A stretch of 64,000 bases of DNA from Candidatus Binatia bacterium (GTDB lineage Bacteria; Desulfobacterota; Binatia; UBA12015), in the NCBI GenBank assembly GCA_019749875.1, contig JAIEPK010000091.1:14398-78397 (forward strand), in the 5' to 3' direction. This document shows, piece by piece, positions 1 through 64,000 of the stretch. The notes under the pieces were generated by a model. The model made no database searches. It worked only from the letters and a program-made list of their open reading frames with translations, and was not told where the DNA came from. The position numbers and the translations under genes are program-made. Each line of letters begins with the position of its first letter. Position 1 is the first letter of the stretch.

Positions 1-136
1 TCTGCGCGGACAGATCGCCGAACACCAATGCATCGCCCAGCTGGATGGTCGCATGCGCTTGGCCCGCACCGAGCCCCGAGAGCCCGAGCAGCAACGCCAG
101 AAAAAGACCACTTTGCCGGAACCGCGGCTTCGCCAT
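1..136 (-). CDS. N-terminal portion of a secreted protein with a Sec signal peptide; gene runs off the window start
   Basis: Minus-strand ATG at 136 preceded by GGAGGGAAG RBS. Translation MAKPRFRQSGLFLALLLGLSGLGAGQAHA... Absent from the ORF table because no stop lies in the window. Confidence 0.5.
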   Translation of the reverse strand, partial: MAKPRFRQSGLFLALLLGLSGLGAGQAHATIQLGDALVFGDLSAQ

Positions 137-351
137 CAGCTTCCCTCCTCGGCCGCCGGCCCCGTCAAGGTGCACCGGCAGCACTCGCTGATCCGAATCA
201 ACGGCGGCGCAATACTCCATTTCCGGCGGACATGGCAAGTGATGCGGCACGCGTCGGAGCGGAACCGCGGGCAGAGGGCATGCCGCGGCTCACGGAGCGG
301 GCGACACGTGCGCGCACGTGCGCCGCGAGGGGGCGCCGGAGCGCCCGATCG

Positions 352-741
352 TCAGTGCTTGGTGGCGGCGCCGAGCAGGCGCTCGATCTTCTCGCGTACC
401 AGCGACGGATCGACGACCGGCTTCGCGAGGTAGTCGTTGCAGCCGTTCGCGAGCGCCTTCTGCTCGTCGCCCGCCATCGCCTGCGCGGTGAGCGCGATGA
501 TCGGGATCGAGCGGCCCGCGTCGAGCGCGCGGATGCGACGGGTCGCTTCCCAGCCGTCCATCACCGGCATCTTCAGGTCCATGAAGATGAGATCCGGCGG
601 GTTCGACTCCACCGCGGCCACCGCCTCGGCGCCGTTGGCCGTCTCGACGATGTCGAAGTCGCCGATCTTGCGCAGCCGGTAGAGCAGGATGCGTCGGTTG
701 TCTTCGTTGTCCTCGACGACCAGGATCCGCTTTCTCGACAT
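352..741 (-). CDS. Single-domain response regulator (CheY-like receiver)
   Basis: MSRKRILVVEDNEDNRRIL...DLIFMDLKMPVMDGWEATRRIR...DYLAKP receiver motifs. AGAGG RBS 6 nt upstream of ATG at 741. The table ORF 352..834 starts at an upstream in-frame M without RBS. Confidence 0.8.
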   Translation of the reverse strand: MSRKRILVVEDNEDNRRILLYRLRKIGDFDIVETANGAEAVAAVESNPPDLIFMDLKMPVMDGWEATRRIRALDAGRSIPIIALTAQAMAGDEQKALANGCNDYLAKPVVDPSLVREKIERLLGAATKH

Positions 742-860
742 GGAAAACCTCTGTAGCCCTGCGCCGCCCGCGGCGGTCAGGCGTACTCCGCCGGGCTGCC
801 GATCGCAGACCGACCGTTCGTCGTTGGCACGCACCAGATCGCTCTGTTAGCGGCGCCGAG

Positions 861-2282
861 ATGGCGTCCGTACGAACGCGCTTCGCCCCGAGCCCGACCG
901 GCGCACTGCACGTCGGCGGCGTGCGCACCGCACTCTTCAGCTATCTCTACGCGCGCCATTTCGGCGGCCGATTCGTCCTGCGCATCGAAGATACCGACCG
1001 CCAGCGATCGACCCAAGCGTGGGTCGACGAGATCGTCGGTGCGCTGCGCTGGCTCGACCTGGAGTGGGACGAGGGTCCCTTCTTCCAGACCGAGCGCATG
1101 GATCTCTACCGCGAGACGATCGAGCGTCTGCTGTCGGACGGTCGTGCCTACCGGTGCACCTGCACGCCCGACGAGCTCGAGGCGAAGCGCAAGGTCGCCA
1201 TGCAGAGCGGCGGCAGCGCAGGCTACGATCGGCACTGCCGGCCCGGCTTCGGCCCCGGCCCCGACGCGGGCCGACCGGCCGCGATCCGCTTCGCGATGCC
1301 GACCGACGGCGAGGCGGTCATCGAGGACCTCGTCAAGGACAAAGTCGTCTTCCGCAACGCGGACGTCGACGACTTCGTGATCGCGCGCTCCGACGGCTGG
1401 CCGACGTACAATCTCGTGGTCACCGTCGACGATGCGGACATGGCGATCAGCCACGTGATCCGCGGCGACGACCTGCTGCCCAGCACTCCCAAGCAGATCG
1501 CGCTGTACCACGCGCTCGGTGCCCCGGTGCCGAGCTTCGCGCACCTGCCGCAGGTGCTCGGCGTGGATCGTGCGCGTCTCTCGAAGCGGCACGCCGCGAC
1601 CGCGGTCACGTCGTACCGCGAGCTCGGCTACTACCCCGACGCACTGGTGAACTTCCTGGCCCGTCTCGGCTGGTCGCACGGCGACCAGGAAGTGTTCTCT
1701 CGCAAGGAGTTGATCCACGCTTTCTCCTTGGAAAGTGTCGGCAAATCGGCGGGGGTCTTTAACCTCGAGAAGCTCGATTGGCTAAACTTCCAGTACCTGA
1801 AGGCACGATCACCCGAGCAGCTCGCAGGCGACTTGCGTCCCTTCATGGCGTCGCGCGGCATCGTGGTGCCGGGCGACGACGCTTGGCTCGCGAAGATGGC
1901 GGGCACGCTGCGCGAGCGTGCGAAGACGCTCGGCGAGCTGACCGACATGGCGAGCTTCTATCTCGCCGACGAGATCACCCTCGACGAGAAGGCGGTCGCG
2001 AAGTTCCTGAAGCCCGAGGCGGGACCTCTGCTGGCTGCGCTGGTCGACCGCCTGACGGCCCTGCCGGTCTGGGACCCGGCGGCGATCGAGGGCGTGTTCA
2101 CCGGTCTGATGACGGAGACGGGCGTGAAGCTCGGTGCCCTCGCGCAGCCGGTACGCGTGGCGGTGAGCGGCGGTACGGTGAGCCCGGGGATCTACGAGGT
2201 GCTCGACGTCCTCGGCCGCGAGCGCTCGCTGCGCCGGCTCCGGAATGCCATCGAGATCGCAAACGCGGCCGCCGGGCACTAG
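861..2282 (+). CDS. gltX: Glutamate--tRNA ligase (GluRS)
   Basis: HIGH-type motif HVGG near the N-terminus, KMSKS-like LSKRH, and class I GluRS sequence throughout. 473 aa. Confidence 0.95.
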   Translation: MASVRTRFAPSPTGALHVGGVRTALFSYLYARHFGGRFVLRIEDTDRQRSTQAWVDEIVGALRWLDLEWDEGPFFQTERMDLYRETIERLLSDGRAYRCTCTPDELEAKRKVAMQSGGSAGYDRHCRPGFGPGPDAGRPAAIRFAMPTDGEAVIEDLVKDKVVFRNADVDDFVIARSDGWPTYNLVVTVDDADMAISHVIRGDDLLPSTPKQIALYHALGAPVPSFAHLPQVLGVDRARLSKRHAATAVTSYRELGYYPDALVNFLARLGWSHGDQEVFSRKELIHAFSLESVGKSAGVFNLEKLDWLNFQYLKARSPEQLAGDLRPFMASRGIVVPGDDAWLAKMAGTLRERAKTLGELTDMASFYLADEITLDEKAVAKFLKPEAGPLLAALVDRLTALPVWDPAAIEGVFTGLMTETGVKLGALAQPVRVAVSGGTVSPGIYEVLDVLGRERSLRRLRNAIEIANAAAGH

Positions 2283-2320
2283 CCAGGCGCCTCAGGGCTT
2301 GTTAGGTTCGCCGCACCCGT

Positions 2321-2393
2321 TGGGGAGTCGGCTAATTGGTAAGCCACCTGACTCTGGATCAGGCGATTGTAGGTTCGAGTCCTACCTCCCCAG
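2321..2393 (+). tRNA. tRNA-Gln (anticodon CTG)
   Basis: Cloverleaf read by eye. Acceptor TGGGGAG/CTCCCCA, anticodon stem CCTGA/TCAGG with loop CTCTGGA, T-arm GTAGG-TTCGAGT-CCTAC. No encoded CCA. Confidence 0.8.
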
Positions 2394-2400
2394 CTCATTC

Positions 2401-2472
2401 GGTCCCATCGTCTAGCGGTTAGGACACCGGCCTCTCACGTCGGGAACAGGGGTTCGATTCCCCTTGGGACCA
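2401..2472 (+). tRNA. tRNA-Glu (anticodon CTC)
   Basis: Acceptor GGTCCCA/TGGGACC, anticodon stem CCGGC/GTCGG with loop CTCTCAC, T-arm AGGGG-TTCGATT-CCCCT. Close to the canonical Glu tRNA. Lies directly downstream of gltX. Confidence 0.8.
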
Positions 2473-2551
2473 TTTCGCTTCGCACCGCCCTGCGGGTGGT
2501 GCGGGCACCGCAGGTCGCTGCGCCGCGATTGCTGCCGAGCGCGGGACCGCG

Positions 2552-2845
2552 TCAGGAGCCGAGGCCGGACTTCTCGTTGAAGCTCCACGACTCGTCGCGC
2601 CGCACCCGAACGCCGATGCCGCGCTTGCGGAGCCGGTCGAAGCGCTGGCGGATCCAGTCGACCCCAGCATCGCTGGTGCGCGCCGGCACGCGCAGCTCGA
2701 GCTGCGAGCCGCGGCCTGCCCACAGGGCGTCCGCAAAGAGCGTCTCGACCTCGTAGGGCGTCAGCCAGCCGGTCCGTTCACTGCGCTGGACGCCGCTGTT
2801 CTTCGCGAGCTGCGCTCGGAAGGGGAAGACCTTCTGCTCGTTCAC
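2552..2845 (-). CDS. Small hypothetical protein (~97 aa)
   Basis: GTG start at 2845 with GAGG RBS, chosen inside table ORF 2552..2953. No recognisable domain. Confidence 0.35.
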   Translation of the reverse strand: MNEQKVFPFRAQLAKNSGVQRSERTGWLTPYEVETLFADALWAGRGSQLELRVPARTSDAGVDWIRQRFDRLRKRGIGVRVRRDESWSFNEKSGLGS

Positions 2846-3007
2846 GTTCGGCCTCCGACTCGACGGCTCCGGACCACACCACGACAGCGACGTCCCCACG
2901 GGAGCGCTAGGGCCGCGGCCTACGTGCTCGCGACCGCCGTTCGACTCGACCAACCGGGGCAGGAGAAACCAGCAGGCAGATGGGACCGTCGTACACGCGC
3001 CGCGCAG

Positions 3008-3034
3008 CGGAGAAAACCCCGCTCGCGGCGAGCG
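3008..3034 (-). terminator. Rho-independent terminator downstream of gene 3050..3439
   Basis: Inverted repeat CGCTCGC-G-GCGAGCG (3020-3034) followed on the minus strand by GGGGTTTTCTC, 15 nt after the TAA stop. Confidence 0.5.
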
Positions 3035-3049
3035 TGACGAGGAAACGAC

Positions 3050-3439
3050 TTAGAGGCTCGCCTTGCGCGCCCGCGGGGTCGTCTTCGCGCGCGGAGCGCG
3101 CTTCTTCGCAGGCGCGGCAGGTGCCATGGGCTCCGCGCTCTTGACCCCCGTCGTCAGCATCGTGGCCAGATTGGTCTTGCCGTCCTTTGCGCGACGTGCG
3201 GCGGCCTTCTTCGCCGCCCGCTCGGCCGCCTCGAGAAACTCCGACGACCCACCGACGTCGTAGCGTCCGCGAACCTTCGGAATGTACCGCAGGCGCATCA
3301 CGATCTTGTGCTGCTCGTAGTGCTTCACGCAGCGCCAGCCCTTGTACGCTGGCTCGCTGCAGACGACACAGAGGCCGAGCGCGCGGTGCTTGCGCTGCCA
3401 CAACGTCTGACGGCTCACGCCGGTCTTCTTCTTCTCCAT
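3050..3439 (-). CDS. Hypothetical basic protein with a Lys/Ala/Arg-rich C-terminal tail
   Basis: 129-aa ORF. C-terminus AAKKAAARRAKDGK...KKRAPRAKTTPRARKAS resembles histone H1/HU-like tails. Terminator just downstream. Confidence 0.5.
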   Translation of the reverse strand: MEKKKTGVSRQTLWQRKHRALGLCVVCSEPAYKGWRCVKHYEQHKIVMRLRYIPKVRGRYDVGGSSEFLEAAERAAKKAAARRAKDGKTNLATMLTTGVKSAEPMAPAAPAKKRAPRAKTTPRARKASL

Positions 3440-3737
3440 TTCGATCTCACCCTGTCACCGCGACGCCGCCGCGGCTCAAAATCGGATTCACGAATTCTTC
3501 GATCTTGCCAGATCACCCGTATGGGGGGCAAGGCGCCGGGGCCGGCAATTTTACTCTTCCGGTCGTTTTTGCCGTACCAGCATCGCTCGGATTCTTGCAC
3601 GACGGAGGATCCCGTGCGGACGCCCCACCAGGCGCCGCAGCGCGTCGCGTTGACGCGACCCCGACATCGATCTAGGACCGCGGCTGAGCGTTCCGAAGAC
3701 GCGTCACCAACGAGAGACCAAGGGGCACGAACCATCG

Positions 3738-4154
3738 ATGAGCTGCATCTTCTGTCGCATCGTGTCGGGCGAGGTGCCGGCCGAGATCGTCGCGCGCGAG
3801 CCCGGCGCCATCGCGTTCCTCGACGTCTCCCCGCTCGCCGACGGGCACGTCCTGGTCGTGCCCGAGGCGCACGTCGCGCGCGTCGAAGACTTGGATGCCG
3901 GTGCTGCGGCTTCGCTGTTCCGCACCGTGACGCGACTCGCGGGGCCGATCCGGACCGCGGTCGACGCGGCCGGGACGACGATCGGCATCAACAACGGCGA
4001 GGCGACGGGCCAGACCGTACCGCACGTGCACGTGCACATCGTCCCGCGCTGGGAGGGCGACGGCGCCAGCAGCGTGCACGGGATCTTTCGAGCCGGCCCG
4101 CGACGTCCCGTCGCGGCCGTCGCAGCCGCCATCCGCGGCGCGATCGAGCGCTGA
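3738..4154 (+). CDS. HIT-family (histidine triad) hydrolase
   Basis: HVHVHIVPR histidine-triad motif and N-terminal MSCIFCRIVSGEVPAEIV typical of HinT/HIT proteins. Confidence 0.9.
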   Translation: MSCIFCRIVSGEVPAEIVAREPGAIAFLDVSPLADGHVLVVPEAHVARVEDLDAGAAASLFRTVTRLAGPIRTAVDAAGTTIGINNGEATGQTVPHVHVHIVPRWEGDGASSVHGIFRAGPRRPVAAVAAAIRGAIER

Positions 4155-4286
4155 TCGGGTGGCGCCCTCCTGCATCCGAGAGCACTTGCCCACCGTATCG
4201 AATGCACGCCGGGCGCCCGGCGTCCGCTAGTCACCGATTCGCACCGGCTCCGCGGCGTCGCGGACCGACGAACGATGGAGGAACGG

Positions 4287-4574
4287 ATGAATCGAACCAC
4301 CAGAGGGGCCGTCGTGGCGCTCGGCGTCGCAGCACTGTTCAGCGCAGGCACGGCCTTCGCCGAGTCCGCGAGCGACGGCCACGACATGCACGACGGCGGC
4401 GCCAAGAAGGACGCCAAGGTCGCGTGTACCGGCGTCAACGAGTGCAAGGGCAAGGGCGAGTGCGCCGGCGCAGGCAACTCGTGCGCCGGCAGCAACTCGT
4501 GCAAGGGCAAGGGCGTTCAGATGATGAGCGCCGCCGATTGCCAGAAGAAGGGCGGCAAGGTCGCGACCAACTGA
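4287..4574 (+). CDS. bufA: Bufferin-type RiPP precursor (DUF2282-like): signal peptide plus Cys-rich core with 6 Cys
   Basis: GGAGGA RBS then ATG at 4287. Signal MNRTTRGAVVALGVAALFSAGTAFA. Core VACTGVNECKGKGECAGAGNSCAGSNSCKGKG...ADC. Followed by DUF692 and DUF2063 genes. Confidence 0.7.
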   Translation: MNRTTRGAVVALGVAALFSAGTAFAESASDGHDMHDGGAKKDAKVACTGVNECKGKGECAGAGNSCAGSNSCKGKGVQMMSAADCQKKGGKVATN

Positions 4575-4582
4575 GCCGGTGC

Positions 4583-4609
4583 GGCGGGGGAGCGGTCCGC
4601 TCCCCCGCC
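4583..4609 (+). promoter_or_regulatory. Perfect 13-nt inverted repeat between precursor and modification-enzyme genes; possible attenuator or processing site
   Basis: GGCGGGGGAGCGG-t-CCGCTCCCCCGCC, 9 nt after the bufA stop. No U-tract follows. Confidence 0.5.
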
Positions 4610-4622
4610 GCCCGGGCGCGAG

Positions 4623-5480
4623 ATGACACGACATCCCCACCTCGGTTTCGGCATCGGCCTCCGCACCGGTCACTTCTCCGCCCTGCTCGAAGGCGGGACG
4701 CGTGCAGACTGGCTCGAGGCGATCTCCGAGAACTTCATGATCCCCGGCGGACGGCCGCTGCACGTCCTCGAGCGCGTCCGGCGCGACAAGATGCTGGTCC
4801 TGCACGGCGTCTCGCTGTCGATCGGCGGCAGCGATCCACTCGACCCGAGCTACCTGCGCGCGCTGCGCGCCCTCGCCGATCGCTTCGCTCCGGCATGGGT
4901 GTCGGACCATCTCTGCTGGACGCGCCACGACGCGCACCAGCTGCACGACCTGCTGCCGCTGCCGTGGACGGAGGAGGCTCTGGCGCACCTCGTACCGCGC
5001 ATCGCGCAGGTGCAGGACGTGCTGGCGCGTCGTCTGGTGCTCGAGAACGTTTCCTCGTACCTCGCGTTCGACGGCGACCTGACGGAATGGGAGTTCCTCG
5101 CCGAGCTCACGCGACGCGCCGACTGCGACGTGCTGCTCGACGTCAACAACGTCTACGTGAGCGCCCGAAACCACGGCTTCGACCCGCGACGCTACGTCGA
5201 TGCGATCCCGCCGAAGCGCGTGGCGCAGATCCATCTCGCGGGGCACAGCGATCACGGGACGCATCTGCTCGACACGCACGACGCGCCGGTCGCGGACGCG
5301 GTCTGGGAGCTCTACCGCTACACGATCGAGCGCCTCGGTCCGGTGTCGACGCTGGTCGAGTGGGACGGCGACGTGCCGGCCCTCGAGGTCGTCGAGGCAG
5401 AGGCGGCACGCGCACGCGACGTCGCCGCCGCTGCGGTGCAAGCGGCGCACACGCGACGTGACGGCGTTGCGGCTGCCTGA
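4623..5480 (+). CDS. bufB: DUF692 / MNIO (multinuclear non-heme iron oxidase, MbnB/BufB-like) RiPP-modifying enzyme
   Basis: 285 aa. ...LGFGIGLRTGHF...EAISENFM...HGVSLSIGG...ENVSSY...VLLDVNNVYVSARNHG...HLAGHS matches the UPF0276/DUF692 family. Confidence 0.85.
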   Translation: MTRHPHLGFGIGLRTGHFSALLEGGTRADWLEAISENFMIPGGRPLHVLERVRRDKMLVLHGVSLSIGGSDPLDPSYLRALRALADRFAPAWVSDHLCWTRHDAHQLHDLLPLPWTEEALAHLVPRIAQVQDVLARRLVLENVSSYLAFDGDLTEWEFLAELTRRADCDVLLDVNNVYVSARNHGFDPRRYVDAIPPKRVAQIHLAGHSDHGTHLLDTHDAPVADAVWELYRYTIERLGPVSTLVEWDGDVPALEVVEAEAARARDVAAAAVQAAHTRRDGVAAA

Positions 5481-6264
5481 GCTGCAGGAGCGCCTGCGCG
5501 CGCTGATCGCAGATCCGGAGACGCTCGCCGGACCGCTGTCCGCACTCGAGGCGAAGGTCGCAGCGCTGCCGATCCGCGGCGATGCGCGCCTGTCGTCCGC
5601 CGAGCGCGTGCGCATCTATGCCGCCATGTACGTCGCCCGCCTGCGTGACGCGCTCGCGGACGACTTTCCGGCGCTGCGTCACGCGCTCGGCGAGGAGGCG
5701 TTCGGCGCGCTGGCGCAGCGCTACGTCGCCACGCATCCGAGCGATCGCCCTTCCCTGCGCGACCTCGGTCGCCACCTGCCGGGCTTCCTGCGCCGCGGCG
5801 AGGTCGCTGCGGTGCCGTGGCACGCCGAGCTGGCACAGCTCGAGTGGGCCATGGTCGGCGCGTTCGACGCTCTCGACCAGCGCGTGCTCGCGCGAGAGCA
5901 ACTCGGCGTGCTCGCACCCGAAGCGTGGCCCGAGCTGCGGATCGTGCCGGTGGACTCGCTGCGCTTGCTCGCCTTGACCCATGCCGTCGACGCGGTGCGC
6001 GAGCGCCTCCTCGCCGGCCACGATGCCGGCGCGATCACCGCGACGAGAACCCTGTTGCGCGTCTGGCGGCAGGACCTCGTGGTCTACGTCCGCGCGATCC
6101 CGCAGCTCGAGATGGCGGCCCTGCGCTGGCTGCACCGTGGCTCGACCTTCGCCGATCTGTGCGGATGGCTCGATTCCGTGATCGACGCCGACCAGGACGC
6201 GACCCATGTCGCCGGGTCGCTGCTGGCGCGCTGGGTCGAGGACGGCCTTCTCGTGGCGGCCTGA
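5458..6264 (+). CDS. bufC: DUF2063-family protein (BufC/MbnC-like partner of MNIO enzymes)
   Basis: GTG at 5458 overlapping the bufB stop by 23 nt (coupling). VTALRLPELQERLRALIADPE...ERVRIYAAMYVARLRDAL matches the DUF2063 N-terminal region. Confidence 0.75.
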   Translation: MTALRLPELQERLRALIADPETLAGPLSALEAKVAALPIRGDARLSSAERVRIYAAMYVARLRDALADDFPALRHALGEEAFGALAQRYVATHPSDRPSLRDLGRHLPGFLRRGEVAAVPWHAELAQLEWAMVGAFDALDQRVLAREQLGVLAPEAWPELRIVPVDSLRLLALTHAVDAVRERLLAGHDAGAITATRTLLRVWRQDLVVYVRAIPQLEMAALRWLHRGSTFADLCGWLDSVIDADQDATHVAGSLLARWVEDGLLVAA

Positions 6265-6311
6265 CGCGCGCACTTGCCCACGCGCGCATGCACCTGCGAC
6301 ATAGGAGCGCG

Positions 6312-7325
6312 ATGCAGCTCGAAGCACGCGGCCTTCCGATCCACACGCGCTCCCTGTCGGTCACCCTGTCCGCCACGCAAGGGCGCGACGCCGCGTTCGC
6401 CGCCTACGTCCTCGACCTGCGCAAGCGCGGCTTCGTGCCCGTCGCGGGCGACCTGCAGGGCACCGGCATCATCCACCACATGCAGCTCGACGGCGCGATC
6501 GACCCGAGCGCGCGGCGTCTCACGCGGATCGCCGCGCGTATGCCCACGGTGGCCTTCGAGGCGAGCGTCGCGTCGGAGGGCGAGAGCTGCAGGGATCTCG
6601 CGGGCCGCGTCGATCATCTGGCCGGCACGGCGATCGACGGAACGTGGGCACGCGCGCTCGGAGCGGAGATCGGTGGCCCGCGCGGCTGCTCGCACGTGCT
6701 GACGCTCGCACAGCTGCTCGGCCCGACCGCCGCGTGGGCGCTCGACGAGGACGCGCGTCTGCTGCGAACACCCGCGCGCTCGCCGGGCGAGCGCATCTTC
6801 CGCCGCGACGTCACCATCGACGGCTACGAGTGCAGCGGCGACCTCTACTTGACGCTCCAGCTCAGCGACCTCCATCTCGCACCCACGCCGCCCGGCGCGG
6901 CCGCCGCCGATCGCTTCGCAGCCCAGCTGGAGCTGCGCGCGGCGACCCGGCTCACGATGGCCGACATGACGATCGCCGAGATCGGGCTCGCCGAGCGTCG
7001 CAGAACGGCCGCGGACTTCGAGACCGCGAGCTGGCACGAGCGCCCCGATCGCGCGACGCCGCTCCTCGGCGCATCGCTGCGCAGCGGCATCAGCGGGCGC
7101 CTGCTGCAGCAGTTTCAGGACGCCGGTACGGACCGCCCGCTGCTCGACGCTCTGCTCATGCTGGCCCCGGCGACCGTGCAGTGCATCGCCTCGTTCATCG
7201 ACACCTGGACCCAGGTGCCGTGGATGCGCCCGGGAGCCGCGAGCAATGGCGAGACCGGCGGCCATCCCGACTCCTGCTGGATGTGGCGCCGTGACGGCGC
7301 CCTCGGACGCAAGCGCTTCGGCTGA
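6312..7325 (+). CDS. Hypothetical 337-aa protein, probably co-transcribed with the buf genes
   Basis: AGGAG RBS then ATG at 6312, 47 nt after the bufC stop, same strand. No recognised domain. Several Cys. Not DoxX-like. Confidence 0.5.
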   Translation: MQLEARGLPIHTRSLSVTLSATQGRDAAFAAYVLDLRKRGFVPVAGDLQGTGIIHHMQLDGAIDPSARRLTRIAARMPTVAFEASVASEGESCRDLAGRVDHLAGTAIDGTWARALGAEIGGPRGCSHVLTLAQLLGPTAAWALDEDARLLRTPARSPGERIFRRDVTIDGYECSGDLYLTLQLSDLHLAPTPPGAAAADRFAAQLELRAATRLTMADMTIAEIGLAERRRTAADFETASWHERPDRATPLLGASLRSGISGRLLQQFQDAGTDRPLLDALLMLAPATVQCIASFIDTWTQVPWMRPGAASNGETGGHPDSCWMWRRDGALGRKRFG

Positions 7326-7361
7326 GGGCGCACGCCGCGACGGCGCGCGCCCCCGCCCCGT

Positions 7362-7844
7362 TCAGAGCCGCGCCAGCACCGACTCGGCGCTCGATGCGTT
7401 GAGCCCCGGTCCGGGCTCGACCATCAGGGCCTCGAGCTTGCCGTCGCGCACGATCATGGCGTAGCGCTGCGAGCGCTGGCCCATGCCGAAGCCGGTCGCG
7501 TCCATGCCCAGGCCGAGCGCGCGCGTCAGCTCGCCGTTCCCGTCCGCCAGCATGCGGATCTTGCCGCTCGCGTTGCTGCTCTTGCCCCACGCGTCCATGA
7601 CGAAGGCGTCGTTCACCGCGAGACACGCGATCTCGTCCGCGCCCTTCTTCTTGAGCGCGTCGTACTGCTCGACGAAGCCCGGCAGGTGCTTCATCGAGCA
7701 CGTCGGCGTGAACGCACCGGGCACCGCGAAGACGACCAGACGCTTGCCCGCCGACAGCTCGGCGAGCGATGTCGGGGTCGGCTTGCCGTCCACCATCTCG
7801 GTGACTTTCACGTCGGGAACCTTGTCGCCTTCCTTGATCGCCAT
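7362..7844 (-). CDS. Peroxiredoxin, Prx5/PrxD subfamily
   Basis: VFAVPGAFTPTCS peroxidatic-Cys motif. 160 aa, typical Prx5-like length. Confidence 0.9.
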   Translation of the reverse strand: MAIKEGDKVPDVKVTEMVDGKPTPTSLAELSAGKRLVVFAVPGAFTPTCSMKHLPGFVEQYDALKKKGADEIACLAVNDAFVMDAWGKSSNASGKIRMLADGNGELTRALGLGMDATGFGMGQRSQRYAMIVRDGKLEALMVEPGPGLNASSAESVLARL

Positions 7845-7949
7845 GTCGTCCTCCGCGCGCGGTTGGTTTGACGCGCGGGCCTACAGCTAGCCGAGGGCGC
7901 GGCGCCACTCAAGGATGGCGGCGCGCGCGAACGCAGCGCGGAGCGACGA

Positions 7950-8969
7950 TCACAACGCCAGCAGGAGCACCGCGGCGAGCGCTGCCGCGATCCCGACGCG
8001 AAGGAGAAAGCGCGGCTGGATCACCGCGTGGTCGGAGGCGATGCTGCGCACCGACTCCGGCGTGACCCCGCCGAGGCAGACGGCTTCGACGATCTCGAGG
8101 CAGTCGCCGGCCAGGAGCTCGCGGAAGACGTGGCCCAGCTCGGCACTGGCCGCCGACGGATCGCCCTTGTAGCTCACCTCGTCGCCGCCGTACCCGAAGC
8201 GCGCGTTGAGCAGCCAGCCGATGCCGCCACCGAGGGCGTGCGTCGCCTCGCGCACGTGCGCACCGTTGCCGCCGCGGCGCTCCCGCCACGTCGCGAGCCG
8301 CTCCCCGGCGTCCACCAGCGGCGCGAAGGGCGGCGGCTGACGCTGCCCCAGCCGCGCATACTCCGGCTCGACGAGCTGCGGGCGCTCGGCGAGCATGAAG
8401 CTCGTCTCCCACGTGCCGGCATGCTCGCCGCTGACCACCGCCACCCGCTCGTGCGGGTTCAGCGCACGGCCGAGCAGCTCCTCCACGCGTGCGAGGCGTC
8501 CGCCCGTGACGATGCGGTGCAGCACCGCGATCGACGGCGAGAACATGCGCATCCCGTAGCGCCGGCTGAGCTTGCGGCACGCGGCCTCGATCGCCGCCGC
8601 ATGGCGCGGTCCGCCGTGACCGTTGGTCACCACCACGTTCTCGAACCCGGCGCGGGCGAGCGACCTGCCGTGCGCGAGCAGCGCGCCATAGAGGATCCGC
8701 GGTGCCACCTCGAAGGTTCCCGGCAGCGGCAGCTCGTCGCAGCCGAGCGCCAGCAGGGGCAGCTGCACGACGGTCCAGTCCGGGTGTCGCTCGGCGAAGC
8801 GTCGTCCGGCCTCCTCGGCCATCCAGCGCGCCATCGCCTGATCCATCCCGAGCGGCAGGTGCGGCCCGTGCACCTCGAGGGCGCTGACCGGCAGGAACGC
8901 GACCGCGCGCGTCCGGATCATGCGCAGCAGTGCAGCGTAGCTCAGCTCGTCGGCGCGAACGATCGGCAT
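7950..8969 (-). CDS. Creatininase-family amidohydrolase
   Basis: HGPHLPLGMD, VVVTNGHGG and SGEHAGTWETS motifs. Start chosen at MPIVRADEL (8969). Table ORF extends to 8999. Confidence 0.75.
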   Translation of the reverse strand: MPIVRADELSYAALLRMIRTRAVAFLPVSALEVHGPHLPLGMDQAMARWMAEEAGRRFAERHPDWTVVQLPLLALGCDELPLPGTFEVAPRILYGALLAHGRSLARAGFENVVVTNGHGGPRHAAAIEAACRKLSRRYGMRMFSPSIAVLHRIVTGGRLARVEELLGRALNPHERVAVVSGEHAGTWETSFMLAERPQLVEPEYARLGQRQPPPFAPLVDAGERLATWRERRGGNGAHVREATHALGGGIGWLLNARFGYGGDEVSYKGDPSAASAELGHVFRELLAGDCLEIVEAVCLGGVTPESVRSIASDHAVIQPRFLLRVGIAAALAAVLLLAL

Positions 8970-9017
8970 GGTCGCTCCTGCATAGCGCCGCACCGCCAAG
9001 TCCCCAAGCGCACGCGC

Positions 9018-10469
9018 TCAGCGAGCCCCGCGGAGCGCTGCGAGCGCGCGGAGGTAGATGCGCCGGTTCCACACGATCCAGAACGCGACCAGCGCCATCG
9101 GGATCAGCCGTGCCGTCGTTGCGTCGTCGCCCGTCGCGAGGGCGACGGCGACGGCGAATCCCGGCAGGGTCACCGCGAGCAAGCGCGCGTTGTCGGGACG
9201 AATGCGGTAGCCGAGCGCGTCTCGATGGTAGACGAAGGTCACCACCAGCGTCGCCACGTTCGCGACACAGTACGCGAATGCAGCGGCCGTGGCGCCGAGA
9301 TGCGGGAGCAGCACGAGTGCCACTGCCGCCCACCCCGCCCAGTAGAAGACGGCCTGGAACAGCAGGAAGCCCAGACGCTCACGCGGCAGCAGCGAGATGT
9401 TCATCGATTGACGGAGCATCGCCACGAGCTCGCCGCCGAGCTGCCAGACGAGCATCGGTGCCGCGGCGAGGAACGCGCGTGTGTAGAGCACCGGCACCCA
9501 GGCGTCGCGCGTGCACAGCAGCACGACGATGCCGGGCGCCAGCACGGCGAGGACGAGCTGCAGGAAGTCGTCCTGCAGCGCCTGCACCGCCGCGGGATCG
9601 TGCACCGTCGCCGCGACCTTCGGCATGCCGTAGGTCCACAGCGAGGCGCTCAGGATGCCGAGGTAGTTCTGCCCGACCTGCCAGGCGACCTGATAGTAGC
9701 CGTTCGCCTCGGCACCGAAGCTGCCGATGATCGCTCCGCGCACCAGGAGCGCCGCGCCGGTCGCGACCATGCTGGTCGCCGCGAGCGCACCGGCGAGGCG
9801 AAACAGACGCCGCACGATGACGGGATCGAGGCTCTGCACGCGGATCCGGATCCCGCGCGGCCGCAGGACGAAGCGCCACACGAGCCATCCGCCGATCACG
9901 ACGCTCGCGCCCTCCGCGATCGCCAGGGCCGCGACGGCGCCCATCAAGCCAAAGAGCCGCACCAGCACGATGGTCGCGCCGAGACCGATCAACGAGTCCG
10001 CGATCGCGAGCTGCGCGTAAGCACGAAACTGCAGCGCACCGGAGAGAATGCGGAACACCAGCACCGCCGGCACCGCGAACACGAGCCCGATCGCTGCGAT
10101 GACGATCAGCGGGGCCAGGCTCGCGTCGTGAAACACCAGCCCCGCGACCCACGGCGCAACGAGGACGGCACCGCCGCCGAGCAGCAGCGCGAGGCCGCCG
10201 AAGAGCGCGAACGACGTCGCGAGGAGCCGCTCCAGCGTGCGCCGATCGTCGCGACCGACCGCCTCGGCGACCAGCTTGAGAAAGCCGTTGCCCACCCCGA
10301 GCAGCGCCGCTTGCCGCAGCACGTCCTGCAGCACGACGGTCTGTGCGACGAGACCGGTCCCGGCCGGACCGAGCAGTGCGGCGACGATCTTCACGCGCGT
10401 CGCGCCGATGACCATGAGGACGAGCTGCTGGCCGCTCAGCAGACCGATGGAACGGACGAGCTCGCTCAC
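9018..10469 (-). CDS. Polysaccharide biosynthesis flippase-like membrane protein (MOP/Wzx superfamily)
   Basis: 483 aa with about 12-14 hydrophobic segments throughout, typical of Wzx/MurJ-type transporters. Confidence 0.65.
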   Translation of the reverse strand: MSELVRSIGLLSGQQLVLMVIGATRVKIVAALLGPAGTGLVAQTVVLQDVLRQAALLGVGNGFLKLVAEAVGRDDRRTLERLLATSFALFGGLALLLGGGAVLVAPWVAGLVFHDASLAPLIVIAAIGLVFAVPAVLVFRILSGALQFRAYAQLAIADSLIGLGATIVLVRLFGLMGAVAALAIAEGASVVIGGWLVWRFVLRPRGIRIRVQSLDPVIVRRLFRLAGALAATSMVATGAALLVRGAIIGSFGAEANGYYQVAWQVGQNYLGILSASLWTYGMPKVAATVHDPAAVQALQDDFLQLVLAVLAPGIVVLLCTRDAWVPVLYTRAFLAAAPMLVWQLGGELVAMLRQSMNISLLPRERLGFLLFQAVFYWAGWAAVALVLLPHLGATAAAFAYCVANVATLVVTFVYHRDALGYRIRPDNARLLAVTLPGFAVAVALATGDDATTARLIPMALVAFWIVWNRRIYLRALAALRGAR

Positions 10470-10535
10470 CGGGGTCTCGGGCTAGCAGCGCGCTCGGGCG
10501 TACCACAAGGTCGCACCGACCCGAGGCGATCCCTG

Positions 10536-10880
10536 TCAATGCGTCAGACGGGCGCCTCCCAGCGCGTCGAAGTTGACGACGGCATCGCCCTCGCCGTCGA
10601 CGACCGAAACGATGCCCTGCGGCACGGCATGCTGCCAGGTGACCGCCCACTCTTCCGCCGCCGCGCGCCGCTGCTCGGCGGGTACGTCCCGCCAGCGCTC
10701 GCCGACCTGCACCAGCAGCAGACGCGGTAGGCCATCGAGCCGGTGCACGTCCACGATCCCGTACGCCTCGCGCAGCGCCGGAGCGCGCAGCTGCGCCACC
10801 ACCTCGTCGGCCGACACCGTGTGCGCACGCGCCGCCGTCCCGAGCACGAGCAGCCCCGTGCCGAGAACGACGGCGCGCAC
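10536..10880 (-). CDS. Small hypothetical protein with an N-terminal hydrophobic signal-like segment
   Basis: C-terminal in-frame part of table ORF 10536..12278. The rest of that ORF is antisense to the large gene. GTG start inferred at 10880 (VRAVVLGTGLLVLGTAARA...). Confidence 0.3.
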   Translation of the reverse strand: MRAVVLGTGLLVLGTAARAHTVSADEVVAQLRAPALREAYGIVDVHRLDGLPRLLLVQVGERWRDVPAEQRRAAAEEWAVTWQHAVPQGIVSVVDGEGDAVVNFDALGGARLTH

Positions 10881-10912
10881 CAGGCGTGCGATCCGTCGTC
10901 GGCCGTGCGCCG

Positions 10913-13900
10913 TCAGTGCGCCGCTCCGGCCGCCTTCGCGCGATCGGCCTCGAGCTGCTTCACCTCCTCGGGCGGCAGCTGCTGACGGAGCGCCGCGTCG
11001 GCGGCGTCGGCCGGGATGCTGAAGCGATAGAGCGGGAAGTAGTCGCCGGTCGAGGTGTTCTTGTCGCGCTGGACCTTCTCGGCGAGCTCCTTCCCGGTCA
11101 CGACGGTACCGTCGGCGAGAACGTTGTCGCTGCCGTGCGCGCTCGCTTCGCGCGGCAACGTCAGCGCCGCGAGCGTGCTCGACAGCCAGCCGCGCAACGA
11201 CGCGAGCCACGTCTGATCCGCCCGCTCGAGGCGCGCGAATGCCGGGAGCTCGTCGTGCAGCAGCGTCGCCGTCGCCATGACCGGCAGACCGGGCGAATCG
11301 AAGCCGTCGCCGGCGAGGTCGACGAAGATGGGATTGGTGAAGCCGAGCGGGATCATGCCCGGCACGATCTTGTCGATGAGCGCGTCGGGCGTCGGCAGCG
11401 GCGACAGCTTCGCGCCCGCCTCGACGATGAAGTAGGTGTCGACCGCGAGGTTGACCGGGATCTCTGCGTCGAAGCGCGTGATCTTGCCGAGCGCCTGGCT
11501 GAACGGGCTCGCGGGCGGCGCGCCCACCTTCGGCGACGTGGTCGCGTCGAAGGTCAGCGTGGTGAAGCCGTTCGCGATCACGCGCACCTGGTCGACCGGA
11601 ATCCAGTTCGCGGCCTGCACCTCGATGCGCAGCCGCACCGTGCCGCTCGCCGGCACCAGTGTGCCGCCGAGCCCCGCCGAGGCGCCGATCGTGTCGAGCA
11701 CGGAGAAGCGGATGAACGGGCCGGTGGTCGCCATCATGTTGGCGGCCTTCACGTTCGCGTTGAAGGTCGTCGGGTCGAGCGTCGCGGGATCGTCGCCTGC
11801 GCCGCCGACGTACGTCCGCGCGTAGCCCGCGCTCTCGAGCGTGACCCGGTGCGAGTCCGAGGTGCCCGTGCCGCCGATGAACGGCACCGTCGGCGGATCG
11901 ATCTGGTTCAGCAGCGACAGCCAGTCGCGCCGCACCGCGATGTACGCCGGGATCTCGGTGCCGTTGAGGATCTCCATGACGTCGAAGTCGATGTTGCGCA
12001 GCCCGTCCGGGTTCGACACGCCCGACGTGCCCGGTCCGGTGACGTCGTCGTCGAGCAGCATGTCGTTGGGCGACGCCGCGAGCGGCAGGCTCGGGTCGTA
12101 ACCGAAGTTGTTGAAGAAGCCGATCGAGGTGATGCCGGAGACGCCGGCACGCACGTGGTTGTACTGGAGGACCTGCGCTCCCTGATCGCGCAGGCGCTTG
12201 AAGATCCAGTTCGGGGCGACGAACTCGTCCTCGATCGCGCCGTCGCGGCGTGCGTTCGCCTGCACGGTGAGCGGCCACGCGTTGATGTGTCCGGTGCTGT
12301 CCGGGAACGCGGGCGGGTTCGGCACCGAGCCCGTGACCTCGTTCCCGACCATGGACGTGATGCGGCTGCCGAGGTTCAGGTTGGCGATGATCGGCGCGTA
12401 ATCGACCTGGTAGTCGTGGTCGGTGCTGACCATCACCTCGACTCCCTCCGCCGCGAAGCCCGCGACGCGGTCCTGCAGCGGTGCGGTCGAGTCGAGGCTG
12501 CGCGCGGAGTGGATGTGGAAGTCGCCGGAGACGAAGCCGGCGGTGTCGACGGAGCGTCGCAAGCGGAAGTTGATCTTGCGCGTGCGCTGCGCGCGGACGT
12601 TGACGATCTTGCGGCGCAGCGAGTACTCGGGTCCGCGCGAGGCGTAGATTTCGTACTTGCCGGGACGCAGCTGCACGGTGCCGCTGCCGCTCGCGAGGAA
12701 GACCCAGTTCGCCTGCGCGGGTCCGCCGCCGAAGGTCTCCATGCGCAGGTCGACGTCCGGCCCGACGGTCGGGTCGCCGATCGCGATCACGTCGCTCTTG
12801 AAGCGCGGATCGACCGTGGGAGCCACGCCCTTGATGGTGATCTTCGCCGGCATGGCCGGATCGGGGCCGGCGACGGTCTCGAGGACCTTGAGATCGAGCG
12901 TGGCGAGCGCGCTCAGCTCCGGAACGGTCACTGCCGTGTTCGCCGCCGCATTGACCACGACGCCGGTCACGGTCACCGGGTCGCGCTCCGGCGAGCGAAC
13001 CTCGAGGCTGTACGTTCCGACCGGCAGCACGATTCCCGAGAACGCCCCGGTCGCGCTGGTGCGGAACTGCGTCACCGGCGTTCCGGGGCCGAAGACCGGC
13101 AGCGCGGCACCGCCGGTGCGTGTCGCGATGACGCTCGCGGCGACGTCGGTGGCGTCGGCGGCGTCGACCTCGCCCGAGATCGTCCCGGTCGCGAAACCGC
13201 GTCGTGCGGCGATCTCGGTGATCATCGGGTTCGCGACCGCCGCGACGTCGTTCTTGCTGCCGACGTAGATCCGCCGCTTGTACGTGAGGACGCCGCCGGG
13301 CTGCAGCGTCCCGAGCGGCGAGTTGCCGAATGCCGTCAGCAGATTGCTGCTCACCCCGAAGAGCGAATTGACGGCGGCAACCACCGGCGGATTCGGGCCC
13401 GCGCCGTCCTGGTCGATCGACGCCTCGTCACCGAGGATGCCGTAGGCGTTCTCGCCCGCGACCAGGTTGTTCGCCGGGTCGATGATCCCGTCCCCGGGGC
13501 CGGCGAGACCGGGCGCCGCAGCGAACGGCGGCAGCTCCAGTGCCGCCGCGATGTTCGAGAAGTCGAGCACCGCGTGCTTGAAGCCCTTGCCCGCGACCGG
13601 CGAGAACGGCACCTGCGCGCGTTGCGTCCACAGGCTCACATCGAGGAACCCGCCCAGCCCGGACGCCGGGTTGGTCGGATGGTTGTTGGTCACCGTCGTG
13701 GTGACGGTCAAGTACGGATCGGCGTTCGCCGCGGTGTACTCGGTCACGACGACCAGGTCGCTCGGCGGGACCGGCGTGGCGCCCTGATCGAAGCCGAGCA
13801 GATTGCCCGTGCAGGTGATCGTCGCCGAGGTCGGCGTCGACGACGCGCTCACGCCCGAGTAGACGATGAAGTTGCTCGTGCTCAGGCCCCCGACGGTGAA

Positions 13901-14242
13901 GATCTGCGTCAGGTGGTCGTTGTTCTGACCGTTGTTGCCGAGGTCGAGGACCGAGCAGCCCGAGAGCGCGAACTCGCTGACCTTGGGCGGTGCGGCCGGT
14001 CCGAGCAGCGGCACGAGATCGTCCTGCGGCCCGACGTCGTCGACGATCGCCTGGACCACGCCGTTCGAGACGTACCAGTCGTCGATGCCGCCATCCGCGT
14101 CGGTGCCCGCGAACAGGACCGAGGCCGCGTTCCCGGCGGTCACCCGCGTCGCGATCGGACTCGCCGTCGCGGGCGCGCTCGCAACGAGCAGCAACGAAGC
14201 CGACGCGACGATCGCGTGGCACGAAGAGCGCAGGTTTCGCAC
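10913..14242 (-). CDS. Large secreted protein (1109 aa) with a PHP/CehA-McbA-like metal-dependent hydrolase domain
   Basis: Signal peptide MRNLRSSCHAIVASASLLLVASAPATA. Internal GDFHIHSARSLDSTAP...VMVSTDHDY PHP-like motifs. Long beta-rich Gly/Thr/Val regions. Confidence 0.65.
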   Translation of the reverse strand: MRNLRSSCHAIVASASLLLVASAPATASPIATRVTAGNAASVLFAGTDADGGIDDWYVSNGVVQAIVDDVGPQDDLVPLLGPAAPPKVSEFALSGCSVLDLGNNGQNNDHLTQIFTVGGLSTSNFIVYSGVSASSTPTSATITCTGNLLGFDQGATPVPPSDLVVVTEYTAANADPYLTVTTTVTNNHPTNPASGLGGFLDVSLWTQRAQVPFSPVAGKGFKHAVLDFSNIAAALELPPFAAAPGLAGPGDGIIDPANNLVAGENAYGILGDEASIDQDGAGPNPPVVAAVNSLFGVSSNLLTAFGNSPLGTLQPGGVLTYKRRIYVGSKNDVAAVANPMITEIAARRGFATGTISGEVDAADATDVAASVIATRTGGAALPVFGPGTPVTQFRTSATGAFSGIVLPVGTYSLEVRSPERDPVTVTGVVVNAAANTAVTVPELSALATLDLKVLETVAGPDPAMPAKITIKGVAPTVDPRFKSDVIAIGDPTVGPDVDLRMETFGGGPAQANWVFLASGSGTVQLRPGKYEIYASRGPEYSLRRKIVNVRAQRTRKINFRLRRSVDTAGFVSGDFHIHSARSLDSTAPLQDRVAGFAAEGVEVMVSTDHDYQVDYAPIIANLNLGSRITSMVGNEVTGSVPNPPAFPDSTGHINAWPLTVQANARRDGAIEDEFVAPNWIFKRLRDQGAQVLQYNHVRAGVSGITSIGFFNNFGYDPSLPLAASPNDMLLDDDVTGPGTSGVSNPDGLRNIDFDVMEILNGTEIPAYIAVRRDWLSLLNQIDPPTVPFIGGTGTSDSHRVTLESAGYARTYVGGAGDDPATLDPTTFNANVKAANMMATTGPFIRFSVLDTIGASAGLGGTLVPASGTVRLRIEVQAANWIPVDQVRVIANGFTTLTFDATTSPKVGAPPASPFSQALGKITRFDAEIPVNLAVDTYFIVEAGAKLSPLPTPDALIDKIVPGMIPLGFTNPIFVDLAGDGFDSPGLPVMATATLLHDELPAFARLERADQTWLASLRGWLSSTLAALTLPREASAHGSDNVLADGTVVTGKELAEKVQRDKNTSTGDYFPLYRFSIPADAADAALRQQLPPEEVKQLEADRAKAAGAAH

Positions 14243-14366
14243 GGTTTCCCTCCCGACCTGCCCTGTGGGCGTTGTGGATCGGGGCGGAACCTATAAGCGC
14301 AGCTGCGCGCCGTGCAACCGAAAATTCATCGCGCGATCGTCCACGCGCGATCCGGCAGACCGGCGG

Positions 14367-15329
14367 CTACCAGCGACGGATCGGACCGCTGTCGAGGTGC
14401 AGGAAGCCCTCCGACGGGTAGTACCCCACACCGCCGGCGCGCATCGCGACCGCGACGTTGCGCAGCTGCCGGATGTCGCGACCGGGCAGCTGAATGTCGA
14501 TCGCCTGCCCCGTCATGTGGTAGCTGTGCTCGGCGACGCGGCCGCTGATCCTGCGGTAGCTCTCGTTCGTCGCCGGCGAGCGATAGCCCGAGAACACGTG
14601 GAACGGCTCGGTGCTGCCGAGCGCCCGGCGCAGGTCGAACAGCTGGTTCAGCACGCGCGGATCGAACTGGCAGATCTCGTCGTTGTGGTAGTCGCGCAGC
14701 AGGTGGTCGATCGCCTCGAGCGCGCCCGGCTCATAGCGGCCGTCGACGAAGTAGTCGACGTTGAGGCCCTCGCCGGTATGCACGCAGTAGAACGAAAGCT
14801 CCCGGCTCTCCGGCGCGTCCGCTCCGAACGAGAACGGTCGCGTCGGTGCGAAGTCTTCCGGTAGCGCGATCTCGGACTCGCGCTCGACCTCCTCGGCGCG
14901 TGCCGTCGTGACGACACGCCCGCGCGGAGTTTCGCGACGTGAGGCGACGCTGCTGCCCCCCTTCGACGCAGGCTCGGGCCTGCGGCTGGCGAGCTTGTCC
15001 GTCCCCTTGCGACCGGCCTTCGCCGTGCTCGTCGTCTTGCTGCTCGACGCCTGCGAACCCTTGCCTGCGGGCTTGCCGCTGCCCGCCTTCGCCGAGGTCC
15101 GCGACGTGCTGGAGCTTGCCTGCGACGCGCTCTTCGCGCCCTGCTTCGCCGGAGTTGCCGCCCTTCCGGTCGTACCGGTCGCCGCTTTCTTCACGGCGTT
15201 CGAGACCTTGGCGGCAAACGAAAGTTCCGGAAGAAGCAGGAGGCTTGCGACCACTCCCCCGCCGAGCCAGATGAACTGCCGCCGGCTCGCGGAAGACACA
15301 CCCATCCCCTCCAGTTCCGGTTCCGTCAT
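14367..15329 (-). CDS. DUF882 / peptidase M15-like Tat-secreted protein (YcbK/MepK family murein endopeptidase)
   Basis: GGGAGGGGG RBS then ATG at 15329. Tat motif SRRQFIWLGGG. C-terminal ...HSYHMTGQAIDI...GGVGYYPSEGFLHLD matches DUF882. Adjacent to an L,D-transpeptidase as in E. coli ycbB-ycbK. Confidence 0.85.
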   Translation of the reverse strand: MTEPELEGMGVSSASRRQFIWLGGGVVASLLLLPELSFAAKVSNAVKKAATGTTGRAATPAKQGAKSASQASSSTSRTSAKAGSGKPAGKGSQASSSKTTSTAKAGRKGTDKLASRRPEPASKGGSSVASRRETPRGRVVTTARAEEVERESEIALPEDFAPTRPFSFGADAPESRELSFYCVHTGEGLNVDYFVDGRYEPGALEAIDHLLRDYHNDEICQFDPRVLNQLFDLRRALGSTEPFHVFSGYRSPATNESYRRISGRVAEHSYHMTGQAIDIQLPGRDIRQLRNVAVAMRAGGVGYYPSEGFLHLDSGPIRRW

Positions 15330-15535
15330 TCCCCCTCCCTGGGATTGATCGCACCGTGGCGACCCGGGCTCCCTCCCCCGGCTCACCCCTGCGTGGCGTC
15401 GTTCGTACAACACGAGGCTCCGGAGGTCCAGCCTCGGAAGCGATTTTTCGGGCCTCGCCCCGACCGACGGGTCAGGCCCGGAGCGCGCGGGGAGCGGGTC
15501 GCGGCGTCAAGAGTTTATTTTACTTGACGAGAGGC

Positions 15536-17278
15536 TCAAGGCTCGGCCTCGGCGACGCGCGCCACCGGAGCTGCATCGCCGGGCTGCGTCGCGCTGCCGG
15601 CGACCGGACGGATCGAGCGCGGCTTCGCGAGATCGCGCGCCAGCTCGGCGTCGCTGTCGTAGATGTCCTCGCGGAACTGCACCGTGCCGTCGTGATCGCG
15701 CCAGGCGGTCGCATAGACGATGTGCACGGGAACCGGCGAGTGCAGGTTCACGTTGCGCGTGCTCCAGTCGGAAAGAGCCTGCTTGCGCTTCCCCTCGTCC
15801 CATTCCGGCATGTCGCCGAGCAGGGCAGCGGCGAGCGCCGGGGCGTTGCCGACGCGCACGCAGCCGTGCGACAGCGAGCGCGACGTCAGCCGAAACTTGT
15901 CCTTGTTCGGCGTGTCGTGCAGGTACACGCCGAACGGATTGGGCATGTTGAACTTGACGCGGCCGAGCGGGTTCTTCGGCCCCGGAGCTTGCCGCAGCCG
16001 GCGCGGCGTGGTGACGACGCCGCCACCGTCGGTGATCCCGGAGCCCGCCGACGCGACCCGCGTGCCGCCGCGCCACGAGATGCCCTGCGCCGCGAAGTAG
16101 CCGCCGTCCGCCATGGCGCGCGGGATCAGCTCCTCGGCCGCGATGCGCGGCGGGACGTTCCACGGCGGGTTGTAGACCAGGTGCCGGATCTCGCTGCTGA
16201 AGACCGGCGTCTGCCAGGTCGGCTTGCCGACGATGACCGGCATCTCGAGCGTGGTCGTGCCGCGATCCTCGATGCGCAGCCGGAACTCCGGGATGTTGAT
16301 CCACACGTAGCGCTCGCCGAGGTCGCTCGGCAGCCAGCGCAGGCGCTCCAGATTGGCCACGATCTGATCGACACGCTGCGCCGCAGTGACGTTCAGCGCG
16401 TCTCGGGTCATGTTGCCGATCGTGCCGTCCGGGGTCAGCCCGTGACGCTTCTGGAACGACTTGACCGCCGCTTCGAGGTGCTTGTCGTAGAGGTCGCGCT
16501 GCGCCGCAGGCGGCACCGCGTCTGCGGCGAGGTCACCGCTGGCGAGCAGTCGATCGCGGACGCGACGCACGCTCGGGTCGATGGCGCCCGGCGTGAGCTT
16601 CGGCACGTCACCGACCTTCGGCCAGCCACCGCGGGCCGCGACCTGCCGGTAGTGAGCCAGGAGCTCGCGCATCGCGGCGTAGTCCGCGGTCGGCGGTGCG
16701 AGCCGCTGCATGCGCCCCGCGATCTCCACCGGCGGCGCCGCCGCGAGATCCAGCGCGATGGGCACCGGATCCGGATCGACCACCATGGGCTCGATCTCGG
16801 GGATCGCGACGCGCGGCCGCCGGGCGCCGGTACGCACGTGAACGCCGTAGCGCATCACCGCCTCGCTGAGCAGCAGGTCGAGCTCGGCGCGCCGCAGGGG
16901 CTCGGTGGCACCGCGTCGCGCCTCGATCAGCGCGATCCGGTAGGCCTGCGGCTCGAGCCCGTCGGCATCGACGTGCCGCAGGAACTCGACCACCGCGTCG
17001 ATGCGCGCATTGGCATCGGGAGCGGTGACCCAGAGCGCTGCCGACGCTCGCGTGTCGTAAAGTGCGCGCAGCGCCGCGACGTCGAGCTTGGTCCCGTCGA
17101 TGGACAGCGGGACCGGATCGGACAGCGACTGCGCGATCAACGGCGACAGCTCGTCGGCGCGCGCCGGCCGTGCGGCCAGGCCCAGCAGCAAGCCTTGCGC
17201 GAGCAGGATGGCGCACAGCCACCCGCGCCGCCTCCCGGCGCGACCACCCCCCGCACGCTGCATGACCCCGCGGCCCAT
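15536..17278 (-). CDS. L,D-transpeptidase (YkuD domain) with N-terminal peptidoglycan-binding region, YcbB/LdtD-like
   Basis: ...YVWINIPEFRLRIED...PVIVGKPTWQTPVF...GVYLHDTP...LSHGCVRV catalytic motif. Signal peptide after M at 17278 or 17263. Table ORF starts further upstream. Confidence 0.85.
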   Translation of the reverse strand: MGRGVMQRAGGGRAGRRRGWLCAILLAQGLLLGLAARPARADELSPLIAQSLSDPVPLSIDGTKLDVAALRALYDTRASAALWVTAPDANARIDAVVEFLRHVDADGLEPQAYRIALIEARRGATEPLRRAELDLLLSEAVMRYGVHVRTGARRPRVAIPEIEPMVVDPDPVPIALDLAAAPPVEIAGRMQRLAPPTADYAAMRELLAHYRQVAARGGWPKVGDVPKLTPGAIDPSVRRVRDRLLASGDLAADAVPPAAQRDLYDKHLEAAVKSFQKRHGLTPDGTIGNMTRDALNVTAAQRVDQIVANLERLRWLPSDLGERYVWINIPEFRLRIEDRGTTTLEMPVIVGKPTWQTPVFSSEIRHLVYNPPWNVPPRIAAEELIPRAMADGGYFAAQGISWRGGTRVASAGSGITDGGGVVTTPRRLRQAPGPKNPLGRVKFNMPNPFGVYLHDTPNKDKFRLTSRSLSHGCVRVGNAPALAAALLGDMPEWDEGKRKQALSDWSTRNVNLHSPVPVHIVYATAWRDHDGTVQFREDIYDSDAELARDLAKPRSIRPVAGSATQPGDAAPVARVAEAEP

Positions 17279-17528
17279 CCACCTGACTTCCGCGTTCGAA
17301 CATACACGGCCGGCAGGACGGAGGAAGGAAAAAGAGTGGCGTGGCGGCATCACATGGCCGAACGACGCGACACGCCCCTTGCCGAGCGTCCGCTGCCGTC
17401 GAAGACGCCCTGCCGGGAACGCGCTTGCCGCACCGGGTGCTGCGTCAGGCGCGTCCGGCCGAGCCAGCCGGACGCGCCGCGCGGCGCCGTGCGAGCGACT
17501 GCCGTGCGGCGGTCGTCGTTTCGGAAAG

Positions 17529-17576
17529 TGGAGCCGAAGAGAATCGAACTCTCGACCTCTTGAATGCCATTCGGTC
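17529..17576 (-). other. tRNA 3' fragment (T-arm plus acceptor 3' strand) without a matching 5' half; candidate prophage att core (attR-like)
   Basis: Minus-strand sense ...GGTC-GAGAG-TTCGATT-CTCTT-CGGCTCC-A has a perfect T-loop consensus. No complementary GGAGCCG acceptor within tRNA distance. Its 3' end abuts host DNA (ldtD side) and its 5' side enters phage genes. Confidence 0.45.
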
Positions 17577-17778
17577 CTGTCAAGACGAGAGCCTCCTACA
17601 ACTACCGATAGGGGCGGTCCAGCCCCAGTCGGCACAACCGATGGTGTGCGTCGCATAGACGCGCGACCGGGGCGGCTCCTGACGTGAGCCGTTCTCGCAC
17701 ACTTCTGTCACACCGGGCGTCGTAGCGCCCGGCGGCGAGGTCGCTGGGTGGCGGCCTTCAGCACCGGAGGAAGCACAG

Positions 17779-19074
17779 GTGGGGGAAACAGTATGTGTAA
17801 CGGTGCCTCAAGGGCGCTACCGGCGGGTGCGGGTACGCATCTGGGGTGACGAGAAGTTCACCCATCTCAGTGAGCGGGCGAAGCTGATCTGGCTCTACCT
17901 TCTCACCAGCCCGCAGACGGTGGCTTTGCCCGGGCTGCTCCGGGCGGGCCCGATGGCCATGGCCGAAGAGATGCGTCTTGAGCCCGAGGACTTCCTTGCC
18001 GGGCTGAGCGAAGTGCAGACCGCTGGGTTGCGCGTCGAGCTCGATCGCCAGGCGCGAGTCGTCTGGATTCCTGGGGCCATCCGACACAACGAACCCGAGA
18101 ACCCGAACGTCGTCGCCGCGTGGAGACGCTCCCTTGATGAGATTCCAGAATGCGCGCTTCGCAATCGAGCAGTCGCCGAGATCGAGGCCTTCCTGCTCGA
18201 ACTCGGACCATCATGGGCTCGCGCGTGGTTCACGTTCGACGCGAGGCAGCCGCGTCCGAATCGGATCCCGTCGGATGTCGCCGCGGCGGTCCGCGCGCGC
18301 GATGGGGACGAGTGTCGGTACTGCGATGAGGCGGTCAACTGGCACGACCGCAAGAGTGGGGCTGGGGCCACCTTCGATCATGTCGACCCCGCCGGGCCGA
18401 CCAACGAGAGCAATCTCGTCGTCTCATGTCGATCCTGTAACTCCCGGAAATCACTCCGACTTCCAGAGCACGCAGGGATGCGCGACCCGCGTCCACTGAT
18501 CACTGATGGATCACTGATCAATCGCGGATCGACCACTTCAGGGATCAAGGTTCCGACCAGAAAACAGGATCAGGAACAGGATCAAGAGCAGGATCAGGAA
18601 TCAGAACCATCCGCGCTGCCGCGCGGGTCGTCCCCTCGCACCCTGTTCGACCCCGACGCCGAGCCGCACGAGCCACCAGCCGCCCCTACGAAGCCGCGTG
18701 CCGCGCGCAAGGCGAAGTCCGTTCGAGAGTCGTGGCTCACGCCGTTCAACGACGCGCACCGCGAAGTCCTCGGCGGCGACCTGAACTTCGGCCAGGCGGC
18801 GCAGGCGCTGAAGCCCGTCGTCGCCGCTCTCGGCCCGGAGAGGGCCCTCGCCTTCTGGCGGCACTACCTCGCCCAGACGGAGGCCCGCTTCGTCTCGGTC
18901 ACCAAGTTTGCGGAGAAGTTCAAGGCCTACGACCCGGCCCACGCGGGCCGCACCGGAGGAGCCCATGGCGGATCAGGTCATCGAGTTGGCGCAGCGCAGG
19001 CTGGAGCAGCGGCGGCAGGAGCAGGGAACCCGTGGGCAGCACTCCGCGGCGGGAGACAGGCCGCGGCCGGGTGA
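17779..19074 (+). CDS. Phage replication initiator / replisome-organiser-like protein with an embedded HNH nuclease motif
   Basis: GGAGGAAG RBS then GTG at 17779. ...CRYCDEAVNWHDRKS...FDHVDPAGPTNESNLVVSCRSCNSRK is an HNH motif. QDQEQDQEQDQE repeat. Located upstream of the helicase loader. The last ~110 nt overlap the next gene in another frame, so the true end is uncertain. Confidence 0.6.
   Translation: MGETVCVTVPQGRYRRVRVRIWGDEKFTHLSERAKLIWLYLLTSPQTVALPGLLRAGPMAMAEEMRLEPEDFLAGLSEVQTAGLRVELDRQARVVWIPGAIRHNEPENPNVVAAWRRSLDEIPECALRNRAVAEIEAFLLELGPSWARAWFTFDARQPRPNRIPSDVAAAVRARDGDECRYCDEAVNWHDRKSGAGATFDHVDPAGPTNESNLVVSCRSCNSRKSLRLPEHAGMRDPRPLITDGSLINRGSTTSGIKVPTRKQDQEQDQEQDQESEPSALPRGSSPRTLFDPDAEPHEPPAAPTKPRAARKAKSVRESWLTPFNDAHREVLGGDLNFGQAAQALKPVVAALGPERALAFWRHYLAQTEARFVSVTKFAEKFKAYDPAHAGRTGGAHGGSGHRVGAAQAGAAAAGAGNPWAALRGGRQAAAG
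18495..18600. repeat. GATC-rich iteron-like repeats inside the replication gene; candidate phage origin of replication
   Basis: 8 GATC sites within 98 bp (18498-18595) in a ~70% GC genome. TGATCACTGATGGATCACTGATCA followed by four (A/G)GGATCA(A/G)G units. Locally AT-richer. Confidence 0.45.
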
Positions 19075-19852
19075 CGTCGCGATCGAGATCCTCGACCGCC
19101 TGCAGCGCTCGGCGAAGCGCTGGGCATGCCGCGCGTGCGGCGAGGAGCTCACGCAGGACGACCTCAACCGCCCGCTCGTCGGCGCGGTGACGGAGCCCGG
19201 CTTCTGCACCGCGTGCGTCCGTCGAGCGATCGAGCGCGGCCGCAAGCAGCGCGAGCGGAACATCGTGCCGGCGATGCGCGCCGCGGGGGCGAGCGTGTCG
19301 CACGCACAGGCGAAGCTCGCCGACTACGCTGCCCTGCCGCACGGGGCGTTCGCGGTCGGCGACCCGCCGGGCTTCACGAAGGGCCATCGCGGCTACCTGA
19401 TCTGCGGGCCGTGGGGCACCGGCAAGACACACCTCGCGTGCGCGCTGATGCGCGGGTTCCTGATCGCGGGCCACACGGCGCGGTACGTCACCGCGAAGAA
19501 GCTCCGCCGTGAGGTGAACCAGACCAACAGCGACAGGGCGTCGCGCACCGAGCAGCAGGTCATCGACGAGCTGTGCGGCTACGACCTGCTCGTCATCGAC
19601 GACCTCGGGAAGGAAGGCACGATGACGGACGCCCTTAAGTCGCTGATCCACGACGTGCTCTCCGAGCGCCTCGACAACCTGCGCCCGGTAGTCATCACGA
19701 CGAACTTGCCGTTGCGCGGCTTGACCACGGACGGCGTCTTCTACCCGGGCATCGCCGAGACCTACGACGGAGGCATCGCGAGCCGCCTCGAGTTCCTCGA
19801 GCAGGTCGTGATCGACGGCGAGGACCGCCGGCAAGCCGGGGGCGCGTCGTGA
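18965..19852 (+). CDS. DnaC/IstB-like AAA+ helicase loader
   Basis: GGAGGA RBS then ATG at 18965. Walker A GPWGTGKTHLA and Walker B DLLVIDDLG. Confidence 0.85.
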   Translation: MADQVIELAQRRLEQRRQEQGTRGQHSAAGDRPRPGDVAIEILDRLQRSAKRWACRACGEELTQDDLNRPLVGAVTEPGFCTACVRRAIERGRKQRERNIVPAMRAAGASVSHAQAKLADYAALPHGAFAVGDPPGFTKGHRGYLICGPWGTGKTHLACALMRGFLIAGHTARYVTAKKLRREVNQTNSDRASRTEQQVIDELCGYDLLVIDDLGKEGTMTDALKSLIHDVLSERLDNLRPVVITTNLPLRGLTTDGVFYPGIAETYDGGIASRLEFLEQVVIDGEDRRQAGGAS

Positions 19853-20022
19853 CCGGCGGGCGTGTGCCGGCACGGGGCACCGATCACGAGGACCGGAGCG
19901 AGCGGCACAACCTGCTCCAGGAGCTCGAGCGCCTGATCGAGCTGCGCCAGCGCCTCGGCGTTTCGGCGCGGCAGCAGGCGGAGGACGTCATGGCGGTGCT
20001 CCGCCGCCGGGGCGTCGCGTGA
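19849..20022 (+). CDS. Small coupled ORF (57 aa), hypothetical
   Basis: GTGA overlap with the dnaC-like stop and again with the next start. High GC3. Below the table 60-aa cutoff. Confidence 0.3.
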   Translation: MTGGRVPARGTDHEDRSERHNLLQELERLIELRQRLGVSARQQAEDVMAVLRRRGVA

Positions 20023-20285
20023 AGCGCTACACGCAGAAGTCCTGGGCGTTGGTCGAGCGCCGCTTCGCGACGACGCTCCGCTGCTTCCCGATGCTCAGCC
20101 GTCGCATCTCGATGGCGCGGGCGGCGCTGAATCTTTCATGCGTGCGCTTCGCCGAGGCCGTGCGGCTCGACGTCGTGGTGCTGCGCGCGATCGAGGCCGG
20201 ACGTGCGTCACCGACGCGAGACACGCTGGCCGACATCTCGGCCTTCACCGGGCGGCCCCTCGGGTGGTTCGGGGGTCGCGGGTGA
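20019..20285 (+). CDS. XRE-family helix-turn-helix DNA-binding protein (Cro/CI-like)
   Basis: ...LSCVRFAEAVRLDVVVLRAIEAGRASPTRDTLADISAFTG matches the XRE HTH pattern. GTGA-coupled at both ends. Confidence 0.55.
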   Translation: MKRYTQKSWALVERRFATTLRCFPMLSRRISMARAALNLSCVRFAEAVRLDVVVLRAIEAGRASPTRDTLADISAFTGRPLGWFGGRG

Positions 20286-20483
20286 AGCGCCAGCGCTACC
20301 TCGTCGAGCTCGAGGACCGCACCGGGAAGCGCTCGAGCGTCTGCCGGTCCGACAGCCGCGTCGCCGCGGAGGCGGTCGCGAAGGCGCAGCGGCGCTTCGG
20401 GCTCGCAGAGCTCATCGACACGGAGACAGGCGAGGTCCTGCTCTCCCTCACACCCGCCGGATGGCGGGGGAAAGACGGAACGG
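20282..20483 (+). CDS. Hypothetical early protein; 3' end unresolved
   Basis: GTG at 20282 coupled to the upstream stop. Strong GC3 bias for about 180 nt, then codon bias collapses with no in-frame stop until 20938. Possible indel, or the gene ends near 20480. Confidence 0.25.
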
Positions 20484-20657
20484 ATGCCGACCAAGAAAAA
20501 GACACCCGAGCAGCGCGCGGACAACATCGTCAAGTCGCTCGTCCAGGGCCTGGGCCCCGACGATCGGAAGCACGTCCACGAGGGGATGCGCGTCCTGCTG
20601 AAGCGGATCGCGACGGACGAGATCAAGCACGCGGTCGCGGACGCGACGGCGGAGTAG
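20484..20657 (+). CDS. Small hypothetical protein (57 aa)
   Basis: ATG at 20484. Translation MPTKKKTPEQRADNIVKSLVQGLGPDDRKHVHEGMRVLLKRIATDEIKHAVADATAE with about 93% GC3. Clearly the coding frame in this stretch. Confidence 0.45.
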   Translation: MPTKKKTPEQRADNIVKSLVQGLGPDDRKHVHEGMRVLLKRIATDEIKHAVADATAE

Positions 20658-20761
20658 CGCAGCCGGCAGCGCCGGGTGTCGACGACGATGTCGAGGCCCG
20701 GCGCAAGGCCGCGTGGGACGCAGCACGGCGCGCTGGGTGGCGCGGCGAGCTCGATCCCGAG

Positions 20762-20938
20762 GTGCGGGAGAAGCTCGGCCCGCCCTGTCAAGCCAAGGAC
20801 TGCGGATACCCGCAGCGAATGCACGTTCACGAACGCGGGCGCCGCTGGACCTGGTGCGTGCCGGACTCCGGCTGCGGCATGTTCATCGGGGAGCGCGCTC
20901 AGGGGGTGGGGGTTGAAGGGGAAAGCAAAGCGGCGTAG
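20762..20938 (+). CDS. Small Cys-containing hypothetical protein; start unresolved (coding signal begins near 20700)
   Basis: ...PPCQAKDCGYPQRMHVHERGRRWTWCVPDSGCGMF in the frame of table ORF 20138..20938. High GC3 only in the last ~240 nt. Confidence 0.3.
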   Translation: MREKLGPPCQAKDCGYPQRMHVHERGRRWTWCVPDSGCGMFIGERAQGVGVEGESKAA

Positions 20939-20966
20939 CGCCGCACGCTCGGCGGTCCGGCGGCGC

Positions 20967-21464
20967 GTGAAGCGCCCGACGACCATCGTGGCGAAGCGAG
21001 AGTCTGGTCCGGGCGTGGTCGACACGCCAAGTCGCAGCGTCGCGACTCTGCAGATCGGCAGCAAGCCGGTACGCGCGCTGAGCGTCGAGCTCGATCTCGG
21101 CGCGGCGTTCGGGCCGGACGCACCGACGCACGAGAATGCGGCCGGCGGCAGGCAGTCGGTGTCGCCATGCGCGCTTGATGTCGTCCCGCTCGCGCTGTTG
21201 CGCGTCGGCCGGGTGCTCTTCTCGGGAGAGACGAAGAACGAGGACGAGCGGCAGCTGGTCGGTCGCGAGAACTGGCGGAAGATCACGTCGCGCGAGCACG
21301 CGCGGCACATGCTCAACCACCTGATCCTGTACCTCGTCGGCGATCGGTCCGACGACCACATCGAGCACGCCGTCGCGCGCGGGCTGTTCATCATCGAGCG
21401 CGACCAGGAGCCGCAGCGCGTTCTCGGCTGGTTCGCCGATCGCCTGCACGGGAGGTCCCGTTGA
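20967..21464 (+). CDS. Hypothetical phage protein (165 aa)
   Basis: GTG at 20967. Latter part of table ORF 20676..21464 has coding-like codon usage (…HMLNHLILYLVGDRSDDHIEHAVARGLFIIERD…). Confidence 0.45.
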   Translation: MKRPTTIVAKRESGPGVVDTPSRSVATLQIGSKPVRALSVELDLGAAFGPDAPTHENAAGGRQSVSPCALDVVPLALLRVGRVLFSGETKNEDERQLVGRENWRKITSREHARHMLNHLILYLVGDRSDDHIEHAVARGLFIIERDQEPQRVLGWFADRLHGRSR

Positions 21465-21961
21465 AGCTCCCTATCCCTGACTGGCTGATCGACGCGATCG
21501 TGCGCCGCGCGAAGCGTCGGCCGTACGCGCACTTGACGGGATACATGGAGCGGTACTGGCTGTTCCGCACCCGGTGGCTCGCGTGCCGGCTGCACGTGAT
21601 CCTGCGCAGCGACGACGATCGTGCGCTGCACGATCACCCGTGGGACTACGCGACCGTGATCCTGCGGGGCGGCTACACCGAGATCACGCCGAACCCGTTC
21701 CGGCTCTGGGACGAGCCGTGGCGGCCGATCGCGCAGCGTCGCGAGCGGATCGAGCCCGGCCGCGTGCTGTTCCGCCGTGTCGAGTCGCTGCACCGGCTCG
21801 AGGTTCCGGATGGCTCGACCTGCTTGACGATGTTCTTCACCCGCCCCAAGCGCCGCACGTGGGGCTTCCAGACGCCGCAAGGGTGGGTGAGTCACCACGA
21901 CTACGAGCGGATGATCGCGGGCGGCGTGATCCCGCACGCGAGGCGGAAGGTGGCGTCATGA
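21461..21961 (+). CDS. Hypothetical phage protein (166 aa)
   Basis: TTG start overlapping the upstream TGA. Table ORF. No recognisable domain. Confidence 0.45.
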   Translation: MKLPIPDWLIDAIVRRAKRRPYAHLTGYMERYWLFRTRWLACRLHVILRSDDDRALHDHPWDYATVILRGGYTEITPNPFRLWDEPWRPIAQRRERIEPGRVLFRRVESLHRLEVPDGSTCLTMFFTRPKRRTWGFQTPQGWVSHHDYERMIAGGVIPHARRKVAS

Positions 21962-22542
21962 CCCGGCTATCCTGCGGCTGCACCGAGCACGGCGGTGTGA
22001 TCTTTACGGCGGGTCCCCGCGCCTACATGCACGGGCACCAGCGCGGCAGCGACGCCGCGATGGCGACCGAGCCGACGGAGCCCCGGCCCGCCGAGCCGCG
22101 CTGCCGGGCGCGCAGCTACTTCTGGGGCTCGTACTACGACTGCGCGCTCCCGAAGGGCCACGCGGACGCGCACGACAGCTACCCCGGCGGCGGCCCGTTT
22201 GGCCAGTGGCGCGAGCAATGGACCGACGACGAAGTCACTGCGGAGGTGATGACGGACGGCTCGCCGAAGCCGGAGGCATCGGCAGCGCCGCCAGTCGCCC
22301 CCGCGCCCTTCGACGAGATGGAGCGCGGCCGGTGCGGCTCGTGCCGGTGGTGGAACCGTATCGAGTCGCGTCGCTACGGGGATTGCACGAACTCGCTTGT
22401 GGCTGACGGCTGCGATTCGGCCTTTCGCGGAGTCACGAACGCCGCGGTCCTGGGCCGTCTGCGCACCGGCGACCGCTTCGGCTGCGTCCACTGGCACGGC
22501 GACGACTGCCCGACGTGTGGCGAGCCGCGGAGGCCGAAGTGA
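21958..22542 (+). CDS. Cys/His-rich hypothetical protein (putative zinc-binding)
   Basis: ATGA-coupled start at 21958. CGC..., GRCGSCRWW, CPTCGEP motifs. Ends EPRRPK. Confidence 0.45.
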   Translation: MTRLSCGCTEHGGVIFTAGPRAYMHGHQRGSDAAMATEPTEPRPAEPRCRARSYFWGSYYDCALPKGHADAHDSYPGGGPFGQWREQWTDDEVTAEVMTDGSPKPEASAAPPVAPAPFDEMERGRCGSCRWWNRIESRRYGDCTNSLVADGCDSAFRGVTNAAVLGRLRTGDRFGCVHWHGDDCPTCGEPRRPK

Positions 22543-23408
22543 GCCCAATCGATCCGGAGGAGGTGCGGCGGCGGTTGGGAGATGCCCACGACTTCCGTGA
22601 TCGCCCGATCCACGCCGCCGCCCGAGAGTGGCTGCGCATGCAGGAGCATATCGTGCTGGACTGCGGCAGCAACAGTTGCCGCTTCGCCGCAACGAAGGGC
22701 GGGATGCGCACGAACGGCGGGTGCCGCTGCTTCGAGCGCGCCGGGTTCGGTCCGAGTGCCGTGCAGGCCGCGTATCAGATGCTGCCCGAGATCGCGCGGC
22801 TACGCGCAGCCATGCAGGAGCAGGGCGCGCCCGTCGACGACGAGTTCCCCGAACCTGATCCGGTCGCGCCAGGCATGCAGTATGACAATGCGATGCGGCT
22901 CGCGCTGGCCGTGCGTGACGCCTACACGGCGGCACTCGATTGCAGCGAGGACGGCGCCGAACCGACGCTGGACCTCAGCGGGATTGTCGATCGCCACCTC
23001 CGCGAGCAGCAGGCCGCGCCCACCGTGCAGGAGAAGTCGGGCATCCGGGACGTGATCGACCGCCGGGATCGTGAGGAGTTGATCGCGCACCTGGCGACGC
23101 TGGCGCCCGACGTGCAGGCGCAATGTCGTTTCGAGAACGGACGAGACGAGTGCCTTACGCACGCGGGTGGGCTGTTTGTCGGTTTTCGCCACGGGACGCG
23201 ACCGATTTGCACCCACGGCATCGACAGCGACGTACAGGCGCAGATCGACGCGGCGGTCGCGAAGGAGCGGGACGAGGACAGCGCCCGCGTAATGGCGGCT
23301 TCGCTACGGGAGGAGCAAGTCGAGGGCAGGACCGCACTCGTCCTGTTCGCCGACAAGATCCGCGCCCGCAGCGGCCTCGAACGCATCGAGCCACGGAGGC
23401 CGAAGTGA
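22539..23408 (+). CDS. Hypothetical phage protein (about 289 aa)
   Basis: GTGA-coupled start at 22539 preceded by CGGAGG. Ends IEPRRPK like the previous gene. Confidence 0.45.
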   Translation: MSPIDPEEVRRRLGDAHDFRDRPIHAAAREWLRMQEHIVLDCGSNSCRFAATKGGMRTNGGCRCFERAGFGPSAVQAAYQMLPEIARLRAAMQEQGAPVDDEFPEPDPVAPGMQYDNAMRLALAVRDAYTAALDCSEDGAEPTLDLSGIVDRHLREQQAAPTVQEKSGIRDVIDRRDREELIAHLATLAPDVQAQCRFENGRDECLTHAGGLFVGFRHGTRPICTHGIDSDVQAQIDAAVAKERDEDSARVMAASLREEQVEGRTALVLFADKIRARSGLERIEPRRPK

Positions 23409-23653
23409 TCGCCGCGTCGCCGGTCGTCAAGCGCTACGAGGTCCGTTGCGCGTTCGCGGCACACGGCACCAGGGGGAGTCATCGCTCGCGCTTCACGCGC
23501 TTCTATATCTGGGCGCTGATCCACTTCCTGTTCGACGGCTGCGTGCGGCAGATCGTCGACCACCAACGCCGGACCGTGAGCGGGCACTGGTTCGCGCCGG
23601 GAGACTGCCGGTACGACCGGCGCGAGCCGCGAGACGAACGAGGTCGCGCGTGA
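23405..23653 (+). CDS. Small hypothetical protein (82 aa)
   Basis: GTGA-coupled start at 23405 after CGGAGGCCGAA. In-frame tail of table ORF 23123..23653. Confidence 0.35.
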   Translation: MIAASPVVKRYEVRCAFAAHGTRGSHRSRFTRFYIWALIHFLFDGCVRQIVDHQRRTVSGHWFAPGDCRYDRREPRDERGRA

Positions 23654-24153
23654 TGCCGTCATGCCGACGCTGCAAGGGGCCCGTCGATCCGCCGCGCAGG
23701 AGCTGGTGCAGCCAGGACTGCGTCGATGCCTTCCTGTTCGAGCGGCACCAGTCGGTGCGGCGCGCGAGGGTCAAGGAGCGCGATCAGGGCGTCTGCGCCG
23801 AGTGCGGTCTCGACACGGTGGCGTTCTGCCGGGCACTTCGCCGGCTCGAGCGCGGCTTCGTCCCGCCTGGACGAAGCTACGGCCGCACGCGCGGCCTGAT
23901 CCGAGGCCGGCAGTGGATTCGCGCGCGCGAGATCCGGCGCGCGCTCCGCATCCCGTCACACCGCTTCGCCGACCTCTGGGACGCAGACCACATCATGCCG
24001 CAAGTCGAGGGAGGGCCGCAGACAATGGAGAACCTGCGGACGCTCTGCATCTGGTGCCACCGACGCGCGACGGCTGAGCTGCACGCGCGACTCGCACGGC
24101 GCCGCAGAGAAGGGAAACGCGGCGTGGCGCCGCAGCTGTCACTGGCGGTCTGA
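23650..24153 (+). CDS. HNH endonuclease
   Basis: CAECGLDT...WDADHIMPQVEGG...ENLRTLCIWCHRRAT HNH/zinc-finger motifs. Coupled start GTGATG. Confidence 0.8.
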   Translation: MMPSCRRCKGPVDPPRRSWCSQDCVDAFLFERHQSVRRARVKERDQGVCAECGLDTVAFCRALRRLERGFVPPGRSYGRTRGLIRGRQWIRAREIRRALRIPSHRFADLWDADHIMPQVEGGPQTMENLRTLCIWCHRRATAELHARLARRRREGKRGVAPQLSLAV

Positions 24154-24620
24154 TGGGCCGCGCAGCGCGCCCGCGGCAGTTCAAGCTCGGGCGCATCGGG
24201 AGAGGAGCCAGGGTGGGGAGAGACGCGAACCACAGGATGATCCAGGGGCGCTTCGAGAAGGAGCACCTCGCGTCGACGGCGGATCTGTCCGGCGTCGGCA
24301 AGGGCGTGCCCGACATCGTCGTCGGGTACTGCGGCTTGACGACGCTCGTCGAGATCAAGCTGCCCGAGGGTAGGCGCGGCGGCACGGCGTTCTCGAAGCT
24401 GAACCACCGACAGGTCGGCTTCCACAGCAAGTGGCGCGGTATGACGCCGTTCGTCGCGCGCACGGATGCCGACGTCGACGCGATAGCCGCTCGCATAGAG
24501 CGTCTCGGCGCCGTGATGCGCGAGATCGAGTCCCTCCCCGATGACGAGCTCGAGTCGCTCGCTCTCGAGCTGCGCCAGCGATTCCGCGAGGGGCCTTCCG
24601 CTTCAAGCCTGTCGGCCTAA
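24153..24620 (+). CDS. VRR-NUC domain nuclease
   Basis: GVPDIVVGYCGLTTLVEIKLPEGR...LNHRQVGFHSKW matches the VRR-NUC PD-(D/E)xK motif. TGATG-coupled start. Confidence 0.65.
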   Translation: MGRAARPRQFKLGRIGRGARVGRDANHRMIQGRFEKEHLASTADLSGVGKGVPDIVVGYCGLTTLVEIKLPEGRRGGTAFSKLNHRQVGFHSKWRGMTPFVARTDADVDAIAARIERLGAVMREIESLPDDELESLALELRQRFREGPSASSLSA

Positions 24621-24679
24621 CCTCGGGTCGCGGGTGGGGGGACGGCGTTGCCTTTGACCGGCCGCGCCGACAGGCGTTC

Positions 24680-25075
24680 TTGACTGGACGCTCCCCCCTG
24701 CTGTCCCGCACCAAGACCCATGCGCCGTTCCCATGCCCCGAACCATCGACCACGGAGAACGAGCGCGTGACCCTGGAGTGGCACCTTTCCAACGTACCCT
24801 TCGACGCGACGGAAGAGCAGATCGAAGCCTTCGTCGCGCAGTCCGGAGTCCTGGTGGGGCCGGTCCGGATGCTACACAACCCCGACGGCGAGTTCCGCGG
24901 GTACTGCTTCGTGCGCATCGACGTGGACGGCGGCGCGATAGAGATGGAGGCCGCGCGGCGCTCGATCTACGGTCAGCGCATCGCGACCCCTCGCAAGCCG
25001 AAGGGTCTGAAGATCAACGTCGAGGTCGCGCGCATGCGCCGGCAGCCGCCGGAGCGGCGCCCCGAGGCAGCCTGA
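24680..25075 (+). CDS. RRM-like (RNA recognition motif) small protein
   Basis: RNP2-like LEWHLSNVPFDATEEQI and RNP1-like RGYCFVRI. Alternative start GTG 24767 with GGAGAAC RBS. Confidence 0.45.
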   Translation: MTGRSPLLSRTKTHAPFPCPEPSTTENERVTLEWHLSNVPFDATEEQIEAFVAQSGVLVGPVRMLHNPDGEFRGYCFVRIDVDGGAIEMEAARRSIYGQRIATPRKPKGLKINVEVARMRRQPPERRPEAA

Positions 25076-25079
25076 CTCG

Positions 25080-25655
25080 ATGCATCTTCGCGACCGCGTA
25101 CGCGAGCTGCGCCTCGTCCCGGCGGGCGAGCTCCGGCGGAACGAGAAGAACTGGCGTCGCCACCCACAGCGCCAGCGCGACGCGCTCTCGGCGGTGCTGC
25201 GCGAGATCGGGTACGCCGGCGCGGTACTGGCGTACGAGGCCGGCGACGAGCTGAAGCTGATCGACGGCCACCTGCGCGTCGACGAGGCCGGCGAGGACGA
25301 CGTGCCCGTGCTGGTCGTCGACCTGACCGAGGCCGAGGCCGATCGCCTGCTCGCCATCTACGACCCGCTCGGGGCGATGGCGGAGACCGACCGCGTGAAG
25401 CTCGCCGGGCTGCTCAACGAGGCGGACCAGTCGATCACCAGCCTCATCCACGACCTCGACCCCGCCGGAGGGGCGGAGCCGAAGGGTGGTGGCGGGAAGC
25501 GCCCAGCGCCGATGCTCAAGTTCGGCGACACGCAAGTCGCCCTCACTGAGGGCGAGGCCGATTCGCTGCGCCAGCTCTCGTCCGACTACCGGCAGCAGCA
25601 CGGCTCGACGATCGGCTTCTGGGGCTGGCTCGCGAGCCACGCGGGTCTCGCGTGA
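25080..25655 (+). CDS. ParB N-terminal-domain (ParB/Srx-like nuclease) protein
   Basis: ...NEKNWRRHPQRQRDAL...LIDGHLRVDEAG... ParB-N/sulfiredoxin fold signature. Confidence 0.65.
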   Translation: MHLRDRVRELRLVPAGELRRNEKNWRRHPQRQRDALSAVLREIGYAGAVLAYEAGDELKLIDGHLRVDEAGEDDVPVLVVDLTEAEADRLLAIYDPLGAMAETDRVKLAGLLNEADQSITSLIHDLDPAGGAEPKGGGGKRPAPMLKFGDTQVALTEGEADSLRQLSSDYRQQHGSTIGFWGWLASHAGLA

Positions 25656-26275
25656 CGCGCAACCGCATCAAGTACCTGCGGCGCGTGCGCGCGTCCGAGC
25701 TGCTCCGTGACCCGGCGAACTACCGCCGCCACACCACGGCGCAGAAGAGCGCGCTCGCGGCCGTCTTCGAGGAGTTCGGTTTCGCCGGTGCCGCGATCGC
25801 GCGCGAGACGCCCGAAGGCCTCCTGCTCATCGACGGGCACTTGCGCGCGGACGAGGCGGGCGACGCCGAGATCCCTGTCCTGGTGCTTGACGTCACCGAG
25901 GCGGAGGCAAAGACGCTTCTCGCCGTGCTCGACCCGCTCGCTGACATGGCAGAGCTCGACCACGACGCGCTGTCGCGCCTGGTCGAGGGCATGGCGTTCG
26001 ACTCCGATGCCATCACGAAGCTCCTCGCGGACCTGCTCGGATCGACCCCCGGTGGCGCCGCCACGCCCGAGAAGGGCGAGGAGGAACCGTTCGTGCTCCT
26101 GCGGCATCGCAGCCGCCGGAAGTTCCCGGCCACGCAGGCTGAGATTCACGCGCTCTGGGCGGCGCTCAACTGGTACGTCGACACGAACACCAGGCCCGAG
26201 GGCTTCGTCAGTTGGCTGCTCGAGCGTGCCCGCGCGACCGGGTCTCTCGCGGCGCAGGCATCTCCTCCACGGTGA
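25652..26275 (+). CDS. ParB N-terminal-domain protein, tandem paralog of 25080..25655
   Basis: About 50% identical over about 100 aa to the upstream gene (…ANYRRHTTAQKSAL…LIDGHLRADEAGD…VLVLDVTEAEA…). Overlapping stop and start. Confidence 0.65.
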   Translation: MTRNRIKYLRRVRASELLRDPANYRRHTTAQKSALAAVFEEFGFAGAAIARETPEGLLLIDGHLRADEAGDAEIPVLVLDVTEAEAKTLLAVLDPLADMAELDHDALSRLVEGMAFDSDAITKLLADLLGSTPGGAATPEKGEEEPFVLLRHRSRRKFPATQAEIHALWAALNWYVDTNTRPEGFVSWLLERARATGSLAAQASPPR

Positions 26276-26658
26276 TCGCGGCGCTCGTCAATACACTCGA
26301 CTTCGACGATCGGCTCTACTCCGGCATCACCGACGACATGCTGAAGGCAGCTTCGGACCTCGACCTCGCGGCGCTCAGCGCGGGCGGCACAACCTTCGAG
26401 GAGGTGCAGCTGCTGTTCTTGCCGGCGGAGGCCGGAGCGTTCAAGGAGCTCGTCGACTTGATCGACAAGCGGGCGAAGAAGGCGAAGCCGCCGGCCCTCC
26501 TCGTGGGCGACAAGGCCGATTTCGACGCACTGTTCGACGCGACCGTTCGCACCAAGGGGGCGCTCAACATCATCAACTCGGCAACGGCGATGCAGGCCGT
26601 AGCGAGACTGGCGCTCGAGCGCTTGGAGAAGCTCGAGGCGGAGAAGTCAGCCGCGTAG
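26272..26658 (+). CDS. Hypothetical phage protein (128 aa)
   Basis: GTGA-coupled GTG at 26272. In-frame part of table ORF 26212..26658. Confidence 0.4.
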   Translation: MIAALVNTLDFDDRLYSGITDDMLKAASDLDLAALSAGGTTFEEVQLLFLPAEAGAFKELVDLIDKRAKKAKPPALLVGDKADFDALFDATVRTKGALNIINSATAMQAVARLALERLEKLEAEKSAA

Positions 26659-26777
26659 ATCTACGCGAAAATCTTCGGGGACCGCTTGCGGACGCTCGAA
26701 CGTCAACAGTAAGCGTACCCGTCACAGCTTGTGCGGGGGTGGGCGAATTCTCAAGTCGCTGTCCCACCAGGACGGAG

Positions 26778-27014
26778 ATGCAGGTGGAAATCCTGCCCCC
26801 CGCTCTAGACCGGTCAGGGGTGGACATGGGGGCGGTCTCGTTCGAGCGGTTGTTCGGTGACATCGGGAGGGGTGTCGACGCTGCCCTGCGCCCGCCCGCC
26901 GCGAAGCAACACGACTTCGCGAAGATCGCCGCGACGCTGAAGCGCTGCCGAAAGTGCGGCGCGGTGCGCTTCGCTGCCGACACGGCGCAGGACGCATGCA
27001 CGGAGGGGCGATGA
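26778..27014 (+). CDS. Small hypothetical protein with CRKC motif (78 aa)
   Basis: GGACGGAG RBS then ATG at 26778, after a 120-nt intergenic gap. Stop overlaps the next ATG (ATGA). Confidence 0.35.
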   Translation: MQVEILPPALDRSGVDMGAVSFERLFGDIGRGVDAALRPPAAKQHDFAKIAATLKRCRKCGAVRFAADTAQDACTEGR

Positions 27015-27946
27015 ACACCGAGAACGCGGCTGTGGAATCGCCGATCAGCCTCCTCGCGACCTTCCTTGCGGCGATGCCGTGGGAGAGCCGAAGAGCGCTG
27101 GACATCGAGGAAGCCCGGCGGCGCGGCGAGCCGATCGGCGTGAGCATCGGAGCGCTACGGGCCGAGGTGCGCGAGGCGCAGCTTCGGGTCTACAAGCTCG
27201 AGCAGGAGAAGGCCAGTCGCGAGCGCGTGATCTCCGAAGATCAGGCCGCGATGCGCGAGGTAATGGAGCGCGTTCGCGAGTTCGAGGAGAGGATGGGCGC
27301 GGAGAGAGTGAGCGCCTCGGCGCAGATTGCCCGTCTCGAGCGCGAGAACGCCGACCTGAAGAAGGAGGTCGCCGACATTCGCCGGTATAACGGCGGGTGG
27401 CAGCGGAGCTATGCGGCCGTCGAGGCGAAGCTCGATGGCGTCCGGAAGATGATCGTCGAGCGGATCAAGAACCTGCGCGAGCAGTACAGGTGCGCGCCCA
27501 GTGGTACGGAGGAGGCACGCAACGCGCACTCTCGTGCGTTCGTGCTGGAGGCTCTGCTTCGTGACGCCCTCGGCGAGGTCCTCGGCCTGGAACAGCCGGC
27601 GCCGATGGCCGTCGGGGTGGATGCCGCCGACCAGCCGTCCGCGCGGGAGTTCGACTGCGAGGTGATCGGCCTCGACATCAAGGACCCGACGTTCGACAAG
27701 CCGCGACGCAAAATCGTGGCGCTGCGGTGGCGAGCGGACGCAGGCGCGCTCTACCGCCACTTCCAGCTCGAGGTGCTACTTGGCGACGTGTCGGTGCCGG
27801 AGCTCGGCGCGCGCGTGACGGTCCGTCACTGGCCGCACAATGGCACCGTCGCCGTCGAGACCCCGCTGCCCACGATGGCGAGCGGCTCCGTGCGCGTCAT
27901 GACCGCCGGGCGCGTCACCGGTGATCCGCCGTGGGGACGGACGTGA
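27011..27946 (+). CDS. Coiled-coil hypothetical phage protein
   Basis: GGAGGGG RBS then ATG at 27011. Long heptad-like region (…LRAEVREAQLRVYKLEQEKASRER…). Confidence 0.5.
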   Translation: MNTENAAVESPISLLATFLAAMPWESRRALDIEEARRRGEPIGVSIGALRAEVREAQLRVYKLEQEKASRERVISEDQAAMREVMERVREFEERMGAERVSASAQIARLERENADLKKEVADIRRYNGGWQRSYAAVEAKLDGVRKMIVERIKNLREQYRCAPSGTEEARNAHSRAFVLEALLRDALGEVLGLEQPAPMAVGVDAADQPSAREFDCEVIGLDIKDPTFDKPRRKIVALRWRADAGALYRHFQLEVLLGDVSVPELGARVTVRHWPHNGTVAVETPLPTMASGSVRVMTAGRVTGDPPWGRT

Positions 27947-28019
27947 TGCTCGTCGTCTTGACGCTCGCCATGATGCTCGCAATCGCGGCCGTACGTCCGC
28001 CGGACGCGTGGGGCTGCTG

Positions 28020-28439
28020 ATGTTCGCAGCCCTACTGCTCGCGTGCTGCGCGAGCCTGCTCGTGGTCGTGCTGTGGCCCACGCTCATCGGCGTCGCCATC
28101 CAGCGAGACAACGCACGGACGGAGCGCGACGACCTGCGCAGCGTGCTCGCGATCGAGCGCGGCAAGAGTCGCGCCCTGGAGCCGATCCTCGTGCAGGCGC
28201 ACGTCGACACGCTCACCGCAGAGGGCGAGGCGGTACGGTTGCGCGAGGAGCTCGACGAGGCACGCGACCAAGCCGACGAACTCGTCGCCGAGGTTCGACT
28301 CGGCCGCGAGCGCATCGAGCACCAGTCGACGCTCATCACGCAGCTCGTCGAGGCGCTCAGTATCGCGACGGAGGCGCTCGAGAAAAGTCGCGACGTCGCG
28401 ACAAAGGACGTCCCTGGCGGGACGGTAGCGGGTGCGTGA
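28020..28439 (+). CDS. Membrane-anchored coiled-coil protein (139 aa); preceded by a 25-aa hydrophobic micro-ORF at 27943..28020
   Basis: MFAALLLACCASLLVVVLWPTLIGVAI TM helix then a charged coiled coil. TGATG coupling. Confidence 0.4.
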   Translation: MFAALLLACCASLLVVVLWPTLIGVAIQRDNARTERDDLRSVLAIERGKSRALEPILVQAHVDTLTAEGEAVRLREELDEARDQADELVAEVRLGRERIEHQSTLITQLVEALSIATEALEKSRDVATKDVPGGTVAGA

Positions 28440-28654
28440 GGAAGAAGCCTGGTCGGCCCGACGGTAACGGCGGGGGTGCCAAAGCGGGTCGGGAATGCAC
28501 GCCTCGCGACCAGGCTCCGGTGCGCGTCGAGACGGCATCTGGCGCGGTGATCCAGGTGGCGCTGCACTCCAGTGCGATGTCGCTGCCGGACGATCGACTC
28601 GGTGCGATGGTGCGAGACGCCTACTGGGCGATCCGTGGGGGGAAGCGGAGGTAG
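28436..28654 (+). CDS. Small hypothetical protein (72 aa)
   Basis: GTGA-coupled. In-frame tail of table ORF 28043..28654. Confidence 0.3.
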   Translation: MRKKPGRPDGNGGGAKAGRECTPRDQAPVRVETASGAVIQVALHSSAMSLPDDRLGAMVRDAYWAIRGGKRR

Positions 28655-28943
28655 GGGTGGCCGGGTGACGGCCGGGCGTTCGTAGCGCACCGGTCGTCAC
28701 CCGGGGGCGTGCTGCAAAGAACCAACCGTGGGTGCGTGGCGTCGGCTGTGGCGCGGGTGGGGGACTCGCGCGTTGGGTGCCGTCGTCACCGGTTGGTGGA
28801 CGACGGAAGCTCTACGCAACGTCGGGGCCAAGCGCAATCCCAGCCGCTGTCCACGCCGCCAGGAAGATTCTTGGCGTCAACTGTAAGGGTGTCGGTGTAA
28901 AATCTGCGATCGACACGGTCGCTTGTAGACGAGGGGGGAGCGG

Positions 28944-29333
28944 ATGCCCGAGGCATGGCGAGAGGTGGCGGTCGATGGCGAGCCGGACAGTGACATGTCG
29001 GGCAACGTCTCGCTCTACGAGATCTACGACGCCAACGCGGAAGCGCCCGAGGTGAAGCTCATGGGGCGCTTCAACGACGCCTGGATGTACGGCGAGCGGG
29101 CAACGCACTGGAAGCCCTGGGTTCAGTCCGATGCGCCGTCCGTGGCGCCGGAGATCTGGCACGAGGTCGCCACCGAGGGCAATCCGGAGACCGACGCACC
29201 GATCACGCTGTTCGAGATCTTCGACGGCGACTCGACGGGCTTGACGGCCTGGTACCTGAACCGATGGCTCGTACCCAGCGAGCTCACCGTCACGCACTGG
29301 AAGCTACCGAGGCTTTCCGACGCGCCAGCTTGA
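28944..29333 (+). CDS. Hypothetical protein made of two tandem ~55-aa repeats
   Basis: WREVAVDGEPDSD...LYEIYDAN...ATHWKPW repeated as WHEVATEGNPETD...LFEIFDGD...VTHWKLP. Confidence 0.5.
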   Translation: MPEAWREVAVDGEPDSDMSGNVSLYEIYDANAEAPEVKLMGRFNDAWMYGERATHWKPWVQSDAPSVAPEIWHEVATEGNPETDAPITLFEIFDGDSTGLTAWYLNRWLVPSELTVTHWKLPRLSDAPA

Positions 29334-29345
29334 AAGGAGGACGAC

Positions 29346-29525
29346 ATGCAGTTCGCTCTTGGCTCGAAGGTTCGAGACACCGTCACGGGATGCGCGGGCA
29401 CCGTCACCGCGCGCATCGAGTATCTCAGCGATACCCCGCAGGCGAAGCTCGAGTGGGGCACGCCCGACGGCACGCATCACGAGCGGTGGATCCCGGAGTC
29501 GCGTCTCGAGGCCGTCGCTTCCTAG
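29346..29525 (+). CDS. Small hypothetical protein (59 aa) with a strong RBS
   Basis: AAAGGAGGACGAC then ATG at 29346. Below the table size cutoff. Confidence 0.4.
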   Translation: MQFALGSKVRDTVTGCAGTVTARIEYLSDTPQAKLEWGTPDGTHHERWIPESRLEAVAS

Positions 29526-29588
29526 TCGACACGTCCAGCGCCCAGCGGCCGACGCGTACGGCCCGGCGCATCAACGGGGAGGTGTGAG

Positions 29589-30233
29589 GTGAGATGGTAC
29601 TACTCCGCGGCGATGCTCGCCGCCCTGCTCTTCTGTTCGCAGGCCGATGCGCGGCCGCTCGTGTTCACCGGCCCGGGTGGTGACGTCCACCAATGCGCGT
29701 TCCGTCCGGGCGCGAAGCCCGCGGTGCTCGACTGCTCGGACGGCAACGCGCCGACGCCTGTGCCGACCGCGATCGCGACGCCGAGCCCGGTGCCGACCGC
29801 CATCGACGAGCGCGACCTGTGCCCGGACGGCACGCTGCAGGACCGAGCGTCGAATACCGACCCGTGGTACGGCGTGACGGCGGTCATCAAGCCCGGCGAG
29901 GTCAAGCGCTACTGCGCGAAGATCCAGCCGCCGCTGATTCCGTTCTACCCGCGGCAGATCACGTTCTCGTGGTACGAGACGAGCGACCAGGACTGCGGCG
30001 CGCTGAACGTGGGCGTCGACGCGCTGAGCGGCCCGCCGCGGCCCCGCGGTGGAGCCGGCTACTCGGCGAGCGGGAACTTCTACTACTACGGCAAGTCTCG
30101 AGGACGTGACGGCTCCGTCATCCAGACGCCCGAGCAGACGGCGCCGGGCATCTACGTCGTGACCGTCATCGGTGGTGGTGAGCTGGGCACGACCTGCGTC
30201 AACTATCGCATCGCCTGGAAGGCCGAGCCGTGA
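29589..30233 (+). CDS. Secreted hypothetical protein (Sec signal peptide; Pro/Thr linker)
   Basis: GGGGAGG RBS, GTG start. MRWYYSAAMLAALLFCSQADA signal. PTPVPTAIATPSPVPTAI linker. Confidence 0.55.
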   Translation: MRWYYSAAMLAALLFCSQADARPLVFTGPGGDVHQCAFRPGAKPAVLDCSDGNAPTPVPTAIATPSPVPTAIDERDLCPDGTLQDRASNTDPWYGVTAVIKPGEVKRYCAKIQPPLIPFYPRQITFSWYETSDQDCGALNVGVDALSGPPRPRGGAGYSASGNFYYYGKSRGRDGSVIQTPEQTAPGIYVVTVIGGGELGTTCVNYRIAWKAEP

Positions 30234-31126
30234 CCGTCCTGGCGTTCGTCGCGGGCCTCGCGGTCGCGCTGGTGCTGTTCATGTGGTGGGTCGGCCGCTG
30301 CATGCCGGCGGTCGCGCTGGTGCTGCTCGCGGCCCTGCCCGCTCAGGCGCAGACACCCGACGAGCGGGCGATCCTCGACCTGATGAACGAGGAGCGCGCG
30401 CGCTTCAGCGTCGCGCCGCTCGGCTGGTCGGAGGAGCTGCACCGCGCGGCGCAGGCGAAGGCCGACGAGCAGGCCGAGCACGACGGCCAGTGCCCGGCGC
30501 ACGATTCCTGCGACGGGACGAAGTGGTCGAAGCGCATCGGCCGCTTCTATCCGGGCTGGGTGGCGCTCGGCGAGAATGCCGCGACGAGCATCCGCGACCC
30601 ACAGGTGATCGTCGACGGCTGGCTCTCGAGCGACGGGCACTGGAGCAACATCGTCGACTGGCGCTTCATCGAAGCCGGTGTCGCGCTCGCGGACGGCACG
30701 ACCGACTTCGGGCGCATCACGTGGGCCTACGCGGACTTCGGCTCGCAAGCCCTCCCGGCGACGCCGACGCGCGCACCACGGGTCACGCCGACGCCGCTAC
30801 CACCCGGCGGCATAGGCGCGCTGCGGATCCATCGGACCCGCGCCAAGACGATCGTCAGCGGCTACGTCGTGACGGACGGCTCCGACCTGAAGCAACCGGC
30901 GACGCTCACGATCGACCTGAGCAGCGGCGCCATGGCGGTGTTCGTGATCCCCGCCGGACGCATCCGACCGTCCGGCAAGGGCATTAAGACCATCGGCGGC
31001 CTGCCCGCACTGCGCATGGTGCCGTCCAGGCTACCCCGGATGCGGTTTCGGTTCGAGGTGTGGGGCGTGCACGAAGTCGGCCCGGTCAAGCTGTACGCGG
31101 CCGGACAGGCGTGGGGGTCAGAGTGA
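30230..31126 (+). CDS. CAP/SCP/PR-1 superfamily domain protein, membrane-anchored or secreted
   Basis: N-terminal hydrophobic segment. ILDLMNEERARFSVAPLGWSEELHRAAQAKADEQAEHDG...HWSNIVDWRFIEAGVA matches CAP-domain motifs. Confidence 0.7.
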   Translation: MTVLAFVAGLAVALVLFMWWVGRCMPAVALVLLAALPAQAQTPDERAILDLMNEERARFSVAPLGWSEELHRAAQAKADEQAEHDGQCPAHDSCDGTKWSKRIGRFYPGWVALGENAATSIRDPQVIVDGWLSSDGHWSNIVDWRFIEAGVALADGTTDFGRITWAYADFGSQALPATPTRAPRVTPTPLPPGGIGALRIHRTRAKTIVSGYVVTDGSDLKQPATLTIDLSSGAMAVFVIPAGRIRPSGKGIKTIGGLPALRMVPSRLPRMRFRFEVWGVHEVGPVKLYAAGQAWGSE

Positions 31127-31271
31127 GCACGCACGAGATCGTCGACCACGCGATCGTGACGGCGGAGCTGCTCATCTTGCTGGTCGGCTTCGTGGTCGTG
31201 ATCGTCCAGCGCGATCGCGCACAGGCGGAGCTCGACAAACTGCGAACCGAGCAGCGGTGGAGGCCACGCAC

Positions 31272-31610
31272 ATGACGCTCGTCGAGCTCATCGCCGCGAA
31301 TCTCGCGAGCAACTACCATCACGTCATCACCGCCGGCACCGACGAGCTGGTCGACAACGTCGCGCAGACCATCGCCGAGGAGGCCAAGCGCTTCGCGCGC
31401 GCCCTGCAGCGCCACCTATTCCCGGTCGCGACCGTCGTCGTGGCCGTGAAGTACCCCGACGGCCAGACCATCCGGCACCTCCTCTGCGACCGCTGCTGGC
31501 TCGCGAGGAGTGAGCGCCCGACGTGGGCTACGGTTGTCGGCTACGAGGGCCACGAGCGGGGCCTCACCGACACGAACGGAGCGCCGATCCTCTGCCAAGA
31601 GTGCCGATGA
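31272..31610 (+). CDS. Hypothetical phage protein (112 aa), flanked by tiny TM ORFs 31123..31275 and 31607..31732
   Basis: ATGA-coupled ATG at 31272. The neighbouring micro-ORFs encode single TM helices (LLILLVGFVVVIV; LAALYATAAGAAIALAVLLV). Confidence 0.35.
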   Translation: MTLVELIAANLASNYHHVITAGTDELVDNVAQTIAEEAKRFARALQRHLFPVATVVVAVKYPDGQTIRHLLCDRCWLARSERPTWATVVGYEGHERGLTDTNGAPILCQECR

Positions 31611-31728
31611 AGCGCGCGGTGGTCACGACGCTGCCGCTCACCCTGATGCAGCGAGTCTGCCTCGCGGCGCTCTACGCGACTGCGGCGGGTGCGGCGATCG
31701 CGCTCGCGGTGCTGCTCGTGAGGATCGC

Positions 31729-32547
31729 GTGACCGGAGGCAACGTCTTCCGGTGTCCGAGGTGCGACACCGTCGCGGTGTTCCCGGGCGTCGTCGCCTAC
31801 TGCCCCTGCCCGGACGGAGGACGGCCCGTCTCGTGGCCTGACGACCAGATCCCGCTCGAGCTGCCCGCGCCGACGATGATGCGTCGGGTTGGCACGCTGG
31901 GGCAGTACCTCGGCGTCCGGCGAGCCCGGCATCATCTCGCTCAAGAGCGAGACGCCGATGTCACCCGCCGAGGTCGAGGAGCTGCGACGGGTCTGGACGA
32001 TGCGGTCCCCTGTGTTCAGCGTCGGGTGGGGGCCGATCCCATGATCGTCAAGCTTCACGACGGCACCGAGGGGGAGTTGGTCGGGTGGATGCGATTGATC
32101 CCGCGATCGCGGACGCTCGTAGGTGGCACGTGGCGCCCGGAGATCGTCGTGCGTCGAGTGGGCCACCGCGACGAGGTGCTCTGGTCCGGCCGTGAGCGGC
32201 CCACACCCGACGACGCCGAGCTCGACCTCGCGAAGGCGGTCGCTCTCGCGGGCCTTGCGATGGCGGCGAAGGCTGGTGGCGAAGCGCTCGCGCGCGCAGA
32301 GGACGAGACGCTTCGTCGAGCGGCGATCCCGACCGTGCCTGGCTACTACATCGTCCGCTGGCGCTCGCGCTTCGTGCGCGCCTACGGCTACGACGCGACG
32401 CCGCAGATCGCGCGCTTCGAGCTCCGCACAGACTACATGGAGGACGACGAGCCTGACGCCCCGAAGGTCTGGCTCACCGGCAGCGACGTAGACCGCGAGG
32501 TCGACGACTTCGAGTGGCTCGAGGGGCCGCTGAAGCTCACTGCCTGA
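31729..32547 (+). CDS. Hypothetical phage protein (272 aa) with N-terminal CxxC...CxC cluster
   Basis: GTGA-coupled GTG at 31729. FRCPRCDTVAVFPGVVAYCPCPDG. Confidence 0.45.
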   Translation: MTGGNVFRCPRCDTVAVFPGVVAYCPCPDGGRPVSWPDDQIPLELPAPTMMRRVGTLGQYLGVRRARHHLAQERDADVTRRGRGAATGLDDAVPCVQRRVGADPMIVKLHDGTEGELVGWMRLIPRSRTLVGGTWRPEIVVRRVGHRDEVLWSGRERPTPDDAELDLAKAVALAGLAMAAKAGGEALARAEDETLRRAAIPTVPGYYIVRWRSRFVRAYGYDATPQIARFELRTDYMEDDEPDAPKVWLTGSDVDREVDDFEWLEGPLKLTA

Positions 32548-32741
32548 CGAACAGCGGGAGCCCGAGCCCATCCCGAGCTCCCGCTGCGGCCCACGGACAT
32601 AGAGCCACCGTCGCCGGCCGTCGGGGAACGGTACCAGCACTGCTACTGTTACCGTTGACCCTATGACTCGTCAACCGCTCAGCGCATACTGAGGCCGTCC
32701 CGTTCCCGTGTCCCTTCACCCTCTCAGGAGACACGGGAACC

Positions 32742-33140
32742 ATGCCCGGCGGACGCCCCCCGAAGCTCACCCCCGAACTACAGCAACGCATCATCCAGGC
32801 CATCCAGGGCGGCGCCTACCGCGAGAAGGCGGCGCAGTTCGCTGGCATCGCTCCCGAGACGCTGTCGCGCTGGATGTCGCGGCGCGGATCGCCCTACGCC
32901 GAGTTCAGTCAAGCGGTTCTGGAGGCGGAGGCGCATGCGTCCGTCATCATGGCGCTGCGCGTGTCGGCTGCCGCGAAGGACGACTGGCGCGCAGCGGCGT
33001 GGTGGCTCGAACGCAAGTTCCCCGACGAGTGGGGTCGCAAGGACCAGCACAAGATCACCGACGGAAATGGCGAGCCGGTCATCCCGCTCGACTTCCTGCG
33101 GCAGGCCTTCGAGCGGGCGACAAAGCGCGCCGAGGACTGA
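32742..33140 (+). CDS. Putative terminase small subunit (HTH DNA-binding)
   Basis: AGGAGACACGGGAACC then ATG. MPGGRPPKLTPELQQRIIQAIQGG...AAQFAGIAPETLSRWM. Immediately upstream of TerL. Confidence 0.55.
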   Translation: MPGGRPPKLTPELQQRIIQAIQGGAYREKAAQFAGIAPETLSRWMSRRGSPYAEFSQAVLEAEAHASVIMALRVSAAAKDDWRAAAWWLERKFPDEWGRKDQHKITDGNGEPVIPLDFLRQAFERATKRAED

Positions 33141-33146
33141 GCGCGG

Positions 33147-34583
33147 GTGGCGGTCCACCTGCACAAGCGCGCCAAGGACGAGCTGCGTCGTGGCGCGCGT
33201 GCGCTCATCGAGACGCCCGTCGGCTTCGCGCGTGGTGTCCTCGGCGACGACCTGTGGGGCAAGCAGGAGGAGATCCTCGACTCCGTCGCGAAGTACCCGC
33301 TGACGGCAGTCAAGGCGTGCCACTCGTCGGGCAAGACGCACGTCGCGGCCAGAGCCGCGCTCTGGTGGGTGGCGCGATTCCGCGACGGCATCTGCATCAC
33401 GACGGCGCCGACGTGGAACCAGGTCCGGCGCGTCATGTGGGGCCAGATCCACCAGGCGCTCGAGAAGTCGTGGGTCAAGTTCCCGCACGTCAACCAGACG
33501 GAGATCTGTCTCGGCCCGAGCAACTACCTCGCCGGTCTCTCGACGAGCGAGGGCGTCAACTTCCAGGGCTTCCACGGCAAGATCCTGATCATCCTCGACG
33601 AGGCGCCCGGCATCAATCCGGACATCTGGGAGGCGATCGAGGGCATCCGCGCCGGCGGCGACGTGCGCCTGCTGGCGCTCGGCAACCCGACCGTCGCCTC
33701 GGGGCCGTTCTTCGAGTGCTTCAAGCCCGACTCGCTCTGGAACCGCATCACCATCTCGGCGTTCGACACGCCCAACTTCCGCGGCATCGACATGGAGCGC
33801 CTCCTCGAGATGTCCGAGGAGGAGATCGCCGCGTCGCCGCGCGAGTACCTCACGACGCGACGCTGGGTGCGCGAGCGCTGGCACCAGTGGGGCCCAGACC
33901 ACCGACTCTGGGTGTCGCGCGTGCTGGGCGAGTTCGCAGAGCAGGACGCCGATTCGCTCTACAGCCTCGCGTGGCTCAGCGTCGCGAAGCAAAACGCCTT
34001 CGACCCGGATCCGACGGACCGCTGGTACGCCGGGCTCGACATCGCCGGGCCCGGGCAGGCGGAGACGGCACTCTGTATCCGCCGCGGCCAGCAGATCGTC
34101 GGCATCTGGGCGTGGCAGAAGGAGGACCCGCGCCAGGAGGTGCTCGACGTCCTGCGGCCATTCAGGGATCGCGGCATCGTCGTCCAGGGCGACGCGATCG
34201 GCCAGGGGCACTACTTCCTGCGCGACCTCGAGAAAGCGGGCTACCCGGTCGCGTTCGTCAACGTCGGGCTGCCGTCGTCCGAGCCGAAGCGCTTCGCGTC
34301 GCTCAAGGCCGAGATCTACTGGGAGCTGCGCGACACGCTGCAGGCGAACCAGCTCGCGTTCCCGAAGGACCGGCCCATGCAGTCGATCGTCGAGCGCACG
34401 ATCGGCCAGCTGTCGACGGTGCGCTTCACCGAGACCGAGCGTGGGCAGGTCATCATCGAGTCGAAGGAGTCGCTCGCTCGCCGCGGCGTCGCATCTCCCG
34501 ACCTTGGCGAGGCGGTGATCCTGTGCTTCGCGAAGTCCGCGAAGATCCGTCCGCGCAGTGCGCGCAAGGTCCACGCGGTGTGA
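33147..34583 (+). CDS. Terminase large subunit
   Basis: Walker A CHSSGKTH, Walker B ILIILDEA, then a C-terminal nuclease-like region. 478 aa. Confidence 0.9.
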   Translation: MAVHLHKRAKDELRRGARALIETPVGFARGVLGDDLWGKQEEILDSVAKYPLTAVKACHSSGKTHVAARAALWWVARFRDGICITTAPTWNQVRRVMWGQIHQALEKSWVKFPHVNQTEICLGPSNYLAGLSTSEGVNFQGFHGKILIILDEAPGINPDIWEAIEGIRAGGDVRLLALGNPTVASGPFFECFKPDSLWNRITISAFDTPNFRGIDMERLLEMSEEEIAASPREYLTTRRWVRERWHQWGPDHRLWVSRVLGEFAEQDADSLYSLAWLSVAKQNAFDPDPTDRWYAGLDIAGPGQAETALCIRRGQQIVGIWAWQKEDPRQEVLDVLRPFRDRGIVVQGDAIGQGHYFLRDLEKAGYPVAFVNVGLPSSEPKRFASLKAEIYWELRDTLQANQLAFPKDRPMQSIVERTIGQLSTVRFTETERGQVIIESKESLARRGVASPDLGEAVILCFAKSAKIRPRSARKVHAV

Positions 34584-34972
34584 GCGGCCCCCGGTATGAA
34601 CTGACCTCGGCGCCGCTATCCTCCATCTGCAAGACGCCCGAGCGTCGCTGATGAACGGCCAATGGCGATACACAGATCAACCGCAACGCAGGAGCCGACC
34701 ATGACGTAGGAACGCGCTCTCTCGACCCGGACCCCTGTCCCCTGCCCCGTTCGACCGGGCGCCCGTCAAGCGGCGCGGGGGACAGGCTCATCGCTCGCAA
34801 GAACCGCCGGCAGGCGACGCATCGCGGCCCAGCCAACCCGCCGCGACGCAGGGACATCGACGCAGACGCCCTCGCTGACCGCCTGCGCGCCATCGCGCGT
34901 GGCGAGCCGCTGAACGTCAAGAACGCGGACGTCGGCGATCCCCTGCGTGGATCCGTCCCTGTCTACGCCTGC

Positions 34973-37900
34973 GTGCACCTCATCGCGAGCAACCTCGCGA
35001 AGGCGCCGCTCGAGGTCTACCGCGGGAAGACCAAGCTCGAGAAGCACCCACTCGTGGACCTGCTGAAGCGGCCGAACAAGGCGATGCCGCGGCAGCGCTT
35101 CATCCACACGATCGCCACCCACGCGCTGCTCAACCCGAACGGCTACGTCTACATCGAGACGCGACATGGCGACGACCCGCGCAAGGGGCAGCCGGTCAAC
35201 CTGATCCCCCTGCCGCCAACGCGCGTCCGCGCGATCCGCCCGTCGACGAACCTCTACGACCTGGTCGGCTGGCGCTTCACCGGGGCGCAGGCGGTCGACC
35301 TGATTCCCGACGTCGTCGCACGCATCGAGGTCGCCCCGGACCCGGATGACCCCTACGCCGGCCTGCCGCCGCTCACGGCCGCGCGGCTGGCGGTCGAGAC
35401 CGACATCTACGCGGGCGAGCTCAACAAGGCGATCATCAAGAACGACGGTCGGCCCGCCGGCATCCTCCGCGTCACGGGCGACGAGGACCTGACGGACGAA
35501 GAGGTCGAGGAGATCCGTGCGCGCTGGAAAGAGGCGCACGGCAACCCGAACCTCGCGGGTGACGTCGCGGTCCTCATGGGCCGCATCGAGTGGCAGCAGA
35601 CGACCATCCCGCTGCGCGACATGCAGTTCATCGCCGGGCGGAAGTGGAACCTCGGCGAGACGGCGCGCGCGTTCAACGTGCCGCCCGTCTTCCTCGGCGA
35701 GTACGAGGCGTCGGGTCTCGCCGACGCCGGCATGCGCTTCTACTGGCGCATGCTCTACCAGACCGTCATCCAGCCGTTCAGCGAGCACATCCAGGGCGTG
35801 CTCACCGAGTCCCTGTGCCCTCGCTACGAGGACGACCTCTCGATCGTCTTCAACTGGGACAACGTCGAGGCGCTGCGCGACGACATGGTCGCGAAGATCG
35901 AGATGGCCAAGGGCCTCAAGGAGCTCGGCTACACGCCGAACGAGATCGCCGAGATCTGCGACCTACCGCCGCAGGACCAGCCGCGCGGCGACGTCGCCTG
36001 GGTGCCGGCCGGAATGGTCCCGGCCGAGATCGCGATCGAGCAGGCCGAGCTGCCTGACGACCCGCTCCCGACCGGCCCCGGCGGCTTGACGCCGCTGCCG
36101 CCTGCGCCGGGTGAGGAGCCCGAGCTCGTGCTCGAGCCGATCCCCGATGCGCCCGTCAAGATTTCGCGGGCGAAGATGACGCGTGCTCGCATCTGGCAGC
36201 GCCACCTGAAGGTCACGAACCCCTTCGAGAAGCGCGTCCTCAGCAGGCTCCGCGGCAACCTACAGAAGCAGCGCGCGCGCGTGCTCGACGCGATGGAGAC
36301 GAAGGCGAAGGGCCTGCCGCTGGGCCTCTCGATTGCTGGCCCCGCAGAACTGGCGCGAGCACTCGACCCGGACTGCCCAGTGTCCGATACGGCCGGAGAG
36401 CCGCTCACGCTCGGAGCGAGGCTCTACCGGGCGGCGCAGGTCGCCATCCGCGAGGCGAAGCGCGGCGAGCACCGGCTCGAGACCATGGCTCGCGAGCTGA
36501 TGAACGTGCGCGTGATGCTGCGCGACCACGGGCCGGGTGCGGTGCTGCGCGAGCTCGATGCGCTGCGGCGGCTGGTCGTCATGGCGCGCGCCGCGGACGA
36601 CGCGGCCGACGAGTTCGACGCGGACGCCTACGCGCGCTCGATCGAGCTCCTGCTGCGCCAGGCGTTCCGCGCGGGCGGCACCGACGCGGGTGAGCAGCTG
36701 CTCGACCTGAGCATCATCAACGACAACGCCGTCAAGGAGTACGCGAAGGAGCTGCCGAAGCTCGCAGAGACGTACTTCGACCACCGCCTCGGAGAGCTGG
36801 TGCAGATCGGCGAGCGCGTGAAGGAGCGGCTCCGGGACACGATCCTGGAGGGCCTGTCCCTCGGCGACACACTCGATCAGCTCATGGACCGCGTCCGCGA
36901 CACGTTCGACGCGTCGGCGTCCCGAGCGCGGACGGTGGCGAGGACCGAGTCCCACACCGCCGTGAACAGCGGCAAGTTCGAGACCTACAAGACGCAGAAC
37001 GCGCAGGGCGAGAACGAGTGGGTGACGGCGAAAGACGCGCACGTCCGCCGGTCGCACCAGATCGACGGCGAGCGTCGGCGCACGGGCGAGAAGTTCCCGA
37101 ACGGCTGCCGGTACCCGGGCGACCGTGCGGCGCCCGCGCGCGAGGTCTGCAACTGCTTCCTGCCTGGGACACAGATCAGCGGAGCGATCGTTGCGGCCCT
37201 ACGCGCCAGCTATTCTGGGCCAGCCGTCGAGATCGTAACCCGGAATGGCCATCGGCTGTGCGTCACCGCTCAGCACCCCGTACTCGGGGCGGAGGGGCCG
37301 GTCGCCGCTGCGAGACTTCGCGTAGGCGACCACCTTCTGGCCTACGGCACGAACATCGACGTGGCGTCCGCGAACGAGGAAGACGGATGCGCCAGCGTCG
37401 AGGATGTTTTCGATGCGATGGGGGGACATGAATCCGTTCTTCAAGCCTCCGCGGTGGATTTCCACGGCGACGGCCGCTTCGTCGAGCAGAAGGTCGACGT
37501 ACGCTCCCGCTACCATCGACTGCTGCGTGACGACGAGACCCTGGTCGCGAACGAACGTGGCGAGCTCGTTCTCGTAACGGCCGATTCGCCCCGTGGCGGC
37601 GCGGTTGGCGGCGGCGACCTGACGACGCCTCTGCTCGACGTCCATGGTGCTCCACTTCGCGCGCTCCGCGTCGGACCGGCCGCGCTGCTTGATGCCCGCC
37701 TTCCGCAGCCTGAGCGTGACGACGTGTCGCGCAACTCCGAACGAGTCCGCGAGCGACTTGACGCTCTCGCCGGAGGAGAATCGCCGAACGATCTCGGTGT
37801 CATCGAGGTGTCGACGACGGATACAGGCCTCGACGCCGGCAGCGGCCAGCTTTCTCCAGAGTGTCGAGCAGCCTACGCCAGCTTCGCGAGCGAGCTCCGG

Positions 37901-38086
37901 GACCGGAGTTCCGGCGCGGTAGCGCTCGATGAGGTGGTCGAGGTTCGGCACTTCCACTTTTCGGGACACGTCTACGACCTCCAATCGACAACCGGTTACG
38001 TAGCGGCCGGCGGAATCATCAGCAAGCAGTGCCGCTGCACCATCATCCCGGTCTCGGCCATCGACTACCAGCTCGAGGCCGCGTGA
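34973..38086 (+). CDS. Portal protein (HK97-like) fused to a MuF/SPP1-gp7 head-morphogenesis domain that is interrupted by an intein
   Basis: N-terminal portal signature ...VYACVHLIASNLAKAPLEVYRG. MuF region ...ARTESHTAVNSGKFETYK...PNGCRYPGD...VCN|[intein]|CRCTII. True start probably lies upstream of the first canonical start codon at 34973. Confidence 0.75.
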   Translation: MHLIASNLAKAPLEVYRGKTKLEKHPLVDLLKRPNKAMPRQRFIHTIATHALLNPNGYVYIETRHGDDPRKGQPVNLIPLPPTRVRAIRPSTNLYDLVGWRFTGAQAVDLIPDVVARIEVAPDPDDPYAGLPPLTAARLAVETDIYAGELNKAIIKNDGRPAGILRVTGDEDLTDEEVEEIRARWKEAHGNPNLAGDVAVLMGRIEWQQTTIPLRDMQFIAGRKWNLGETARAFNVPPVFLGEYEASGLADAGMRFYWRMLYQTVIQPFSEHIQGVLTESLCPRYEDDLSIVFNWDNVEALRDDMVAKIEMAKGLKELGYTPNEIAEICDLPPQDQPRGDVAWVPAGMVPAEIAIEQAELPDDPLPTGPGGLTPLPPAPGEEPELVLEPIPDAPVKISRAKMTRARIWQRHLKVTNPFEKRVLSRLRGNLQKQRARVLDAMETKAKGLPLGLSIAGPAELARALDPDCPVSDTAGEPLTLGARLYRAAQVAIREAKRGEHRLETMARELMNVRVMLRDHGPGAVLRELDALRRLVVMARAADDAADEFDADAYARSIELLLRQAFRAGGTDAGEQLLDLSIINDNAVKEYAKELPKLAETYFDHRLGELVQIGERVKERLRDTILEGLSLGDTLDQLMDRVRDTFDASASRARTVARTESHTAVNSGKFETYKTQNAQGENEWVTAKDAHVRRSHQIDGERRRTGEKFPNGCRYPGDRAAPAREVCNCFLPGTQISGAIVAALRASYSGPAVEIVTRNGHRLCVTAQHPVLGAEGPVAAARLRVGDHLLAYGTNIDVASANEEDGCASVEDVFDAMGGHESVLQASAVDFHGDGRFVEQKVDVRSRYHRLLRDDETLVANERGELVLVTADSPRGGAVGGGDLTTPLLDVHGAPLRALRVGPAALLDARLPQPERDDVSRNSERVRERLDALAGGESPNDLGVIEVSTTDTGLDAGSGQLSPECRAAYASFASELRDRSSGAVALDEVVEVRHFHFSGHVYDLQSTTGYVAAGGIISKQCRCTIIPVSAIDYQLEAA
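37154..38029 (+). mobile_element. Intein (Hint domain, 292 aa) inserted in the conserved NCRC motif of the MuF domain
   Basis: Block A CFLPGTQISGAI, block B GHRLCVTAQHPVL, GD at RLRVGDHLL, C-terminal block HVYDLQSTTGYVAAGGIISKQ, followed by +1 Cys. Penultimate residues KQ rather than HN. GC3 about 74% versus about 88-93% for neighbouring phage genes. Confidence 0.7.
37199..37969 (-). CDS. Antisense ORF within the intein: two HTH motifs plus a Vsr/DUF559-like PD-(D/E)xK endonuclease domain (candidate homing endonuclease)
   Basis: GGAGG RBS 7 nt before GTG (37969). HTHs at IERYRAGTPVPELAREAGVGCSTLWRKL and RRFSSGESVKSLADSFGVARHVVTLRL. YVDLLLDEAAVAVEIHRGG...HRIENILDAGASVFLVRGRHV resembles the DUF559/Vsr signature. 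In-phase antisense to the plus frame, which is junk-like in the middle. Confidence 0.5.
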   Translation of the reverse strand: MSRKVEVPNLDHLIERYRAGTPVPELAREAGVGCSTLWRKLAAAGVEACIRRRHLDDTEIVRRFSSGESVKSLADSFGVARHVVTLRLRKAGIKQRGRSDAERAKWSTMDVEQRRRQVAAANRAATGRIGRYENELATFVRDQGLVVTQQSMVAGAYVDLLLDEAAVAVEIHRGGLKNGFMSPHRIENILDAGASVFLVRGRHVDVRAVGQKVVAYAKSRSGDRPLRPEYGVLSGDAQPMAIPGYDLDGWPRIAGA

Positions 38087-38185
38087 CGCCTACGACTCCC
38101 CGGCCCTGAGCCGGTTGCCTCGGCCTACAAGGTCGAGGCCGTCCCCTTCGCCCCCCGACCCGCACGACAGACGAAGGGGCGACAC

Positions 38186-40015
38186 ATGCTGCCGGCGCAC
38201 TACGGCATCGACAAGAACAGCGGGAACCTGCAGCGCGACCTGGGCGACCAGCGACGCGTCATGCTCATCCGCGGCGAGCCGCAGCGCGTGCGGACCCTCA
38301 ACGCGAAGGAGCGCGTGCTGCGCTTCATCGTTTGCACCGAGGGCGTCAAGCGCGACGGCCACAAGGTCCGCATCGGCGACCTGAACAAGGGCGACACGTA
38401 CGGCTTCGACTTCACGAACTTCGCGAAGAACCCCGTCGCGCTCTGGACCCACGACTACGGCGCCGAGGGTCGTCCGCCGCTCATGCCCGTCGGCGCGTGG
38501 CGCAACTGGGTGGTCGAGGTCGAGAACGGCAAGCGCCAGCTCGTTGCCGACCTGAAGTTCGCGTCGCACCAGATGGCGTCGGACCTCTACCAGCTCTACC
38601 TGCCCGAGGAGGAGGGCGGCGACGGCTGCGGGCATGCGTGTTCGATCGGCTGGGTGCCGCTCACCTGGGAGGAGATGCGCTCGGCAAACGGCGCGTACAT
38701 CGGGCACGACTTCCTCACCGGCGAGATGCTCGAGATCAGCCCGTGCGGCATCCCGGCAGACCCGGACGCGACGCTCAAGAAGCTCTCGCGGGCGATGAAC
38801 GCGGGGCGCGTCTCGAGAGAGACCGTCGAGCGCCTCGCGGACTGGGGCATGTTGCCGAAGAAGCTGCGCGGCTACGCCTACGTGCTGGATCATCGCTCCG
38901 CGGACGCGGCACACACGCGAGCCATGACCAAGGGCGACCGCGTCAAGGTGAAGGCGGGTAAAGAGCACGACGCCATGACCAAGGGTGCCGCCGGCGAAGT
39001 CGTCGAGGTGAGCACGTCTGCGCTCGGGATCAAGTTCGACGGCATGGACGGTGTCCACCGGTGGTACGTCGAGTCGGAACTCGAGGCTGCTGACGACAAC
39101 CCCGAGCAGATCGAGGGCGACGAGATGTCGCGCGCGATCGCGGCACTGCTCGATGACGAGTCGGCACACGGCAACACGGGCGACAAGTCGACGATCGACA
39201 ACACGGAGAGTCGCGACGTCGCGACCGAGGGCGGCGGCAAGCAGTCCGAGGCGTCCCCCACCGCCGAGGTCAGGCACGGCATCTTCTGGACCGAGGTCTG
39301 CCGTACGATCGCATTCTCGTTCGGCACCGTCGCTCGGGGGCAGATGTCCGACGCGATGGACCAAGCGAAGGATCGGGCCTGCGCCCTGCACTCGCAGCTC
39401 TACGGCGTGCTGGACCAGCTCTCGTGGGAGATCACGACGCTCTTCGTGAAGGGCCGCGACATGATCGGGATCGAGGCCGCGCCGAGCTACCCGACGGATG
39501 ACGACTGGGCGCGACGCTGCGTCAAGCGCGGTGCGGCCCTGGCCGCGTCCCTGTCCGACACGTTCGCCGAGATGGAGGACATCATGGCCGGCGAGGCCGG
39601 AGCCGAGGGCGAGCCCGAGACCGCCAGCGCCGATGCGCCGCTCACCCGCGTCGGCAAGAAGCTCGCGAGCAAGACGCCAGAGGGCGAGGACCAGGACGAG
39701 CCCGAGACGCCCGACGAGGAGGACGACGAGGACGAGGACCCCGAGAAGACCCTCGCGCTCGAGCTGGGCGACGTCATGGAGCGTGCCACCGCGAAGATCC
39801 GCGGCGAGCAGCCGGGCGCGCACGGCGATCACAGGGAATGGCTCGACGACGACCGCCTTGCCCGCTTCGCGAAGGCGCTCGGACGCAACGAGAAGTCCAG
39901 CGTCAAGGACGACGAGCCCATCGGCACGCGCGCGGATTTCGCGGACATCCTCCTTTCTATTGATCGCGTCTCGGCCAAGCTCGGTTCAGGCCGATCGGCG
40001 CGCGGCGGCAACTGA
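38186..40015 (+). CDS. Prohead (capsid maturation) protease, HK97 family, fused to an acidic scaffold-like C-terminal region
   Basis: ...RVLRFIVCTEGVKRDGHKVRIGDLN...FAKNPVALWTHDY... protease domain. Long D/E-rich C-terminus. GAAGGGG RBS. Confidence 0.75.
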   Translation: MLPAHYGIDKNSGNLQRDLGDQRRVMLIRGEPQRVRTLNAKERVLRFIVCTEGVKRDGHKVRIGDLNKGDTYGFDFTNFAKNPVALWTHDYGAEGRPPLMPVGAWRNWVVEVENGKRQLVADLKFASHQMASDLYQLYLPEEEGGDGCGHACSIGWVPLTWEEMRSANGAYIGHDFLTGEMLEISPCGIPADPDATLKKLSRAMNAGRVSRETVERLADWGMLPKKLRGYAYVLDHRSADAAHTRAMTKGDRVKVKAGKEHDAMTKGAAGEVVEVSTSALGIKFDGMDGVHRWYVESELEAADDNPEQIEGDEMSRAIAALLDDESAHGNTGDKSTIDNTESRDVATEGGGKQSEASPTAEVRHGIFWTEVCRTIAFSFGTVARGQMSDAMDQAKDRACALHSQLYGVLDQLSWEITTLFVKGRDMIGIEAAPSYPTDDDWARRCVKRGAALAASLSDTFAEMEDIMAGEAGAEGEPETASADAPLTRVGKKLASKTPEGEDQDEPETPDEEDDEDEDPEKTLALELGDVMERATAKIRGEQPGAHGDHREWLDDDRLARFAKALGRNEKSSVKDDEPIGTRADFADILLSIDRVSAKLGSGRSARGGN

Positions 40016-40099
40016 GCCGCAGACGCGCGCAGACGACTCGACCATCACCGCCCCGACTTCCGGCCCCACGACCCGCCACCTGTTGCGCCGCACGGCGCC

Positions 40100-41380
40100 A
40101 TGGAGTCCGGGCAAATGCCGGAAGTCGTTGTCAAGAAGACCGACGAGGTCGCGAAGCTCCGCGCGTTCGTCGAGATGGTCGAGGGCGAGCTGCCCAACCG
40201 CATCACCAAGGAGCAGGCCGAGGAGATGGTCCGCGACGGCGTCAAGAGCGCCATGGCGGACTACGAGGCCAACATCGAGGCGCGGGTCATCGAGCGCATC
40301 AAGGCGGCCGACAAGATCGGTGCGGCCCCCGGCGAGCGCGTGTTCGTCGCCGGCGGCGAGCGCGAGCACGACCTGCCGCTGCGTCAGCTCGGCGACGTCA
40401 TCATCGCCGCCCGCTCGCTCACCCGCGAGGGCCGTCTGCCCAGCGAGAAGATGCTGCGCTATCTGAAGCGCGACATGCTCGAGGGCACCGGGACGCATCC
40501 CCTGGTGCCGGTCGTCACCGCCGACGGCGTCATTCGCTTCATCGGCGAACGGTCGATCATCCGCGGCATCGCCCGGATGATGCAGATGACGACCGATCAG
40601 ATCGTTCTGCCGATCGAGGACGAGAAGGGCGACGCGTACTTCCCCGCCGAGAACGTCGACGCCACGGCGAGTGACATCACCTTCAAGCCCAAGGACGAGT
40701 CGATCCTGCAGGCCGAGTCGGTCGTCGTGCACCGCGTGGTGTCGCGCGACCTCTCGGACGACGCGCTGATCGCGATTGCGCCGTACATCGCCGAGGTGTC
40801 GGCGGAGCGCATCGCGCGCGCCGAGAACCTGCAGGCGTTCGTCGGCTCGGGCTCGCCCTTCACCGGCGTCGTGAACACCTCGGGCGTGCCGGTCGTGCAG
40901 CTCTCGGACGGCAAGACGTCGTTCGGGGACCTCGAGTGGGACAACCTCGCCGAGGCGGAGTTCCAGGTCGACGAGGACGCGCTGGGCGACCTGACCTGGA
41001 TCACGAGCAAGGCCGCGTTCCTCGAGGCCTTCCGGATGAAGAACGACCAGGGCAACCCGATCTGGGCGACCCAGTGGTCGGCGGGCCTGCCGACGGTCGG
41101 CAACATGCCGAAGCCGCGCGAGAACCGTCCGGGCCTGCTCTCGGGTTACCCAGCCTACATCACCAAGACGATGCCGACGAACGCGCCGGGGGCGGTCTCG
41201 TTCATCATCGGCTCGTTCATGCAGGGCTTCGTGTTCGGCGACCGTCGCTCGCTCGAGGTCGAGTGGGACGACAGCATCTACCGCAAGAAGCGGAAGAGCG
41301 CCGTCTTCTTCTCGGAGCGCATCGGCATGAAGGTCACGCTGCCGAAGGCGTTCTGCATCGTCAAGAACGCCGACAGCTGA
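40100..41380 (+). CDS. Major capsid protein, HK97-like fold
   Basis: 426 aa immediately after the protease-scaffold gene. Strong terminator downstream. Sequence typical of HK97-family MCPs. Confidence 0.8.
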   Translation: MESGQMPEVVVKKTDEVAKLRAFVEMVEGELPNRITKEQAEEMVRDGVKSAMADYEANIEARVIERIKAADKIGAAPGERVFVAGGEREHDLPLRQLGDVIIAARSLTREGRLPSEKMLRYLKRDMLEGTGTHPLVPVVTADGVIRFIGERSIIRGIARMMQMTTDQIVLPIEDEKGDAYFPAENVDATASDITFKPKDESILQAESVVVHRVVSRDLSDDALIAIAPYIAEVSAERIARAENLQAFVGSGSPFTGVVNTSGVPVVQLSDGKTSFGDLEWDNLAEAEFQVDEDALGDLTWITSKAAFLEAFRMKNDQGNPIWATQWSAGLPTVGNMPKPRENRPGLLSGYPAYITKTMPTNAPGAVSFIIGSFMQGFVFGDRRSLEVEWDDSIYRKKRKSAVFFSERIGMKVTLPKAFCIVKNADS

Positions 41381-41452
41381 CCGGCGGGCGGCGGCGGGCT
41401 TCCTCCGGGCTCGCCGCCGCCATGACCCGCGATCGCTTCAGCGGCGCGGTGC

Positions 41453-41487
41453 GGGGCCGTCCTTCGGGGCGGCCCTTGCTTTTTTGT
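41453..41487 (+). terminator. Rho-independent terminator after the major capsid gene
   Basis: GGGCCGTCC-TTCG-GGGCGGCCC hairpin followed by TTGCTTTTTTGT. Confidence 0.7.
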
Positions 41488-41594
41488 GAGGGCCCCTTTC
41501 CGAACGTCCGCACCCTGCCGTAAAGGCCGCGCGCATCGGGACGGGGACCGCCTGGACAGCGGCCCTGAGGGCTCGAGACGCGGGGAGGTGGGGG

Positions 41595-42038
41595 ATGCAG
41601 CAGGGGATGCTGCGCGTGCGCACGAGGCAAGACGTGCGCACCAGTCGGGGGGTGCTGTGCGGTGGCTTCGTCGTCGAGCTGCCGGAGGACGAGGCGAGAG
41701 ACCTCATCAGCCGGAAGCTCGCCAGCGAGGTCGCCGATCGGCGCCGCGGTGACGGCCGCGAGGCGCCCGCCGGGCGCCCGGAAGGCGTCAAGCAGTCGCC
41801 GGGGGCGCCACTGCGCGAGAGCCCACGCGACGCGTTCCTGCGCAACGGCGATGCGGCCGGCGACACGCAGGACCCGCTGGGCACCTTCGAGCCGCAGCCC
41901 GGATCGGCGGAAGACTTCGACGCGCCACGCCTCGGCTACCGTGGCGACTCGTTCGATGCGCCGGTCGAAAGTCGCGACGTCGCGACCGTGTCGCGCGAGC
42001 CCGTCAAGCGGCGCGGCGGAAGGAAGCGCTCGCGGTGA
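41595..42038 (+). CDS. Hypothetical phage protein (147 aa)
   Basis: GGGAGGTGGGGG RBS then ATG. No recognisable domain. Confidence 0.4.
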   Translation: MQQGMLRVRTRQDVRTSRGVLCGGFVVELPEDEARDLISRKLASEVADRRRGDGREAPAGRPEGVKQSPGAPLRESPRDAFLRNGDAAGDTQDPLGTFEPQPGSAEDFDAPRLGYRGDSFDAPVESRDVATVSREPVKRRGGRKRSR

Positions 42039-43012
42039 AGCTCCGACTGCTCTACCCGAAGTCGCTCTTTCGCATCGGCGCCGAGCTCCGCATGGCGCTC
42101 GAGCAGGGCGGCGTCGAGATCGCCAGCAAGGCAGACGTCGCCCTGCACCTCTCGACGACGTCGGACTTTGACCCCGTCCCCGATGCGCGGAACGTGCTGT
42201 GGGCGACGGACGTCACGACACCCGATCTGTCACCCGGGGCGGTCGCGCGGCTGCGCGTCGCGGACGCGATCCTGGCGACGGGCTCGATGCTGCGCGAGCT
42301 GCTGATGCCCGTCACCCAGAACTGCTGCGTGCTGAGTACGATCGTGCCGCTCGGCTTCGCGCCCAGCGCCTTCCGCCCGGTACTGCGCACCGATGCGCCG
42401 CGCACGCAGGCGTCGCCGCTTCGCGTGCTCTGGGTCGGCGACCTGGATCCGCGTGGTGACCTGGGCCTACTCGGTGCGCTCTGGGCCGAGCGCTTCGCCG
42501 ACCAGCCGTGGATCACGCTGACCGTCGCCGCGCCGGGCGTGAAGCCGGAGCACAAGGGCAACGTGCACTTCGCGCCAACGCCCCTCGCGCCACGATCGCG
42601 AGTCAGCCTGTTGCGCAGCCATCACGTCATGGTGTCGTTCGGCCACCTCGACCGTGCCGGGCTGACCGAGCTCGAGGCGTTGGCGACGGGCCTGCCGCTC
42701 GTCACGTCGGCATGGGCGCCCCCGCTCGACTACCCGCTGCACGACTGCGCGGAGGTGGTCGACTACGAGGTCGACTACGACCGCCACGGCAACGAGGTGG
42801 TGACGGCGAACCCCGGCGAGCTGGGCCGTCGCCTCGAGCGCGTCGTGCGCAACTACGACGACGCCGCGTGGCGTGCGTTCGATGCGGTGCGCATCCGCCC
42901 GTTCGCCGTCGAGCCCCGGATCCTCGACGCGTTCCGGTGGCCGGCGGTGATCGAGCAGCTGAAGCGTGCGCTGGCCGAGACGCTCAGCGGCGATGCGAGG
43001 GCCGCAGCGTGA
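42035..43012 (+). CDS. Glycosyltransferase-like protein (GT1/GT4-type C-terminal domain)
   Basis: GTGA-coupled GTG. ...VSFGHLDRAGLTELEALATGLPLVTS resembles the GT-B E-x7-E region. Confidence 0.5.
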   Translation: MKLRLLYPKSLFRIGAELRMALEQGGVEIASKADVALHLSTTSDFDPVPDARNVLWATDVTTPDLSPGAVARLRVADAILATGSMLRELLMPVTQNCCVLSTIVPLGFAPSAFRPVLRTDAPRTQASPLRVLWVGDLDPRGDLGLLGALWAERFADQPWITLTVAAPGVKPEHKGNVHFAPTPLAPRSRVSLLRSHHVMVSFGHLDRAGLTELEALATGLPLVTSAWAPPLDYPLHDCAEVVDYEVDYDRHGNEVVTANPGELGRRLERVVRNYDDAAWRAFDAVRIRPFAVEPRILDAFRWPAVIEQLKRALAETLSGDARAAA

Positions 43013-43311
43013 CCCGCGCACGAGACGTCATCGCGGAGCGGCTCCACCTCGATCGCGCCGCCGACTGGCGGCTGGGTGCGAGGGCGGTGCTCGTCTTCAC
43101 GCGCTCCGGGTCGGTCTATCAGGTCGACACGCAGGGCACCGTGCGCGGCGGATCGCTCGGCACCGAGAACGGCCGGCTCCAGGGGGCGGTCTACAGCACG
43201 GGTGGGCCGCTCAGGCCGGGCGAGATCGTGGTCGGGCTGTCCATGGAGATCGTCACGCACCGCAACGTCGTCACCACGACGCGCGTCGAGCGGGTGGAGG
43301 ACGCGGAATGA
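43009..43311 (+). CDS. Small phage structural-module protein (100 aa)
   Basis: GTGA-coupled. In-frame tail of a table ORF. Confidence 0.4.
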   Translation: MTRARDVIAERLHLDRAADWRLGARAVLVFTRSGSVYQVDTQGTVRGGSLGTENGRLQGAVYSTGGPLRPGEIVVGLSMEIVTHRNVVTTTRVERVEDAE

Positions 43312-43730
43312 AGGTCCCCGGAGCACCGGAGCTGCGGATTCGCCACGACGGGTCGACTCGCATCGTCAGCGGACCGGCGACATCAGTTTGCGTCGACGTT
43401 GGCGGAGAGCTTGCCCAGCCGATCGTTCGCTCGGTCGACTACTTCGTCGGCACGGCCGGCGACCGGCGCGGGCAGCCGTGTGTCCTCGTCGAGTGGGGCG
43501 GCTTCTCGTCGAACCTCGAGGTCGTCGCCGAGCTGGCCGAGCCGATCCCCGAGCACGAGCACGTGCAGCGCGTCTACGTGCTGTGCCTCGGGCTGTCGCG
43601 ACGGACGAAGGTCTGCGACGCCGACACAGGCGAGGAGATCCTCGTCACCGGCGTGCGCGTCAAGCTGGTCGCCGGTGAGCCGGCGCTCGCGTGGGTGGAC
43701 CCGTGGGTCGACCCGAAAGGAGAGCAATGA
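43308..43730 (+). CDS. Small phage structural-module protein (140 aa)
   Basis: ATGA-coupled ATG at 43308. Confidence 0.4.
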   Translation: MKVPGAPELRIRHDGSTRIVSGPATSVCVDVGGELAQPIVRSVDYFVGTAGDRRGQPCVLVEWGGFSSNLEVVAELAEPIPEHEHVQRVYVLCLGLSRRTKVCDADTGEEILVTGVRVKLVAGEPALAWVDPWVDPKGEQ

Positions 43731-44014
43731 AACCGTTCAGCATCTTGACGTCCATCACCGACCCCGTGCAGGGCTCCGGCAAGCTCGAGCTGACCAGCCG
43801 CGGGAAGATGCGGATCGAGTACGAGATCGACCTCGCCGGCGACATCGTCGACGCGGCGATGTCGGGTGACCCCAACGTCGGTAATCGTCTGCGCCAGAGC
43901 ATCCCGGCGGCGCTTAGCCAGCTCACGCAGAACCTGTTCGGTCAGCTCGCGCAGGGCCATCCGGCGCAGAAGGCCGGGCACCTCGCCGTCGTACCGAACC
44001 GCCTCGACACGTGA
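43727..44014 (+). CDS. Small phage protein (95 aa)
   Basis: ATGA-coupled ATG at 43727. Confidence 0.4.
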   Translation: MKPFSILTSITDPVQGSGKLELTSRGKMRIEYEIDLAGDIVDAAMSGDPNVGNRLRQSIPAALSQLTQNLFGQLAQGHPAQKAGHLAVVPNRLDT

Positions 44015-44163
44015 ACCCGCTTCGCTACGTCGGCTGGTACGTCGCGGCGCTGGTGTTCGCGGCCGGCGGCCGGATGCTGCGGCCTGGTGCTGATCCGAAG
44101 GACGAGGCGGTCGCGGCCATCGCGTTCGCGAACCGGCTGATGGGCTACGACGATGACGAGTGA
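44011..44163 (+). CDS. Small hydrophobic phage protein (50 aa)
   Basis: GTGA-coupled. VGWYVAALVFAAGG hydrophobic segment. Confidence 0.3.
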   Translation: MNPLRYVGWYVAALVFAAGGRMLRPGADPKDEAVAAIAFANRLMGYDDDE

Positions 44164-44395
44164 GCCGCGACAGTTCGCGCACACGCTCGGCGAGCTGTGC
44201 GCCAAGGGCGAGTTCCAGACGACTGGCCTCCTGACCAGTCAATGCGACGCCGCGGTCGAGCACGCCATCGAGCTTCGCTTCGTCTCCAACGCGGACCTGG
44301 ACGACGCCCTGCGGCGCCTCGTGCCCGAGGAACTGAGTGCGGACGTCTACTCGATCGACCTGCGCGTGCTGCTGCGGGTCAAGGCGCACCGATGA
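44153..44395 (+). CDS. Small phage protein (80 aa)
   Basis: Table ORF. Coupled start and stop. Confidence 0.4.
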   Translation: MTSEPRQFAHTLGELCAKGEFQTTGLLTSQCDAAVEHAIELRFVSNADLDDALRRLVPEELSADVYSIDLRVLLRVKAHR

Positions 44396-44631
44396 ATGGC
44401 CCCCGGTGGTGGACCGGCCCGCTCGCGCTGCTGGCGCTGTGCGGTGCGATGATCCTGATGGCGCTGCTCGCCGGCTGCGACACGCGCCAGGCCGATGCCG
44501 GCGACCCGCTGCCGATCGTCGCGACCAGCAACCGCGGCGAACTCTACCGCGTGCGCGACGGCAACGTGACGTGCTGGTTCACGATCAACTCCTACGGCAG
44601 CGCCATCTCGTGCCTGAGGGACGCGCCGTGA
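44392..44631 (+). CDS. Putative lipoprotein (79 aa)
   Basis: Signal plus lipobox ...MALLAGC. ATGA-coupled. Confidence 0.4.
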   Translation: MNGPRWWTGPLALLALCGAMILMALLAGCDTRQADAGDPLPIVATSNRGELYRVRDGNVTCWFTINSYGSAISCLRDAP

Positions 44632-44879
44632 GGGGCCTCGCGGAGGCCATCGACGCCTTCATCGACTTCGGCATGACGGCGATCATCCGCACCGCCGCGT
44701 TCCTCCTGGTGTGCGCGTTCTTCGGTGGCATCGTGCCGGGCCTCGCGGCTCTGCTGTCTGGCTGCGACGATCGCCCGTGCGTCCGCTCCCACACGGAACA
44801 GGCGTGGTTCAGCACCGGCGTCGCAGGCTTCTTCGCCGACATCCAGGTCTGCGACGAGTACGCCCCGGAGGCGCCGTGA
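44628..44879 (+). CDS. Small membrane protein (83 aa)
   Basis: GTGA-coupled. TAAFLLVCAFFGGIVPGLAALLSGC hydrophobic stretch. Confidence 0.35.
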   Translation: MRGLAEAIDAFIDFGMTAIIRTAAFLLVCAFFGGIVPGLAALLSGCDDRPCVRSHTEQAWFSTGVAGFFADIQVCDEYAPEAP

Positions 44880-45163
44880 CCGTCAAGCTGGTCATCTCGA
44901 AACCGGCCCCGTGCAAGGGCTGCGGCCACCGCCTGCACCGAGGCGAGTGCCGGCACAGGTTCCCGTGGTGGCTCCGCGTGCTGAAGGTTCTCCACCTGGT
45001 GCGGAGGAGTATCGCGATGCGGAGACCTCCCGCGCGCTCGCTGTGGTCGTTCTGGGCGCGGCCCGTGTGCGGTTGCTACCTGTGGGACTCGCGACGTGTC
45101 TACGACTGGCAACGGCAGCACGTCATCGCGCGCCGCGCCGCGCGGCGGAGGAGCCGTCGATGA
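44876..45163 (+). CDS. Small Cys-containing phage protein (95 aa)
   Basis: GTGA-coupled. CKGCGHRLHRGECRH. Confidence 0.35.
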   Translation: MTVKLVISKPAPCKGCGHRLHRGECRHRFPWWLRVLKVLHLVRRSIAMRRPPARSLWSFWARPVCGCYLWDSRRVYDWQRQHVIARRAARRRSRR

Positions 45164-45576
45164 CCTGGCCGCTCGCCTGTGTCGGCGTCGTGCTCGCGAT
45201 GCTCGCCCTGCGCTTCGGCGCCCTGCTGCGCGACGCGTGGCGCGGGCCGCGGTGGGACTTCACGCCGAGCGAGTTCTTCGAGGTCGTCTTCGCGCCGAAC
45301 GACTGGCGCTGGCACCACGACTACTCGATAGACGCCCTGCGGCGCGCGTTCGCGATCCCGCGCCACATGCTCGAGCCGAAGCCGCGGCTCGTCTACTCGT
45401 GGCACGAGATGCCGGTCGTCGACTGGCCGGAGCCCGAGCCTGAGCCACCGAGGAGCTCGCTGTTCGACACCTGGACGCCGCCCTTCTTCGGTGACCGTCT
45501 GCTGATCGAGTGGGAGCGGCGCGAGAAGAGCCTGCCGCGACTGCTGTCGTTCGTTCTCCCGATGGGGTGGCGGTGA
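45160..45576 (+). CDS. Hypothetical phage protein (138 aa) with an N-terminal TM segment
   Basis: ATGA-coupled ATG at 45160. Confidence 0.4.
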   Translation: MTWPLACVGVVLAMLALRFGALLRDAWRGPRWDFTPSEFFEVVFAPNDWRWHHDYSIDALRRAFAIPRHMLEPKPRLVYSWHEMPVVDWPEPEPEPPRSSLFDTWTPPFFGDRLLIEWERREKSLPRLLSFVLPMGWR

Positions 45577-46175
45577 GCATCGCGGTCGTTCTGCCGCTCG
45601 ACGCGTCGACGACGGTCGAGCAGTACCGCCGGTCGCTCAAGACCTTCCTCGCGCAGACGATGTGCCCACGAGCGCTGGTCGTCCTCGAGCGCGGCATCTC
45701 CGAGGACCTGGACGTCGAGGTGTCGACGAGCGCATGGCCGCTGCGCGGGCACCCCGGTGTGTTCTTCTTCCGCCCGGTCGCGAGGCCGGACGACATGACG
45801 GCGGTCTACCGCGCCGGCGCGCAGGTAAACGCCGAGGTGCTCACCTGCTGGGAGCCGGGCGAGGAGTTCCACCGCGACACGCTGGGACACCTCTGGGTCG
45901 AGCAGAACAACGGCTGCGCCTCCGTCGTCTACGCGGAGGACGAGCGAATCTGGGCCGCGTGCCACCGGCAGTGGTTCGAGCTCGGGCCCGTTTTCCCGAC
46001 GGCGCGCAAGATCCGCGCGGCGCTCCTCGTGCACGGCCACCTCATCAGGCGCATCGCCCCGGTTCGGGACTACACGCCGGACCCAGGTGCTACACCACGC
46101 GCTCGCGAACGCTCTCCATCCACTCGACGATCGCGTCCTCGATCGTCTCCCTCGTCGCCCTCGCGACTGGCATGA
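45573..46175 (+). CDS. Possible GT-A (family 2-like) glycosyltransferase fragment or hypothetical; 3' extent uncertain
   Basis: VSIAVVLPLDASTTVEQYRRSLKTFLAQT resembles the GT2 N-terminus. The last ~85 nt overlap a convergent minus-strand gene. Confidence 0.35.
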   Translation: MSIAVVLPLDASTTVEQYRRSLKTFLAQTMCPRALVVLERGISEDLDVEVSTSAWPLRGHPGVFFFRPVARPDDMTAVYRAGAQVNAEVLTCWEPGEEFHRDTLGHLWVEQNNGCASVVYAEDERIWAACHRQWFELGPVFPTARKIRAALLVHGHLIRRIAPVRDYTPDPGATPRARERSPSTRRSRPRSSPSSPSRLA

Positions 46176-46524
46176 GAGTCGTCCAGCGCTCGGAGAATCC
46201 GACCGAGACCCAGTCGTTCTCTTCGAGGACCACGCTGTTCGACCCGTCCTCGGTCGTCTCGTTGCGGATCGTCAGCTTCGGGCTGCTCCGGGCGCGGTGC
46301 GGCTCGAACGTGACGACGATCGTTGCCTGTTCGTGATCCGTCTCGCAGGAGACCTCCGCGCCGCTGCCACGGAGCTGGTCCGCAATGCGATCAGCCGCTG
46401 ACCGCGCATCGACGTAGGCACCATGTCGGTACTCGTCGTCGTGTCGCCGTTCGAGTTCGTCGCGAACCGCGCGCCTCATCGCCTCTCTCTTCAGGGCTGC
46501 CTTCAGGTCGTCGAGCTTGCTCAT
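46090..46524 (-). CDS. Hypothetical protein (144 aa), the only clearly minus-strand gene inside the prophage
   Basis: AAGGGAGAAG RBS 9 nt before ATG at 46524. Good codon bias. Confidence 0.55.
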   Translation of the reverse strand: MSKLDDLKAALKREAMRRAVRDELERRHDDEYRHGAYVDARSAADRIADQLRGSGAEVSCETDHEQATIVVTFEPHRARSSPKLTIRNETTEDGSNSVVLEENDWVSVGFSERWTTLMPVARATRETIEDAIVEWMESVRERVV

Positions 46525-46688
46525 CGGTGGGCTTCTCCCTTCTGCTCGCGCCCGTTACCCGCCCCACCGCGCGGGTGCAATGTCTCCCCGCCTTCCACTT
46601 GAACCCGACGCGCCTAACCTCGGGTCGTGGTCGGGGGTGGTGGTGTTGGCAGCGGCGGGGTCGGGAGTCTCGGCCCCGCCGCTCGTGT

Positions 46689-46760
46689 GGACGAGGTAGC
46701 GCAGCCTGGGAGCGCACCGGCGCCGAGCCGGAGGTCGCGGGTTCAAATCCCGCCCTCGTC
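46689..46760 (+). tRNA. tRNA-like gene with canonical acceptor, D- and T-arms but an atypical anticodon arm (possibly Arg-CCG)
   Basis: Acceptor GACGAGG/CCTCGTC, D-arm GCGC-AGCCTGGGA-GCGC, T-arm GCGGG-TTCAAAT-CCCGC. Anticodon region CCGG-CGCCGAG-CCGG gives either a 4-bp stem with G at position 33 or a 5-bp stem with a 5-nt loop. Confidence 0.45.
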
Positions 46761-46774
46761 CGTTCTCTGACGGT

Positions 46775-47302
46775 GTGCCGACCCGACGCCCATCGTTCAC
46801 GGCGGGCCGATCGCGGCACGCGAGCTTCACGCCGACGGGCGTCCGCCACCTGCGCTTCGCCTTCGAGCGCAGCGCGCATGGGCGCTTCGACTACGAGACC
46901 GACCCGACCTTCACGGTCCCCGGAGGGAACCTCGACTTGCTGAGCGGCGCGACACTCTCTGAGGTGGGCTTCGGTGCGCTCGTCTACTGCGGCACCGCCT
47001 ACTGCCGGCCGTCCGACTCGGAGGACGAGGTGCAGTTTGCGCTCCCCGCGGGCACCGTCAAGCGCCTCTACGTCCGCTGCTATCCGGCGCCCGGCTTCGG
47101 AGAGAGCTTCGCGTGCACGTTCCGCGTCGACAAGGCCGACACCCTGATCGCCGCGACCATCAGCGGCAATGGCCGCAACGCCGCATCGAACGTGAGCAAC
47201 ACCGTCACGACGACGGCCGGCCAGGCGGGCAGCGTCAAGATCACGCCCAGCTCCGGCGCGGCGTGGTCCTACCTGACCTGGACCCTCGAGATCGACCGAT
47301 GA
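46775..47302 (+). CDS. Hypothetical protein (up to 175 aa)
   Basis: Table ORF just after the tRNA-like gene. Start uncertain. Confidence 0.4.
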   Translation: MPTRRPSFTAGRSRHASFTPTGVRHLRFAFERSAHGRFDYETDPTFTVPGGNLDLLSGATLSEVGFGALVYCGTAYCRPSDSEDEVQFALPAGTVKRLYVRCYPAPGFGESFACTFRVDKADTLIAATISGNGRNAASNVSNTVTTTAGQAGSVKITPSSGAAWSYLTWTLEIDR

Positions 47303-47432
47303 TGGGGCCGGACGCCGACGTCGGGTCGGCACGCGGCTGTAGACCGCGCGTCTTCGGACACGGGGGGTTCGACTCCCTCCCGCCCCACTCTTTCCCGCCC
47401 CCCGATCCCAACGAAACCCTCGGGGGTGTCAG

Positions 47433-48290
47433 GTGAAGAAGGTCAAGCGTCTCCTCGCGCGGTCGGTGATCGCGCTCCTGCTCGCGATCGGCGTCCTGCA
47501 GGTCAGCATCCAGCCCGCGCTCGCGCAGAAGGCCGGCCCCGGCGAGCCGTTCCGCTTCCGCGGCGGCCTCGCGTACTTCGGCCCGACCGACTCGGACACG
47601 CTCCGATCGCGCGTCACCGATGCGACCGGCTCCGGTGGGGGTCTGGTGTTCGCGACCGGCCCGACCATCTCGGGGGGCACGTTCTCCAACCCCACCATGA
47701 CCGGCACCGTCACCGTGCCGGATGGCTTCCTCGCGTCCATCGCGAAGTTCGCCTCGGGCATCCTGTCTGGCAACGGCTCGAAGCTCGCGACCGTCACCGG
47801 CGCGCAGACCGCCGGCAAGCAGCTCACCTACGACGCATCGGGAAACGTCATCGTCTCGTCCTACGACGTCGGCGCCGCGGGCACCGGTAAGCAGATCCTG
47901 TCGTTCTCGAGCCAAACCGTCCTTCCCTTCGCGGACTCCGGCTCGACGAACTACCTCGGCCTCGGCGGCAAGGTCGGCGCTTCGGGAGATGAGGTCTGGG
48001 TCCGCGCACCGCTCAGCGGCGGCACCGCGTCGAAGCTCCGCTGTTTCGCGACCGGCTCGACCGGTGGCTCGGGCGCGGTCGTTACGCTCGGGTCCGGTGC
48101 GTGCGGAAGCCCGCTCACCTACCCCGGCAGCGGCCAGGTCACGGTCACCGTCACCTCGACAACGGCTGTCTCCGACACCTCGCAAACCCACTCCGTGACG
48201 GATGGACATTGCGTCGCCCTGAAGGTTGTGTGGACCGACACGACCACCGACCAGGGCCTCAACTGCACCCTCGAGTACGCTCTGAGCTGA
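47433..48290 (+). CDS. Secreted Gly/Ser/Thr-rich protein (Sec signal peptide)
   Basis: GTG with upstream GGGGGTG. Signal MKKVKRLLARSVIALLLAIGVLQVSIQPALAQ. Repetitive G/S/T-rich beta-like sequence. Confidence 0.55.
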   Translation: MKKVKRLLARSVIALLLAIGVLQVSIQPALAQKAGPGEPFRFRGGLAYFGPTDSDTLRSRVTDATGSGGGLVFATGPTISGGTFSNPTMTGTVTVPDGFLASIAKFASGILSGNGSKLATVTGAQTAGKQLTYDASGNVIVSSYDVGAAGTGKQILSFSSQTVLPFADSGSTNYLGLGGKVGASGDEVWVRAPLSGGTASKLRCFATGSTGGSGAVVTLGSGACGSPLTYPGSGQVTVTVTSTTAVSDTSQTHSVTDGHCVALKVVWTDTTTDQGLNCTLEYALS

Positions 48291-48298
48291 GGAGCACC

Positions 48299-51235
48299 AT
48301 GAACCATCGTACCACCCCACGGGCCCTCGCCATCCTGGTTGGCCTGACGGCACTCCTGTCTCTCTCGCCGGAGGCGCACGCGCAGCGCAGTAGCGGCGTC
48401 GCGCGCTTCCGGGGCGGCATGATCTCGTTCGCTTGCGCCGCCGGCAAGCTGCTGGGCGTCAACTCGAGCGGCTATGCCGCATGCCGCCAAGCTGGCAACG
48501 CGCTGGTCGCTGAGGACATCGGGCTCCACTGCGACCAGAGCGCCAATGACACGTCGACGATTCGGTCGGCGATCGAGGGCGGAACCGCCGCGGGCAAGAC
48601 GCTCCGGTTGCCGTCCGGGTGCAAGAGCCTACTGGGCACGCCGGGCGCGGGCGACTCGGTAGCCGACCTGATGACCGACACCGTCATCGAGTGCGAGGAC
48701 CACTCCGCCGGCTTCGTGCTGGCGACCAAGACCTGCTCGTCAGGTAGCGACACGCCGGGCGCAGCATGCACGGCGGACAACCAGTGTCGGAATGGGACGT
48801 GCCAGGGCGACGTGACCGGCGACGCGTTCGCTCCCAGCTCGGGCAGCACGTACACCGTCTTCGGCGCGGCGTCCGGCGCGCAGCGCGTCGCCGTCAAGGG
48901 CTGCTCGATCTGGGCGAACGGCGCCAATGGCATTCCCGCCGCGGTCGGCGGCAACGACAAGCGGTGGGGCTACTGCAACGGCGCGGGCTCGAGCACCGCC
49001 GGACAGGGCTGCTTCTCGGGGTGTAACGTCGCGTCGGGCGTCCTGTACGGCCTGCCCTGCACCAGCGATGCCTCGTGCGGAGCTGGTGCGTGCGTGGACC
49101 TCGCTGGGAGCTGCAAGACGAACGGCGGCACGTGCCTGGGGGCGATTCCGTACGCGACGCCCTGGGGCGCGTCGGGTCGCGGCAAGATCCACCCCATCGA
49201 CTTCTCGGCCGGCTCCAGCGACGCCATCCGGAGCGTCAAGATCTGGGACCACCGCCGAGGAGACTTCTCCGTCAAGTCGGGGAACTCCGGCTCGATCGCC
49301 GACGTCACGAACAATCTCGCGTCGGCCATGGCGACACCGCCGATCGCCAACTTCCCCCACGGGCCCAAGCTCCAGGCGAGCGTCAACTACGGGATCTACG
49401 GCACTTACGGAACCAGCATCGAGCGGTTCGACGTCAGCGGGTGGGATGCGGCGGTCTACGCAGCCGGCCGGAACACGGTCCTGGGGGGCTCGGGCTCCGG
49501 GTATGGCGACCCCGCCGAGTCGACGTGGAACGGCACCGCCGGCATCGAGATCGCCGGCAGCTACGTCCGCTCGTACGGCTTCGTGGGCGGGCCAGGCTTG
49601 CTCAACTGCGTCCGTCCAAAGTTCGGACTGGGATACAACTTCCTCGTCTCGTCGCCCTACTGCGACTCGCACATCGGGGCGAAGTTCATCGCTCAGGATG
49701 CGGGCAACCAGTACGCCGACCTCCGGGGTGCGTGGGGCAGCATCGCGAGCGTGATGAGCCTCGGCGACCAGCGAGGGCGTTGCCCAACCGGAACCCCGCG
49801 CGCCAACAAGCTCTGCATCTTCGGAGCCGGCACCGACGCGACGATCGGGTGCCCCTCGTCGGCGTGCGCGGCGCACAACGACTTCCCGGCCACGGGCGTC
49901 ACCCACCTGGAGGTCGGTGGCACAACCCTTCTCCACACCGATCAGGCGAACGCCGCGCTGATCCGGGCGACCGACAGCAAGCGCTGCGCTGATGGCACCG
50001 GAACCATCGGCGGCCCCTGCACCGCGGACGCCGACTGCGGGACGGGCGGCAAGTGCCGCTTCCTCCGGTACTCCGACGTGTCGATCAAGGCCGAGCTGTA
50101 CGTCGGGGGGACGACGGGCGTCACCGGAGTGGACCTCTCGACGTCGAGCGTCGGCCAGGCGATCGACTCGCCGCTCGTGGGTGGAGGGCCGTCGATCGAG
50201 GTGTGGGACCTCGACCTGAGCTTCGGCAAGCTCGCGGTCGGCGTCAAGTTCCCGACCGCCACTCGCCGGTGCGTCGGTGGGGCGAGCGCCGGCAACACCT
50301 GCTCGGCGCACACCGACTGCACGGGCGGCGGCAGCTGCGAGCTGCCCGTCAAGAACTTCGTGATCCGCGGCAATGCGGGCGCCGTCACCACGCCGCTCCA
50401 GGGCTGGGACTGGGGCTTCGGCGACTACTCCGGCCTGTCCGGGCTGCTCCCGAGCGACGACCAGTGCAAGCCGATCAACTACGTGGCGGGCGAGGCGCTC
50501 ACCCGTGGCCAGGTCGTGTCGGCCTCGTCCTCGACGGACAACGCCGTCGTCAAGACCACCACGGGTAATCCTGAGCGTGCTCTCGGCGTCGCGCTCGGCG
50601 ACACGATCAGCGGCGACACCGTCAAGGTCTGCTCGCTGGGCGTCGCCGCGTGCATCGCGGACGAGGCGATCAGCAACGGCGCGGCGCTCACGCCGTCGAC
50701 CTCGACCTCCGGCCGGGTCAAGACGTGGTCGACGGGGGACGTCATCGTCGGTCGAGCCTTGGACAGTCCCGGCTCCGCGGGAACGGTCTTCGACTGCGCG
50801 ATCGGTCCCGTTCCGCCGACGCAGGGATCGACGTCGGTGTTCCCGAAGTTCGACTCGGACCGCCTAGCCACGAGCCAGGGCTTCACGTCGTCGTGTGCGA
50901 CGACGCAATTGCTCAACGCGAAGACCTACACCGCGACCAGCGGGAAGAAGATCCGGCTCGAATCGTACGTTCCCGTCAATCAGACGACGAGCGCCACCCG
51001 CACCGCAACGATCTACCTGAAGCGCGGCGGCTCGGGCTGCGACTCGGGCTCGCCGACTATCCTCGCGCAGGCCGACACCGCGCTCACGTCGGCGCAGAAC
51101 AAGATCAACGCCTCCCTGTCGTACACCGACACGGGACAGAGCGGCTCCGTCACGTACCGCGTGTGCGCGTGCTCGAACGGCGCGGGAACGCAGGCCGATG
51201 CCGGCTCGGTGCTGAACATCACCGAGACGAACTGA
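48299..51235 (+). CDS. Large secreted Cys-rich repeat protein (978 aa) with four C-x2-D-x2-C-x-x-G-x-C modules
   Basis: GAGGAG RBS then ATG at 48299. Signal MNHRTTPRALAILVGLTALLSLSPEAHA. Modules ACTADNQCRNGTCQG, PCTSDASCGAGACVD, PCTADADCGTGGKCRF, TCSAHTDCTGGGSCEL. Table ORF starts upstream at 48101. Confidence 0.6.
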   Translation: MNHRTTPRALAILVGLTALLSLSPEAHAQRSSGVARFRGGMISFACAAGKLLGVNSSGYAACRQAGNALVAEDIGLHCDQSANDTSTIRSAIEGGTAAGKTLRLPSGCKSLLGTPGAGDSVADLMTDTVIECEDHSAGFVLATKTCSSGSDTPGAACTADNQCRNGTCQGDVTGDAFAPSSGSTYTVFGAASGAQRVAVKGCSIWANGANGIPAAVGGNDKRWGYCNGAGSSTAGQGCFSGCNVASGVLYGLPCTSDASCGAGACVDLAGSCKTNGGTCLGAIPYATPWGASGRGKIHPIDFSAGSSDAIRSVKIWDHRRGDFSVKSGNSGSIADVTNNLASAMATPPIANFPHGPKLQASVNYGIYGTYGTSIERFDVSGWDAAVYAAGRNTVLGGSGSGYGDPAESTWNGTAGIEIAGSYVRSYGFVGGPGLLNCVRPKFGLGYNFLVSSPYCDSHIGAKFIAQDAGNQYADLRGAWGSIASVMSLGDQRGRCPTGTPRANKLCIFGAGTDATIGCPSSACAAHNDFPATGVTHLEVGGTTLLHTDQANAALIRATDSKRCADGTGTIGGPCTADADCGTGGKCRFLRYSDVSIKAELYVGGTTGVTGVDLSTSSVGQAIDSPLVGGGPSIEVWDLDLSFGKLAVGVKFPTATRRCVGGASAGNTCSAHTDCTGGGSCELPVKNFVIRGNAGAVTTPLQGWDWGFGDYSGLSGLLPSDDQCKPINYVAGEALTRGQVVSASSSTDNAVVKTTTGNPERALGVALGDTISGDTVKVCSLGVAACIADEAISNGAALTPSTSTSGRVKTWSTGDVIVGRALDSPGSAGTVFDCAIGPVPPTQGSTSVFPKFDSDRLATSQGFTSSCATTQLLNAKTYTATSGKKIRLESYVPVNQTTSATRTATIYLKRGGSGCDSGSPTILAQADTALTSAQNKINASLSYTDTGQSGSVTYRVCACSNGAGTQADAGSVLNITETN

Positions 51236-51310
51236 CCTCGCCCCCGGTCCCATGTCCCCGCGACGGCCTCGGCCGTCAAGCAGTGCCGGCACCCCGGCAC
51301 GGAGACGAGA

Positions 51311-51754
51311 ATGGGACTCAGGAAGTTCGTGCTGGTGCTTCTGGCACTGGCGGTCGCGCTGTACGTGGGGACCGGCGATGCGCTCGCCGTCAAGGCCGAT
51401 CTCAAGACCGGCACCTCGCTGAGCTCAGCCACGAGCACGGCCGTGGTCCCGGCGAACAGCCGGCGCATCAAGCTCACGATCCTCAACCTCGCCGCGACCA
51501 ACCCGATGACGTGCACCACGCTCGGTACTGCGACGGCCACGAACGGCTTCGTCATTCCGGCGTCCGGCTCGAAGGTGTTCGACACCAAGGCCGAGGCGAA
51601 GCGTGCATTCAAGTGCTTCAGCACGTCGGGTACCACCGCCGGCTACGACGAGGTGGTCGACGACGACTTCGCGCTGACGGCGCCGACGCCGACGCCGATC
51701 GCCACCCCGACCCCGACGCCGATCGCCACCCCGACCCCGACCCCGACTCCGTAA
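51311..51754 (+). CDS. Small secreted protein ending in a (TPTPIA)n Thr-Pro repeat
   Basis: Signal MGLRKFVLVLLALAVALYVGTGDALA. C-terminus TAPTPTPIATPTPTPIATPTPTPTP followed by stop. Confidence 0.5.
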   Translation: MGLRKFVLVLLALAVALYVGTGDALAVKADLKTGTSLSSATSTAVVPANSRRIKLTILNLAATNPMTCTTLGTATATNGFVIPASGSKVFDTKAEAKRAFKCFSTSGTTAGYDEVVDDDFALTAPTPTPIATPTPTPIATPTPTPTP

Positions 51755-51808
51755 GCGGGTCACGCCCCTCGCCCCTCTTCCCCGCCCCTCCGACCAAGGG
51801 AAGACGCG

Positions 51809-52771
51809 ATGGACACGACCTTCGAGCGATACACCGCGGGCGAGACTGCGGAATACGGCGGCGTCCTGCGCTACCCTCCCGCTGCGGGGGATGACGAGGG
51901 TGACCCGATCCCAAAGAGCGACATCGCGAAGCTCGAGGTGACGCTCACCAACGCCGCCGACGGGCAGATCGTGAACGGCAGAGAGGCGCAGAGCCTGCTC
52001 GACGCGAACGACGGACAGGTGAATGACACCTCGGGCGGGTTCCGCTGGAAGATCCAGCGCGCCGACACGGACCACGTCGGCGAAGGCTTCGACTTCGAGG
52101 AGCACGACGCCGACTTCGTGCTCGAAACGGTCTCCGGCCACCGACTGACGTGGCGGCACCGGATGCATTGCAGTCGCGTCGCGCCGCTCTGCGCGTGGAC
52201 CGACGTGCTCCTGTCGAAAGCCGACCTAGATCCGGGGGAGCGGCTCTGGGTCGAGCTGCTGATCGGTGCCGCGACGCGCACGGCTGAGGAGATCGCCCGG
52301 CGATCGCTGCGTGGCGGCTACACCGAGGCGCATCCCGTCACCGAGGTCCACTCCGTGCGCCGCGGCCAGCGCAGCATTCGCGTGCGGCACTGGCCGGTGA
52401 CCAAGATCGTCTCCGTCAAGGACTCGCTCACCGGAGACTTCGAGCACGCGGCGCCGCTCTCCGTGACGTCTTACGCCATGTCGACCCCCGAGACGCTCCG
52501 CCTGCGAGACGACGTGACCGGGTTCCAGGGCGGGCCCGGCACGGTCGAGCTGAAGCTCGCCGGCGGCTTTGCGCGCAGCGCAGGCGCCGTCCCCGAGCAC
52601 ATCCGCGTCGCGACCATCCGCCAGGTCATCCACTGGCTCGACACCTCTGGCTCGCCGGCTGCGACGGGCCGCTCGGTGGGCAGCATGTCGTCGAGCTACG
52701 CAGCGCCGAGCGCGTTGCTGCCCGAGGTGGCGGCCGCGTACCGGACCCTGCGCAGCCGGATCCCGCTCTGA
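51809..52771 (+). CDS. Hypothetical phage protein (320 aa), possibly head-tail connector/adaptor by position
   Basis: First gene of the tail-proximal block. No recognisable motif. Confidence 0.4.
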   Translation: MDTTFERYTAGETAEYGGVLRYPPAAGDDEGDPIPKSDIAKLEVTLTNAADGQIVNGREAQSLLDANDGQVNDTSGGFRWKIQRADTDHVGEGFDFEEHDADFVLETVSGHRLTWRHRMHCSRVAPLCAWTDVLLSKADLDPGERLWVELLIGAATRTAEEIARRSLRGGYTEAHPVTEVHSVRRGQRSIRVRHWPVTKIVSVKDSLTGDFEHAAPLSVTSYAMSTPETLRLRDDVTGFQGGPGTVELKLAGGFARSAGAVPEHIRVATIRQVIHWLDTSGSPAATGRSVGSMSSSYAAPSALLPEVAAAYRTLRSRIPL

Positions 52772-52772
52772 G

Positions 52773-53408
52773 ATGGCGGCGGGACTCAAGATCGACGCGC
52801 AGCAGGTCGCGGACCGCTTCGCTGGCGTGAAGGAACGCCTCGAGCGGAGCCGCGCGAAGGCGCTCAACGAGGCGGGCAAGTACCTCGTCGGACAGATCGT
52901 CCGGCCGATGCGCAAGGGCTACCTGCAGCTCACCGGCCGCCTCAAGAGTTCCATCGGCCACGAGGTGCAGGGTAACCGGCTCGACGTCGGAGTGGTGCGC
53001 CCGGTCGCCGGCGACGTGCTGCGCTACGCGGGCATTCAGCACGAGGGTGGCACCATCACGGGCAAGCCGTTCCTCGCGATCCCGCTCGACTACCCCGGCA
53101 ACCCGATCTTCACTAAGGCGGGCGTTTCCGCCGTGAAGGCGAGCTTCGTGCGGGACAACCCTGGGCAGTTCGGCCTCAAGGGCACGTTCGCCGCGAAGGG
53201 CGTGATCTTCGGTGTGCCGGCGAACGCCGTCGGCAAGCGGCGCAAGGGCCTGGGCGGCTTCAAGGGCTGGAACATCATCGCGCTCTTCGCGCTCAAGCGC
53301 TCCGTCACGATCCGCGCGAAGCGCTACGTGGTCGGTCCCGTTACGGAGAACGTCGGACGCGTGCGCGATTACATCGCGCGCGCCGTCAAGGAGGCTCTCG
53401 GTGGCTAA
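52773..53408 (+). CDS. HK97 gp10-like tail-component / neck protein
   Basis: ...GRLKSSIGHEVQGNRLDVGVV...RYAGIQHEGG... resembles the HK97 gp10 family. Confidence 0.5.
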   Translation: MAAGLKIDAQQVADRFAGVKERLERSRAKALNEAGKYLVGQIVRPMRKGYLQLTGRLKSSIGHEVQGNRLDVGVVRPVAGDVLRYAGIQHEGGTITGKPFLAIPLDYPGNPIFTKAGVSAVKASFVRDNPGQFGLKGTFAAKGVIFGVPANAVGKRRKGLGGFKGWNIIALFALKRSVTIRAKRYVVGPVTENVGRVRDYIARAVKEALGG

Positions 53409-53913
53409 GGCACCCGTCGTGACGGCAGACATCGGCCAGGTCATCCTCGACGCGCTGCTCGCGCGCGTGGCGACCGTCACGCAGGCGAACGGCTTCACCG
53501 CCGACATCGGGCGCGCAGTCTTCGACGCCATGACGTACGAGGACCCGCTCGTCGCCCCTCCCCCCTGCACGCTCTACCGAATCACGAGAGAGCAGCCCGA
53601 CAACGAGAAGCAGAGCTTCATCCGGGTGAAGCGCACGATCGACATCGCGTTCGGCTGGATCGTCAAGCATGCCGGCCCCGACCCGCAGGCCGTGGGGCGG
53701 TCGATCAACGCCGACCTGCACCAGGTCCTGATCGCCGACCTGTCCGTCTCGGCCCCTCTCGAGGGGGGCGGCATCGCGTCGATCCCCGTCGATCCGATCA
53801 CCGAGATCGCGCGCACCGTCTTCCCGAACGGCCCCGTCAAGGGCCTCGTCTACGGGCAGATCGACCTGTCGTTCCCGTTCTGGACGAGGTGCGAAAACTC
53901 TCGCCGACACTGA
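53401..53913 (+). CDS. Hypothetical tail-module protein (170 aa)
   Basis: GTG at 53401 overlapping the upstream stop by 8 nt. Confidence 0.4.
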   Translation: MAKAPVVTADIGQVILDALLARVATVTQANGFTADIGRAVFDAMTYEDPLVAPPPCTLYRITREQPDNEKQSFIRVKRTIDIAFGWIVKHAGPDPQAVGRSINADLHQVLIADLSVSAPLEGGGIASIPVDPITEIARTVFPNGPVKGLVYGQIDLSFPFWTRCENSRRH

Positions 53914-54067
53914 CCCCCTGCCACTTCAATCGTCCGCTCCCATACTCCTATCAGGCTGATCCCTCGCCACCCGGGCGAGGCTCCGTGTCTTCCGGTCCCC
54001 GGTCCCCTGATCCCCGCGCCCTCCGGGCGCTCGTTCATGCCGCGCCACCCGCGGCCGGGGACCACCA

Positions 54068-55063
54068 ATGGGAGTCAACAGGACTCGGAAGACGCTGTGC
54101 ACCGCCAAGATCGAGGGCGGCGGCTACGGCGTCGACGCGACGCCGACCGCCAGCGCGAACACGATGCTGCTGTTCGACGACGGCAACATCGTCCAGCGCG
54201 ACGTCAAGACGATCGAGAAGAAGCCGCTCCGTGTCTCGCTGACCGGGCAGAAGGACGGCATCGGGCGCTCGATCGCGAACGTCAATCTCAGCACCGTCCT
54301 CATGTCGCGCGGCGACGACACGGCCGCGCCGTGGCTCGACCCACTGCTCCGCATGTCGGGCCTCGCCGTTGCGACCGGCACCGAGGACACCTCGAAGAAG
54401 TTCTGGCGCTACACGCCGCGCAGCTCCGGATTCGAGTCGGCCACGATCTACGCCTACATGGACGGCTTCCTCTGGAAGGTGCCGGGCTGCTACGGCACGT
54501 TCACCCTCGACATGCAGGCCGGGCAGATGCCCGATCTCAAGTTCGAGGCCGCAGGCCTGTACGTCAAGCCGACGAACCAGGCGTTCCCGTCGGCCACGTA
54601 CCCGACGGACACGAAGCTCCAGGTCGAGAGCGAGCAGCTCGTCATCGGCCCGGACGGCGTCGGCTACTCGCCCGTGGTCCGGAGCATCAACCTCGTCTGG
54701 GGCATGGCGCGCGCGGAGCGCGGCGACTGCAACTCGCCGAAGGGCTTCAAGGGCTTCGACCCCAACGACCGCATGCCGAAGCTCACGCTGAAGGTCGAGG
54801 TCGAGGACACGCTCTCGAACAAGGACTTCTTCGCCTACCTCGACGACCAGCAGGCGCTCGGCGACGCCGCGATGGACGACGTCGAGTGGCAGCACGGCGA
54901 CGACGTGCAGTCGGCGATCGTCTTCAAGTGCAACGCGCCACAGCTCCTGTCGCACCCGTTCGAGGAGCAGGACGGCCTGCGCCTCTACACCCTGACCTAC
55001 AAGCTCCGGAACAACACCGACGACGGCGAGTTCTCGATGACGTTCCGCGAGGAGGAGTCCTGA
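54068..55063 (+). CDS. Putative major tail (tube) protein
   Basis: 331 aa. Located immediately before the G/GT chaperone pair and the tape measure gene. Confidence 0.55.
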   Translation: MGVNRTRKTLCTAKIEGGGYGVDATPTASANTMLLFDDGNIVQRDVKTIEKKPLRVSLTGQKDGIGRSIANVNLSTVLMSRGDDTAAPWLDPLLRMSGLAVATGTEDTSKKFWRYTPRSSGFESATIYAYMDGFLWKVPGCYGTFTLDMQAGQMPDLKFEAAGLYVKPTNQAFPSATYPTDTKLQVESEQLVIGPDGVGYSPVVRSINLVWGMARAERGDCNSPKGFKGFDPNDRMPKLTLKVEVEDTLSNKDFFAYLDDQQALGDAAMDDVEWQHGDDVQSAIVFKCNAPQLLSHPFEEQDGLRLYTLTYKLRNNTDDGEFSMTFREEES

Positions 55064-55152
55064 TCCGCTCCTGATGCTTGACGGGCGCCCCCATCGTGGG
55101 GCGCCCGCGCATCCGTCCCGTGCCCCACGCCCCCGTCACACCGGAGGATCAG

Positions 55153-55632
55153 ATGAACCCGTTCAAGATCGCGCCCATCACCGATGCCGAGCCCGGAGAG
55201 GTGCCCATCATGCAGGCCGAGGGCCAGCCGATGTGGACCTGCTACATCGAGCAGCTCACGCCCGAGGACCTCACGAAGGTGCTCGTTGGCCCGTCGATCG
55301 GCGGCCTGCGCGAGGGCTCGGACGCCGAGAAGAAGGCGAAGCGCTCGCGCATCAAGCGCTACGTCAAGCGCGTCTTCGCCGAGCAGGGCTGGACCGGCTG
55401 CACGCCGGCGAACGTCAAGGCGCTGCTGAAGCGCGCCTGCAAGAAGATCGACCTCGGACCGCTCGAAGATGCGGACGAGATCCCGTTCGACGTCGACTTC
55501 GCCTGCGACCTGCTGCTCGAGGCCCGTTCCGAGGACTTCGACCAGCCCATCCTGCGCGCCGTCAAGCATGGCGTCCAGAAGGCGCAGGAGATCGAGGAGG
55601 GAAACGAGAGCGGCTCCGAGCCTTCTGCCTGA
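55153..55632 (+). CDS. Tail assembly chaperone (G-like)
   Basis: GGAGGA RBS then ATG at 55153. Acidic 159-aa protein between the major tail and tape measure genes. Confidence 0.6.
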   Translation: MNPFKIAPITDAEPGEVPIMQAEGQPMWTCYIEQLTPEDLTKVLVGPSIGGLREGSDAEKKAKRSRIKRYVKRVFAEQGWTGCTPANVKALLKRACKKIDLGPLEDADEIPFDVDFACDLLLEARSEDFDQPILRAVKHGVQKAQEIEEGNESGSEPSA

Positions 55633-56048
55633 AGCTGTTTCGGCCGGGCGCGCCGAAGAGCTGCGAGGAGTGCTCCGACCTCCAGGAGCACTCCGACCAG
55701 CCGTGCTGGTTCCAAGACGGCTGCCCCTTCGACGACCTGGCCAACAGCCCGAGGCTCGGAGCAATCCTTCGCTTCGCGACCCGCACCATCGTCCACCAGG
55801 AGCTCCCCACCAGGGACGGCGGCAAGCAGCACCACTACGAGGTCCGACCCGACCTCTTCCAGCTCCGCTGCAAGACGAAGCAGGTCCCGCAGGCCCAGTG
55901 GGACGAGGCGCTCGACTACTGCGAGCTCGTCGCACGCGCCGCCACCGAGGCCCCCGACGTAGCGGCCGCGCCGAAGCACCGACGGCGCGGCGAACTGAAG
56001 AGGGTGACGCTTGGCCGCAGGCGACGAGAAGATCCGCGTAACGATTGA
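55153..56048 (+). CDS. Tail assembly chaperone G-T fusion made by -1 ribosomal frameshift at 55599-55605
   Basis: Frame relationship (G in frame 1, T extension in frame 0) and a canonical slippery site. Conserved siphovirus arrangement. Confidence 0.45.
55599..55605 (+). promoter_or_regulatory. Slippery heptamer G_GGA_AAC for a programmed -1 frameshift producing the G-T fusion chaperone
   Basis: XXXYYYZ heptamer is in the zero frame of the G gene. The -1 frame stays open to 56048 and encodes a Cys-rich extension (…CEECSDLQEHSDQPCWFQDGCPF…). Confidence 0.5.
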
Positions 56049-59000
56049 GGTCGACGACTCGGGTCTCCGGGTCTTCGACCAAGCGGGCAAGCTCGTCAAG
56101 CAGTTCGCGACGGAGGCCGGCAAGGCCGGGACCTCCGTCGACGAGCTGGCCGATGCGTTCACCGCTGGTCTCGTCGATGGTCTCGCGAAGGCCTCCGCCG
56201 AGACGGCCAAGCTCGAGGGCCGGCTGAAGGAGGAGCAGCGTCTCCTCGAGGCCGAGATCGAGCTCCGCAAACAGGTCAACGAGGGCGTGCTCTCGGAGAT
56301 CGACGCGCGTGCCCGGCTCGCGAGGGAGCAGGCGAAGGGCAACGAGGGCGTCGCCGACCTGCTCGAGCGCAACTCGCGCCTGAAGTCCGAGCTCGAGGGG
56401 CTCACCAAGGCCGGCAACGACAACACCGGGATGTGGCAGCGCCTGAAGTCCGGGGCGGAGTCCGTCAAGGGCGTGTTCGAGGGCGTCTTCTACGTCGTCG
56501 AGGGCGGCAAGGCCGCTTTCGAGGTTCTGCGCTCCGCGGGGGAGGTTGCATTCGATGGCCTCAACACGGCGGCGCGCACCTTTCGCGAGTCGACCATCAA
56601 CGGCATTGGCACGGAGTACCTCTCCGAGCTGACGGCGCTGGCCGAGGCCTCCGGCCGCGAGATGGACGACGTCCTCGACCTGGTGCGCGACGTCCGCAAG
56701 CGCGTCGGAGAGGCATCGACCGAGCTCGCGCGCGGCAACCTGACGAACACCTTCGTCGACGCGTTCAACCGTCTTGGTGCCGGCCCCGAGATGCTCAAGA
56801 AGTTCGCGACCGACACGGAGGCGGCGGTCGACTTCGTCATCTCGAAGATCGCACAGGCGAAGGACGACCCTCGGATTCAGTTCACGGTCCAGGAGCTGAC
56901 CAACTCGGGCTTCGAGAAGTTCGGCCCGATCGTCGCGGCACTCGGGGAGAAGGGCGTCGCGGAAGCGCGCGAGCAGGTCCGTGCACTCGGGCTTTCGATC
57001 TCGGATGAGACGGCAGCTCTGGCGCAGCGAACGCAGGCCAGCCTTAGTCTGATCGGGCAGGCCTTCGACGGCGTGATCCGTCAGTTGACGGCCGGAGCGG
57101 CGCCCGCACTAGAGGGCGCGTCGTCTCGCCTCGTGGCATTCGCCACCGACCTCGGAATCGCCGACGGACGGCTGCAAGACATCGGCGCCACCATCGGCGC
57201 CGGCGTCGCATCCTCGCTCGACTCGCTGATCGCGCTGGTCGAGCGACTCAGCACCGCCGCGAGCGAGGGGCGCTTCGGCGAGCAGCTCCTGGCGGAGCTG
57301 CAGAAGATCGGTCCTGCGGTCGAGCCGTACGCGCGCGAGGCCGGCGAGAAGATCGGCGAGTTCCTCGCCGAAGGCTTCCGTCGCGGCATCGCCGGCATGT
57401 TCTCGATCGACTGGTCGAAGCTCGCGGACCTGTCGGGCTTCGTCGATCCGATGGAGGCCTATGCCAAGGGCATCTCCGAGCGGGTCTCTGGCGCGTTCGA
57501 CGTCGACATCGCGCCGCTGACGTCGTCGGTAAACGCGGCTTCGAGCGCCATCACGCAGTTCAACACCGCCACCGCATCGGCCGCGGCGCAGAACGTCGAG
57601 GCGAACAACGCCTTCTCGTCGACGCGTGAGGTGCTCGGCCAGATGGCCGACGGCTCGCTGATCCTCGGCAAGAGCCTCATCCAGTCCGGCGAGGCGGCGA
57701 CGAAGGCGGGAGGCGGCTACCGAACGACGGGTGGTGCGGCCGGCCAGGCGGCGCAGGACCTCGCCAACTTCAACAAGGAGCTCGCGAAGCAGAGCGCCTC
57801 GCTCTCGGCCACGCAGGCGATCTACCAGCAGGCCGCTCGAGGCACGATCTCGCTCGCGCAGGCGGATCAGCAAGCCGCGGTCGCGAGTGCGACACTCGAA
57901 AAGGGCATCACCGACGAGAAGGCCAAGCTCGCCGCGCTCACGCTCGAGCGCCAGAAGGCCGCAGTCGAGACCGCGAAGGCCGCTGCTGCCGCTGCGGATC
58001 AGGTGCAGGCCGAACAGGCGAAGCTCGACGTCATGCGCCAGGTCGTTGCGGCAGGCGGCGACACCGAGGACGTCGCGCGCGCGGTGGCGCTCGCCGACAT
58101 CGAGCGCGCTGCCGCGGCGCAGCTCGCGAAGGGCGCGAACGAGGAAGACGTCGCTCTCCTCAAGCAGAAGCAGATCGCGCTCCTCGACACCGTCAAGGCG
58201 CAGCAGGAGCTGAACCAGGTCGCCACCGGCAAAGAGGAGCTGACGAAGCTCCGCGAGCAGCTCGCGATCACGCAGCAGCGCGCCGCCGGCACGCTAAGCG
58301 CGGTCGAGGCGGAGCGCCGGCTCGCGATCGCCGCCGCGGGCACGACCGAGGAGCTGCGCAAGCAGGCCGGCGAGAAGTTCGACCTCGTCAAGCAGATCGA
58401 GGACACCGAGAAGGGCTACGTCCATCTCGGCGACACCATCAAGGGCGCGTTCACGGACGTGTTCGATGCGCTCGTCGCCGGCACGCTCGACCTACAGGAC
58501 TCGCTGAAGAGCCTCGGGCTCGCCATCGGCAAGGACTTCTTCAATGCGATGCTCGAGTCGAAGTTCAAGGACTTCGACCCGACCGTCAAGGCCAATTTTC
58601 TTGAGCTGGGAGACTACGGCAAGGGCATCTTCGGGTCCCTGTTCGACGGCGTCGCGCGCATCTTCGGCGGCGGCGGTGGCGGTGGCTTCGTCGGGCCGCT
58701 GCTCGAGAACGGGACGATCGGCACCGGCGGCGGCGTGCCGGGACTCCTGGGCTTCGGCGGCGGCGGCGGTCTCGGATTGCTTGCGAACCTCGCGCTCAAC
58801 AGCGGCGGGTTCTTCGCCAACAGCAATCCGGGTGTGAGTCTCGGTCTGAGCGGCCTGAGTCTCGCGAATAGCGGACTCAGCCTCGCGACGGGCAGCGGCA
58901 TCATCGGCTCGCTCTTCGGCACCGGTGCTGCGTCTTCGACGATCGGGTCGCTGATTGGCGACACGGGCTCGGGCCTCGTCACCTCGCTCTTCGGCGACAC

Positions 59001-62000
59001 GGGCTCGAGCATCCTCGCCACGTCGCTCGGCACAGCCGGCGCCGTTGGTGGCGGCGTCGTCGGCGGCCTCGGTGGGGCCTACGCCGGCTGGCAGCTCGGC
59101 CAGGGCGGCCAGTCCGGCGCGCAGATCGCCGCATCGGCCGCGTCCGTCATCGCCGGTGGTGCGGCCGTCTACGCGTCGCTCACGGCGCTCGTCGCCGCGT
59201 CGACGTCCGCTCTGAATGCGATCCCCGTCATCGGCACCATCATCTACGCGATCATCGTCGCCCTGGCTGCGATCGCGGGCGCGATCACCGACATCACGCC
59301 CACCGCCGGCACGCTCCGCCGCCGCGCCGCGGAAGCCGCGCTCGATCAGACCGCGACCTTCGCCGCGCTGCAGAAGGACATGGGGGACCTGACGCGCAAG
59401 AAGTTCGCGCTCAACACGAACCCCGATCTCCCGCAGCAGCGCGAGTACATCGGCGACCAGGGCGTGACGGACCTCACCGGGTTCGCCACCGTGTTCGCAC
59501 AGACCGCCTTCGGGGGCTCGTTCGCGGCCGGCAAGGACCACGTCCAGGGCATCGCTCAGCAGTGGACGAACATCCTCACCGAGTTCTTCGCTCGGCTCGA
59601 CGGCTCCAGCGAGGAGGTCTCGGCGACGATCCGCGAGAATCTCCTCTCGGCCTTCCGCGACCTCGGCATCAACGACGCGACGAAGGCGTTCGAGATGCTC
59701 AACGGCGCCGCCGCGAACTTCAAGCTCAACACGGACACCTTCGACTACTTCCACGAGCAGATCGCCGGCGCCGAGTCCTTGGGCACGGCCGTGCGCGGCG
59801 TAGCCGGCATCTTCGAGCAGGAGCTTCCCCCGGGCGTGCATCTGGCGGCGCTCGCCCTGGAGAGCATGACGCGCGACGGGACGCGCGCGTTCTCCGATCT
59901 TGACTCGGCCGGTCACGACTCGCTCGTTCGCCTCGCCGACGACGCGAAGAGCTTCGATGCGCTCGTCGGGGCGCTCTTCTCCAACGGCTTCGAGATCGAC
60001 ACCGAAGACTTCGACCGCCGGATGAAGGACATCACCGCCTCCGCGGGCTTCGTCAGCGAGAACATTGGCGAGCTCTTCTCCGGGGCGTCGGTCGGCGAGG
60101 GGCTCGCGGCCTTCGGCGCCAAGCTGAAGGAGACGATCCTCGGTGCCGTGAGCGAGGCGTCGCTCGGCGACCTCTTCGACAACACCAACATCGCGGCGAG
60201 CTTCGAGCCCGTCTTCGCCGTACTGCGCCAGCTCAACGAGGGCGCCTACAAGAACGACGCTGGCCGCCTCGACTTCGGTGCGTTCGACGCCGACATGGTC
60301 GCGGCGATCGCCGAGGGCAAGGCGACGCTCGCGGACTACCTCCCGGAGATCATCGCGGCGCGCGATGCGATGCAGGAGTTCGAGAAGGCCATCGACGAGG
60401 CCCTGGAGCCGACTCCGGTAGAGGCGTTCTGGCTGGCGATGGAGGATCGGCTCCGCGCGAACACCGAGGCGGTGGAAGGCTTCGCCGCGAGCCTCTACGA
60501 CGCCGCGGCCCAAGCCGAGGCACTTCTCCCCGGCAGCGGGCAGGAGGTGGCTCGCGACCAGGCGCGCGCCGCGATCAGCGACGGTGCGCTCGGCGCGGCG
60601 CGCGCCGCCGCGGCGGAGGGCGTCGCCGCTGGCCCCGAGGGCGAGCGCCTTGCCGCACTCCAGACCGAGTTCCAGGCCAAGGTAAAGGCCGCGTTTGAGG
60701 GTGGCATCTCGACCGCCGAGCTCGGTGATCTCGCGAACCTCAAGGCCCGCATGGGCGAGGCCGGTCAAGCACTGGCCGACAAGATGTCGGAGTCCGCGAA
60801 GGTCTTCGACCAGCTCTTTGCGGCCGAGCGCTGGAAGGCCCAGGTCGACGCGGTCACCGATTCGCTCAAGGGCGCGATCGGCGGTGCGGGGCAGGCGTTC
60901 TTTGACGTCCTGAAAAACGGCGGCAGCGCCGAGGAGGCTGCGAAGGCGCTCGGCGACTCGTTCCGCTCGAGCGTCCAGCAGTCCGTCGTGCAGGGTATCA
61001 CCGATGCCGTTGTGCAGGGCGCGGTCATCCAGGGCGCGCTCGCGCCCCTGATCGCTGGCCTGCAGGGCGCCATCCAGGCCACCCTCCCCGGCGGGATCAA
61101 CGCGGCCGAGAGCCAATTCCTATCGGCCATCGTGGGCAAGATCGGCACGGAGACCAATAACGTCATCGGCCAGCTCACGCCGCTCTTCACCCAGCTCGGC
61201 ACGGCCGTCGGCGGGATCTTCGAGAACACCGACAAGACCGTCAAGAACATCGACGAGATCGACCGTCAGACGCGCGACGCCGACTATGGTGTCGACGAGA
61301 TGGCACGCCGCGCTGCGCGGCAGCTCGAGGAAGTCGGGAACGCCGTCCCACCGGCGACGGTGAGCGCCGTCAAGGACAACCTCGAGGCCCTCAAGGACGC
61401 GCTTCCCACCGAGGGTGCGTCGACCGACATCAAGGACGGACTCTCCAGGCTCGCGGGCGCCTTCTCCGACGTGCAGGCCGATACGATCGCCACCGGAGTA
61501 TCCGACCTGAAGGGTGCGCTCGGTGCCGACGGCGGCCTCGTCGCGGCGGCAAGCGAAGCAGGAAATGCGCTGGTGGGAGCGGGGGGCCTCACCGAGACCC
61601 TGGGCACCATCCAGGGAGCGCTCGGAGACCTTGGCGTCGCGGGCGCCGCCGACGATGCGTCCGGCGCGCTCCGCGACCAGCTTCAGGTCGCGACCGAATC
61701 GGCGGCCGATGTCCTGCAAGACCTCTTCTCGGCTCGCGTCGGGGATGCCGCGACCGCAGCGGAGCGCCTCGCGGGGCGTCTCGACGCCATCAAGCTGCCC
61801 GGTGCCGCGAAGGGTGGCACGTTCGGTGGCGGCACGGTCGTCGTGGGCGAGGAAGGCCCGGAGGTGGTGACCGCGCTGGACGGTGGGGGCTTCCACGTCG
61901 AGCCGATCTCTCGCGCGCAGATGAACATGCTGCTCGGCAACGGCATGCCGGGCTTCGCCGACGGCGGCTCGCTCATCCCGATCGGCCGTCGCGGCGGGAA

Positions 62001-63621
62001 TGGCGGCCGGCGTCCGGGTCTGCACCCCGCGCCGGTCGATCCTCGCACCACGCATCCTGGCTCCGACGACGAGGAGAAGACGATCAGCGTGTCGTTCTCC
62101 TTCGACTCTGCGATTGACGCATGGATGGAGACCGGCGACCCTGAGAAGCTGCGCGACGAGGTCCGGAAGTCGATCGGCGAAGGGATTCTCGAGGGCATGA
62201 AGCAGGGCCTCATGGCTCAGCTCGGGCTCGAGGAGTTCCAGAAGAAGATCGCCGAGGCGATCGACCGCGGCGCGAGCGCCGCCGAGCTCACCGCAATGGG
62301 CGAGGAGTTCGCAACCAAGGTCGAGGCCGGGATCACCGCAGCCGGCCCCGCCTTCGATGCGGTGGCGGAGGCCTTTGGCGTTGATGTGCAGGAGAAGCTC
62401 GACGAGATCGAGCTCGACCCGGTGCAGATGCTTTACGCCGCAGCGGCGCTCGGCGAGGAGGTGCGCGCTCGCCTTGGGGACTCGACGAAGGAGATCGGCG
62501 AAGCGCTGATCGCTGCCGCGCAGAAGGCCGCGCCTGTCGTCGGGGAGATGGTCGGCTCGTCACTGAAAGGTCTCTTGTCGGACCCCGACAAGCTCAACTT
62601 CGAGAACTTCTCGCAGAACCTCCGCGGCCAGATCTACCAGAACGTCGCCGGGGGCCTGATCGACGCGTTCATCCAGTCGGCGGTCATCCAGGGCGCACTG
62701 GCTCCGATGCTCGGCGCGATCTCGGTGATCTTCGACCAGATCGGAAAGAAGCAGCTCACCATCTCCGAGGCCAACGGCCTGATCGCGCAGCAGATCGGTC
62801 TGATCAACGGCGTGCTCGACGACCCGGCGTTCAAGGACACGCTCGAGACGCTGATCGGTGGCGTCGCCGACATCGGCAAGAACCTCAACGCCTTCCCACC
62901 GGCGGCGCGCGAAGTCGCGGATTCCGCTGTCGAGGTGCAGGACGCTGCCACCGCGGCGCAGGAGAAGGTCTGCGACGGCGAGTGCGAGCTCCAGAAGGAG
63001 ATCATCGAATACGGAGCAACGGCGCTCAATGCCGCCGGTCGCAAGGGCGAGATCACCGACACCGTCTATCGCGAAGCGACCTTCGTGCCATCGGGGGATC
63101 ATAGCGTCGCGGGCTGGTACGATCGCGAGCGCAAGCTCGCGCAGCGCCGGAGAATCCCCGCATTCGCGGACGGCGGAGTCGTCACGCAGCCGACCATCGC
63201 TCTCGTCGGCGAGGCCGGTCCGGAAGCGATCATCCCGCTCGGCGGCGCGGCCGGGCGCGACGACTCCATCGCGGACGCGATCGCGGCGCTCTCGGGGCAA
63301 GGAACGGGCGGCAACGACGCACCCGCCGGCGACATCGGGAGCATCCCGCGTGCCGTGCGAATCGCCAATGCGGCGCCATCGCGCGGCGGGGCGACGTCTA
63401 CCGACGTGATTCGAGAGCTCATCGCAGAGCTGCGCGCTCTCCGCGGGGCGCTCGCCGGCGGCTCCGCGAATCCGGCTCTGGAGCGCCTCGCTGCGCGCAT
63501 CGGGGACCTCGCCGACCGCCCACTACGGGCGAACCTGCGGATCGGCGAGCACGAGTTCATCGACGTCATCGACGACGCGTTCCGCACGGCCCGGCAGTCC
63601 GGGAGACAGATCGGAGGTTGA
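56011..63621 (+). CDS. Tail tape measure protein (2536 aa)
   Basis: Very long Ala/Glu/Leu-rich coiled coil with a central Gly-rich TM-like segment (58.68-59.3 kb). Sits after the G/GT genes. Confidence 0.85.
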   Translation: MAAGDEKIRVTIEVDDSGLRVFDQAGKLVKQFATEAGKAGTSVDELADAFTAGLVDGLAKASAETAKLEGRLKEEQRLLEAEIELRKQVNEGVLSEIDARARLAREQAKGNEGVADLLERNSRLKSELEGLTKAGNDNTGMWQRLKSGAESVKGVFEGVFYVVEGGKAAFEVLRSAGEVAFDGLNTAARTFRESTINGIGTEYLSELTALAEASGREMDDVLDLVRDVRKRVGEASTELARGNLTNTFVDAFNRLGAGPEMLKKFATDTEAAVDFVISKIAQAKDDPRIQFTVQELTNSGFEKFGPIVAALGEKGVAEAREQVRALGLSISDETAALAQRTQASLSLIGQAFDGVIRQLTAGAAPALEGASSRLVAFATDLGIADGRLQDIGATIGAGVASSLDSLIALVERLSTAASEGRFGEQLLAELQKIGPAVEPYAREAGEKIGEFLAEGFRRGIAGMFSIDWSKLADLSGFVDPMEAYAKGISERVSGAFDVDIAPLTSSVNAASSAITQFNTATASAAAQNVEANNAFSSTREVLGQMADGSLILGKSLIQSGEAATKAGGGYRTTGGAAGQAAQDLANFNKELAKQSASLSATQAIYQQAARGTISLAQADQQAAVASATLEKGITDEKAKLAALTLERQKAAVETAKAAAAAADQVQAEQAKLDVMRQVVAAGGDTEDVARAVALADIERAAAAQLAKGANEEDVALLKQKQIALLDTVKAQQELNQVATGKEELTKLREQLAITQQRAAGTLSAVEAERRLAIAAAGTTEELRKQAGEKFDLVKQIEDTEKGYVHLGDTIKGAFTDVFDALVAGTLDLQDSLKSLGLAIGKDFFNAMLESKFKDFDPTVKANFLELGDYGKGIFGSLFDGVARIFGGGGGGGFVGPLLENGTIGTGGGVPGLLGFGGGGGLGLLANLALNSGGFFANSNPGVSLGLSGLSLANSGLSLATGSGIIGSLFGTGAASSTIGSLIGDTGSGLVTSLFGDTGSSILATSLGTAGAVGGGVVGGLGGAYAGWQLGQGGQSGAQIAASAASVIAGGAAVYASLTALVAASTSALNAIPVIGTIIYAIIVALAAIAGAITDITPTAGTLRRRAAEAALDQTATFAALQKDMGDLTRKKFALNTNPDLPQQREYIGDQGVTDLTGFATVFAQTAFGGSFAAGKDHVQGIAQQWTNILTEFFARLDGSSEEVSATIRENLLSAFRDLGINDATKAFEMLNGAAANFKLNTDTFDYFHEQIAGAESLGTAVRGVAGIFEQELPPGVHLAALALESMTRDGTRAFSDLDSAGHDSLVRLADDAKSFDALVGALFSNGFEIDTEDFDRRMKDITASAGFVSENIGELFSGASVGEGLAAFGAKLKETILGAVSEASLGDLFDNTNIAASFEPVFAVLRQLNEGAYKNDAGRLDFGAFDADMVAAIAEGKATLADYLPEIIAARDAMQEFEKAIDEALEPTPVEAFWLAMEDRLRANTEAVEGFAASLYDAAAQAEALLPGSGQEVARDQARAAISDGALGAARAAAAEGVAAGPEGERLAALQTEFQAKVKAAFEGGISTAELGDLANLKARMGEAGQALADKMSESAKVFDQLFAAERWKAQVDAVTDSLKGAIGGAGQAFFDVLKNGGSAEEAAKALGDSFRSSVQQSVVQGITDAVVQGAVIQGALAPLIAGLQGAIQATLPGGINAAESQFLSAIVGKIGTETNNVIGQLTPLFTQLGTAVGGIFENTDKTVKNIDEIDRQTRDADYGVDEMARRAARQLEEVGNAVPPATVSAVKDNLEALKDALPTEGASTDIKDGLSRLAGAFSDVQADTIATGVSDLKGALGADGGLVAAASEAGNALVGAGGLTETLGTIQGALGDLGVAGAADDASGALRDQLQVATESAADVLQDLFSARVGDAATAAERLAGRLDAIKLPGAAKGGTFGGGTVVVGEEGPEVVTALDGGGFHVEPISRAQMNMLLGNGMPGFADGGSLIPIGRRGGNGGRRPGLHPAPVDPRTTHPGSDDEEKTISVSFSFDSAIDAWMETGDPEKLRDEVRKSIGEGILEGMKQGLMAQLGLEEFQKKIAEAIDRGASAAELTAMGEEFATKVEAGITAAGPAFDAVAEAFGVDVQEKLDEIELDPVQMLYAAAALGEEVRARLGDSTKEIGEALIAAAQKAAPVVGEMVGSSLKGLLSDPDKLNFENFSQNLRGQIYQNVAGGLIDAFIQSAVIQGALAPMLGAISVIFDQIGKKQLTISEANGLIAQQIGLINGVLDDPAFKDTLETLIGGVADIGKNLNAFPPAAREVADSAVEVQDAATAAQEKVCDGECELQKEIIEYGATALNAAGRKGEITDTVYREATFVPSGDHSVAGWYDRERKLAQRRRIPAFADGGVVTQPTIALVGEAGPEAIIPLGGAAGRDDSIADAIAALSGQGTGGNDAPAGDIGSIPRAVRIANAAPSRGGATSTDVIRELIAELRALRGALAGGSANPALERLAARIGDLADRPLRANLRIGEHEFIDVIDDAFRTARQSGRQIGG

Positions 63622-63627
63622 GGAGAG

Positions 63628-64000
63628 GTGCCAGTAGAGTCTCCGCCCGCGTCGGGCGCGCTGTGGTTCGATAGCTGGATTTCGAGCGCGACGGTCGCAA
63701 GCTACTCGAGCCAGCGAGCCAGCTTCGCCGCGAAGAACCTGCTCAACGGTCTGCGCAGCGACACGTGGCGCACGAGCGATGCGACGTCGGACGCCTACGT
63801 CGTCTTTGACATGGGTCAGCTACGCACGCCAGGCTGCCTGGGCCTCGGCGACGTCAACTTCTCCGCCGGGACGTACATCCGCCTGCACGGGTCAGACGAC
63901 TCGGCGCAGGTGGTAAATCCGGTCTACTGGGACCTGCCGCTCTATCCTCACGACGACATTGGTCGCTTCCTCCGTTGGTACATCGGATCGCCCACCTTTG
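63628..64000 (+). CDS. 5' part of the next tail gene (distal tail protein-like); continues beyond the window
   Basis: GGAGGTTGAGGAGAG then GTG at 63628. Good GC3. Open to the window end. Confidence 0.4.
   Translation, partial: MPVESPPASGALWFDSWISSATVASYSSQRASFAAKNLLNGLRSDTWRTSDATSDAYVVFDMGQLRTPGCLGLGDVNFSAGTYIRLHGSDDSAQVVNPVYWDLPLYPHDDIGRFLRWYIGSPTF

Follow-up and report, generated by a model that had tools for sequence, protein, structure and literature searches.

Genes that tailed phages place between those for the major capsid protein (MCP) and the head-tail adaptor encode virion parts as a rule. Decoration proteins typically contact the capsid through an N-terminal arm, and the Dec protein of phage L can attach in vitro to capsids that have already matured (PMC7602432). 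Similar folds also occur in exported proteins. WceF, for instance, is a trimeric tailspike-like EPS hydrolase that pairs a beta-helix with a jelly roll (PMC7949094), and the MAT fibres of Bdellovibrio are exported trimers resembling phage fibres, in which the module behind the signal peptide is conserved while the tips can be swapped (PMC10769870).

The locus described here belongs to a siphovirus-type prophage integrated in the chromosome of an uncultured bacterium, Ca. Binatia, and was analysed within a stretch of 64,000 nucleotides (the window). As a first-pass annotation had recognized, the block of interest sits between the capsid and tail genes. It is bounded upstream by an HK97-fold MCP (40100-41380, plus strand; PF05065, E=1.4e-32; phrog_10) with a terminator-like hairpin 3' of its gene (41453-41476), and downstream by a head-tail adaptor (51809-52771, plus strand; phrog_442, E=1e-11) that has syntenic homologs in all related loci. 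Four plus-strand genes precede the adaptor: ORF175 (46775-47302; GC3 of 0.91) and, likewise called from third-position GC, ORF285 (47433-48290), ORF978 (48299-51235) and ORF147 (51311-51754).

Export signals and predicted folds

The three consecutive genes starting at 47433, 48299 and 51311 had been noted for Sec-type signal peptides, and our own heuristic together with conservation across homologs (rather than SignalP) agrees. Their N-termini, MKKVKRLLARSVIALLLAIGVLQVSIQPALA with predicted cleavage before QK for ORF285 (aa 1-31), MNHRTTPRALAILVGLTALLSLSPEAHA before QR for ORF978 (aa 1-28; 48299-48382) and MGLRKFVLVLLALAVALYVGTGDALA before VK for ORF147 (aa 1-26), each have a positive n-region ahead of a hydrophobic core, whose best 12-residue stretch averages 2.7-3.3 on the Kyte-Doolittle scale, and then a small-x-A cleavage site, and none of the three contains a twin-arginine motif or lipobox. 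These features are kept in almost all homologs of the three unrelated families, with a core length of 10-14 residues; 14 of 15 ORF978 homologs show the small-x-A site behind the core. Among the phage proteins of the window, the same heuristic scores the portal, MCP, adaptor, Neck1, tube and TMP as negative. Signal peptides are indeed anomalous at this position, and no SD-preceded internal start able to give a cytoplasmic isoform was found in the 12 genes checked. In a search of 1.8 billion proteins, 73 of 100 distant beta-helix relatives are signal-peptide-like and have 24-50 Cys; stand-alone cement proteins from this search lack a signal peptide and contain 0-3 Cys. With these export signals and abundant cysteines, ORF285, ORF978 and ORF147 probably fold outside the cytoplasm, and the extracytoplasmic or cell-surface role proposed earlier is plausible.

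ORF978, which starts 7 nt downstream of a GGAG ribosome-binding site, contains 40 Cys, of which about 30 do not vary among 16 members of the family. The four Cys modules described before resolve into two exact copies of C-x2-D-x2-C-x2-G-x-C (aa 157 and 254) and two loose variants (aa 574 and 668), compared to 0.02 expected from 2000 shuffles; each could form a four-Cys site with one preceding Cys. Their suggested kinship with myxobacterial Cys-rich repeats is weak, with TIGR04201 matching one module only at 15.9 bits (cutoff 25). The host is a member of Ca. Binatia, not a myxobacterium.

Most of the protein is modelled as a Cys-rich right-handed beta-helix (aa ~67-715; 48497-50443, plus strand; AF2 and Foldseek) of the tailspike or polysaccharide-lyase type, i.e., a glycan-active fold. 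Its matches include the HK620 and Sf6 tailspikes, phi29 gp12, the alginate lyase 8jaz and the K1 lyase 7w1c, with low TM-scores (0.24-0.27 normalised by query) and a model of moderate quality (pLDDT 73). A DHRRGD motif at aa 317-322 is invariant in the family (D317, R319, G321 and D322) and also appears in the consensus of a distant cellular subgroup (A7), while a more divergent set (A6) keeps DHRxG. The helix is followed by a Phage_cement_2 domain (DUF2190, beta-tulip-like; aa ~716-840; 50444-50818, plus strand), which is found by phrog_673 (E=1e-15) and reaches 20.3 bits with Pfam PF09956, under the cutoff of 24 that its stand-alone relatives exceed. Profile comparison with the PDB (8qsy, the HFTV1 capsid stabilization protein; E=7e-12) and Foldseek (HFTV1 8qsy, TMt 0.75, rmsd 3.0; base of phi29 gp8.5, TMt 0.68) identify it, at the level of sequence and fold, as genuinely homologous to stabilisation proteins bound to capsids. 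A C-terminal jelly-roll tip (aa ~841-978; 50819-51235, plus strand; AF2 beta-sandwich at 853-977) matches the TNF-like C-terminal domain of Pgp3 and C1q-type folds. This tip is swapped for an unrelated domain in three homologs (P0011, P0013 and P0015; 19-25% identity in the region vs 30-52% in the others).

A short conserved post-signal motif is common to ORF978 and ORF285. The 15 members of the ORF285 family all share the signal peptide and this motif, which are followed by an extended linker modelled with low confidence and, at the C-terminus, by a jelly-roll beta-sandwich (aa ~153-284; pLDDT 70-89 compared to 62 overall). ORF175 is a stand-alone copy of this last domain without signal peptide (hhalign against the ORF285 family: probability 94.6%, E=7e-8, 102 columns). 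The best, though weak, fold match of the ORF175/ORF285 jelly roll is the trimeric cement protein of KHP40/KHP30, and the ORF285 domain further shows weak matches to CBMs and TNF-like domains. ORF147 comprises a signal peptide, a domain of ca. 95 aa in which two Cys are invariant, and a tail of the (TP)n type (aa 124-147) ending in APTPTPIATPTPTPIATPTPTPTP. The echo of this tail that had been seen in the protein at 29589 holds as a compositional PT-rich linker only, and no homology was found between the latter and an analogous secreted protein in a related element (L003). Given these virion-type folds (tailspike beta-helix, capsid cement, jelly roll), the earlier label of non-structural cargo cannot be assumed.

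Possible virion attachment and homologs without a capsid

We tentatively favour, with not quite even confidence, the reading that the four genes form a glycan-targeting module of the late operon, whose exported products fold in the periplasm and act on the host envelope. The most serious competitor, which we consider possible though doubtful, is that ORF978 and ORF285 are head or neck fibres that need an oxidising periplasm for their disulfides, are exported and fold into trimers there, and dock onto cytoplasm-built particles when lysis mixes the compartments, either on the capsid via Phage_cement_2 or on the neck or another partner via the shared N-terminal motif. Such fibres would be unprecedented. 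Several observations speak for them: The slot between MCP and adaptor, normally one for virion genes, is kept in all relatives, and a module relative in a second lineage (L025) is head-proximal too. The cement domain has the HFTV1 capsid protein as a homolog and resembles the capsid-binding base of the phi29 gp8.5 head fibre, and neither a stand-alone cement gene nor any other decoration gene was detected in the window with Pfam and PHROGs. Some ORF978 relatives have collagen- or tail-fibre-like stalks inserted between N-terminal motif and beta-helix, which would suit a particle- or surface-anchored protein rather than a free enzyme, some have swapped tips, and an N-terminal module shared with ORF285 is what co-docking fibres would have. 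In addition, the KHP40/KHP30 match points to cement proteins, and it is known that decoration proteins can be added to capsids that are already assembled and mature, even in vitro. The moderate AF2 models (pLDDT 73 and 62) and low beta-helix TM-scores also count against a glycan-targeting role.

However, we found no precedent in the literature for a tailed phage that adds Sec-exported parts after lysis. The HFTV1 alignment begins only at HFTV1 residue 25 so that the capsid-contacting N-terminal arm has no counterpart in ORF978, and the polarity of the stalk insertions suggests N-terminal anchoring and not anchoring via the cement domain. This domain is 40-71% identical among elements whose MCPs share merely 22-30%, i.e., its divergence does not track that of the capsid surface. 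It also persists where there is no capsid: The beta-helix and cement unit occurs, with predicted export, in chromosomal homologs from a second Binatia MAG and others that end right after the cement domain, which is present in 59 of 120 large relatives. Judging from these homologs, the unit works without a capsid. Their genes adjoin glycan genes (CoA-transferase/DUF4838-GH67N; GFO-IDH-MocA and GT2; GH63-like).

Conservation of the module among related elements

The first-pass annotation had interpreted the block as a moron or lysogenic-conversion cassette, inserted next to a tRNA, with a promoter of its own for expression in the lysogen, and supplying the host with cell-surface factors. This appears improbable to us, even though the element is an integrated prophage, lysogenic-conversion genes typically encode exported proteins, the chromosomal homologs imply that host-phage exchange has occurred, and the head-neck interval is an accessory-gene hot spot of this lineage (GT clusters, lipoproteins, tRNAs). 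ORF175, ORF285, ORF978 and ORF147 recur between MCP and adaptor genes in at least nine divergent related elements (module homologs at L001, L003, L005, L006, L007, L008, L011 and L013), whose backbone proteins are only 22-44% identical to those of the window. The proposed comparison to prophages lacking the cassette found every related element examined to carry the four genes. Far from being sporadic, ORF978 exceeds the other proteins of these elements in conservation (42-52% identity, MCP 22-30%). ORF175 homologs were found in L001, L003, L005, L007 and L013, and those of ORF147 in L001 (51% by tblastn) and L007, where they have a signal peptide and TP tail and are placed differently, directly after the MCP.

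Across the block, no shift in GC content was detected, and a scan with the E. coli sigma-70 consensus, which says little about Binatia, found no promoter-like sites inside it; terminator-like sites were not found there either. Gene junctions are tight and carry ribosome-binding sites, and the coupling extends to the downstream adaptor gene. From gene content and synteny, the four genes are thus best described as a conserved lineage-specific late-operon module and not as inserted cargo. What truly varies among relatives is the segment upstream of the module (about 42.0-46.8 kb). Its accessory part in the window (42035-46524) contains a GT4-like gene (42035-43012; 32% identical to a GT4 of L005), two lipobox ORFs (44392-44631 and 44673-44879), an ORF at 45510-46175, further small ORFs and a lone minus-strand gene (46090-46524, called from third-position GC). 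In L003 and L005 this slot holds four to eight GT genes, a methyltransferase and an AAA+ regulator, while L001 and L007 have next to nothing in it and the module follows almost directly after the MCP. Non-virion glycan genes of the GT2, GT4 and GT17 families thus reside between MCP and adaptor in this lineage.

The tRNA-like gene itself is real, a tRNA-Arg(CCG) at 46689-46762 (plus strand) called by ARAGORN and confirmed by Rfam (RF00005, 54.7 bits). A probable class II tRNA-Tyr(GTA) at 47305-47388 (plus strand) had been overlooked, as had ORF175 between the two; ARAGORN calls it and its MFE fold is a cloverleaf with a long variable arm, yet it is sub-threshold in Rfam (best model tRNA-Sec, 32.9 bits vs 47). 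No tRNAs were found in L001, L003, L005, L006 or L007, all of which still carry the module, so the window-specific tRNAs are no marker of a cassette.

A candidate role at the host envelope

Most improbable of all are ordinary cytoplasmic head fibres or decoration proteins with hydrophobic N-termini that serve, e.g., as trimerisation or anchoring helices and with cysteines that bind metal or oxidise after lysis, since gene position, virion-type folds, the possible four-Cys sites and the plain helix modelled by AF2 for the ORF285 N-terminus are outweighed by a full signal-peptide grammar in three unrelated families and most distant beta-helix relatives, a peptidase site that an anchoring helix has no reason to keep, chromosomal homologs with the same N-terminus among secreted glycan enzymes, and stand-alone cement proteins that never have one.

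For the glycan-targeting module that we tentatively favour, the four products would be made together with the virion proteins, and ORF285, ORF978 and ORF147 would be sent to the periplasm by Sec, where their disulfides would form and the exported proteins may assemble into trimers. ORF978, with its N-terminal motif, beta-helix of ca. 650 aa, Phage_cement_2 domain and swappable tip behind the signal peptide, would be the core, and ORF285, combining the N-terminal module of ORF978 with a jelly-roll tip, its shorter fibre-like partner. ORF175 would be a cytoplasmic paralog of the ORF285 tip, and the small ORF147 with its (TP)n tail would be exported as well. This layout resembles the Bdellovibrio MAT fibres in its post-signal module and exchangeable tips. 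The trimers may bind or cleave an envelope polysaccharide of the host (EPS, capsule or O-antigen-like), and trimming these glycans on the producing cell and its debris could promote progeny release and/or block re-adsorption and superinfection. Such a role is suggested by WceF, which is likewise exported, combines beta-helix and jelly roll and trims its own EPS, and by the GT clusters in the same slot of relatives. Folding outside the cytoplasm, which we regard as probable, would be very unusual for tailed-phage proteins encoded between head and neck genes.

Predicted exported proteins in the late operon

The GC content is uniform at ca. 69% over the whole window, which comprises ordinary chromosome up to ca. 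17.7 kb (encoding, e.g., a Glu/Gln-tRNA synthetase, an MbnB-type RiPP enzyme, a polysaccharide flippase, and an L,D-transpeptidase) and a siphovirus-type prophage from ca. 18.9 kb onward. In the host flank, a small exported ORF (4275-4574) lies ahead of the gene of the MbnB/TglH/ChrH-type RiPP maturase (4623-5480, +; E=7e-106); this may be a RiPP cluster, with no connection to the exported module discussed here. The late genes of the prophage run on the plus strand from TerL (33147-34583) through a portal-MuF fusion (34973-38086) and a 609-aa protease/scaffold-like protein (38186-40015) to the HK97-fold major capsid protein (MCP; 40100-41380), followed by a terminator-like hairpin (41453-41476) and a variable segment (41.6-46.5 kb). 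Next come a tRNA-Arg(CCG) gene (46689-46762, +), ORF175 (46775-47302), a probable tRNA-Tyr(GTA) gene (47305-47388, +; called by ARAGORN and with a long-arm cloverleaf fold, sub-threshold in Rfam), ORF285 (47433-48290), ORF978 (48299-51235), and ORF147 (51311-51754). A head-tail adaptor (51809-52771), a Neck1/gp10-like protein, the tail tube (54068-55063), and the tape measure (56011-63621) complete the series, likewise on the plus strand. The first-pass annotation had listed a tRNA-like gene and three genes with signal peptides in this interval; both stand, the former as the tRNA-Arg confirmed by Rfam, while ORF175 and the probable tRNA-Tyr had been missed.

Elsewhere in the prophage, ARAGORN predicts a tRNA-Gly with the unusual anticodon ACC (26733-26805, +), and up to three tRNAs (Gly ACC, Arg CCG, and probable Tyr GTA) are thus present that relatives do not have in the region examined. 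The same portal-MuF fusion is encoded on two related contigs (L001 and L007), and its C-terminal ca. 300 residues give a sub-threshold match to Intein_splicing (PF14890, 25.4 versus 35.8 bits). At its N-terminus, the product of 20676-21464 (+) matches the dATP/dGTP diphosphohydrolase domain PF18909 (29.5 bits with a cutoff of 27), a domain linked to the manipulation of nucleotide pools by phages or to pathways of modified bases (Z-genome type).

The AF2 models are of moderate confidence, and that of ORF978 (pLDDT 73, pTM 0.63) is all-beta with several low-confidence loops. It comprises a disordered N-terminus (residues 1-65), a beta-helical region (ca. 67-715), a compact domain (724-835), and a beta-sandwich (853-977). 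Foldseek matches of the beta-helix include the HK620 and Sf6 tailspikes, alginate lyase 8jaz, K1 lyase 7w1c, and phi29 gp12; the first four have E-values of 5e-5 to 1e-3 with TM-scores of only 0.24-0.27 (query) and 0.36-0.45 (target), and E-values reach 1e-8 for BFVD “pectate lyase superfamily” proteins when starting from this pLDDT-73 model. Pfam Beta_helix has no match in ORF978, PDB sequence searches gave no sequence-level match to any solved tailspike, and no recognizable N-terminal anchor domain was seen apart from a motif of ca. 15 residues.

The cysteine richness described from the sequence is borne out: ORF978 has 40 cysteines, ca. 30 of which are invariant in the family alignment A1, and modules of the type C-x2-D-x2-C-x2-G-x-C occur four times, twice exactly and twice in loose form (0.02 expected by chance). 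A proposed link to myxobacterial Cys-rich repeats comes down to a single stretch at residues 572-587 scoring 15.9 bits against TIGR04201 (cutoff 25), and Pfam Cys-repeat families have no match in the protein. The host belongs to the Binatia and is not a myxobacterium because ORF978 is identical to the database entry [quoted passage not shown]. Within the predicted beta-helix, a D-H-R-R-G-D motif at residues 317-322 (49247-49264) is invariant in A1 and recurs in the consensus of a chromosomal subgroup (alignment A7), while a more divergent set (A6) retains DHRxG. The motif may mark a catalytic site or one that binds metal or glycan.

Residues ca. 716-840 of ORF978 are homologous in both sequence profile and fold to solved capsid-bound members of the Phage_cement_2 family (PF09956, DUF2190). 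By Foldseek, the compact domain matches the HFTV1 capsid decoration protein (8qsy; TMt 0.75, rmsd 3.0 Å), the capsid-binding base of the phi29 head fiber gp8.5 (TMt 0.68), and many viral DUF2190 proteins of ca. 125 residues (TMt up to 0.84). It also matches phrog_673 (E=1e-15), and a profile of the cement domain (A5) finds the 8qsy HFTV1 “capsid stabilization protein” with E=7e-12. Against PF09956 itself, ORF978 scores 20.3 bits, below the 24-bit cutoff; three close homologs have a precomputed match marked as weak, and a distant relative (P0049) reaches 30.9 bits.

The C-terminal domain of ORF978 resembles TNF/C1q-like jelly rolls such as the C-terminal domain of Pgp3. A likeness of its residues ca. 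851-962 (50849-51184) to the vertebrate extracellular domain of beta-sarcoglycan, with a common “...Y(R/K)LC(A/M)CAD..” motif, is marginal (E=0.04) and probably due to chance; phmmer and profile searches of PDB sequences with ORF978, the ORF285 family, and ORF147 returned otherwise nothing significant. Some family members have collagen or ca. 400-aa tail-fiber-like repeats inserted as stalks between the N-terminal motif and the beta-helix, and in three members an unrelated domain replaces the C-terminal jelly roll. Among the longer members, PHROGs gave matches for P0002 only, and these, to collagen-repeat “tail fiber” families, are compositional.

Pfam, PHROGs, and NCBIfam gave no matches for ORF175, ORF285, or ORF147. 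All 15 members of the ORF285 family have a signal peptide and, after it, a conserved A-x-x-A-T-x-P-I/V-x-x-x-N-G motif, which is the sole region (N-terminal 40 columns) that aligns with the ORF978 family. The C-terminal jelly roll of ORF285 is homologous to ORF175 (hhalign 94.6%, E=7e-8), a protein that lacks a signal peptide, and this fold has only weak matches, best with the trimeric cement protein of KHP40/KHP30. ORF147 ends in (TPTPIA)-like repeats as previously described, and its homologs retain the signal peptide, two invariant cysteines, and a (TP)n tail. Pairwise BLAST had hinted at a likeness of ORF285 and ORF147 to the ORF978 C-terminus, for which profile comparison gave no support; the ORF147 profile matched neither the cement domain nor ORF175.

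A wider family in phages and on chromosomes

We followed ORF978 homologs (15 clusters with 42-54% identity) to their contigs, all elements compared being from uncultured sources. On eight of them (L001, L003, L005, L006, L007, L008, L011, and L013), the homolog lies between MCP and adaptor, preceded by ORF175-like and ORF285-like genes and with ORF147-like genes nearby. An exhaustive profile search of 1.84 billion representatives yielded 1052 relatives, of which 62 reach E<=1e-30. They fall cleanly into two classes. The large class has ca. 100 proteins with a beta-helix, 24-50 cysteines each, and a signal-peptide-like N-terminus in 73/100; the stand-alone class (ca. 113-142 aa) consists of the cement domain only, with no signal peptide and 0-3 cysteines, and several of its members exceed the Pfam Phage_cement_2 cutoff.

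The cement domain directly follows the beta-helix in 59 of 120 large relatives, where the protein either ends (type a) or continues, as in ORF978, into a C-terminal domain of ca. 140 residues (type b). Type-a genes with readable context are chromosomal and adjoin glycan-metabolism genes. In a second Binatia MAG (L009) and in L010, a CoA-transferase gene lies upstream and a secreted DUF4838/GH67N protein is encoded downstream, with no phage genes within 10 kb of the type-a gene. A GFO/IDH/MocA oxidoreductase and a GT2 gene sit directly upstream in L018, and a GH63-like gene is the neighbor in L020. L025, an IMG/VR contig with portal and head genes followed by the gene of a 1400-aa signal-peptide-bearing relative, represents a second phage lineage with such an arrangement. 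Distant relatives (30% identity) of ORF978 also occur on two very large viral contigs of 208 and 140 kb from IMG/VR (L014 and L015; genes 9767-13417, 14372-14914, and 16911-20234), beside GT-like genes and genes of other large proteins with signal peptides. The structural genes known from the window are all missing within 10 kb of these relatives, and the contigs are possibly jumbo phages with their own sets of exported proteins.

The individual parts of ORF978 are of known kinds: a Sec signal, a predicted beta-helix of the tailspike type, a Phage_cement_2 domain, and a jelly roll. Their combination, a predicted exported and apparently disulfide-rich beta-helix fused to a capsid-cement domain, was not found described or annotated; a phage lineage keeps this fusion in its head-neck slot and shares it with host chromosomes. 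As the model predicts for ORF978, phage tailspikes and depolymerases (HK620, Sf6, P22, phi29 gp12, Klebsiella K1/K2) have a long right-handed parallel beta-helix with small C-terminal beta domains; they also share with it genes in the phage structural operon and modularity with swapped distal domains and variable stalks. At their N-terminus, however, known tailspikes have a particle-binding domain and no signal peptide, and they fold in the cytoplasm and are not rich in cysteine, whereas ORF978 has a predicted cleavable Sec signal, ca. 30 invariant cysteines, and only its ca. 15-residue conserved N-terminal motif.

Phage_cement_2 proteins (HFTV1 8qsy and the phi29 gp8.5 base fold) share profile homology with residues ca. 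716-840 of ORF978 and superpose well on them. In contrast to these stand-alone cytoplasmic proteins of ca. 120-140 residues without signal peptide and with 0-3 cysteines, the ORF978 domain is embedded between a 650-aa, predicted exported beta-helix and a jelly roll, lacks their N-terminal arm, and, unlike known decoration proteins, is also found in chromosomal exported proteins.

Possible glycan targeting at the envelope or attachment to particles

We tentatively favor the view that the four-gene block is a late-operon, glycan-targeting module which would fold in the periplasm and act on the host envelope, with receptor destruction, release, or exclusion as conceivable roles. This view is favored because the unit of beta-helix and cement domain also works in proteins encoded on chromosomes, where there is no capsid for it to attach to, because the cement domain is 40-71% identical among relatives and does not co-diverge with the MCP (22-30%), because relatives keep glycosyltransferase clusters in the same genomic slot, and because exported bacterial analogues exist.

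Differences among the relatives sit upstream of ORF175. L001 and L007 have nothing in this stretch, while L003 and L005 encode four to eight glycosyltransferases, a methyltransferase, and a sigma-54-type AAA+ regulator; the clusters (L003 1490-7340 and L005 1691-8538) include GT2, GT4, GT17, and Gly_transf_sug families, and L005 has a further GT4-like gene just before the tail tube gene (16243-17289). The window has a GT4-like gene (42035-43012), small ORFs, two lipobox ORFs, and a minus-strand gene at this place. The glycosyltransferase clusters suggest phage-directed glycan synthesis or glycosylation of virions or proteins; mycobacteriophages with glycosyltransferase genes near their capsid genes glycosylate their own virions. 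The two lipobox ORFs (44392-44631 and 44673-44879, +; 79 and 68 aa), which belong to the variable segment separating the MCP from the exported module, have lipoprotein signal peptides (LLAGC/D and LLSGC/D) and could encode o-spanin-like or exclusion lipoproteins.

Two exported bacterial systems inform the proposed role at the envelope. The exported WceF of Pantoea stewartii has an intertwined neck and a jelly-roll sandwich besides its beta-helix; its target is the exopolysaccharide of the producing cell itself, and an exchange with phages is probable (PMC7949094). It offers the best functional parallel to the chromosomal homologs of L009, L010, and L018, but it has a Tat signal and a P22-like N-terminal head domain and is not Cys-rich, and its gene lies in a chromosomal EPS cluster while ORF978 is phage-encoded in a late operon. 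The MAT fibers of Bdellovibrio combine a Sec signal and a conserved module right after it with a trimeric phage-fiber-like shaft and swappable C-terminal tips (PMC10769870), and the MAT tip Bd1399 (8okh) is among the fold matches of ORF978, though a weak one (TMt 0.35). Unlike the ORF978/ORF285 motif of ca. 15-20 residues, their conserved N-terminal beta-rich domain spans ca. 130 residues, and they are chromosomal, displayed on the predator's surface, and without the unit of beta-helix and cement domain.

Rather unlikely, in our judgment, is the strongest rival, according to which the proteins are head or neck appendages that would be exported by Sec, gain disulfides in the periplasm, and dock after lysis on particles built in the cytoplasm. 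The position of the genes, the bona fide cement homology of the ORF978 domain, the stalk insertions in its family, and the N-terminal motif common to two fibers all speak for attachment to particles, and no other decoration gene was detected. Against it, we found no precedent in the literature searched: no paper turned up on phages of Binatia, nor on any tailed phage that exports its tailspike or decoration proteins by Sec. It is somewhat doubtful that a lineage of Binatia tailed phages attaches Sec-exported tailspike/cement-type head or neck appendages only after lysis; if true, this would be an extracytoplasmic step of virion maturation not described for any tailed bacteriophage. With tblastn, ORF978 had no match in 50,697 GenBank phages, and the MCP is only ca. 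24% identical to those of cultured phages, so that there is no proteomically characterized comparator.

Conservation of the block and of its export signals

The first-pass annotation had interpreted the block as a moron-like cassette that follows a tRNA-like gene and could supply lysogenic-conversion or cell-surface factors. Lom and Bor of lambda and Llp of T5 are likewise encoded by phages, carry export signals, and take effect at the cell envelope; T5 Llp shields progeny from receptors in debris, similar to the role proposed here for the glycan-targeting module. However, morons of this type are small outer-membrane proteins or lipoproteins that occur sporadically and often have their own promoters, unlike the present proteins, which are large and tailspike-like, belong to the conserved core of their lineage, and have their genes within the late operon. 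Each of the eight loci named above has the four genes or, at a minimum, the ORF285/ORF978 pair, and ORF978 is the best-conserved protein of the related elements (42-52% identical over >900 residues), whose backbone identity to the window is 22-30% for MCP, 23-33% for adaptor, 24-44% for tube, and 33-39% for portal. The tRNAs are absent from all relatives checked, which nonetheless carry the module. GC content does not set the block apart (0.686-0.697 over 46-52 kb versus 0.67-0.71 elsewhere in the prophage), its GC3 of 0.88-0.91 is that of neighboring genes, and its junctions are tight with GGAG-type ribosome-binding sites. No promoter or terminator of its own was seen within 46.5-51.8 kb in a scan with the E. 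coli sigma-70 consensus, which may not fit Binatia, and the only strong hairpin is the one after the MCP gene. The notion of an inserted moron is thus poorly supported and very unlikely, and the block is better viewed as part of a conserved late operon.

Less likely still is that ORF285, ORF978, and ORF147 are not really exported, since export is strongly indicated by a signal grammar including the peptidase site that is conserved in three unrelated families, by invariant cysteines consistent with structural disulfides, by 12/12 genes searched having no SD-preceded internal start for a cytoplasmic isoform, and by a wider beta-helix family that is overwhelmingly signal-bearing. The Sec signal peptides initially noticed in these proteins have the full Sec/SPase I grammar, i.e., a positive n-region, an uncharged hydrophobic core of ca. 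10-15 residues, and a small-x-small site, all kept in homologs, with no twin-arginine and no lipobox. These calls were made with our own heuristic together with conservation in homologs; by the same heuristic, none of the canonical virion proteins in the phage part of the window is signal-peptide-like. The prophage secretome is unusually large and includes two more exported proteins upstream of the terminase: a secreted CAP/SCP protein (30272-31126, +; PF00188, E=7.6e-15) and a 214-aa protein (29589-30233, +) with a signal peptide, a APTPVPTAIATPSPVPTAI linker, and a Cys-containing domain, the latter without homology to a 192-aa secreted protein of L003.

Virions of tailed phages are thought to be built wholly in the cytoplasm, and products of the slot between capsid and neck are assumed to be cytoplasmic parts of the particle. 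Here, a whole phage lineage retains tailspike and cement folds with conserved export signals and disulfide-type cysteines in this very slot. They belong to a newly defined, previously undescribed, and fairly large family with ca. 60 clusters at E<=1e-30 and ca. 130 at E<=1e-10, which combines a signal peptide, a Cys-rich beta-helix, and Phage_cement_2, is common to chromosomes and phages, and has exported cellular proteins that reuse a capsid-decoration domain. It may be routine for phages to express a system for trimming glycans in the periplasm along with their virion genes, serving receptor destruction or release much as viral neuraminidase does; alternatively, appendages of the virion may mature outside the cytoplasm and join the particle only once the cell has lysed. 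Either outcome would change the annotation of “structural module” genes in metagenomic phages.
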